Assembly (NCBI GenBank): GCA_013115145.1
Contig: JAAPAO010000228.1
Span: 1-49,631 of the forward strand
Source of the DNA: Perkinsus chesapeaki ATCC PRA-425
Lineage: Eukaryota; Protista; Perkinsozoa
Direction of reading: 5' to 3'
DNA: 49,631 nucleotides
Shown here: in pieces, positions 1 to 49,631 of the stretch
How positions within the stretch are numbered: the stretch's first letter is position 1
Layout: every line of letters starts with the position of its first letter
The notes under the pieces: model-generated
The model's database searches: none
The model's input: only the letters and a program-made list of their open reading frames with translations
Told to the model about the DNA's origin: nothing
Translations under genes and position numbers: made by a program

Positions 1-202
1 TATCGGCCACTTCAATATACCCTGGGAGGTGGTGGTGGTTTAGTATCGGCCACTTCAATATACCCTGGGAGGTGGTGGTGGTTTAGTATCGGCCACTTCA
101 ATATACCCTGGGAGGTGGTGGTGGTTTAGTATCGGCCACTTCAATATACCCTGGGAGGTGGTGGTGGTTTAGTATCGGCCACTTCAATATACCCTGGGAG
201 GT
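1..202. repeat. 43-bp tandem repeat, ~4.7 identical copies, truncated by the window start
   Basis: Unit tatcggccacttcaatataccctgggaggtggtggtggtttag starts at 1, 44, 87, 130 and 173 (last copy partial, to 202). No spacers. Confidence 0.97.
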
Positions 203-3200
203 AAATTTCTAGGCCCGACGGATGGCTGATTACGGAAACCTCGAACATCGACCAAACTCGCTTTCTAGAGCATCTTACATTCGGAAGGGTTTGAAAAGGG
301 CAACTGCTACCATGCCACTTATTCTGTGGTACCTCGGTGAGATAAAGCTCCCTCCTTGTCCAGCCGAAAAAGTCAGAGCCTCTGACTCAGAGGCGAAGCC
401 TAATCCACGTGTGTACGATAGAATCTCGAGAGTAAGATAAAAGAGAGAATTTCTAAAGTTCTGATTGTTGTTGCCTCGTCGTATTTCATGGGACATGATT
501 CCTTGCAACGTAACTTGTGTTGTCATAGGAGAAGTCCAGTGTCTAGCTCAACCTTGCAGTAGCAATGAATTGCTGTATATATGTCTCGAATGATAGGATA
601 AAAAGGCACAAGCAATCAATTCGACTCAACAATAAGGAAGGTGAACACTCGATAACGATGATGGCATCTGTAGGTTCGTCTGTCCTCCGATAGAGCCGAT
701 GTTGCTCATGACCAAGGCAGTACTGTAGTACATTCAGTAGACGCAAAGCCATGAATGGCCTTGAGAAAGTGCTGTCTTCGCTGTCGCGACGTCATAAATG
801 ATGCATCTTCTCCAACCACTAAGCCTTACCTGCCTCAAATTATCATGCGGTAGAAAGTGAAATGAGCCTAAGCCGTTTCCGGGAAGCCAAGCGCGCCAGG
901 GCGCATTCGAAGCAGCTACTGCTGTATGGTTCGCGACCTTCGAAAACCGTCCTAGTCTCACTTCAGTTCCCCTCATTCCTGCTGCTTATCCCACGGTATC
1001 TCGACCACTTGTCCCATGCTGCAATCAGCTTAGTCGCTGTTGCTTTACATTGGCTCGGCTAAGCCAGGCTGGCATATAAAAACGTCAAAACCTGATACAA
1101 AAGTCTTGGCAGATGCAGCCACTTGATGTCTTTCCAATTAGTCCACTCGAGCGACCTCTTTGAATGGACTGCCTTTTGCCGGGTCCTTCTTCGCCACTCT
1201 TTCATGTTAGGCTGTGACATAAGGATACCAAAGAGGTATGACTTTCAAGTTATCACCCCACTCATTCTACGATGTTTTCATGCGTTAGAACTGCGACCTT
1301 GCCGAATGGGCGATGTCGTGGGGAAAGCCCAGACATATGGGCTGAAGAGCCCCAAAATAGAGATGAAGCGGAGCGCTACATAAGGGACATTCGATCGTTA
1401 TTCAACCATCGTGCTTCGTGGCTTCCAAACGTATAGAGCCTGATTTGCGTTACGAAAGTAAGAAGTCATCCTTTGAAGGATGCTATCAGGCACTCACTCG
1501 TGGCGAGAGGCAACCTCTCTCGACGCTGAATACAGGGTGTGAAGAACATAACTGACGTGGCCCTGTGTTTGAGAGGCATTTAGTTTATGCCACGATGAGT
1601 CAGAGTCGGCGAAGAAGGTGGAAGACATTGAAACACGAAGAAGATGACGTCAGGCAAGGAACACAAGTGAACGAGTTCTAGCACGTGGTAAGTCTTGACC
1701 ATATATCTAATTATAATCCTTGTCTTGACTTTATATGAGAATACCACAGCTAATGAACATGAAACCAGAGTATATTCAAGGACGAAAAGAATGGAGACTA
1801 GGCTAGGCACACAAGGGCTGCACAAAAACAGTCGAGATTCAGCATCGCACTTGGAAGGTTTCAGCACATAATGTCCGCGACGCGTTACCAGTGGCGTTTT
1901 CAGCTTTTTAAGGTTAACTTTCGACCCTTTGTTGTCTATTGACGCCACTTTGCACTCGCGCAGGAGTTCTTTGCGAGGAGCAGATCGATACTGCTATCTC
2001 ACGGCAGAGTTATCTTAACGACATGCATAGCCTCTTGAGCGCCTAAACGAACATCGGGGGATATAGTAGACATGCTGCTTATTCCGTCTGTCTCAGACGG
2101 CAGAGGCATGAGCTAGAGGATCGATCCTGCATTGGACACTCTTCGCCAAGTGTCTTGCTAGTAATGCCTTGGCCATGAATTTCGCTAATCATTCCCGAGT
2201 ACGGCGATGCTCTTGCACTTACCTTGGTAACTTGGTACCTTACCATAGTGCAGGCTGACTTTCTAGTCGTGAATCGGTAATGTCCACCTGCTCATCAGAC
2301 TTGCCATCTGGTGAAATTATCAGTACCAAGTAACTATCAAGTGCATGGCAACTGAAGCCAGACCCCATTACATGATGTAGTTTACATCTGGATTATCCAG
2401 AAGGATAACAATCCGGCTTCGGATTTCAGGTTACTCCTGCAAACCCCGTTTTCGATGGGATTTAACATGGAGCAATTACTCCTCTCTGTTGCACTTCACC
2501 CATGAAGGAGATATGATGTCTTAACTTGTCGAGATCATCAGGCAGCACTCATGCTCATACGTGAGTAATGAGTCCTTAGGAAACTTAACACCGCACTTCA
2601 GATCGCAATACATAGTCATCTACAAGCATCGGAACAGGTTGCATGCAGCGACACGAATGCCATCGTGGAGCCACCTATGTAAGGGGCTCCACTGTAACCC
2701 CAGCATCACGAATCGTCATTGGCGGTTTAGAACAAAATTATGCTGCAGGGGTATACAGTGGGTTGTGATGAGAGCTGTCGTAGCACGATCCCCGGCGTGC
2801 TCCCAGTTCATTGCTCCTTCTCCATTGCCTATCTTCAACTTGTATCGAGGCATTATCATGGTTACCATATAATAAGGTTACCATATCCTACTTAGAGTTT
2901 GATGCAACCAACCCTTGCTTTATTTCACGGCGCTACTCTCTCAGACCAATTCCTCCAACAGCAATATGCAACTCAGCGCGTTGCAGTACCGTCTCAGGAG
3001 AGTACTGAGTGGGATACTAGTAAAGTGGAGTTGTACGCGTGCCACTGAGTTGCCGCGTCACAGTTTCGCGAAGTTCGATCCATAACCCTCTTTTTTGTAG
3101 ACCTATTATGAGGGGCGTAACAATTCATTTTCAAGAGCTTCTGAATAGCTTCCGAATTGTAATTATGATTTGCCATATATTAGAGCACGTAGAGAACAAA

Positions 3201-3531
3201 GACAAATATCTGGTTTGGGTTTTCGCACCCTTGGTGTACCTCCGTCAGTAGAGCTCACCCGTTCCCCATCACTTAAGTCCAGCCCGGACTGTCAAGAGAC
3301 TCTCTGTAAGCTATGTGGAACTGGTCAAACCAGACCAGTTACGCTTAATAGTCAAGTCTAGTAGAGCTAGTCTTGGTAGAGGGCTTCACGATCATGAGGT
3401 TGACTTCTATCGAGGGGGCTTCATGAGCACACCACTCTACGAGCGATAGCGAACACGCTACCGCGTCATCCAGCTGTTCAAAGAGATCTAGTTAGTTATT
3501 ACTTCCAACAGCACCGTTATACACCCTGTCG

Positions 3532-5445
3532 ATGGGCATCATCCACCTTCCTGGGCTCGACTTCACTTGGAAGTATCGTTGGCTAATAAGTCCTCATGCT
3601 GCTCTGGCTCTAGCCACAGCAGCCGCTTTATTCACCATGAACAAGACGCTGAGGTCGTTGAGGAAGCAGGCATGCTTCAAAGCTCGCTTCGGTGGGCCGA
3701 GCGGCGTACGCTCCGTGATATTCAAAATCGAGATATCTGCTCCTAGTTCCTACCTTTGTTGGGATACTTTCCGCGGTCTGTGGACGACCTATTTCGAACA
3801 TTGGAAATGTATGCGGATAAATACGGCGATATCTACACAATAAGGTGACCCTCCAGATATTTTCTTACTGATTACAGCAAGGTGTTTCTCAGGTGTGTTG
3901 GGAAAGACATGGTTATTATTTCTAACGCGCAGTTGTTCAACCAAGTTCTCGAAGAGCGGCCCAAGACGTACATCAGATCAGTCAACAAGGACAAGCTAAT
4001 GTCCATTACCGGTATGTTCAGTACAGAGGGTGATGCATGGAAGCGAAATCGCCGATTGGGCTCTCCTGCATTCAACGACAAGAACACAGATGCGATGCTT
4101 CCGAGTATGGCAAGGGTCTCGATGAAATTGGTAGGCTCACTCACATCGAAACACGCTGCGATCTTTGGAGATTATCAAGGTACGTCAACTCCAGTCCTCA
4201 AGTGTTGATGGTCGCATAATATGGTCCCCAATATGGTCATAAACGGAATGGCTGCCCCTTTGCACCCTTGATGTGATCTGCGTCACTACTTTCTCCCACG
4301 ACTATGACTTTCTTAAGGCTGGTGCTGAGTCACTTATTAGTTACTTGGTAGACGGTCTTTCAGATATGAGCCTCGGCTACCGATCGCGAGATATCCAAGA
4401 GGCAATTATAAACACGCTCGACGGTTTAGGATATGCAAAGCTCCTCAGCGCTTTCCCCTGGATGACTCGCGATAGATTTCCATGGAACCTGAATCCTATG
4501 ATTAAAAATGTAAGTCACCATCAAGTCATTTCTTCCTCATCTTTCTGTTAGCTTTATGCCGGAGTAAGGTTTTTCAATACCGTATGCGATGAGATGATCA
4601 GTGAAAGGCGAAATGAACACAAGAGAGGAGAAAGGAATAGGCATGACCTGCTCGATAAACTACTGAGCCTCAAACACGAAGATCTCAGAGGAAACCTCAT
4701 CACGTGAGCCGTCGAGACTTTGATCCCCCTGTATCTACTTTTGGACTGCGTGGACCCTGTAGGTTCCTAATGGCTGGTAGCGAAACTACAGCTATGATTG
4801 TTGCTTGGTGTCTCTATTTCTTATCGATCAATCCAGATATTCAGTCCAAGGCTAGATCAGAGGTTGACGAGCTCGGTCATGATCCAGAAATCATATCGGA
4901 CATCGAAAATATGCCTTTTATCCAGGCATGCATACTAGAGACTTTAAGAGTGGGATGCCGCCGTGCCGTCTATTTCTCTAACAATCTTTTGACAGTTACG
5001 TCCTCCAGGTGTCTTACTCGTGCATGAATCCGCTTTAGAAACTTCCCTTGATGGGAAAACCATCCCGGCAGGCACGGTGGTTGCCGCTCTCCCCCGCAAG
5101 GCCATGACGAAGGGAGATCAAGGTGGCATGGTATTCAAGAAGGTGGTGACGAAGCGAGACAGTCCTTCTTAGAATGTTCCTAGGCCCGATCAATGGCTCG
5201 TTGAAGGAGCCTCAAATATCGACCAAGCTCGTGTTCGAGGTCATCTCGCATTCGGGGGAGGTCCACGACAATGCCCTGGGCAGAGTATGGCTTTGAAAGA
5301 GGCAACTGTTATCATGGCACTTATTCTACGATATTTCGATGAAATGAAGCTTCACCCCTGTGCGAACGGTGAGGTCAGAGGAGAAGCCCATTTCACATAT
5401 AAGCCGGCGAATCTCGAGATTGAAATGAAAGAGAGAAACTTTTGA
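3532..5445 (+). pseudogene. Cytochrome P450 paralog A (multi-exon), probably disrupted
   Basis: N-terminal hydrophobic anchor, I-helix FLMAGSETTA, ETLR (ExxR), RPDQW (PERF-like) and heme motif FGGGPRQCPG. Introns 3706-3746, 3845-3892 and 4131-4179 sit at the same positions as in paralog B. In-frame TAA at 4240-4242 inside a 12-nt insertion relative to paralog B; possible second phase lesion at the 5143 donor. P450 identity is secure; pseudogene status is inferred. Confidence 0.75.
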
Positions 5446-6094
5446 TCTTTGTATTACTCTTCCGGGTGCTCTCTAAGGGCTCGTTTATGTGAGGTGGAGT
5501 TGTGTTGTTGGTAACAAAAGATTTTCTGCCATTCTATGGACTTGTTAAAGTCAAACAGAGTACTTTACTATCAACACACCATCGCTGTAGCGATTTTAAT
5601 GGTAGGCTTTACTGGCGTTGTGTTTGTGTTGAATGTAGCTCATATTCTTTTTCTAGCTTCCAGGAAAGAACCCTCAAAGCAGTCCTTGCCTGCACGCGCA
5701 GGCACGTAGACAGTTGCTTAAATTAAGTGCACATTCGTATAGAACAGCGGACAATGCTGATAAAGGAGATTAACTAATAATGGGCTCATGTTCTTTCAAT
5801 TAACTTCATTGCAAAGTCGACGCCGATTTCCTTTTAAGTAACGCTACTCGCAAACGTCATCCGGACTGAGATGAAAACTATTCAATAGCGACTCTTCAGT
5901 CTTAGAACCTTCCATACACACTTAATCCTCATCCATATAGCTCAAAGTATTGTGAATTAGGGCTACTGCTTCACGAAATAACGAGATCGGTATGATGGGC
6001 ATGAACAGATATGTGCTAGCGCTAACGTACAGCAAAAGAGAGCCTTTCTACACTGGAGTCTTTAGTATGCTGTGATCCACCACTTTCATAGGTC

Positions 6095-6553
6095 TCATGT
6101 CTCATCATCCGCGACTATAATAAGCTTAACTTTGGATCCTTCAATGTCAAACGTGACAGAAGAACAGCTTGGATTATCCGCGATGACCACGAATGCACAA
6201 GGCCAATACGACAAACCTATATGAGCGAGCAGATGTGGCATGCATCCGTCATTGTTGGGAAGATAAGATCGTATGGGCTCGTAGTAATGGAAGTCGCTTT
6301 TACAGGTATAAGGTCCAGCGTTGGTTGTGAAAGTGAAAGCCGCGGAGAAGGTGCGTTTTGACGCAGTGGTTACGCTGGCCTCATAACGAGTCCCCTTGAG
6401 CGTCCCCGCATACTCCCCAATCTCAACGGAATACTTTGGGTCACCACAGCCCTTCAGCCCAGTTATCATCAGGTAAGGAATGATAAGCAATACGTATCTC
6501 AACCAAAGGGAGTATGGTTTGTCGGCGGGTTTAGCCGTACGACGGCGAATCAT
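6095..6553 (-). CDS. Small intronless secreted or membrane-anchored hypothetical protein (152 aa)
   Basis: Uninterrupted ATG ORF. Basic N-terminus, then hydrophobic LWLRYVLLIIPYLMITGLKGC; beta-rich mature part with 5 Cys. No family recognised. Confidence 0.6.
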   Translation of the reverse strand: MIRRRTAKPADKPYSLWLRYVLLIIPYLMITGLKGCGDPKYSVEIGEYAGTLKGTRYEASVTTASKRTFSAAFTFTTNAGPYTCKSDFHYYEPIRSYLPNNDGCMPHLLAHIGLSYWPCAFVVIADNPSCSSVTFDIEGSKVKLIIVADDET

Positions 6554-8329
6554 ATCTTTGTACTATAAAGTTTAAAAGATCAAAGGCGCTGTGGAGGATT
6601 CCAATGAACAACACTATTGGGTCGACAGGGCCTAACCCAAGGAATTAACCCTACTTGCACGCGACTCGCGTGACGCTAGATTAATCAATGAAAGCTACAA
6701 AGCAATGGGATATTCGCAGCCAAGGTCATCATTGGACGCGATATTACGAGAGCTCTCCTTTGGTGAACGTGCTCCATATTTGATAAACGTAACTCAATTT
6801 TCTCGTTCACCTTTCGAGTCAGGAATTCATCCGCCCCCACCGTATCGAGCTGAACAGAGCTGAACCCTACGCGTCACAGCGGTTATCGCATAACCTACTA
6901 GGTTAAACCTAGTCTCGCCCAAGAAGGTTCCCACAGGTTTGCTTACTAGTATTGAATGAAAGGGGAGCATGACCGACGAAAGTGTGGGGAGTAACACTTC
7001 TGCCGGGAGTCTCCCAAACTTTGAGACCCAAAGTTTGCCAATGGGTTTCCACTGGTGGCTCATAACGTATGGATTCAGCTCACAGCTGTTAACCGCAGCT
7101 GTGCCGTATGTTATGGGTCCAGATTGATGACTATTAGAAAACAGATCCAACCTTGCTCGGGGTACCAAAGCAGCAACTTGCTGCCAGCAAGAATCAAAGT
7201 ATCCGTAGCAGTACCATTGATGAGAGAACATAGTCTGGGGGAGGAGGCTGGCCTACAAGTTTATCATGATGAAACCTCAGTTAGCGACGCTAACTTAGCG
7301 TTACTGCATACTACTACGGGCAAGTGCCTAACGAAAAGAATTGGCCTCGGAAATACGTATGCAGCGAGTTATGGTCGATGAGGTCGGCGTGCCGAAAATA
7401 CTTCATGTCCGGCGAGGCCAAAAGGGGGGTCAAATTCGCAGTGCTTGCTCGCTATATCAATGACATCATTGTACAAGTCGAGACGACTTCTGTTCACAAG
7501 AGCCAGCGTGTATGTTCAAAGGCCAGACTTCCGTAGTCGTTTCGCAGGGCCAACTGCTGTATGGGAATAAGAACTAGCTGATAACATTCAATAGAAAATA
7601 ATAGTTTGAGCTCCGCACCGATAATCCTCTACCTGGTTGAAGGAAATGATGGAATCGGCTCGGTGAGTTTTAAAATTCGGCGACTTCTTCAGACGGAGGA
7701 GATCGCTCACAGATTATATAGTGCCACTTGCACTGCGTGAGTCCTCATACATGTACAACCTACGACTCCACTTGGTGTAAATAAGAAGGGCTGCACGTCT
7801 TAGCAATGCCACGTTAAGTTAGCCTGTGTTATGCGCGTAATACAGTATACTAGCTTGGTACTACTGAGCTCAAGAATGCCCTTTTGTTGCGGACGCCATG
7901 ACATAGTCATGATGATGGCTAAGCGGCTGATGTTCTGATGTTGGATGATTCAGTTCGCTGAGTTTGAAGATTGGTTCCGGTAAGCGATTAGCTCAATCGG
8001 ATCGAGCCGCAAGCAAACAGCCGCATGGCTCGCCGTTAATAGGTTAACGCAAGATTGCAATTTCGGTTCGGAGTACTAAGTAGACGATAGTGGGTCTGAC
8101 TGGGCTACCCACCCGGGAGGTAATAGACCAATAGTCAATTGTAGCTTGCCAAGGACTAATCAAAGCTCAGCCTCGACAGAGAAATGACCATCATCAGAGT
8201 GGGTCTCTCATCATCGAGATGCATTAGTAGCAGTACTATCGATAGGGAAATACAGTACGGCAAGGAGAGGTTGGCATCTACAATTTACCATCAACAAACT
8301 CCAGCTAGGCTAGCTGAGCTAGCAACCTT

Positions 8330-8737
8330 TTAATAGCAGGTGCCTCGGGCCATCGAAACAAGACGGCCTTGAAAGGTTGTGTCCACAGAGTCTAGGGCTC
8401 TGGTGTAAGTGAAACTCCTCATGCACGGTGAGGACGGATAGGTCTTGAGTTCACATTGCTTGTGCGCTTTATCAATGAAGTCGTTGTATTTACCCAAACT
8501 GCTAGCAGCTACAGTGTATGATAGGGTACCAGGTCTATGCTCGACAGTAAGATGTGCCGAATATTTTTCATTATAGCAATAGATGATATCATCAACGAAT
8601 GTTTGTCCTTCGTGGCTTGTCCAGGTAGTCTGAATACACACATTATTGTTGATCTTGTTACTAAAATCCCCCTCAAGATAAGCCCTTGAGCACCAAATGC
8701 CCAAGAGTAGACCGAGCAAGAGGCGAATGGTTACCAT
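8330..8737 (-). CDS. Small intronless secreted Cys-containing hypothetical protein (135 aa)
   Basis: ATG ORF with a classic signal peptide (MVTIRLLLGLLLGIWCSRA), 5 further Cys and a beta-rich composition. No family recognised. Confidence 0.7.
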   Translation of the reverse strand: MVTIRLLLGLLLGIWCSRAYLEGDFSNKINNNVCIQTTWTSHEGQTFVDDIIYCYNEKYSAHLTVEHRPGTLSYTVAASSLGKYNDFIDKAHKQCELKTYPSSPCMRSFTYTRALDSVDTTFQGRLVSMARGTCY

Positions 8738-9829
8738 ACTTACGATGAGAGATAATCAACGAAGCTGAAGATCTGTTGCAAAGAATTGCGTTCAAGACTT
8801 GAACGAGAAGGACGAGAAGGTATGGTAAAGTTGCAGATTTGACCTATAGGGGGTGAGGTGGTACACGTGAGGCACTTTAATTCTGAAATTGTGAGAATAT
8901 TGAAACTTTCAGCTTCCCTCGAAGATTCTCCAAAGAGAATTTGTACTAATAAGAATGGAGAGACTCCAAGGGCTAACCAGGATTGACCCCAAGTACTTCA
9001 CCAAGCCTGTTGACGTAGCATCCTATTTGGACCATTCAAACAAGCCTACATTTCGACCGCACACGCATGCACATCTTGGATCCATTGTCATGCTGTCCCG
9101 TGGATCCCTTCCCTTCTGAGGACGTTCCACTATTCACGCTACATTTGGGGCTCATCGAGGCTTTGCCGGTGGGATCTTCTGTTATTCGAGTCTTTGACTA
9201 GAAAGAAGGATCATTTCCACTTCCACGAACTATACGAATTCATCAAGACCACAGGAGATCACTCAACAGCACACGCCTCATCCTCATTACTACGTAGACC
9301 TCGAATGGCAGTGCCGTGGCGCCACCGTAACACCTTAGGTAGCACATAAAAAAGAACCCCAGTTAACTCTCATATTGTATGCGGGCAGAGAACACTGAGT
9401 GATCAGGCTAGGTCTGCTACGACGTCACCTTAATACTGAAGGTTTTAGTGGCTCCGTCTAAACCACCGACTTCAGTCTAAAACCGTGACGTGGAATAGTT
9501 CAGAAGTAAAACTACCGCTGGACTCGGGTAAAAGCCATGGGTGGATGGCAGCCATCGGTGAACGTGCTTCTCCACATTGACTAGTTTACACTCAATGTCA
9601 CGCACTGACAATCATCAAGTGTAACATTCTTGCATTGAAATACACTCAACCGTTAAAGCGTCATGACCATTGCCAACGACAAACAGAGCGCCCCTGAGCT
9701 TTGATGAATCCAGGGCAACAAAGTGGCTGTGAAGGACATGCGGCTCCACGAACAATGCAGTTGATAACTGCATTACTGCCACGTAGCTGTAGGCTCCTGG
9801 TACTACCGCACTTCGTGTGAATACTGAAC

Positions 9830-10030
9830 CTGGAGGGCCTGAGAATTTTTCGAATGCTCCTTAAAGAGGTGGCGACGCGCCACTGGTGACACACAGTGGC
9901 GTCTACCTTTACAAGTACTTTGGGCTCCATTCGGGAACCGTCCTAGGCTCACTTCAATCCCATCCCTTACTGGGGTTTATTGGAGGTTCATGCCGACACA
10001 TACGGGAAGATGTACGCAATCCTTTGAGTC
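9830..10030 (+). pseudogene. Degenerate 5' fragment of a third P450 paralog
   Basis: 9947-10024 reads AHFNPIPYWGLLEVHADTYGKMYAIL*, against LEIFADTYGDIYQI (paralog B exon 2) and LEMYADKYGDIYTI (paralog A exon 2). Bounded by stops; no convincing downstream exons. Confidence 0.5.
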
Positions 10031-10767
10031 GTCATGCATTTGCGTTGACCTGACTTATTGATACGATAAGAGACGGTAGGAACGTTGACAATGAGTTATG
10101 CTTCCAGCTTCTCCTTGCCAAACCTTTTTCAAGATTCTACCGACGATGAACTGTAACCATTATAAGCGACACTCTAGGGTTAGCTCACGGAACCAGTTTC
10201 TCTCACTTTTAGTGGATAGGTCGAAGCTTGGTAGCTTCCTTCTAGCTCATCTATATGTTGTGTTCGGGTACAGATGTTATCATCAATCGCATCGAGCCGG
10301 TCACCCAAGCCGTAAGTATATGAATAACCGTCCGAGTTTGAGAGGATGCTAGAAGGTTCATAGATTTAGCATACTGTACTAGATTCGAGGGTACTTCGCG
10401 CATGTACTGATGTACTGGTCCTTGCCAGCAACCTTCCTCCCATATACACCTACTTAAGAAGTAGGATTAATCCGCGCAAGAGATTTTCGGTAAGAGATAT
10501 TGAAAGACTTCTACATCGAGATAGAATGGGTTGTAACTTCTTGAAGAGGATCTTGATTGCCGCTACAAGGGGCTACCTCTTGGACGGACTATACTGTATC
10601 CTCGATCTTTGCACTCTCAATAACTCAACACCAGAGTAGCTCATGAAACTAAATGTCTACAAACGATCTGGCGATCGTAATGGTGACCATGGAAGGTGGT
10701 AAAGTGGGTAGGGCAAGTTTGCCCGGGGGACAGTGAGCCTAGCATGATTTATACTCCAGCGCGAACA

Positions 10768-12800
10768 CTAACGACGACGCATCCTCAACTCGAGACTATT
10801 CGGCATGAGTGTGGCGCCAAGGCGGCCGTGCACTTCATTGATGTCTCCATTGGGTCTGATGTCATCGAAGTGGGACAAGAGCATCGCTAGCAGAATTGTG
10901 GATTCCTTAACACCCATCGCCTGGCCAGGGCACTGACGAGGGCCTCCTCCAAAAGCGTAGTGGTCACGAGAGAGTGCTCGGTCGACAGCAGTTCCATCGG
11001 CGATCAACCAGCGTTCGGGTCTGATGAAATATTCCACGAATAGCTGTGGTACTCCTGCTCACCTGAATGAGGTTCCCCCTTCCTTAACCATGGCTTTGTG
11101 AAACATAGTAGCAACGAAGGTTCCTCGAGGTATTGCGAAACCAGCCAGTGATGTGTCTTTAGTACACTCATGGAGAAGGAGCGGAACCGGAGGTTGTAAC
11201 TAACAAGGAGATACTAGACCAACAAGGCAGAAATACATTTACCCTCAAAGCCTCTAGCACACATGCTTCAACGTATGGCATTCTTTCTATGTCTGTCACA
11301 CTCTCTGGATCACGCCTGAGCTGATCTACTTGTTTCCTAGCTTTGGATTGAGCGTCGGGATACAAGCAAAAATAGAAGAGACACCACGAAGTCGTCGTAG
11401 CTGAAGTTTCACTACCAGCAAGGAGGAACCTACAAAACACCCAATTAGTTGGAATTGAGAGGGTCTAGAAGCTTACGTGATAAGGTTGCCTCGAAGATCT
11501 TCGTGATCCAGATGCAGAAGCTTGCCGACGAGGTCCCGTCTTTCTTCGACATCTCCTCGATTCTGTCCACTACGGCGATCGTTGATTATATCATCACAGA
11601 TACCATACAGAAATCTCGTGCTGCTGTGGAACTGAGAAAGCAATACAGGAACATTACAGAGCATAAATCATATACCTTCTTGATCACCGGGTTAAGGTTC
11701 CAAGGAAAGCGATCCCGCGTGGCCCACGGGACAGCACTGAGCTGCATAGCGTACCCAGCTCCATGCAGGAAGTCCATGAAGACCTCACGTACTTTATCCG
11801 ATCCTTGCCCAAGACTGGAACCTGAAAAGTAGAACCTGAGTATTCAAGTAGAGCCAACCCACATGAAAAGCGATACACGAGAACAATCGTTTCTCATACA
11901 ACCTGCCTGTAGCAGCCAGGTGGTGCTTATTGTATATTTGGAACTGCTCGCTTGCTATCTACATAGCGCAAGGACGACAAAACTCGCTGACACTACACTA
12001 AAGAAAGCCACACAGCTGACCCTGAGGGTTGATGAAGCCATAGTTAGTTCCAAGGACAGTGTTGCAGAAGATATCAAGGGTGCAGAGAGGAAGCCATTCT
12101 GTCGCACACCACGCGATACACCCATCATTAGTGCTTAGCGAATCCAACTGCTTCACCTGAGGCAAGATAACAGCTGATTCAAGGGGCATTGCCAAGACTC
12201 ACCAAGTCTTTCGATATTCTAGACATGTCGAGCACCATGGCGTCCGTGTTCTTCCCATTGAATGCTGGTGCACCTAGCCGCCTGTTACGCTTCCATACTT
12301 CTCCTTCTGTGTTGATCATTCCAGGAAACGGCATTATCTTGTGCTTGTTGAAGCTTCTCATGTATACGTCTGGCCGGGACTTCAGGACTTTATTGATCAG
12401 CTTCGGGCTGGACACCACGATGAGCTGCATTCCCGTAGTCCTGAAAGGAAAGAGAGTCATGTTTTATGAACAGGAATGGACAGTTACCGTATCTGGTAGA
12501 TATCACCGTAGGTGTCGGCAAAGATCTCGAGAGCATGATAGAGCTGAGTGAGAGTACTTGGTAAGAAGCCAACCACTGGCCAGAACTGACAAAAAACCGG
12601 TCCACCGAAAGTGTGCCAGCATTCACCTGAGTCGGCCCCTTCAAAGACGTGCTTTGGTCGGATCTTTGATGGGCGACGGAGCGCCAAAGTTTGAGAACAA
12701 TCACTGACGCTATAGCGGTTGCAAGGATAGGTGTACAGCGGGATAGCAATGTTGTGCGATACTTTGGCAGTAGGTTGCTGAGGACTTGTACTGACGACAT
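10768..12800 (-). CDS. Cytochrome P450 paralog B (multi-exon, apparently intact)
   Basis: Exon 1 12800-12627 is 174 nt, the same length as paralog A exon 1. Motifs WKRNRRL (C-helix), FLLAGSETSA, EALR, FRPERW and FGGGPRQCPG; stop after MRRR at 10768. Intron positions shared with paralog A. Confidence 0.92.
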
Positions 12801-13583
12801 GCAGATGGATGCGAACCTATCATGATGAACATAGAAACACTTCGCATCAGGACTAGAACAGACTAAGGATGGCCAGTGACTGTAGGCTGGGATATCGGCA
12901 GAGAAACGGGTGTCACACTGTGTAGGAATACCGCGAGACAAGAAACGCTCGGATTCCGGGATGGTTTCACTGGGATCAGGAGTCGCAAATGACCAATGAG
13001 TTGAATCGTTTCACCTGCTTATGTCAGACTTCGCTGTCCCTATCGGCAAGTACGAAGCTTTCGTGGAGAGGTTATCGTCAATGGAGGGATGTCACCTCGG
13101 CAATCATTCTGCTGCAAGGCCATCCGTGGACAACGACTATGCCCTATTTATGCGCTAATGGAGCTTATCGCTGTGATAGGTGCTTTAAAGAGGTACCGAA
13201 AAGACGATAGGTGCAAAGAGGAGCCTTAGTATTACTAAGTTAGTAGTGCCCAAGTATTTGTACTGCATTTATGAGTGTATGTTTTGGGCCCATATTCTCC
13301 TCATCGTTATGCAATAACGCTTATCGTGTTCGACTCTTTCAAGCCTTCGGTCGCTATTTTGTACTCGTGTGGATCGACAACTGCACCGGTCATGTTCAAA
13401 TGGATGTTGTCTGATCGCAAACAAGCCCGAGGAATTCGCTCAGTAACTCACGAGCGCCGTGGTTGCTGAGTGTCCGGGTAGAAACTATATGATGCGGCAC
13501 CGAGTTACACTCGACGATCGGTTCTCCAGTAAAGATTCTCCACCCTCACTAGCGTAACACAACGTGGTAAAAGCGGAAACGCA

Positions 13584-15520
13584 TCATCTATCAGAAACGT
13601 GAGTGATTTCGCAAAGTCTCGATATCGTCCGGCTAACAGCCATGCCACTTGCCTCCTGCAAGGCACCCCTCACCACAGGTGACATCTTATCATCGGCAAT
13701 CATCGCGTCCATAACATCTGTACAAAAACAGGACACATGAAACAAGTGCCAGACGTCTCACCGTTAGAGCCGGAAATAGGGCTAAAGATGGCCATGGGGG
13801 AATCAGCGGCGAGAATCCGAACGGCTACCGCCTTGTCGTATAGCAACTCTATCAGCTTTCCAAACCGTCTGCCGCTGCCGAGGCCATCAAGTTCGGCGAA
13901 AATCGGAACCTACACGACTGCTAGGAACTGGAGCAAAAGACTTAAACTGGCTACATTATTGATGAAGAGCGTGGTGTTAACCCTTTGGAGATGGTCCGCT
14001 AAGGCAGAGTAGTCGGTCTCGCCGAGCTCCTTCTCACAGAGCGCATCAAACTCACACCACACTGCAGCTACTTCACCATGCTCGACTTTGAAATAGCTCC
14101 CTTCGATCTTCCTGATAGCACGGGCAATAAAGGGAATGCAATAGTTGGCTCCCACCTAGTAGTAGAGTGCGGCAGAGTGAAGACCCACGGACCATCCACT
14201 AGCCGACCAGGTATCCCGGAAAAATCTGCTTGGAATTCAGCTGCTACCGAAGCGTCGGACGCGGGAAAGTAATATCGGCTCCCGGTCCACTTGCTCGCTG
14301 TGCCGCTGGTTTTTCGATAATCAGTCTGGAGAACTTCTGCAGATGCGAATCCTTCCTCCTTACCTGATGGTCAATTTTGTCCTCGTTAAGGTCGACGACT
14401 ACACAAGTCTGCTCTAGAATCTTCAGCAATGGGGGTATAAAAATATGCCGATTCAGACCTGGGCACAATTAGTCAGAAATCAAGAGGCATTCGCAGCACC
14501 TTTATTAAAAAGATCTCTAGGCTTCGAGTTGGATGTCATAACCATAACAACCCCACGAAGCGCCAAAACTTCAAGGACTTTCGGGAGAATGCAGGCGTCT
14601 TGAACATCAACCACTGAAACCTTGCGAAGCCGGCTGAGTTAGTTCGACCATCGACCGCCGCCTCACTTCATCCAGACAGATAAGGTCAGTTTCGTCTGCA
14701 ATTGTATTTGCCGCTATCTCCACGGGAGTCAAGTCCGGGGCCCTGAGATACCCTCGAACAAACCAACTCGGTAGGCTACGTACTTCTCTCTATCAGCTAC
14801 TCGCATTCGTTCGTGAACTTCTCGCATGAAATCGAAGAAATGCTTGCGTTTGTGTCGCAATTCCAGCTTAGTGTCCCCTACGATGCTTTCGTAGAAGGTA
14901 TCCATCAACATCGTTTTCCCGCGGCCAACAGAGCCGACAAGATATCTATTGGGCAAAGTCGGGTTTAGCTTATCACGCTTTTCTCACACTGAGCGCCTTC
15001 TCAGGTCCTTAGGTTGTTCACAAGTCTGAGTGGGTGCGTTCGTTGGACTCTGTAGCATTCGACCGGGTGACTGACTAGTCCACTCTGGCGCTACATCTTT
15101 GCCGTTCTTCTCTGCCTTGGTGAGATACATTTTAATCCCCTTCTCCCTCATTAGTCGACGATTCTCTATGGGAAGAGTTGACGATGATATGGTCCTGGAG
15201 TACGAACAGAGACCTACCAGCAGTGACCCTGTGAAGATACTCATCAACTTGAGAGGAGTTAAGTTCAGGTTGCTCAACTGTACGCACAGGTGTAACCGGA
15301 GGCCTTATCCACGGAGACTTATACTCCCTTTTAGCTGACTGAAGCCTCCTGTATACCTGACGCCCCTCATTCGGTGAATTAAGGCGCAGCTAACCTTCTC
15401 AAGACGTTTGACTGCTAGCTCTTGTCTGGAGTCCCTCAAGAGTTGGCCACAATTCACCTTATTGCCATACAGAGAAGCCACGCTTAGCGATCGATACTGG
15501 AGGGTTGTCAACGAGGTCAT
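13584..15520 (-). CDS. AFG1: AFG1/ZapE-family ATPase (multi-exon)
   Basis: Walker A YLVGSVGRGKTMLMDTFY, HFFDFMREVH, ALCEKELGETDYSALA, RRFGKLIELLYD and C-terminal AVSRTISRLCEI are all typical of AFG1/LACE1. Start and end coordinates are approximate. Confidence 0.88.
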
Positions 15521-16307
15521 ACATGCAAATAACAAACATAAGCTTCATCGGGTACAGCGGAAGAGGGAAAGATACCGCGCCACGAAAGGGCGCCATAAAT
15601 AGCAGCGACATTACGTAGCCTATATGAAATCAATTACATTCTGACTGGAAGGGGATTCAAGTCAATAATGCGAGTGAACATGGAAGTTGTACAGGTTGAG
15701 AACTTTACCCAGTTCTGCGTTGCAGACGACTTAAGGGAGCTGTCTCTTGAGCAAGGATATCCGAAGATGCAAAAGAGATCCCCAGCTAGATATAAGTGTA
15801 GCTAAGACCATGAGGTGCAAAGAAGATATGAGGGTTATACCGGACTCAAGGGCTCTCTATGAAGTGGTAAGCTGCTACAGTTACAGAAGATAGGATAGAA
15901 GTCAACATACACTGTTACCGCCTCAACCTTCGGGAGCAGAAGTCTAGTGTGGCCCCCAGAATCACCGCCCTCCTTGAAAAACGGAATTCCGACATAAAAA
16001 AATGGAATTGCTCAGAAGCCTATGTTGTTAATGCAACTTGCATGACAGCTGCAAGAAAGTTGCAAGACGAGCTTGGAATAATAAGTAGCGTAGAGTAGGA
16101 ATAATTTGCAACAGGCATTATACGAAGGAATAAAAACCAATGTGGCAGAACAGGAAAATCAAAGGCTTTCGAATGAGTGGTACATGACCTAGCATGGAAA
16201 AAGCGAGGTGAGAGATATGCAACGTTGAAATTGAAGGATGTGACGTTTTAACCCATTTACTTCCTGGGCGTTTATGCTGTGCCCTGCTATGTTATTTAGA
16301 TATAGAA

Positions 16308-16314
16308 TTTGTAG
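16308..16314 (+). promoter_or_regulatory. Candidate 3' splice (possibly trans-splice) acceptor 2 nt before the GFAT copy 1 ATG
   Basis: Sequence atttgtag|ta ATG; the same aatttgtagt-ATG context precedes copy 3. Confidence 0.35.
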
Positions 16315-16316
16315 TA

Positions 16317-18263
16317 ATGTGCGGCATCTTCGCCTACGTTGGAGACGGGCAAGCTCTTCCTTGCCTTATTAAGGCACTTAAGCGTTTAGAATATAGAGGT
16401 TATGATTCAGCAGGTATCGGTATCCACAATGGCAAGGAGTTGAAAATTGCCAAGAAGGTCGGTAAGGTTGCCAATCTTGAGGCCTATTGTGGTGGTGTTA
16501 ATAACCCCGAGTATGCTGGTACAATGGGTATTGCTCATACTCGTTGGGCTACTCATGGTGCTCCTACTGATGCTAATGCTCATCCTCATTTCACTGAAGA
16601 TCGTAAGATTGCTGTAGTTCATAATGGTATTATTGAGAACTACGCCAGTCTACGTGAGGAGCTTATCAACAAGGGTTATCACTTCACTTCCGAGACCGAT
16701 ACCGAGTTGCTGGCTCATTTGGTCGCTGATGTCCGTAAGCAGATGGGTCCCGAGCCCTCTTGGTCAGTTATCGTCTCTTGTGCTCTAAGCATTGTGACTG
16801 GCGCTTACGGTGTTGTCTTTATGTTTGAGGATGAGCCCGATCTCCTTATCGGTGCTCGTAAGGGTTCCCCTCTGATCTTGGGCGTTGGTGATGGTGAGTA
16901 CATGCTTGCTTCTGATGGGTCTGCCGTGGTCGAGTACACCAAGGACGTCGTCTTCATCCGCGATGGGGAGCTTGTTGAGGTTCGCCGATCTGGATATCGT
17001 CTAAGAACGATCGAAGGCATCAGCACTCGCCAGATGTCCATTGACGAGGAGGTCACGAACCCGTTAGTCCAGCTCGAGGTGTCCCTGGAGCAAATCGAGA
17101 AAGGTGGCTATCCCCACTTTATGATCAAGGAGATCATGGATCAGCCCAATTGCATTCGTAACACGTGTCGTGGGCGACTCTATCAACCTATCCAGGATCA
17201 TGAAACTGAGGTTCCCGCCAGGTGGGATATAAGATTAGGAGGTCTCAGCACGAAGGTGCAAGGTTCAGACAAGACTGCCTTAGAAGCGATCGCTGATGCC
17301 GATCGTATCATCATATGTGCTTGTGGTACGTCATGGCACTCTGGCCTTATTGGAGAGTACCTTATCGAACAACTTGCTCGTATTAACGTTGAGGTTGAAT
17401 ATGCCTCTGAATTCCGTTATCGTAATCCTCTACTAACTCCTAAGGACGTTGTTATTGTTATTTCACAGTCTGGTGAGACCGCCGATACCCTCGAGGCTAT
17501 ACGCATAGCCAAGACTAACGGGGCTCTTGCCATCGGTATCGTCAATTGCGTTGGCTCTACTATTGCTCGCGAGACTGATGCCGGTATCTACCTACACGCT
17601 GGTCCCGAAATCGGTGTGGCTTCCACGAAGGCCTTCACTTCACAAGTTATGGTATTGACGTTGATCGCATTGAACCTGGCTCGTAGTCGTGGTACGATCG
17701 ACCAGGAATACTTTTACACGCTTTGCGAGGAACTGCATAGCTTTCCCGAATACATATCCCAAGTGCTCAAGACCTCCAAACAGATTCAGACCATTTCAAA
17801 GTTCTTCAGGATGGCTCAGAACTTCCTCTTCCTCGGTCGTGGCATTCACTTTCCGGTTGCATTGGAAGGTGCTTTGAAGCTTAAGGAGATATCTTATATC
17901 CATGCTGAAGGTTATCCTGCTGCTGAGATGAAGCATGGTCCCATTGCTTTGATTGATCGTTTGATGCCTGTTGTCTGTATTGCCCCCAAGAGTGATCCTA
18001 CCTACGATAAGGTTAAGGCCAACATCGAAGAGGTTAAGGCTCGTAACGGTGAGCTCATCATCATCACCGAAGAGGGTAACCACGACTTGGACAGATTTGT
18101 GAGTGACCCCGAGTACATCATCAGGATCCCTGTTGTCGATGTGAACCTTCAACCAATCATCGCTGTTATTCCACTCCAACTGCTCTCCTACTGCATTGCC
18201 GATCTGCGAGGATGTTCTATCGACCAGCCTCGTAACTTGGCCAAGTCGGTGACTGTCGAATAG
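16317..18263 (+). CDS. glmS: Glutamine:fructose-6-phosphate amidotransferase (GFAT/GlmS), copy 1, intronless, 648 aa
   Basis: N-terminal MCG catalytic Cys, HTRWATHG, HNGIIEN, SQSGET, GPEIGVASTKAFT, EGALKLKEISYIHAEG, KHGPIAL and C-terminal PRNLAKSVTVE. Confidence 0.99.
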   Translation: MCGIFAYVGDGQALPCLIKALKRLEYRGYDSAGIGIHNGKELKIAKKVGKVANLEAYCGGVNNPEYAGTMGIAHTRWATHGAPTDANAHPHFTEDRKIAVVHNGIIENYASLREELINKGYHFTSETDTELLAHLVADVRKQMGPEPSWSVIVSCALSIVTGAYGVVFMFEDEPDLLIGARKGSPLILGVGDGEYMLASDGSAVVEYTKDVVFIRDGELVEVRRSGYRLRTIEGISTRQMSIDEEVTNPLVQLEVSLEQIEKGGYPHFMIKEIMDQPNCIRNTCRGRLYQPIQDHETEVPARWDIRLGGLSTKVQGSDKTALEAIADADRIIICACGTSWHSGLIGEYLIEQLARINVEVEYASEFRYRNPLLTPKDVVIVISQSGETADTLEAIRIAKTNGALAIGIVNCVGSTIARETDAGIYLHAGPEIGVASTKAFTSQVMVLTLIALNLARSRGTIDQEYFYTLCEELHSFPEYISQVLKTSKQIQTISKFFRMAQNFLFLGRGIHFPVALEGALKLKEISYIHAEGYPAAEMKHGPIALIDRLMPVVCIAPKSDPTYDKVKANIEEVKARNGELIIITEEGNHDLDRFVSDPEYIIRIPVVDVNLQPIIAVIPLQLLSYCIADLRGCSIDQPRNLAKSVTVE

Positions 18264-18689
18264 TTCGTGCCATTATCGGTACCTTCAATGTTTGCGGATC
18301 TCACACGAATTTCAGCTTCAAGTGTGGCTGAAGGCGACGGCCTCAACGGTCGTTGCGTATTTGGCGAATCTGCATCAATCGGTAGAAGATATTTTTCATG
18401 TCAGAATGACAGCCTTGGCGTTGCAAAGACATTCGTTATCCTTGAGATTTTCGGGCCTCTTTTTGCACGGCCTATTTGCGCATGCGTGCAATCGATGATT
18501 AGCTACGTGAGACTGAGTTCTTCCTTTATCTAGCGTATCTGTATGTGTGTGTGGCTTGTCTATATAATTACGAGCTTCGCTCCGTCGATGCTTCTAGGCT
18601 AAGGCTAGTGGGATTACACAAGGAGGGGGACAGAGGCTGCTCTCTATTACTGTATTTTAATAGTTACTACCGTTCCTTGATCTTTTATC

Positions 18690-20651
18690 ATGTGCGGCAT
18701 CTTCGCCTACGTTGGAGACCGACAAGCTCTTCCTTGCCTTATTAAGGCACTTAAGCGTTTAGAATATAGAGGTTATGATTCAGCAGGTATCGGTATCCAC
18801 AACGGCAAGGAGTTGAAAATTGCCAAGAAGGTCGGTAAGGTTGCCAATCTTGAGGCCTATTGTGGTGGTGTTAATAACCCCGAGTATGCTGGTACAATGG
18901 GTATTGCTCATACTCGTTGGGCTACTCATGGTGCTCCTACTGATGCTAATGCTCATCCTCATTTCACTGAAGATCGTAAGATTGCTGTAGTTCATAATGG
19001 TATTATTGAGAACTACGCCAGTCTACGTGAGGAGCTAATCAATAAGGGTTATCACTTCACTTCCGAGACCGATACCGAGTTGCTGGCTCATTTGGTCGCT
19101 GATGTCCGTAAGCAGATGGGTCCCGAGCCCTCCTGGTCGGTTATCGTCTCTTGTGCTCTAAGCCTTGTGACTGGCGCCTACGGTGTTGTCTTTATGTTTG
19201 AGGATGAGCCCGATCTCCTTATCGGTGCTCGTAAGGGTTCCCCTCTGATCTTGGGTGTTGGTGATGGTGAGTACATGCTTGCTTCTGATGCCTCAGCTGT
19301 TGTCGAGTACACCAAGGACGTCGTCTACATCCGTGATGGCGAACTCGTTGAGGTCCGCAGGTCTGGCTATCGTCTGAGAAGCATCGACGCCATCAGCACT
19401 CGCCAGGCTTCGGTCGATGAGGACATCCATAACAACCCGTTGGTCCAGCTCGAGCTCAACCTGGAGCAGATCGAGAAAGGTGGTTATCGTCACTTTATGC
19501 TCAAGGAGATCATGGATCAGCCTCGCTGCCTCGAGAATTCCTGCCGTGGCCGCCTTTATAAGGTGACCGAGGATGACACCACTCATGGCCCCAACGCTAT
19601 TTCCTCTAAATGGGGTATTCGTTTGGGTGGTCTCGATACCACTGTACGTGGTACTGATCAGACAGCTTTAGATGCTATCTGTGCTGCCGATCGTATCATC
19701 ATATGTGCTTGTGGTACCTCATGGCACTCTGGCCTTATTGGAGAGTACCTTATCGAACAACTTGCTCGTATTAACGTTGAGGTTGAATATGCCTCTGAAT
19801 TCCGTTATCGTAATCCTCTATTAACTCCTAAGGACGTTGTTATTGTTATCTCGCAGTCTGGTGAGACCGCCGATACCCTCGAGGCCGTGCGTATCGCCAG
19901 GGAATACGGTGCATTGTCCATCGGTATTGTGAACACTGTTGGCTCTACCATTGCTCGTGACACTGATGCTGGTATCTACCTCCATGCTGGCCCCGAAATC
20001 GGCGTCGCCTCGACCAAGGCTTTCACTTCGCAGGTTATGGTATTGACGTTGCTCGCTTTACGTCTTGCTCTTGCTCGTGGTACTATCGCTACGGAGTATT
20101 TCGATACTCTTTGTGAGCAACTCTCTCTCTATCCCAAGACCATCGAACGTGTGCTCAAGCTCAATCCCCAGGTTAAGAATCTCTCTAGATACTTCAGATT
20201 GGCGACTAACTTCCTCTTCCTCGGTCGTGGTATTCACTACCCTGTTGCATTGGAAGGTGCTTTGAAGCTTAAGGAGATATCTTATATTCATGCTGAAGGT
20301 TATCCTGCTGCTGAGATGAAGCATGGTCCCATTGCTTTGATTGATCGTTTGATGCCTGTTGTCTGTATTGCCCCCAAGAGTGATCCTACCTACGATAAGG
20401 TTAAGGCTAACATCGAAGAGGTTAAGGCTCGTAACGGTGATCTTATCATCGTAACTGAGGAGGGCAATCATGACTTGGACAGGTTCGCCGGTGACAAGGA
20501 CTTCATTATCAGAGTTCCGACTGTCGACATTGTTCTTCAACCAATTGTTACTACTATTCCTCTTCAGATGTTGTCCTATTACATTGCCGATCTTCGTGGT
20601 TGCTCTATTGACCAACCTCGCAACTTGGCCAAGTCTGTCACTGTCGAGTAA
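18690..20651 (+). CDS. glmS: GFAT/GlmS copy 2, intronless, 653 aa
   Basis: All catalytic motifs present as in copy 1; complete ORF. Confidence 0.99.
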   Translation: MCGIFAYVGDRQALPCLIKALKRLEYRGYDSAGIGIHNGKELKIAKKVGKVANLEAYCGGVNNPEYAGTMGIAHTRWATHGAPTDANAHPHFTEDRKIAVVHNGIIENYASLREELINKGYHFTSETDTELLAHLVADVRKQMGPEPSWSVIVSCALSLVTGAYGVVFMFEDEPDLLIGARKGSPLILGVGDGEYMLASDASAVVEYTKDVVYIRDGELVEVRRSGYRLRSIDAISTRQASVDEDIHNNPLVQLELNLEQIEKGGYRHFMLKEIMDQPRCLENSCRGRLYKVTEDDTTHGPNAISSKWGIRLGGLDTTVRGTDQTALDAICAADRIIICACGTSWHSGLIGEYLIEQLARINVEVEYASEFRYRNPLLTPKDVVIVISQSGETADTLEAVRIAREYGALSIGIVNTVGSTIARDTDAGIYLHAGPEIGVASTKAFTSQVMVLTLLALRLALARGTIATEYFDTLCEQLSLYPKTIERVLKLNPQVKNLSRYFRLATNFLFLGRGIHYPVALEGALKLKEISYIHAEGYPAAEMKHGPIALIDRLMPVVCIAPKSDPTYDKVKANIEEVKARNGDLIIVTEEGNHDLDRFAGDKDFIIRVPTVDIVLQPIVTTIPLQMLSYYIADLRGCSIDQPRNLAKSVTVE

Positions 20652-21726
20652 ACTAACGATCCTAGTGATGGCTGCTGCTGATGTTATTAAGTCCCCACTT
20701 GCATTCCTTTTTGTTTTATGTGTATAGCTTGTCCGTCTCCATCGCCTACGATGACGTGGCGAAGGTAGTTACTAGGTCGATATTCCTTGATGGAGGTCAT
20801 CTTGGAATCAATTTGCTATAGACGAGCCACAACTCGTTACCCTTGTAAATCATCATCACACTACGATACCTAAGTATAAGGTTTACTCCTTTTGTGTTTG
20901 TCAATTGCAGCGGTTCACCCCCGCTTGTAGTAGTGCCGAATAATGTTCGGTTTCCTTGGATACACTTCCTTGAGACGCCCTAGCGTCGAATCTGATGTGC
21001 AAATTCGCTACATTGAGGGTGTACCGTACTGGTTGTTAGAGGCACAGGAAATCATGAGGGTGTTTCATGCCGAGCGAAGCTCATCTCGGCAACAAGAAAG
21101 CTTGTTCAACGCTCAGCAGTGTCAGACATTGGGCCGACGGCCTAAAGCGAACAGTAGCTCGAGAACCGACTTAGCACGCACGCGCATGATTGAGGTTCAG
21201 GTAGCCGCGAAATTCCAAACGAAGAATCTGTTGTTTTGGCGCCGAATGATGGCGGATCCAACGAAGACGCAGGAAAGCGGATTGCACTTTACGAGCGACT
21301 TTCGTCAATTTCGCAAGATGAGTCATCTGAGATTTCGCGATTGTCTAAGTTGCTAGCACAAGCATGATTGTGCTTGTCGAGACCTGTTGAGTTTCGAAGT
21401 CGAAGGGAGGAATCAAACTCAAAAGGGACAGCTGCGACACAACGGACTGGATGAGTAAAGAGAACTCGTGACGCATGACGCCTATGACAAGAGCCATATG
21501 TACCCCATCAGACACTTCATCCTCGAATAGCGAACGACAATATCACATCTCCATTGGAGTAGCCCACTTGACCACGCGCTGAGCTATGCATTATTTCGAT
21601 GAAAGATTCCTACGGGTATCTAAGCTAAAATGATATTGCGCTTTGAACACAAAAAGGGACGATTGACGTCGCCTTGTCGAGCTCTAGCATTATAGCTGTC
21701 AGTAATCACCGTACTTCTTCAGTTAA

Positions 21727-21733
21727 TTTGTAG
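21727..21733 (+). promoter_or_regulatory. Candidate 3' splice (possibly trans-splice) acceptor 2 nt before the GFAT copy 3 ATG
   Basis: Sequence atttgtag|tc ATG, matching the copy 1 context while further upstream DNA is unrelated. Confidence 0.35.
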
Positions 21734-21735
21734 TC

Positions 21736-23694
21736 ATGTGCGGCATCTTCGCCTACGTTGGAGACCGACAAGCTCTTCCTTGCCTTATCAAGGCACTTAA
21801 GCGTTTAGAATATAGAGGTTATGATTCAGCAGGTATCGGTATCCACAATGGCAAGGAGTTGAAAATTGCCAAGAAGGTCGGTAAGGTTGCCAATCTTGAG
21901 GCCTATTGTGGTGGTGTTAATAACCCCGAGTATGCTGGTACAATGGGTATCGCTCACACTCGTTGGGCTACTCATGGTGCTCCTACTGATGCTAATGCTC
22001 ATCCTCATTTCACTGAAGATCGTAAGATTGCTGTAGTTCATAATGGTATTATTGAGAACTACGCCAGTCTACGTGAGGAGCTAATCAATAAGGGTTATCA
22101 CTTCACTTCCGAGACCGATACCGAGTTGCTGGCTCATTTGGTCGCTGATGTCCGTAAGCAGATGGGTCCCGAGCCCTCTTGGTCGGTCGTTGTTTCCTGC
22201 GCCTTGGCTAACGTCACTGGTACTTACGGTGTTGTCTTTATGTTTGAGGATGAGCCCGATCTCCTTATCGGTGCTCGTAAGGGTTCCCCTCTGATCTTGG
22301 GTGTTGGTGATGGTGAGTACATGCTTGCTTCTGATGCCTCTGCTGTTGTCGAGTACACCAAGGACGTCGTCTACATCCGTGACGGTGAGCTGGTTGAGAT
22401 CCGCAGGTCTGGCTATCGTATTAGAAACATGAGTGTGATCAGTGATCGTCGTATGTCCGTCGATGAGGATATCGATAACAACCCGTTGGTCGAGCTTGAG
22501 CTATCTTTGGAGCAGATCGAGAAAGGTGGTTACCCTCACTTCATGCTCAAGGAGATCATGGATCAGGCCCGCTGTCTCGAGAACTCCTGCCGTGGTCGGC
22601 TATACAGAATAACAGAGGAGACTGGTGTGCCCGAAGATGCCATCTCTAAAAAATGGGGTATACGTTTGGGTGGTCTGGATGTTACCATTGATGGAAAGGA
22701 TCGCACGGCCTTACAGACTATTGCTGATGCCGATCGTATCATTATATGTGCTTGTGGTACCTCATGGCACTCTGGCCTTATTGGAGAGTACCTTATCGAA
22801 CAACTTGCTCGTATTAACGTTGAGGTTGAATATGCCTCTGAATTCCGTTATCGTAATCCCCTATTAACTCCTAAGGACGTTGTTATTGTTATTTCACAGT
22901 CTGGTGAGACCGCCGATACCCTCGAGGCCGTGCGTATCGCCAGGGAGTACGGTGCGACTCCTATTGGTATTGTCAACACCGTTGGCTCTACTATTGCTCG
23001 CGAGACTGACGCCGGTATCTACCTTCACGCTGGTCCCGAAATCGGTGTGGCTTCCACCAAGGCCTTCACTTCAGAGGTTATGGTATTGACTCTCTTAGCC
23101 TTGAGATTGGGCATGTGCAGGAAGACTATTGCCCCCGAGTACTTCGATACTTTGTGCGATCAGCTATCGGAGTTCCCCAAGACTATTGAGAGGGTTCTCA
23201 AGCTCAGTGGCAAGGTCAAGGACCTCTCTAGATTCTTCCGCTTGGCTCAGAACTTCCTGTTCCTCGGTCGTGGTATTCACTACCCTGTTGCATTGGAAGG
23301 TGCTTTGAAGCTTAAGGAGATATCTTATATTCATGCTGAAGGCTATCCTGCTGCTGAGATGAAGCATGGTCCCATTGCTTTGATTGATCGTTTGATGCCT
23401 GTTGTCTGTATTGCCCCCAAGAGTGATCCTACCTACGATAAGGTTAAGGCTAATATCGAAGAGGTTAAGGCTCGTAACGGTGATCTTATCATCCTGACCG
23501 AGGAGGGAAATTACGACTTGGATAGGTTCGCCGGTGACAAGGATTTTGTCATTCGTGTGCCGACTGTCGATATTGTTTTACAGCCTATTGTGTTCACAAT
23601 ACCGCTGCAAATGCTTGCGTATTATATTGCCGACCTTCGTGGCTGCTCTATTGATCAGCCGAAGAATCTGGCCAAATCTGTAACTGTCGAGTAG
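21736..23694 (+). CDS. glmS: GFAT/GlmS copy 3, intronless, 652 aa
   Basis: Complete ORF with MCG and LAKSVTVE. Carries STKAFTSE (Q to E) and PKNLAK (R to K) variants. Confidence 0.99.
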   Translation: MCGIFAYVGDRQALPCLIKALKRLEYRGYDSAGIGIHNGKELKIAKKVGKVANLEAYCGGVNNPEYAGTMGIAHTRWATHGAPTDANAHPHFTEDRKIAVVHNGIIENYASLREELINKGYHFTSETDTELLAHLVADVRKQMGPEPSWSVVVSCALANVTGTYGVVFMFEDEPDLLIGARKGSPLILGVGDGEYMLASDASAVVEYTKDVVYIRDGELVEIRRSGYRIRNMSVISDRRMSVDEDIDNNPLVELELSLEQIEKGGYPHFMLKEIMDQARCLENSCRGRLYRITEETGVPEDAISKKWGIRLGGLDVTIDGKDRTALQTIADADRIIICACGTSWHSGLIGEYLIEQLARINVEVEYASEFRYRNPLLTPKDVVIVISQSGETADTLEAVRIAREYGATPIGIVNTVGSTIARETDAGIYLHAGPEIGVASTKAFTSEVMVLTLLALRLGMCRKTIAPEYFDTLCDQLSEFPKTIERVLKLSGKVKDLSRFFRLAQNFLFLGRGIHYPVALEGALKLKEISYIHAEGYPAAEMKHGPIALIDRLMPVVCIAPKSDPTYDKVKANIEEVKARNGDLIILTEEGNYDLDRFAGDKDFVIRVPTVDIVLQPIVFTIPLQMLAYYIADLRGCSIDQPKNLAKSVTVE

Positions 23695-24272
23695 GTTCGA
23701 GGAAAGCATCTCCGGCTTGCTCGTTTTCGAGCAAGGATGACCTACAACTTTCGATGACTGTGTCTCTAACTTGCGCACTTTTCTGTATGAAATATAAAGT
23801 GCATTCAATGCCTTCGCTACCGTTATTTACTCAGTATCATCACATTGTGACTCCAATACTATCTTAAACCTGATTCGTGTACATTCTCCTTTTTCTCATC
23901 AACCTATCTCACGAGTAGTGTTTTCATAGTTGTTAGAGGGATACACACTTGTAAATTCCACCAAACCGGCATACGGGAAATCTCTATCGCTGAGTAATTC
24001 GCTTGTGGAGTCTGGGTGGATTATGCTCGAATAAGGGTTCGGAAGATTCGTGCGGCTTTGTGGATATTCAAGCCACATAAGAGGCACGAAAATACGAATG
24101 AGAAAGCGTGTCAGATTTGCAGGTCGGTTCCCGCTCTGGACTGTCGTTTCGCGGCGCGCGGCTAAGTGCTGTTTTAGTTTACTCAATATATCGTTGTCAA
24201 GTGGTTACTCAATATAACTCAAAGCACTTGGCTGAATGTCAGCTTCTCTCATAACACAATAGAAAACAAGAT

Positions 24273-27200
24273 TTAAAGGTGGCACGCAATCATCGAGTCA
24301 AGGTCACCTCGAATCACATCCACTGCCTGCCAGACTTCCAGTGTGGTAACTGCATAGAATGCGTTAAGAAAGAGTATCATAACGACCGATCTCACTCGCT
24401 TCTTTCAGCCACTCATCAACCTCGGTGCGCGTTTCTCCTGTTGTGTCCTTCAGATGGGCCACGGCGCCGACGAGGCTAACAATGACCTTCACTAGTTTGC
24501 CTGCTCAACGCATAACTTACTCTCCCCTATCCAGCGATCGCGCTGCCCGTGTTATACTGTTAAGGTTTTTAGATGTCGGATCGGTAAATGGCAGAAGGGA
24601 AGTGCGATAAACTGAAATATACAACTCAGGCAGGAATCAGGAATGATAACTCACATTCCTCCGGAGCACCGTCTGCTCCTTCTTTCTTCATCTCATCAGC
24701 ATCTCTTCTATCAAGTCTATACAGGGACGCAAAAACGCGAGCCAGCATCGTGCTCATCATGGTTGGCTTCTCGGGCATGAACGCCGAAGTTACAAGCCGA
24801 GGCAGCTGACGTTCAAAACGAACCTGACAAAATGCCATCCGAAGAATACAGGCGGAAAATGTCCCACCTTGAGGGCTCCAGCGCTGTACACTGGTGGGAG
24901 AGGAGATGGTAAAGTGTCTAGAACAACAGCCTTGGTCTCATTACGGATGGAGGGAAGCTGAAAATATCATTAATAAAAGAGTCGGTTCATTCCACCGCAT
25001 GTGAAGAGTGAAGATGCAGCGGCGGTTGAAGCCATAAAGTAAAGTGGCCTTCTTTGGGTTGCAACGAAGTTATTCTTACATCTGCAAACTTCGCTATGGT
25101 ATCTCGAACGTCGCCTTTATCATGCATCAAATCCATTGATAACGACAAAGCTGATTGACTAGCAAAGGCCACTGAGGGAATGAAAGTCACTGCGCCACAA
25201 AACTCTGTAGTCCTACCGTCCATGGCAGCGTGCTTGTCTTCATCCAAAGAATTGAGGGCAACTTCGAGTGCGGCAACTTCGCCCTTCAAGCCAGCAACGT
25301 CACCCTGAAGCCATGCGTATGCGTGCAACAATTCATACCGCTCTTTCTTGGCAAATCTTACTGCGTGCTCGGACATAATCGAATCCAATCGCTCAGCGAA
25401 ATCCATTTTCATATCGGCCATCTCATCAGTCACCGTATTCAACTAAATAAAAATGCCTCTACCAGGGATCGAATCTATGCTTCACCACCCACCTCCTCCT
25501 CGTAATGGGCTCTGGCCTTCTCCGAAGCTTCCGCCGCTGCCACTGTGATCCTCTCAGCAGCATCAGTTGCATCATCGAACCTCCTCCCTGTTATCTCAAC
25601 AAGTCTATCGACCAACTCCTCAGTAGAAAGATCTGTAATGAGAAGAGATAATTCTGCCATCTACGAGATTGCTTCCAGATCTCAGCATTCACATCAAATT
25701 AGTTTTTCACTTCCGGCTCGCATTAATCCTACGTACTGAGCACCGGCCGATTCGACCTCTCATAAATGCATTTATAAAGCTGTTATCAATAGATCAATTA
25801 GTGGCAAGTATGAACTGTCTCACAGTGGGACGATAATTTCCCAGCTTTGCCTCTGAAGCCATCCTTCTCACTTTGGCATTCACGTCTTTCTATTTCCATG
25901 GCGCCCTCCTTGGTAGTAGGATCGGGGGTATCTTCGGCAGTAGCAGAATCTTTATCGGGTTCGTAATCCTCGCTCAACCTCGGTTCGGATTCAGAAGCGG
26001 TCACCTGTGCGGTTATTCCGAACTCGCTTCGGCCGAAGATCCACACTTACCTCCGAAGCCTGGTCTTGTTCTCCCTCACTAGAAATCGTATCTTTCGCAC
26101 TCGGAAGATTCTCCTTCTGTTCCTGGTGGCCACCAAGCTGGATCTCTTCAATTGGTAACTTCTCCTCCCAACTTGATAGAGACATCTCCTCGCCCGGAAG
26201 AACTCCTTCATCCGATGAATTCTCCGCAGTGCGGAGCTTATCGGAGATCTTCACATCATTGGCAACATCTGCACTCTCTTCACCCGTACTTCCACTGCCC
26301 TCCTGCGCACTCGAAAGATTCTCCTCCTCCTTAGGCTGCGCACTCGAAAGATTCCCCTCCTCCACTGGTTGCGCACTCGAAAGATTCCCCTCCTCCTCTG
26401 GTTGCGCACTCGAAAGATTCTCCTCCTCTGGTTGCGAACTCGAAAGATTTTCCCCCTCCTTAGGTTGCGCACTCGATAGACTCTCACTAGATTTCCCAGC
26501 TTCAACCGGTACGACTTTAAGCGCTTCAGCAAGAGAAGGGTCCGAGCTCTTAGCACCAACAGACTCGGCCTCGCTCACAGCCTTCTCCACGGCGGTATTG
26601 GTATCGCCCTTCTCTATCCTAACAAGGCAAAGATGGAACAAACGTGATTTACATAGGATTTCGCTGTCTAACAGTTACCGTAAGATTCTCCCCTATATAC
26701 CCTCTCCTATTCAAAGATAATCTACCAACAACCATCATCACGGAATCGAGATGAAATACGGAGCAATTACAATTATTATATTATATAAACGTTTACTATA
26801 TAATAATAAAGTTCTGCCAGGAATGTCGGTCCTAGACTGAAGTCAAGCAACATCGTTCAATCTTCCAGGGAACATTCTATCATTATCTACGACTCAAGTC
26901 TCTGCGATTTCGCACGCATGCACCTACCGCTCGCCCTCCGAACGACTCGTCCAACAAGCCAAATCAGAAATTGGAAATCCGTAGAAGATTCAACTGTTCT
27001 AAAGATCGGTAAGAGTATCTTGGCTTGATGCAAAACTTACGCCTAGTGTGTTGAAATCGATCGAGTAATCGATATTTAAATCCAACATAAACTTACTTTC
27101 CTAGGAACCTCTTCATTTCCGGGAAGTCGTCGATATTATTATTAATATAAAAACCAGCTCCAACACCAGCGGCAGCAGATAAGGCCACAAACCGGGGACC

Positions 27201-27768
27201 CCAGCCTAATGGATAGTAATGTAGGCTACACACGGGACAACCCAGGTTCTATCCCCACCAACCGTAATTAAATCATAATTGTGATGCCATACTCTAGCCA
27301 ACAAAGCCAGGAGAACGATACAGAAAAACGGTTTTCCCCTTAGGTATAAGGGGAAAACCCGAAAACCGAAAACCCGATTCAAAAAGTCCAAAAATGGTCC
27401 CTTAAACACACCCATCAGACATTATTCCATCACACATCGTTTACTTCCCCAAGGCTCGGCTGCCGCGCCTCATGCATTGGACTTGAGGTGACATTTTACA
27501 CTTCAGGAGGCCCAACTCGAAATAGGCTTTTAAACTTGCTGCTGTAAACTGTTTTCTCTATAAACTTTTCCAACTGTAAAGCTGGGCCGAAATCATATCT
27601 CATCGATCAGTAGTAGGTCCCGGCTCATTTATTACGTGGTTTGCTGGCAGCCTGCCTCGCCGCTTCAACGCTTGCTGCTGCTCCCGCTGTCTTCTGAGCT
27701 GATGTTCTTGTCGCTTCTTCTAGAAGATACCGACTCAGACGAATAGCATTTGTTGATGATGATGTCAT
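24273..27768 (-). CDS. MIC60: Probable MICOS subunit MIC60/mitofilin (multi-exon)
   Basis: Presequence-like start MTSSSTNAIRLSRYLL; splice 27635-27206 gives SKPRWGPRFVALSAAAGVGAGFYINN (single TM); long acidic/coiled-coil middle. The C-terminal segments RFERQLPRLVTSAFMPEKPTMMSTMLARVFASLY and ITRAARSLDRGDLVGAVAHL...VDEWLKEA...LEVWQAVDVI match the mitofilin-domain pattern (RF..ASL.P..G..S, RA...L..GDL..A...W L.EA..LE..Q). Several middle exons are unresolved. Confidence 0.72.
26304..26485 (-). repeat. 33-bp coding minisatellite (~5.5 units, one of 30 bp) encoding SSAQP(E/K/V)EEGNL-type repeats
   Basis: Units begin tgcg(c/a)actcga at 26304, 26337, 26370, 26403, 26433 and 26466; in frame within ORF 25991..26641. 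Confidence 0.95.
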
Positions 27769-28306
27769 AGAAAATTTTACGCCAAATAAATGGAAAAAAT
27801 CAAACCTATTCGGAAATGGTAACATCATGTTACTAACCATGAACACCCTACGTGAACATAATGCACGCTTAGAGCTAAGATACTCAACTTATCACTTTTC
27901 CTAGTGTTCTTCTCCCGATACCGAATATGAAAATGAGAGAAGGATGGATTATTGCCACTATGAGCCTGAGTGTCGTGACGCTAAAAAGCGGCACTCCAGC
28001 GAATGTATATATCTTTGATACGATCGGTACCTCCCCATGATTCTAGATCGGGCAAAGCTCTTCTGCCGGCAGATGAAACTTTCGAATGAGTTGACGAAGC
28101 AGGTCCATGGTACCGTTACCAAATGGCGTTCTTAATTTCACTTTGAAATTGCAGTACCTAACGTTCTTGGAATTCACATTTCGCAGAAAAAGCGGAAATT
28201 TTCCAGAAGAAAACATAACAAAGCGACACAGAGCGAACTCAGCTTCCCCACCATAATATTTACTCTGCCTTTCCCAGTAACAATAAAGCTAGAGGTGTCA
28301 GAAACT

Positions 28307-31300
28307 TCACCGTTCCGTTCGCCAAGCGAATAAGCTCCTGATTTTATCCATGAATGTCATCTCTTCTATCTCCTCATCAATTTCCTCATCCTCCTCAGGA
28401 AGCTCTCCCTCCCATTCAGATTCTCTTATTTTCGCTATTCTCAATTTTTCATCCTTATTAGGCATCTCGAACGAATACAAAGGTTCATCATCGTCCCTAT
28501 ATTTACCCTCCAAAGGATGCCGTTCGACAATGGCTGGCCGAGGAGGAACAACAGGCGTCGGGTCCCACCTAGCAGCAATTCCGTGGCGCGTGACGAAAAT
28601 GATATCCGAATAGTGACTTTTTACTAAATAGTTGCCTGATAATCTCGAAAATTTCGCCTACACTCCTACAGCATCCTACACCAGACAAAACTCAATATTT
28701 TAAACCCGTCTGCCGTTACTAAACCCCCCTATGAAAGCTCGAGCTCACCTCTAATAAAGATTGAACGAGGTGAGGGAAATAATCAAGACGCCCAGATGAT
28801 CCAAAGCTCTCCAAAGGCAAATCCGTTCATTACAGTTCTCTGATCTCCTCATGTATATAATCATATTCTCCATTTGGATTGGCAATAATTCTAAGGATGC
28901 CTCCAAAGGACATAGCTGCCAGAATGGCCTTGAATGGTATCAAGTTCAGGAACCGATCGCCTGATGGACTGGTTAAGCATCCAGACTAGTGATCGAAAGG
29001 TCCCGCGTTCGAAGATTGAAGCGCTGAAAGTTCTGTAAAGTTTAGCTTCGCTCCGCCCCTTCTCTATTACTCTCTCCTCCATGTACAGCATAGATTGTCT
29101 GAGAAGGATGCCTCCTTTGACTTAGACGACACCCAACAGCTGCGGCTTGTCGAAACATTTATAAGAAAAATGTAAAGGGTCATAAGTAGAAGTAGGCTAG
29201 GTAACAGTGGCGTCCTCCCCGACACCGCCGTTTTGCCCATTTTGCCGAAAATGCCGGCTTATAATTGAACCTCTCCTCATAAAGTCAAGCCCCCTCCCAA
29301 TTTTGCAAGCCTAAAATGCTTTTAGTACTTCTGGTCCAGAAGTCACGAATTAGGACTCTCCAGAAATCCTAGTCGGAATCCACAGGTTCTAATGAGTCCT
29401 GACACATCAGGAATTCGAGACTTGTTGTACACAGGAAAGTTCGAAACACCGAGCGAACTGTCCTCTTTTTGAAGTCTGAGAGTCAGAATCGATTCATTTG
29501 TAAGAAGGAATCTGAGTAGTAAAATCAGCTAATTGCACGACCACAGTTCACATAGTGCCACCATTCGATCTACAACTAGAATGCCAGCTTAACCAAGCCA
29601 ACGAAGGGCGCAGAAGAGAAACGATACGACAAACTCTGAAGAGCTTATTCTTCCCAGTGTTGCTTTTTAATCCCGATAAAAATCTTAACCAGCTTGCAGC
29701 TGACATCCCCCTTTCCAAGCACCACACCAAATTCAACGAGTTAAAACTCTCATGACTATTACAGAAATAATGACCGCTGCGCCACAAAATTAATAACGAC
29801 CATTTGCATCTTCGAATCGAGACTCCTTTGGTGGGAACCTGTCACACGCACGGTCGAAGCTAGGATACGTTCCAGCATAACCACGAAACTAAACTGAGTT
29901 TTTTGAACTTGATTAACCAAGACGCCGCGGACACGCTCATCAGCCGCCTCAAAATAAGAATAAATACAAACCGTACGTGAATGCTCTTTCCACGAACTTT
30001 GAAACCGGTTGTGAGAATGGAGTGTGAAATTCCCGAACATATTACAAATTTTTCATCACTTTTCTGGTCATCGGCAACTCATCCGGGTTGAGAAGAACAA
30101 AGGCGATCATACCCACACTGGTCAGACCGATCATGCTACCATACACGGATAGTCTTTCACGATCTGAAAGGAAGCACGCTCCAACCTAAGATACTGTCGA
30201 GGTAACCAAGATACGATTGCGCGCTGCGAAGATTATAACTGGAGTCCAGAAAATATATTTCAAAAAGCTGTCTTGTAGTCCAAGGCAACCCTTCCATTAA
30301 TTCGTTGGTGACCAACGTAGTGCACTCCCCTTGCTAAATAAAACTTGACCAGCATGATAAATTATCATGGCTTGGACAAGTTAACTTACCAAGCGAATCT
30401 TAATGACTTCCAACACTAATGTTTTTTACCATCACAATCACTGAACCAAATAGTACGGGAGAGTTCACTCAAAACGACCACTAATGCTAATCGATCGGAT
30501 GATCGATCATAAGATCCCTTACACAGCAAAAGTGCCGAAATTGTCTTCCCTCAATTCCACCACCCCTCCCATGCCTATTACAAGTGACTCTCCTTCCATC
30601 TCTAGTTGACAAAGTCGATCTTCTTGGATTTTCAAAGTAAGTCCAGTTCAGCCTTGCCGCTCGCCGCAGGAACATCTCAGAACACCAACAACCAACTTAT
30701 TAATAATTTCACACAAGTCGAAAATTTCATCTTCGCGACCCTCCCCGAACCCCGCATCACCGCGAAACTCCACTGTGAGGATTCTGCAATGTTTCCAGAT
30801 TTTGCAAATATGCCTCTGTAACCCCCAAACACTACACAAAGACAATGCACTGAAACATTCAATCATTAAAAAACTTCGCTCCGCCATTAATACCCTCTTC
30901 CCTCAATTATTGCTCTTTCCCTTCTAACTTTCCTACCACTCATATAACCTGTAAATAATATAATTCCAGCTCCGATGGGATAAACCCATCTCCAAGCTGC
31001 CGCTGAATTATCCTCAATGGTCGGTCCTCCTGTTGGATTTGCCCATGCTGAAAAAATGATGTCGCCCGGGATCGAACTTAGATCGATAATATAATAGAAT
31101 TCACACGAGCATTTCCGATTTCACCCGTGAGATGTTCTTAAGGCATTCTCAAAGAAATACAGTTGCGCTTGCCTTTGTAAGGAGTCGTCCGACCGGGCGT
31201 CCAGGAACCGGAAAATTTCAGTAGGTTCTCTGATTTGAACACCACCAGGATCATCTCTCACTTATAGGATTCCCAACATCTTTAGATGTATTCCCTTGTG

Positions 31301-31436
31301 CTCCTTCCCCCTTCTCCTTCCCTTCTTCCTTCCCATCCGAGCTTTTCCCCGTGCAAAATGCAGCCCTATTAACACCAATAAAACGACTCTGCCTTAACAG
31401 TGCCGTTCTTGAACCACGACGGAGAGGGGCCAACAT
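28307..31436 (-). CDS. Hypothetical multi-exon protein with a mitochondrial-type presequence and one predicted TM segment
   Basis: Start MLAPLRRGSRTALLRQSRFIGVNRAAFC is Arg/Ser-rich with no acidic residues. Phase-compatible exons give ...WANPTGGP...AWRWVYPIGAGIIYLQ..., ...WECTTLVTNELMEGLPWTTRQLFEIYF... and the acidic terminal exon 28307-28600. No family recognised; model partial. Confidence 0.5.
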
Positions 31437-32015
31437 TTATAAAGAGGAAAACTGCAGCAGCAGAGAAGGAAAGGAGTTTTGGCCAGCTATCCCAAAACCG
31501 AAGTCCATTCTCCCGCCTACCGGTATCAACATCACTCACAACCATAAAATTTACACTCGAAACTGAAAATCCGAAAATCGCATATTTTCACTGCGGCATT
31601 TTCTAACATACACGCCTCGAGTGATGCATGTGGTCGACTCTATGTTGCCGAGTAAAGAAAGATTATTCGAGATAGTTTCGCCGGTCGATTATTAGATCTT
31701 CCGCGAGACCCAACAAGCGCCTTCCTCTCTAGGGATTCGGTGAAAAGATTCTATCGCTCCATTGGAGGAAGCTGAGAAATATTACAGTACTGATTTTAAA
31801 AATAGTCCACCTTTAACACAACAATACATAATCCCGCGTCCATATGGCTTGTGCATGTTGATCCGCCACACTCCCCAAATGAAGCAGCTATGTGAACTTT
31901 CATACCGACTTTTCCCCAACTAATTAAAATTCCCACTCATACACAACACGTATCCCTCCAACAAGAACATCACTAAACATGGTCATACCTCATCATCCTC
32001 TAACCTAAAACTATT

Positions 32016-33045
32016 TCACTCGCCACGAAATTCATACCTCTCCAACCTACTTGTATCGCTCCTAACCTTCAGCGCTGCCTTAATAGCATTCTCAATACTT
32101 TTCCGTCGAACCTCCTCCCCTCTTTCCGACACTCCTTTCTTATTACGAGCCACTTCCACCTTTTTCAATGGAGTAACTTTGGCACTTCCCGTTGCCGACG
32201 GAGTAACTAAATTACTCTTAATTTTCAACCTTTCACGACAATTCATGTCACTCGCAAAACCAGTGTATGATTCAGCACTTTTTTGGTAACATTATTGGTC
32301 CCAGAGCGATCCACACTATATAGAGCTCCCATCTACTTCTCTCAAACTTTCAAGGCTGGGATTTTCGACGTCAGAGTTCTCTATAAATGCTACAAGGACA
32401 CTCATCCACAGTAAACCCGAGAATCAGTACATTCCCTAACGTACACTAACTTTGTTAATAGCTAGCAGGAAGGCCTACTCATGACCTAGTACACTTGCCT
32501 GATTCCCCATGAGTTTTTCTACCACATTTCCTTCCTATCCGCCCCTTTATTACCTCCTCTCGGTGTACTATTATTCTTAACCGTTGTTTCAGTCAATGCC
32601 TTCAACTCATCAATTCCCATCTTTCTAGATTGAATATCCTTCTCTTTAGCTTCTAGTAACCTACCATCCATTCTTAAACCACTCACACTACGCTCCTCAA
32701 ATACTCAATACCACAGAGACATTCTATCACTTCCGCTGCCAACTACTACTCAAGCCAGGAGCAGCAAACCGGTGATACATTATCCCGGAAATAAGATACT
32801 ATATGATATACCGATTATATAGGGAATATATGAGCTTTGTACCATACTCTTAATAATTCTACCTCTCATATCTACCTATTGCACATAGCACCACTTTACA
32901 TTGCAGCCAGACAACGGGGCAATCGCACACTTCGATTTCCGGTCCTCTATTACTTAGCCTCATCATCATCTTTACAAAGGACATCATCCTCAACAGCTGC
33001 CGCATCAAATGATGGTTGCGCACCATCTTCACATTCAACCACCTA
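32016..33045 (-). CDS. Unresolved coding exons with charged low-complexity sequence; either a 3' extension of TRMT2A or a separate gene
   Basis: Exon-like segments VVECEDGAQPSFDAAAVEDDVLCKDDDEAK (33045-32954), MDGRLLEAKEKDIQSRKMG... (~32700-32554) and ORF 32016..32246, with GTAATA donors at 32953 and 32553. Phases could not be fully reconciled. Confidence 0.35.
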
Positions 33046-33758
33046 TGAAACATATATTATACCCAAGTTCTAACGTGACACACTTCACTCATTCCCACTG
33101 TTCACATTGGGGATATTATCAACTAGTAATATTTATCATTATGTAACATAGATATAGAGGACCGAAAATGCCCACGGGCCTCACGGCTGCGCCCAAGTTC
33201 AACGCTACTATATAATATATTTTCTTAACGCCCATTAAAGGATGATACTATTCCATCTTAAATAGAACTATATCTAAGGCTCATAATAGGCCTATAGACC
33301 TTCCCTTCTCAAAACCAGACCAGCTATATTGAGTTTTTTGAAGAAAACCGATGCCACAAAATTTTTCTCGCCCATGCCCCCTTGTACCCTAAAACCTTCC
33401 TTCCCTCCCCCACTCCCTATCATCTTCCCAAGACGCTCGTAGCATCCTCCTTCATATGAGATAAGGCCGCCCATACAGGAACAAAGAGAACAAAAAAAGG
33501 CAATACTGAAACAGCACGGAGCTCTCATAACGCGCTGTGAAGACTAGATTGATTGCAGGTCGCAACTGAAATGAAATAGATGCTCTCTCCAAGTACTAGC
33601 GAAAAATCTAGCTTCAAAATACTTGCATTTTCACGACACAATTCAGCATATATACCGAAATATGATCCCGTTTCTAGATCCATCTCAGCTCCTAAAAGCT
33701 GAACCGAGGAACCAAAGATATCTTTTCCAGTAGAAACGTGGTAAGATACGCTCGAGCT

Positions 33759-36700
33759 CTATCCAGACTCGGAAAGTGTGCTCGGCGGGATACTAGAAAC
33801 CTCATCAGATGACGTCGCTGGAGTGACCCCCGGCCAGCTCTGGTCGAACACTTCCGCTAGAGGCTCGCGATCAAGTAAAAGGATTGCTTCACAGTGATAG
33901 GTATGAGGGAACATGTCAACGGGGATCTGATGATTCAAGTAAAGAGCAGTATGAAGATGAGTAGAGCTTCGATTGAATACAAGTATGGACAAGCATATCC
34001 TACAATCTTCCAAAGAAAAAGAAAAGAGCGGTATGAGATTTTTATACGCTAATACAACACGTAGTAAACCTGCCAAAGTTGAAGGAGTGAAAATTCGGTG
34101 AAAAGTGAAGTTGCTAAAGATGTGTTGTGTAGCGCTTCAACAAAAGCCTCTTTTATCCTTTTGTCAAAAGGAGCGTAGGCGCATATATCCTCCAATCTTC
34201 AGAACATAATGGGAGGAGCGGTATGAATATTACAATAATCTTAGGCACCAATATCCCTCCTTCCTCCTTCATCTCCTTATGACTCTCTACCGTTGTATAG
34301 TCGTTCTCGGGCCTAAACAAAAGCCTATCATTCACCACAAACCGCCACCTCACAGTCACCGCAAGCCTCTCGACTATCAACCCTACAAAACATCTATTTC
34401 TTCCTAGAAAGGCAATCCTGTCTCTCAATGCCTTTCCCATTGTGTCGCCTGTCCCCCTATTACTTTGTTAGTTGTACAACATCCCTGCTAAGTGTATCAG
34501 GATTACAGGACACATATACTATCCTACTTATATAAGAGCATTGCCTTAGACACCTCAATACCTGAATACGATGACCAGGAGACTCGCCATAAAAGTTGAT
34601 ACGCGAGCACGTTACTAGAATTAGTAGTACTAATGTCAGTTACTACGAACTTATTCTACATATAAACCTTCAACACCCTGTAGGCTTATCACATGAGGTT
34701 AAGACAAGTAAATGAGAAGGAGCGTGCATTCTCAACTCTTCAACTTTTCTCAGTCGAATCACTCGATACTCTGCAAATTCGTGGCGAGTACATTGTCACA
34801 AAGCACCTTATTTCTACTCCGTAATCCCCCTCCCCCTATTACATTCGGATGCAGACCAGATCTCGGTGGGTCCACTATAACAGTTAACTTTTGATCTCCT
34901 TTAATATCAGAACATGCTTCCTTAATAACATCCTCTATAGTATCCTCTGCTCGACCTAACATAGCTAAAGGATAACCTACTCACTTCGCTACCCGAAATA
35001 TTAACCAAATATTTACCACATCATCGTACCTTCACGCGCCACGAAATTCTACGATTTTTCCACGTCCCTACAGTGCTCCCCATCTAGAACGGGTGCTTAT
35101 TAGAGTACGCAATAGGAGGCTTTTTGAAGGTAATCAACAACCTAGTCAACTGAAAACTGAAAGCAGTATTTAAAGAGTAAATCTCCAAGAAGTGCGCGTT
35201 TTCCAGTGCCTGATTCAAACCTATATTAATCCTTTATTACCAGCAATGAACTTAACAGCTCCCTCCAGTCCATTAGCCTTCGCAGATGCCTTAGCATCTT
35301 CAACAGCATCAGCAACCAGCTCTAATCCATACACTCGTGGCTTACCATCAGCCTTAGTCCCAAGGATACTAGCAAACACCTACAATCGCCAAGATACGTT
35401 CGACCTTCCAAACGAGCCCAAAGATACGCATTTTCATACTATACATAATTTCCACCCTCACATTACGACGATGCTCAACATTTTCTTCCCGAACCCTATT
35501 AGTTATTCGCACTATGAATATTCCTGTACATCTTATCTCCACCTTACCTGTGTTATAGTACCAACACCCGAGCACACATCCACCACTGCTGCTGGTAGAG
35601 TACTTTGATCTAAGTCCTCTAACTTAGGCATATCACCATCAGGGCTACCAGTGAGGGCCAGCCTTACCTAGACCGGATGACAAGAGTCTTACCCAGAGAT
35701 GCTGTTAGTAGCATAAAATCCTGCTTCAACCACAGCCGAATAGGAACACCAAAATTTTTTTCGCGCGAGGATAATCTTCCCCCCGTTGAAGAACACTACC
35801 GGTAAATAGTGAAGGGTTCGTGCCCATTGTCAATACTAAGATCCTCGGAATATTTCGTCACACAATTCGCTGTCCCCTATTACCGCTGCCGTATAAAGTT
35901 TCTTGCACATAACCACATTAGTCTGGAAAAATGATGCTGGTTGCAGTGGGAACTCCAGCCCTAACATATCCATGGTCACTTTAGTGTCGCCATATATCTG
36001 AACCGCACATGAAACGGTTAATCGATTTGCAAAGATTCTCAATCTTAACATCGCTATAAGCGAATAGGATAGCATTTATATCACGCCTCTCCGAATCGAA
36101 CAGGCCCAATTTCCCAGGCCAGAAGCCAGATACAGGTTTAACCTTCTTCTCCGGTATGCCCCATATGCTTATGTATGTCTATAAGGCCTCAAAGATTCAT
36201 TAGGCTGCCTCTGCAAGGAGGTCGACTCTACGACACGCAGCCCCGATCTATATGAGTCGTATTTTACCACTTAACTATTTCAACCAGAATGAGTCCGCCT
36301 TCCCTACATGATAGAGATCCTCCTTTTTCATATCACACGCATCACACACGCCATTGTTAGTCTGCATAAACACCGAGGATACCGGTACCTGTAATGAGAT
36401 CAAAAATCTTTACAGTGCGTAATAACCGTAAGATACCAAAATAAACAACAACACAGTGCCAGCCTCGCTGCTATACAAACCAGTGGTGAAGAATCGTATT
36501 TTTATGATTAGTCCAATCCGGATGTCGCGAATGGAGACCGCTCGTCATAATTTTTCTGCATAACTATGATGCGGCATTATTAGTTTATACTGTTATCGAG
36601 TATACTATACAGTTGGCCAAAAATTGATAAAATGATCAAGACGCTATGAGATATATTTATACCAAAATATGTATACCCGGAATTTTACCAGGGCTCAGGA

Positions 36701-39700
36701 GATTATGACAACTAACTGAACCCGCTACCACAGCGATACCTCTATACTGGCTATAATCACCAGCCTGGTCCGAGGGGACAGGCTGCACAAGATGAACTAG
36801 AAGATCAAGATATGTTATTAGGATTCTTAGCAGTAAGTTCCCTAGATAGATTAAAATATAATAAGATGACCAGATATTAGTAAATAAGATCAGCCTTCAT
36901 TATTACACTAAGATTCCTATTAGCATCACTTTCCGCCCATGCCCTTATTATACTAGTAGCCTTATCATACGGCTCACAACACATCACCACCATCAACATC
37001 TCTCTACGTGTTGGGGACCATCTAAGCATCACTTGACGCCACGTCCCCGTCTCTAAAACAAAAACAACAACTACGCTCTCCAATCTCATATCATTCGGTT
37101 TATCGATTTGGTGACATGAAAGCGGTCACACCCCTATATTAGCGACATTAAAAAACCGTCGATTTTTGTGAGCATCTTCACTGATACCGTAGAGCCCCCG
37201 CCCTAAATTAACCAACTCTTCACTCGTTACTAATATTCGGAGCCTTTTATCCTTCCCAGCCTTCCCATACTACTTTCATGTCTCGAGAATGGTTTAACTT
37301 GTTCATAGTTCTCCAACACTATCCTCCTCAGCTCTCCCTCTATCTCCTTCATACACGCTGGTATCTACATTATATCTATATTTACCGACCCGGCCCGAGA
37401 TATCCATAAGGGCAATTTAATTCAATTCAACAAATGGATATACGAGACTGATCTAGCGATGCTGACTATGTTGTTCTTCACAGATGTCTTATATGCCACA
37501 GGCCAGACTCCGCAGTGTGATTAATTTCAATCAATATTTCATACTATAAAAACACTTGGGCAGAAAGCTACACACAGAATACCTCTACAAGCGAGCAGAT
37601 GTTACCAATTATATACTGCACAGATCACGAATTTGTCACTAGTAAAATTAGCTCCCTCTCCACACTTCGAACGCCTTACTAATAAGTACGTACAATCCCA
37701 TTCCCTCAGCTGGCAAATAGTTGGAGAAAATTTGGTATAAAAACACTCCCGTTTTTACATGTGGCAAAGCTGCTCCTGACTCTATCAACAGCTCATGTCC
37801 CTCTACTTTCCTAACAAAACCCACCTCCGGCTGAGTACCTAAATGATCGACATTGAAACAGCCTATCAACTAACAAGCCTCAGTTCCCATACCTGCTAGT
37901 TCGATGACGATAACCATCTTTAGGGTGGGCAAGGTGGAAAGATCACCGGGCAGAATTTCAAATCGAAACTTGGATGAGTTGTTCCCCAAAGCGAGTGGCG
38001 TGTGAGCGATCGAGCTTCTGCGTGGCAGTACTCATCGCGCACAAAAATGTTTCTGCTTTCTCAAATGGGAGGAGCCCATTATCGGGAAATCGAGTACGGG
38101 AATTTCAACGGATAAGGAATCATACGAAAATTAGTTTTGCTTGTAGAAAAAGTTCTCCGCCAGTTTTCGCATTTGTAGACGACGCGCATCAAGAATTTGG
38201 CAGTACACCGAGATATTTTTGAACAACATCTAATATCAACGCTTACATCAATAATTGATTTCCCGTCAATTCCCTGCCCCATTTAGTACAATCATAATCC
38301 TTGTATCCGATAGTCAGCTCGCACTTGTTCCTATAACCTTCTAAATTGTCCTCGGGACTGCCCATTATCTCATGTACAATACATCCAGGCTTATTTTTAT
38401 GCACCTATTGAAAATTCCTTCACAAGATACCCCATAGTGAGAACATCACCAAGACGAATATAGTGAGAATTTTGCGAACGATACGGTATCCGTAATAAGA
38501 GACTGCGAGACTGCTCAGGGCGAGACGTACTGAGCCACGGCCAGTGCTACAGTGAGCAATCCTATAAACCATCCTTCTCGAAGAATCTACACCACTTCCC
38601 GGTCAAGTTAGACCTGTTCCAATCAGTTCGAAAGCCGCGGGAAAAACGGACTCGCTTTTAACCGTTTTTTTCAGTCACCGTAAATACTTTTGCTAAACTG
38701 ATAATCTCCTGTCGTGCAAATTCGGGTTTTAAAAATGTGAAGCTTGAACGTAAATATAGATTAAATGAATGTAGTTACGCACTTCCACTACACTCCTTAT
38801 ACAAGACTACAAACTCCTACGGAGAACAAATCAATAAACCGTTCCAACGGGATCTTCACTAATATACTAATATCGATACTACAACATATAAAACTGAGTG
38901 TTCATTCCCTCATCGGGAGATTCACCTTCACCAACAAATTACCAACACCCAGGAGAAGTCCCTTTATTACTCTCGCCCAGGTGGGGAAGCTATACTGTAG
39001 TTTATCACAATGGGCTTTAACCTGACTTATACAAAGATACCTCCAAGCCAGCAATCCAACAGATACCTCTCTCGTGAAGTTCCTAGCGGCATGCATTATA
39101 AACTGTTCTTTTAGTTTAAGCTGTTCAGTATAAGAATATGTATAAAGCGGGGCGCTCTTCTCCAGCAAAGTCTCTGAAGAAACGATGCTTAAGATCAGGA
39201 CTACCCTCACACGGATGTATTACTAATGCCGAGATAGGATGAAAATTTACGGTATAAAATTGGTCCCAAGCCCAAAAGGAAACAATTTATCCCTCTATGA
39301 CATCCTAGTTCGGAAAGTGATATAACAATGGAGAGTTCTTTCAGACTTGCCTCAAAAACGCACGTAGGAAGCCTCAAACTAATCTCCACTATCGCTTTCC
39401 GATCCGAACGATTAACGGGCGCAAAACTGCTCTTCGAGAGGCAAAAAGGATTCCTAGTCCAGGAGGAATTATTGGTAAGATAAAAAGCATCAACTAAGTC
39501 AACCATATATGTTAATATTAGATACGATATAGGGTCCTAGTATTCCCTATTAAAGCATCAAAATGGTCTATATAGGATACGATATAGGATCCTAGTATTC
39601 CCTATTAAAGCATCAAATTGGTCTATATAGGATACGATATAGGATCCTAGTATTCCCTATAAGAGCATCAAATTGGTCTATATAGGATACGATATAGGAT

Positions 39701-41634
39701 CCTAGTATTCCCTATAAAAGCATCAAATTGGTCTATATAGGATACGATATAGGATCCTAGTATTCCCTATAAAAGCATCAAATTGGTCTATATATGATAC
39801 GATATAGGATCCTAGTATTCCCTATAAAAGCATCAAATTGGTCTATATTAGATACGATATAGGGTCCTAGTATTCCCTATTAAAGCATCAAATTGGTCTC
39901 TATAGGATACGATATAGAATCCTAGTATTCCCTATTAAAGCATCAAATTGGTCTATATAGGATACGATATAGNNNNNNNNNNNNNNNNNNNNNNNNNNNN
40001 NNNNNNNNNNNNNNNNNNNNNNNNNNNNNNNNNNNNNNNNNNNNNNNNNNNNNNNNNNNNNNNNNNNNNNNGGATCCTAGTATTCCCTACAAAAGCATCA
40101 AATTGGTCTATATAGGATACGATATAGGATCCTAGTATTCCCTACAAAAGCATCAAATTGGTCTATATAGGATACGATATAGGATCCTAGTATTCCCTAT
40201 GAAAGCATCAAATTGGTCTATATAGGATACGATATAGGATCCTAGTATTCCCTATAAAAGCATCAAATTGGTCTATATAGGATACTATATAGGATCCTAG
40301 TATTCCCTATTAAAGCATCAAATTGGTCTATATAGGATACGATATAGGATCCTAGTATTCCCTATTACTATCCTTTTCATATTTAGCCTTCTCTCTCATC
40401 TGTTTTAATGTTAGATTCTCCATTCTTCTTTGTTTCCTTAATGCTGCCCTCTCCTCGGTCTCGCATCGGACTTTCCGACTTCTCTTATCACCACCATAAA
40501 AGTCGTGAATATCCAACTCGGCACCTTTATATTTCAAACCGGCAACCTGAGATACCAAACCCTTTGCATCTACACACAACCTCCCTTTCACTAAAGAGGA
40601 TCCCTCCAGCACGAGATGCAAATATATTCTCGTGAAGAACTACTTGTTAATGGACCAAATGTTAATTTGTAGGACTGTACGCTTTCTCTATCTTTCCATC
40701 AATCCCACGAGTTCAAGTCAACGATCCTATCACAGAGAGCAAAGACGAGATATCGGACTCAGTGAAATTTATTATTGACCAAATACACCTCACCACACTT
40801 GAATCCTTCTAAGCTTTCAAACAACCCAGTAATCGTCGATTTGGGAACCCACAAATTCTCTCATAAACTCGTGAGAATGAGACCCAGGATTTATAGAACC
40901 GATTTCACCGTAATATCGCCAACTGCCTCCTCGAGCCATTATTACATCCTTTTTAAACTGCGCAGTGTCATCCCCGCTCTTGAACTTTACAAAGACATAG
41001 CGGGCTTTACCAGTAGCAGCATCCAGTGTATCTGAGATTGACATAGCGCCAGATTAACGACATTCCGAACGCCATCCAAAGAGCGCTGGGATATATGAAA
41101 AACTAAGTCTATCAAGAGCAAGATTACGAGGAGCTACGATAGACTACTGTATTTTTAAACGTATGAAGACACTCACTTTCCTATTGACAAAAAATAGGAA
41201 ATTGACATATAAATAGACAAACAGATAGATAATAGTATGAGATATGACCAGTAAGTAACATGAATACAGTACAATTCCTGGACTGCAAGGCGAAATATGA
41301 AAGCTTGGCGTATATTCCAAAAAAGGTTTTAACATCAGTCGAGTGACATCCACAATTGCTTCATTGGAGTGTTGCAAAGAGAGGGGGAGAATAGGTCCCG
41401 AAATACTACAATTAACATTAGATTTGACCTCCTTTTCAAAGAACTCAGTCTTCGCTTTTTCTCCAATGTTGTTGAATTTCTTACAGAATATCTGTAGTTT
41501 CAAAACCTCTCCATTCGGTGCCTGAAGGAATCTTTAGGTCGACCGCGTAAGATACGAAATAGGTTAGAAAGACAACTCACGTCGCTTCCTTCAACCGATG
41601 TTTGTTGCCCGCTTATTGGCTTATTATCAGACAT
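33759..41634 (-). CDS. TRMT2A: tRNA (uracil-54,C5)-methyltransferase of the TRMT2A/TRM2 (TrmA/RlmD) family with an N-terminal RRM; about 17 or more exons
   Basis: In order: MSDNKP start (41634), RRM-like KARYVFVKF, SAPLYTYSYTEQLKLK, EGYRNKCELTIG, EVGFV, TGTWRQVMLR, LEFPLQPASFFQTN, DVCSGVGTI (SAM binding), VDPPRSGLH, IVYVSCNPDTL (catalytic Cys) and PVDMFPHTYHCE. Several junctions were checked for phase (e.g. 40945/40547, 40368/39174, 38970/38390, 35883/35668, 35240/34956, 34842/34562). The 3' end may extend further. Confidence 0.93.
39515..40365. repeat. 55-bp tandem satellite (at least 13 visible copies, interrupted by an N gap) inside a TRMT2A intron
   Basis: Unit gatacgatataggatcctagtattccctataaaagcatcaaattggtctatatag starts at 39521, 39576, 39631 ... 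39961 and resumes after the gap to ~40365. No unique spacers. Confidence 0.97.
39973..40071. other. Assembly gap (run of ~100 N); true satellite length unknown
   Basis: N-run flanked on both sides by the same 55-bp repeat. Confidence 0.99.
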
Positions 41635-42850
41635 AGAAACAAACAGCGGTAGCCTACTCACAAAACGTTAAGTACCCATGTAACAGACCCCTTAACCGAC
41701 AAACTGTGGATAATCGAAAACCATCCACTGCGACTCGAATTTATGCGATAAGGAAGCAAAGTCACGCTGGACTTAATTGAAGTACACCACACTATCGATC
41801 ATATTCATTTACTTCTCGAACAGGCATGGACAGATCCTCGAGCACTAAAATACGATTCTAGACTCAACTGTTGCTGGAATAAGTTTGCTAAACGTGACAT
41901 TCAATTAAGACAGGCGATACTCTAAGGCTTGTTCGAGGCACCTCGCAAAAGCAGGTCACTTTGCATTCATGAGAAATGCTGTTAACAGCTCTCCAAACCC
42001 ATTCACTGGACTAGCCGAGTGCAGCCCCGAGTGTTTTGACAGGCACTTCCAGAAAGCCCATCTTTAATCCCCTGCCAATATAAGACAAGTTTTGTTTGGT
42101 TCAGCAGGTTAGACATATACGCTGGTGCTCGCTAGACCCGGGATCGATCCCTGGTAAGGGATTATATTTGCGCTTCATTTTATTTTCAGTTTTCCGTTTG
42201 TTCGGAACGGCGAGACGAGACGCTTCATCTTAACGAGCCCTGAAGCGGCTTTTCTAACTTTATGCGGAAGTTCGAGTGCTATTCGTTTGACTATTGATCA
42301 CTCACTACTTGCCGTGCGAGAGGCTTCTGTCTTTTAAATTGAACATTTCAAAAGCTCTGATACATGTTCATCCTTGAAACGCCACTAGACAGCGGGGGGG
42401 GGGAGAAAAGTCTCGACTTCAAGTAGCCGTGCAAGAAAGGTATTCGGACAAACTCACAATACTTGGTTACATTCTCATCTGTAATGACATGCGAATGGGC
42501 AGCCGTGCAATGTTATAAACTCAACAGACGTTCATATCAGATGGAATTCTCGACGGTAACAAAGAAGGTGTAAGTAGTTAGGAATGCCTTAGTAAGCTAT
42601 ATGGGGCCGAAGCCTCTAGTTACTCTTGTGACAGTCTATAAGACCGAAAGAGGCGATTACAATGCACACGATACGGACATAGAATCCGATGTGTGGGTCA
42701 TCAACCATGGTTCAGTCCAGTGATAAATAATGAAAACAATCTGATGAAAAGGAGTGCAAGCTCCTATATCTGAAGATATGATGCAGGAACGACACCGATT
42801 AGAACCAACAAGTAACGTTGGTTCGTAAAAATGCACCAGCAAGTGCACGA

Positions 42851-44619
42851 TCACAAGTATGCTGAGAATGCCGCGACCACGGCAATCCACAGTGCCGTCA
42901 TGGTATATAGCTCAGCGGCATTATCAGAGAAGCATGGCTCGTCAGGTAGCCTCGGTCCTATCACGATAGGTTCCCACTCGTACATGCTAATAGATGTCGT
43001 AGACCCCTGAAAACATAATACTCTAACCTCTGTTCGAGACGAACAACTCCAAGTATTCAGCGGCAAGTGAATTAGCATGAGGATAGGACACGCTCTCACA
43101 GGTTTCTCTTCATCATCATCGCCGCTGCCGTTCATAGTTTGGGCAAGTATATAAACGAACTCCTTTTTCGTTACGGGGTCCTGCCGAACTGCTAAAGCTT
43201 CTGGACGTCCAAGAGGTAACCTGAGAAGAACCTTCTGGAATTATGGTCAATCCAGAAACACTGGAGAATACCACACGCTAATTGACTTCATCCTGCGGGG
43301 AGTCACACTGAGATGGATACGATTTGGACCTACTTGTCCTTCTCTCGCCAGGTTGCCATTGTCTCAGACATGACAACGGAGCCGGTGCTCATAGCTTGAC
43401 GAAGAGATTCTGCGGCGATGCACTCGACTCTCATTGCCTTCCGACCTCGATTGAACCTAAAATCGTTCGTGTAGAACGGAAGGCCCCCATTTACACACTC
43501 ACCGGCGGAAGAGTACGATTATATCACCACTAGATAACTCAGCCATGTCGGTCGGCTCGAAATGGCCTGGAGCCTGACGAAGGACGATTCGAAAACGATA
43601 AACGAGGCGGAGAATGAGACGCCTCACCTTCACAATGAAAGATTTAGCTTCGCCAGACAATGTATCACTGTAGAAATATACGGGGAACAAGTAGTCTCCT
43701 TCTGATTCTCCACGTGCAAAAGGCCTCTTACAAGCCAGCAGTAAGAGACCACTGCCATCGATCGAATCTAAGTGGTGGTATCTTCGATGGAGTTAACTGA
43801 TGCAAGGAGGTACGCAGTTTAAGAAGTGACTTCACTCCGCCGTTATCCTGACATCCATTCAGATCATGTATTGTCTTCTCACCGATAGTGCCATCATGAA
43901 GCCTTGCACAGAAAATACACGAACGCATTTAAGATGAGACCTTACTTCACCACCACGTCCTGAGGCTTTCCGATATAGCTGTAGAGCTCTCCTTTGCCGT
44001 TGCCCTCGTAAACACCGTTGATAGTTAGACCTTCGACATCACCTGCAATGGCATGCCTCAACTTCGAACCCTGTTTTAACACAGGAGTTATAGTAGTTGG
44101 GTTATCATCTGGTGTTGTGAGCACGAAACGCTTACCAGGATCAATTTCCGTCAGGACATTCACCAAGACGTCAGCAGATGTGACGTCCAACTCTGAGACG
44201 CCAGTCGGATTGAGATCTATTTCCACAAAGGACCTGCAAATACGCACGTAGCCAACTTGGAAACTTGGAGTTAGACTAATCATTCGGATCGACTTACCCC
44301 GTCCTCGAAATGGCGAGTAGCTGGGTGCCATTGGCGTTGACGATGAAAGAGCTTAGTGGGCCTAGATCTTCATCATCCTTTGAGCTCTTGAAGCTAATGG
44401 TTTGGACGTGACTTAGGGAACCTATTACGAGATGTCAGAGAAAACATAGAACTTTGCTTGCCAACCTCGGGACATATTATGTCTAAACCCTGCAGTAACG
44501 CGCTCCACCACTTTGAGCGGTATCCTTTCAGTCATCTGGGGTGGTTGATCGATACCCTCGGCGATGAACAAAGTTGCCAGAAGGGAGACCCAGAACACCG
44601 AGTTGATATTACTAACCAT
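42851..44619 (-). CDS. Secreted or type-I membrane phytase-like (esterase-like phytase, PF13449-type) beta-propeller protein, paralog 1
   Basis: Signal peptide MVSNINSVFWVSLLATLFIAEG. Exons give LGPLSSFIVNANGTQLLAISRTG, GDVEGLTINGVY, DNGGVKSLL, FEPTDMAELSSGDIIVLFRR and PEALAVRQDPVTKKEFVYIL, matching the family blade motifs (D.EGL, N.G.E.L, D...L..G.llvLER, E.LA). C-terminal hydrophobic ALWIAVVAAFSAYL*. Confidence 0.65.
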
Positions 44620-44699
44620 TTATGGGGAGGAAATAAACCTGTTTCGGTTGAATTCCTGCAATGGCGTGTATTATCCCTACGTTAGTAGGATGACATGCA

Positions 44700-46700
44700 A
44701 AAGACGATACGAGAGTTGCGTAACGCAACTATTGGATGGGCGATGAGCGGCGACGTGTGGAGTCACGAATGGTGACGTGACATCTCGTGCGACAAGCAGA
44801 GAATCACACTATTCGAGAAACTCGCAATTGAATCCCTCTTTTTTAGTTTGCATTGGTATTACAGACTTACAGAAGGTACCTACCTCCAACATATGTCTCT
44901 CTATAATCGGTAAAGTGTTCAGAAACCTGCTGATTAAGTATCCCCAATCGCTCTCGGCGCCAGTGGCGCCACTGAACGAATCAACTGGGAAGCAAAACAC
45001 AGCACTGTCCGATATTAGTGTAACCCTATTGATATTGACAACCAGTATATTCAGTAACCTTTGCGCGTTCCTGTACTCTGATGAGCAGCTTATTGGCTTC
45101 GTGAGTGTAAGCTTGATGTATAATTAGTCTTTGGTGACGTCAAATATGCCAAATATACCTCTCACACCAATGTGTCCACACATTGTGTGGAGAGTCTCCA
45201 AACAATGTGGCGCGCGCACTGTGACAGTGTAGCTGTCAGGTGGACAGTATCTACCTTTCCATTCATGCGGGCAATGACTGCCCAGACTTTTGTGTCCTGG
45301 AGACTATATCAGGACACCAAGTTTAGTAAACTTAGTTTATGACATAAGCGAAAGACGAGTAACAGCGAGTTGCAGCGTCCTTCTCACGATGACAAAGACG
45401 ATGGTTTTGTTGTCTCGTCGAGTGTCGCTACTAACAACTGTTCCTTTTCGACACTCAACGCCGTTGAGTCAACGGAGCGAGCCCAACTGACGGATGTCTT
45501 TCACTATACATTCATCAAGCTCAAATAATATCGAATGCATCGATGACGCTGCTCACTCAAGGCATCGATCTCTGTCACAGTCACCGTCTCAGTAGCCTAC
45601 TGAAACAGGCTCTCTAAACGCCTGGCTCCCAAGTAACTGCTAGATCTTGCCTTGCATACATCGTACAGGCCTCACTGTACAGATAGCGGACCCAGCTTTG
45701 TGACAAAAAGCGGACCATTCTTCTGTAGCCAGAGTCTGGCTGCCAGACGGCTACTAGTTACCAGCACTGATGCGGGTGAGATTCGGGATTGATGCCCAGA
45801 ATGGAAGGCATCATCAACGGCAATGGGGTTCTACGGAATATCTGGAAGGCGAAGCGCCTCGGTTATTTTGTTGTATTTTGTATTCCACGGGTTTATCCAT
45901 CGCACATTTAACCAGCTTTATCGAGGTCAGCGTCTAAGGGTACAGTCGCTTTCATTGACCCGATTCACTCGAGTCGAGTGGCTGACGAATGAAAACGCGC
46001 CTTACCTCAGTTTTTTGTAAGAATTTTTCTCACTTCAGCCCCACCAAAACATACCCGTGTAGTGAAAGCCATTGTTACTACAAACTCAACCATGACAGAT
46101 GCGGACTATGTGGGAGTAACTGGCTTCATCTTCGTAACTGACCTAGTGTATTGCGATTTATAAGAACTCATTGTGAAGCGATGAAAATAGACCAACCTCA
46201 GTCAACTGTATGATGCTCGACACCTGCGTTACGCAGGCTGCGTAGCGTGAAGAACTAATAATCTATCAACTTTTTTTGTCCACCGCAGAAAAAAGGGAGT
46301 TGGTTCACTGGTTTGAAAAATGTATTAACATCAAAAACATTCTATTGAGGAACTAGAAGTCTTACGATGTCGATGAGGAGATGAAAAACAGACGACTCGG
46401 CAAGTCGATGGCCGGCGAAACCAAATTCGACGTAGCATACATCGCATGCGAGTGCCTTTCGGGAAAAATTGATACTAGAGGCTCCCAGAGAAAGCCACGG
46501 TAGCAGCGATGAGTGCTGCAGCCATTGTAGACAACTCCCTCGCATATGAAACCTCTGTCGTCTCCGTTGGGATCCATTCGAATATACTGAATGTCGAAAT
46601 CTGAAAGCATCATGGTATTGTCAAACCTTCAGCACACGCTCTGCGAATCAAAATCCACATGTCCACATGTGAGTTTAAAGCGGCACCCCGTAGGAGAAAA
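44700..46700 (-). mobile_element. Highly decayed Ty3/gypsy-like pol relic (RNase H tail, then integrase)
   Basis: In gypsy order on the minus strand: GCRFKLTCGH plus MLSDFDIQYI (~46680-46570; RH end-like), YCPP...LETLHTMCGHIGVRG (~45260-45165; HH half of the integrase zinc finger) and FPVDSFSG (~44990-44965; D.FS core motif). Many stops and frameshifts; no LTRs found. Confidence 0.45.
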
Positions 46701-46789
46701 TAATAACGGACGATGATCATCTCCAGCAACCGATCATCGGTTTCCTCATGATGAGGACCTCATCCAAGCCCTGCAATGACGGATAGCTC

Positions 46790-48511
46790 AACTATTCTGG
46801 TAGTGAATTGTCCGTTCAGGCGACTCTGTAGGTGGCTTCAAGACTTGAAGTCGCCCGCAGGGGCCTGACACTAAACAGCGCAAAGTAAACACTGTAGACC
46901 CGACACTCTCGCAGACACGCACACGATACACTAATTTTTCAACTTGTAGCTCAAATTGAAAAGTATTGTGCAAACCAAACTCCGCCCCTCCGATCGACTG
47001 GGTGAATCCCAGTTGGTAAACACCTGGTACTATCAGGCTGGTAGTAATCTCGAAGGTCCTCTTACATTAGTATCGTTGAAACTGGCCATATAAACAAATA
47101 TCTTCTTAGTCTCCGGGTCCTGTCTGACGGCCAGTCGGTCCACAGAAGGGCCTGCCCGCCTAAGGGCAGGATTGCAAAAGTTATTGTCATCTTACAAAGT
47201 GCTCGTACGAAATGTTCGCGAAAATGAGTGGTGTGATAGTAGAGCGGCTTGCGATAGCTTGGTGAAGCGATTCTGATGTGACATACCCAACGCGTGTCCA
47301 GCCTTGATCGGTGGGCAGTAACCTGGTATTGGAGACATGTGTGGCATTACCTTATCTGAACACTCACCCGCGGAAAATTATCATCACGTCACCGTTGGGT
47401 AGCTGCGCCATGTCGACCGGTGCCCACGCTCCGAGTGGCTGAAGTGGAGTAATATGGACAAGGGAGCTAGAGTGAATTCACCTGTATAGTAAAAGTGTTG
47501 CTAGCATCACTGGACGTCTCATTATATACAAATGCATCGAATGTATATGCAGTGTTTTGTTCTTCTGTTTGCTGATCTACATAAACATCACACACCATCA
47601 ACAAGAGCCCGTGACCATCGGTCGAGCCTAAAAATTCATAAACTCATGGTGATAAAAACACTTTTGTTAGCTACGAATTTTGAGGATGGATTTAACTCCT
47701 TGCATCTCTCTCACGATGTCCTCGCCTTTAGCGGTTCTTACGCCGTTACTCAATCTGAAGGGTTACGACATACTCTAGCGAACTGAAAGGCGGAGATATC
47801 TCACCTCGTTACACGTCGACCAGAACTAACGTAGAGCTTTCCTTCGCCGTTCCCCTTGTATACACCATCGATAGATAAGTCCCCGGCATCGCCTACATCG
47901 TGGAAAGAGGAAGCTTTACACAATTGTATCACATTAGCCTAGCAGCGAACGCTGAATCAGTAGTAGCGAAAATGTCTCTTTTTGTGAGATTAGGAAAGCA
48001 ATCCCACCTATATCCTCCGAACTTATGCTCATCTTATGGATAGACCCAGTGATATTTTGCTCGGCACTACTCATCAGACTGAGGCCATTCAAGCTGATTA
48101 AATACCTGGAAACAGGTGGATGCTAGAACGAATCTTCTGTCTGTTGGGCTCACCTGGTTTTAGAGAGGGCAAGGATTTGGTTGCCGTCCTCGCTGACAAT
48201 GAAAGAACTGAGTGACCCAATCTGGTTCGTGTGATTGAGAAGTCGTAGGACAAAACCGTCTACTAGTTTAAATAAACCTATCACCACAAGTGAACTGGAG
48301 CAGCGAATGCCTCAAGCCGACCTAGACGCATTCCAGAGGTATGCCGGGTATACCTCTGGAATACCGGGGGTATACTATGCCCCCGGTGAATGACTGTCGT
48401 TATCGTTCCCAGCGGCCTTGACGATGCGCCAGCCTCTTGCTGGACGCCTTGAGTGTTGATGGAAGGTACCAGAAGAAGAGACAATACTATCTTGTTGATG
48501 GCAACTAACAT
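46790..48511 (-). CDS. Phytase-like beta-propeller protein, paralog 2 (tandem duplicate of 42851-44619)
   Basis: Signal peptide MLVAINKIVLSLLLVPSINTQG. Exon-by-exon homology to paralog 1: IGSLSSFIVSEDGNQILALSKT, GDAGDLSIDGVYKGNGEGKLY, GVKSILKI, WAPVDMAQLPNGDVMIIFR, ESLHQAIAS, LAVRQDPETKKIFVYM. The 3' end is unresolved. Confidence 0.7.
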
Positions 48512-49631
48512 TTATGGAAGCCTTATTGAGCTGGCAACTACAAAGGATCTCAGCAACCGTAATTATTTGAGCAAGCTGGGGAGAAACGGCGTCACGTCAC
48601 GGGAATCACGTGCTACGGCTGGCGACATAGCTTCTTGTGTGACGCAGGAGGTTCCCGCGTGGGGAAGTCGATCCCGCCGATAGTACATGATAAGCTACCT
48701 CGAATCAGGCGATGGTCATAGCGGGTAAACGCGTGTGGCATTAGATTCACCTCTGCTGTGATGAAGTTGCCCGTGTGAGTTCCACTAAGGCCTTGAAACG
48801 GATACCTGCGTGTGAAGCCAAATGGTGACGTGAGCGGCGGCCTACGCCACACAGCGGCAGTACAGTATCGAAGGCAGCCGCCGAAGAGCTGTAACTGGTG
48901 TAATGCATGATAAGCGTGGCTCGCGATATCTATCTATTTGAGGTGTTCTGCTTGGCGAAAATGGCTAGGCTAGGTCTCCGCCGCACGAAGTGGTAGGGGT
49001 CACCGAAAGAGCGCGACGACACCGTGCGTGCAGGCAGCCTTGGACCGCAGAGAAAGTCCGATTTACAAGTCGAGTTCGAGTCTCCAAGAAGTCTCCGATT
49101 ACTCTCGAACTTCGAAAATCATCCGAGACTTCTTTTCACATTCCACACCAGTGATAGCCGTTGTGTAGGGAGGTTGTTGCTCAAGGTTTGAGCCCAAGAG
49201 AACCCATTGATGATTCACAAGTGTTTAGAGTTCTCGCAGCCCATCTTGCACCGCCTAATGTAGTGCTCGAGCATTCGGACCTACAACGTTCCAAAAGCTT
49301 TGGTCGCCATCGCTTAACTTGCTGGACAACATTGTTGTCCTCTCTTGGACTGACATGCTCTAGACTGATTTTTCCACGCCGGAAGGAGATGGTTGCTGTC
49401 TGCTGCCCCAGCTTAATGCGCGGAATTTTGACTGAACAACGACTGTATTTTGCAGTTTGCGAGAGCGATCTCAGCGAGTTTCTTACCGAAGTGACAAAGT
49501 AATATGGTCCGGAAAGGGCCCTACTAAGTGCGTTTGCTAGCCAATAATCTTGCATAGTTGTGATTGTGTTGGCACACAATCCGCTGTCTCCTTTTACAAG
49601 AGCTAGGCTAAGTGCAGAGTTTTACTATTGT

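Follow-up and report, generated by a model that had tools for sequence, protein, structure and literature searches.

The window analyzed here, a 49,631-nt stretch of the genome of the shellfish parasite Perkinsus chesapeaki, contains a 14-kb run of minus-strand genes in which an earlier note had listed 14 copies of the hexamer GTAATA as atypical splice donors. All 14 are present on the minus strand, and each marks the exact end of an exon that is conserved at the protein level in P. marinus (locus L001) and/or P. olseni (locus L002). Nine of them belong, as proposed, to a TRMT2A-like gene (positions 33759 to 41634, minus strand) with 18 exons and 17 GT..AG introns. Removal of these introns yields a single uninterrupted 643-amino-acid (aa) open reading frame with an N-terminal RRM followed by a tRNA U5-methyltransferase; its exons share 70 to 100% protein identity with the P. 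marinus locus, where the gene model carries PF05958.

Within this gene, GTAATA begins minus-strand introns of 399 nt (40547 to 40945; donor GTAATAATGG), ~1195 nt (39174 to 40368; GTAATAGGGA), 566 nt (38405 to 38970; GTAATAAAGGG), 518 nt (36389 to 36906; GTAATAATGAAGG), 216 nt (35668 to 35883; GTAATAGGGGAC), 285 nt (34956 to 35240; GTAATAAAGG), 281 nt (34562 to 34842; GTAATAGGGGGAGGGGG), 151 nt (34313 to 34463; GTAATAGGGGGAC), and 307 nt (33927 to 34233; GTAATATTCA, without a G-run). The 399-nt intron joins its flanking exons in frame, and its acceptor is orthologous to an AG in P. marinus. The lengths previously assigned to long introns (430, 307, 151, 281, 285, 216, ~1195, and 399 nt) hold, except for one of 581 nt, in place of which donor 38970 gives 566 nt and donor 36906 gives 518 nt. 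The available RNA, two very small public runs, covers a single junction: a contig from run X2 joins 36388 to 36907, so that the 518-nt intron is spliced out with minus-strand GT..AG ends. For the other introns, splicing is indicated by the restored frames of 643 aa and, in the MIC60 gene described below, 650 aa.

The RRM is split by a further intron of 378 nt (41032 to 41409, minus strand; donor GTAGTATTTCGGG), and the exon that precedes it is conserved in P. marinus with synonymous-type changes; a candidate "conserved noncoding block" at 41405 to 41513 was rejected, as it is a coding exon of TRMT2A. Between 35380 and 38289, a span that also holds two of the GTAATA introns, five more long introns lie on the same strand, with lengths of 451 nt (37839-38289; GTACTA), 394 nt (37365-37758; GTAAAA), 221 nt (37053-37273; GTAGTA or, 3 nt downstream, GTATGG), 310 nt (35998-36307; GTAGGG), and 168 nt (35380-35547; GTAAGG). 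The two short introns of the gene, also on the minus strand, measure 59 nt (41522 to 41580; conventional donor GTGAGT) and 45 nt (39022 to 39066; GTATCT).

The intron at 39174 to 40368 contains a minisatellite with a 55-nt unit (39521 to 40365, at least 13.5 copies), and an assembly gap of N's (39973 to 40071) lies inside this tandem array. The flanks of the gap (39521 to 39972 and 40072 to 40365) match at 95 to 97% and belong to one array, whose unit repeats the donor-proximal motif ATAGGGAATACTAGG. Since the register of the array gives a missing length of 54 modulo 55, and not 99, the length of this intron is approximate. The gap interrupts no reading frame: the exons on either side of the intron are joined in phase through codon A|AG, and the join is identical in P. 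marinus.

Downstream lies a MIC60/mitofilin gene (24273 to 27768, minus strand), recognized by its P. olseni orthologue and Pfam Mitofilin, in which the removal of 10 introns gives a continuous 650-aa frame. Its first intron (27206 to 27635, minus strand; 430 nt) begins with GTAATA (donor GTAATAAATGAG), and its three other long introns begin with GTAAGT (478 nt), GTGAGA (239 nt), and GTAAGA (122 nt). The six short ones (43 to 50 nt) all have GTRAGN or GTGGGN. Between MIC60 and TRMT2A, GTAATA is found on the minus strand in small genes: at the start of a 110-nt intron (28961 to 29070; GTAATAGAGAAGGGG) of a small conserved gene (29158-28830) and of a 293-nt intron (32661 to 32953; GTAATAGAGG) of a gene starting at 33474. 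At the end of exon 1 of a gene starting at 30675 (30576 to 30581; GTAATAGGCATGGGAGGGG) and at another conserved exon end (32548 to 32553; GTAATAAAGGGG), the donor alone could be placed.

Genes elsewhere in the window served for comparison. Two P450 genes, P450-1 (3747 to 5445, plus strand) and P450-2 (10771 to 12816, minus strand), each have six short introns, of 33 to 59 nt and 42 to 47 nt, respectively, and GTAATA occurs in neither set (0/6 each). Their donors are varied, as had been noted before (GTGACC, GTAGGC, GTAAGT, GTGAGC, GTGGGA, GTATTC, GTAACT, GTGAGT, GTATAT, GTAAGC, and GTAAAT), and P450-2 also holds an intron of ~190 nt with either GTCAGC or GTGTGG as the donor. In a gene for an AFG1-like ATPase (13584 to 14971, minus strand), whose P. 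olseni orthologue carries Pfam AFG1_ATPase, four short introns of 38 to 45 nt were placed, with donors GTACGT, GTAAGG, GTGGGA, and GTAGCC.

Altogether, 46 introns of the window were curated, 22 long and 24 short. A dynamic-programming gene finder based on codon usage and GT..YAG ends, intended to provide a larger sample free of donor bias, was discarded, as it chained across genes and missed real exons. Lengths are bimodal, 33 to 59 nt and 110 to 1195 nt, with nothing in between. All 46 introns begin with GT and end with YAG, and inspection by eye shows T-rich 3' ends and motifs resembling CTRAY in both length classes. At the 5' end, the classes diverge. The long introns have the consensus |GTAATARRGG and the short ones G|GTRAGY, with G at -1 in 3/22 long versus 14/24 short introns, G at +5 in 6/22 versus 17/24, A at +6 in 19/22 versus 4/24, and GG at +9/+10 in 10/22 versus 2/24. 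The proposal of a separate donor class for long introns is thus borne out within the window: GTAATA opens 12/22 long and 0/24 short introns (P = 1.7e-5), and GTARTA opens 14/22 and 0/24 (P = 1.3e-6). Long introns with conventional donors occur as well (GTAAGT, 478 nt; GTGAGA, 239 and 214 nt).

The purine- and G-rich stretch said to follow GTAATA is likewise genuine. GGG lies within +7 to +25 in 11/22 long introns and 0/24 short ones, compared with 18% of interior 19-nt windows, and goes mostly with donors having T at +5 (10/15 versus 1/7); such enrichment near the donor relative to the intron interior would be expected of a G-run enhancer. Complementarity to the canonical U1 5' end (ACUUACCU), i.e., GTRAGT with a G at +5, characterizes the short introns and not the long ones, which form 5.45 pairs on average versus 6.79 (P = 3e-4), although the canonical end may not be that of Perkinsus.

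Local AT content had been raised as a trivial cause of GTAATA, but it provides no explanation, since composition alone predicts that only ~0.7% of GT sites read GTAATA. On the sense (minus) strand between 27600 and 41650, the hexamer occurs 19 times, whereas 500 dinucleotide shuffles gave 5.4 ± 2.3 (never more than 14); on the opposite strand, it occurs 4 times. It opens 55% of long introns, compared with 2% of the region's GT sites, a difference that requires selection. In addition, the introns of P. marinus match those described here in base composition and skew and yet use other donors, which again argues against composition as the cause.

Comparison with the sister species indicates that the introns are old and that their donors have changed in place. 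For TRMT2A, the comparison is with P. marinus, as the P. olseni locus ends before this gene and a homology search with the gene upstream of TRMT2A, made to find the P. olseni TRMT2A locus, gave no match; a Logan contig of P. marinus filled an N gap in the locus of that species. Of the TRMT2A introns, 14 were testable, and every one lies at the identical base in P. marinus, with both GT and AG orthologous, and the positions in MIC60 and the small genes are common to P. olseni. The same introns carry GTAGTA, GTAAGT, GTGAGT, GTAGGN, or other donors in these species. In P. marinus, the counterpart of the ~1195-nt intron is 269 nt long with GTAAGT, that of the 566-nt intron is 200 nt long and begins with a (GTA)n run, that of the 518-nt intron is 335 nt long with GTAGTA, that of the 216-nt intron is 210 nt long with GTGAGTTTGGGGGGGGGG, and that of the 281-nt intron is 409 nt long with GTAGGC. 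The P. marinus donor corresponding to the 293-nt intron is GTAGTG. In P. olseni, the counterpart of the 110-nt intron is 168 nt long with GTAGTA, and the donor near the end of MIC60 exon 1 is GTACGC. The donor at 32548 to 32553 corresponds to GTAGTC in P. marinus and GTAGCA in P. olseni, and that at 30576 to 30581 is GTAATA in all three species. Since orthologous donors differ at identical intron positions, old introns acquired the GTAATA motif through point changes, and the preference for it is lineage specific.

Five introns differ in size class between orthologues, and in these, donor type follows length: the long versions have GTAATA (three times), GTAGTC, and GTAAGA, and the short ones have GTAATG, GTAATT, GTTAGT, GTATCT, and GTGGGA. 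Thus, the 285-, 151-, and 307-nt introns of TRMT2A correspond in P. marinus to introns of 74 nt (GTTAGT; a tRNA-relic intron), 50 nt (GTAATG), and 53 nt (GTAATT), and the 45-nt intron corresponds to one of 315 nt (GTAGTC). The rule linking length and donor is weaker in P. marinus, where it centers on GTAGTA, since other long introns there have GTACTG, GTAGGC, GTCAGA, or GTAAGA.

The window therefore holds GT..AG introns of old standing that follow two donor consensus sequences, and the choice between these is linked to length. In our judgment, these are probably ordinary, ancient introns of housekeeping genes that fall into two size groups with different 5' signals. Tiny introns (33 to 59 nt) present a conventional, U1-complementary donor, G|GTRAGY, and would be defined by plain U1 pairing together with pairing of both ends across the short intron. 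Long introns (110 to 1195 nt) present the extended donor |GTAATARRGG, with U at +5, A at +6, and no preference for G at -1, a motif that is the product of point substitutions in place. As the same introns differ in P. marinus and P. olseni, GTAATA can be regarded as a lineage-specific optimum of donor recognition. We infer that the major spliceosome would read such donors by limited U1 pairing (GUAA), possibly extended with one U1 base bulged, and that a downstream G-run would act as an intronic enhancer. No "zipper" of the yeast type was apparent: the two ends of one intron paired no better with each other than did ends taken from different introns (-12.5 versus -13.4 kcal/mol; permutation P = 0.89). 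The complement TATTAC was not enriched in the GTAATA introns of TRMT2A (3 copies versus ~2.4 estimated from composition).

A variant or additional U1-like snRNA might instead pair perfectly with the long-intron donors, with a 5' end complementary to GUAAUA here (...UAUUAC) and, in P. marinus and P. olseni, to GUAGUA (...UACUAC). In that case, the strong site would be GTAATA, with GTRAGY as a weaker one, tolerated in tiny introns. This would account for the poorer pairing of long donors with the canonical end and for the lack of the usual exonic compensation at -1, which is the opposite of what is expected under canonical U1. Also, parallel changes separate many orthologous donors, with GTAATA in this species and GTAGTA in the others, as expected from a change in a trans-acting partner. 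However, GTRAGT donors are spliced in the same genes, eukaryotes in general show strong conservation of the U1 5' end, and the donor of the P. marinus SL RNA, GTARATAT, is an exact match to neither form. Rfam scans of the window and of loci L001 to L004 detected no U1, and a literature search for a Perkinsus U1 sequence found none. The SL exon/donor pattern of Perkinsus given in PMC3101222 was used in two scans of metagenomes. One gave no match; the other gave at least 119 chance matches and one real SL RNA gene, of the dinoflagellate type and adjoining a 5S gene, but no U1. We consider a variant U1 possible but unlikely. Unlikely, too, is the broader idea that Perkinsus has a second 5' splice-site route for long introns, served either by such an snRNA or, independently of U1, in the manner of the SL RNA donor, with its specificity shifted to GUAAUA here versus GUAGUA in P. 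marinus and P. olseni.

It could also be argued that no general class exists and that the GTAATA excess is a local feature, due to shared history, regional mutation bias, or drift, which would dissolve genome-wide. The sample is one 50-kb window, and one gene with its neighbors supplies most of the long introns, so a gene or region effect is possible. The 14-kb gene run that holds all 14 donors has an unusual sense-strand skew (G>C and T>A), tests confined to single genes do not reach significance by themselves (TRMT2A, 11/15 versus 0/2, P = 0.11; MIC60, 1/4 versus 0/6), and long P. marinus introns in DSS1 and in an RRM gene lack GTARTA. Against this, the GTAATA donors come from five different genes, donor type tracks length at orthologous positions across species, and neither the P. 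marinus introns of equal composition and skew nor the rarity of the hexamer among the region's GT sites fits a local bias. A purely local origin therefore seems improbable to us.

The earlier suggestion that these introns were born from one mobile element, which would have brought the GTAATA donor and G-run along, did not survive scrutiny. Introner elements are known from Micromonas, dinoflagellates, and Amoebophrya (PMC7789003), and thus from relatives of Perkinsus, and two of the introns have up to 12 nt of 5' sequence in common (GTAATAGGGGGA). The likeness ends with this recurring intron-end motif in a dinoflagellate relative: an all-against-all blastn comparison of 14 of the long TRMT2A introns gave chance matches only (20 nt or less), so that no common body sequence exists, and no terminal repeats were seen. 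The search for presence/absence differences that had been called for revealed none, all 14 testable TRMT2A positions being common to P. marinus and others to P. olseni, and orthologous introns are unalignable, with differing donors. Since the upstream exon ends have no consistent sequence, no target site duplication pattern is apparent. An introner family is contradicted by these data and is extremely improbable. Introns of the minor spliceosome (U12 type) have the donor RTATCCTT and a branch motif, TCCTTAAC, near the 3' end; while a second donor consensus beside the conventional one, and the massively expanded and altered minor system reported for Physarum, might suggest such introns or a transformed version of them, the purine-rich donor GTAATARRGG, the lack of a TCCTTAAC-like motif near the 3' ends, and the resemblance of these ends to those of short introns make this just as remote.

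In their GT/AG ends, YAG acceptors, T-rich tracts, restored reading frames, and conserved positions, the introns resemble conventional major-spliceosome introns (MAG|GTRAGT), from which the long class departs by U at +5, A at +6, indifference at -1, and the purine/G-run, and by being less complementary to the canonical U1 end than the tiny introns of the same genes. McCullough and Berget are said to have described G-triplet intronic splicing enhancers near vertebrate 5' splice sites, mainly in small introns. Here, too, GGG is concentrated just 3' of donors that match U1 poorly, but it is the long class that is marked, and in a protist. Recognition of atypical 5' splice sites by U1 with a bulge or in a shifted register was reportedly described by Roca and Krainer for a small minority of human sites. 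GUAAUA and GUAGUA each allow six pairs with canonical U1 when one U1 base is bulged; such sites would, however, form the majority of one length class here, and the bulged register favors U at +7, where these donors have a purine.

Two size classes with length-dependent signals are known from the short and long introns of Drosophila and from the small introns of the outlier chromosome of Ostreococcus. In such cases, it is usually the long introns that have the stronger, conventional donor, whereas here they have a different, less U1-like hexamer. Trichomonas reportedly has two intron types (PMC6260720), and the window resembles all three organisms in its bimodal lengths and different signals per group. 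Published Perkinsus introns have GT/AG boundaries and range from 39 to 1622 bp, most being <100 bp (PMC3101222). The introns described here resemble them in this; that report gives neither a donor consensus nor a link between donor and length, and neither a GTAATA donor nor a donor consensus for Perkinsus turned up in a search of the literature. Should the pattern extend across the genome, a single genome would use one donor consensus for short introns and another for long ones, with the less U1-like signal in the long class and the preferred hexamer shifted between sister species, and coevolution between splice sites and either snRNAs or splicing factors would become directly testable in a transfectable, trans-splicing parasite.

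Two minor observations may be added. A candidate 35-nt intron at 44394 to 44428 would, if real, carry GTAATA. Finally, the public TRMT2A models are wrong in both sister species, the P. marinus gene being split into models of 164 and 517 aa and the P. olseni gene being fused with its neighbors into a model of 781 aa, and poor performance of gene finders on long GTAATA or GTAGTA introns could be the source of such errors.

The introns of the window are bimodal in length, with a gap between the two groups: in a curated set of 46, 24 are 33 to 59 nt long (median, 45 nt) and 22 are 110 to 1,195 nt long (median, 300 nt). GTAATA donors are found in 12 of the 22 long introns and in none of the 24 short ones (Fisher P = 1.7e-5), and the wider form GTARTA in 14 and none, respectively (P = 1.3e-6). 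The remaining long donors are GTAGTA and GTGAGA (two each) and GTACTA, GTAAAA, GTAGGG, GTAAGG, GTAAGT, and GTAAGA (one each), whereas short introns begin with GTAAGT, GTGAGT, GTGGGA, GTGAGC, and other conventional forms. The long group has less G at −1 (3/22 versus 14/24) and +5 (6/22 versus 17/24) and more A at +6 (19/22 versus 4/24), GG at +9/+10 (10/22 versus 2/24), and GGG within +7 to +25 (11/22 versus 0/24; in the interior of long introns, 18% of windows contain GGG). With a slash at the splice site, the consensus is /GTAATARRGG for long and G/GTRAGY for short introns; the 3' ends of both groups look similar. Thus, the second intron class claimed in the earlier note, long introns with a GTAATA donor and a purine/G-run, stands as a statistical description within the window, where long introns with conventional donors are also present. 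Perkinsus introns have been described as GT/AG, 39 to 1,622 bp long, and mostly <100 bp (PMC3101222); in the literature on them, we found no donor consensus and no link between donor and length described. We take the pattern as a case of length-dependent, lineage-specific splice signals.

Exons were delimited by tblastx against a P. marinus locus (L001), reached from a 105-amino-acid ORF of the window via protein Pmar_PMAR028216, and a P. olseni locus (L002), reached via a GFAT copy and collinear with positions 12.5 to 33 kb of the window. Between species, no part of the intron bodies aligned in this comparison, and exons therefore stand out sharply. Their DNA identity is about 73 to 85% to both species, and the sequences agree with a source genome from a Perkinsus species distinct from these two. 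Excision of 17 introns from the TRMT2A-like gene leaves a single unbroken 643-amino-acid ORF (ATG at 41634 to stop at 33759, minus strand) that encodes an RRM at the N terminus and a methyltransferase at the C terminus (PF05958 in the P. marinus model), and MIC60 (24273 to 27768, minus strand) has 10 introns and a 650-amino-acid ORF; further introns come from two P450 paralogues, an AFG1-like gene, and three small genes. When the splice sites of the window are carried over to P. marinus through ungapped alignments of the exons, GT and AG fall on the exact orthologous base in all 14 testable TRMT2A introns. RNA from two small runs covers one junction; the contig skips 36389 to 36906, and the GTAATA donor at 36906 is therefore used. 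The assembly gap at 39973 to 40071, within the intron at 39174 to 40368, is flanked on both sides by one and the same 55-nt minisatellite array, whose register indicates that the true gap length is not the stated 99 N. No coding frame runs across it, and the exons on either side of the intron keep the frame when joined, as they do in P. marinus. The minisatellite (39521 to 40365) starts directly at the splice donor and has a unit in which the donor-proximal motif ATAGGGAATACTAGG recurs; some units read GTAGGGAATAC, making them potential cryptic donors.

The observation of GTAATA donors in the earlier note was confirmed. The window holds 37 copies against 23.5 expected, and the whole excess is confined to the minus (sense) strand of 27.6 to 41.65 kb, with 19 copies compared to 5.4 ± 2.3 (maximum, 14) in 500 dinucleotide shuffles and just 4 on the opposite strand. 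This sense strand is strongly skewed toward G over C and T over A; the skew extends over the minus-strand genes from 26000 to 42000, in exons as in introns, and is likewise present in the P. marinus orthologue.

How such donors are recognized may be read in several ways. The donors are unlike U12-type sites, and pairing between an intron's own two ends is no better than chance. Long donors form fewer pairs than short ones (mean, 5.45 versus 6.79; P = 3e-4) with the canonical U1 end, which may not be that of Perkinsus; this weaker complementarity is the opposite of the usual trend. In the reading we prefer, the long donor would be a composite signal of short U1 pairing and a G-run enhancer, the pairing perhaps running in a register that leaves one base bulged; the leading alternative is recognition by a variant U1. 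Read from published primers, the donor of the P. marinus spliced-leader RNA is AAG/GTARATATCAG (PMC3101222); like the cis motif, it has R at +4 followed by AU-rich sequence, but the two are not identical. A metagenome contig (Ga0310345_10415892) carries a DinoSL-type spliced-leader RNA gene beside a 5S rRNA gene (204 to 240 and 563 to 684), and its donor, AAG/GTAAATATCA, resembles the Perkinsus S-type.

As to origin, descent from a mobile element is rejected: long introns are similar over their first ≤12 nt only, their positions are ancient, and sister-species donors differ. The same TRMT2A introns begin in P. marinus with GTAAGT, GTAGTC, GTAGTA (four), GTAATA, GTGAGT, GTAGGA, GTTAGT, GTAGGC, GTAATG, and GTAATT, and where the window mostly has GTAATA, P. 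olseni has GTAGCA, GTAGTA (two), GTAATA, and GTACGC. Since P. marinus introns match those of the window in base composition and skew, AT content does not explain the motif either. The motif is gained or retained through selection on point changes, with A favored at +4 here and G there. The data cover one window and two short syntenic loci. A single gene supplies 15 of the 22 introns in the long group, within-gene tests taken by themselves do not reach significance, and in P. marinus, long introns lacking GTARTA occur in DSS1 and an RRM gene. Five pairs of orthologous introns combine a long version in one species with a short version in another, and +6 A accompanies the long version in four of these pairs, which argues against a pure gene or region effect.

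A GTAATA donor also begins a candidate 35-nt intron (44394 to 44428, minus strand) in an unannotated gene whose start (ATG at 44618) resembles a signal peptide and for which a homologue search found none; should this intron prove real, it would contradict the restriction of GTAATA to long introns. MIC60 has a candidate 27-nt intron (25190 to 25216, minus strand; GTAGG...GGCGCAG) that is in frame and stop-free; its P. olseni counterpart (L002, about 14320 to 14350) contains an in-frame stop and therefore must be spliced out there. One orthologous P. marinus TRMT2A intron (L001, 11002 to 11201; just 4% C) has a long (GTA)n microsatellite at its start, the first unit of which provides its GTAGTA donor. 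Relics resembling tRNA 3' ends (GATTCGATCCC or GGTTCGAACC, then a T-run) occur in short and long introns and at one intergenic spot (window 25443 to 25492, 31048 to 31080, and 42130 to 42200; L001 14010 to 14083 and 7035 to 7085).

The public annotation of this locus is wrong: P. marinus TRMT2A (L001, 10001 to 16577) is split into models of 164 and 517 amino acids, the latter absorbing downstream small genes, and the 781-amino-acid P. olseni "tRNA_U5-meth_tr" protein (L002, 20120 to 22122) has neighboring genes fused in. In both the window (23694 to 30031) and P. olseni, the GFAT array is separated from the TRMT2A neighborhood by MIC60 and a small gene; on P. marinus scaffold GG680905 (L001, 18454 to 19802), a GFAT copy lies within 1.3 kb instead, and other copies are on another scaffold (L003). 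Without its six short introns, P450-1 reads through apart from an in-frame TAA (4240 to 4242, plus strand) just upstream of the conserved TEWLPLC motif, which reflects either a pseudogene, a sequencing error, or an unresolved tiny intron.
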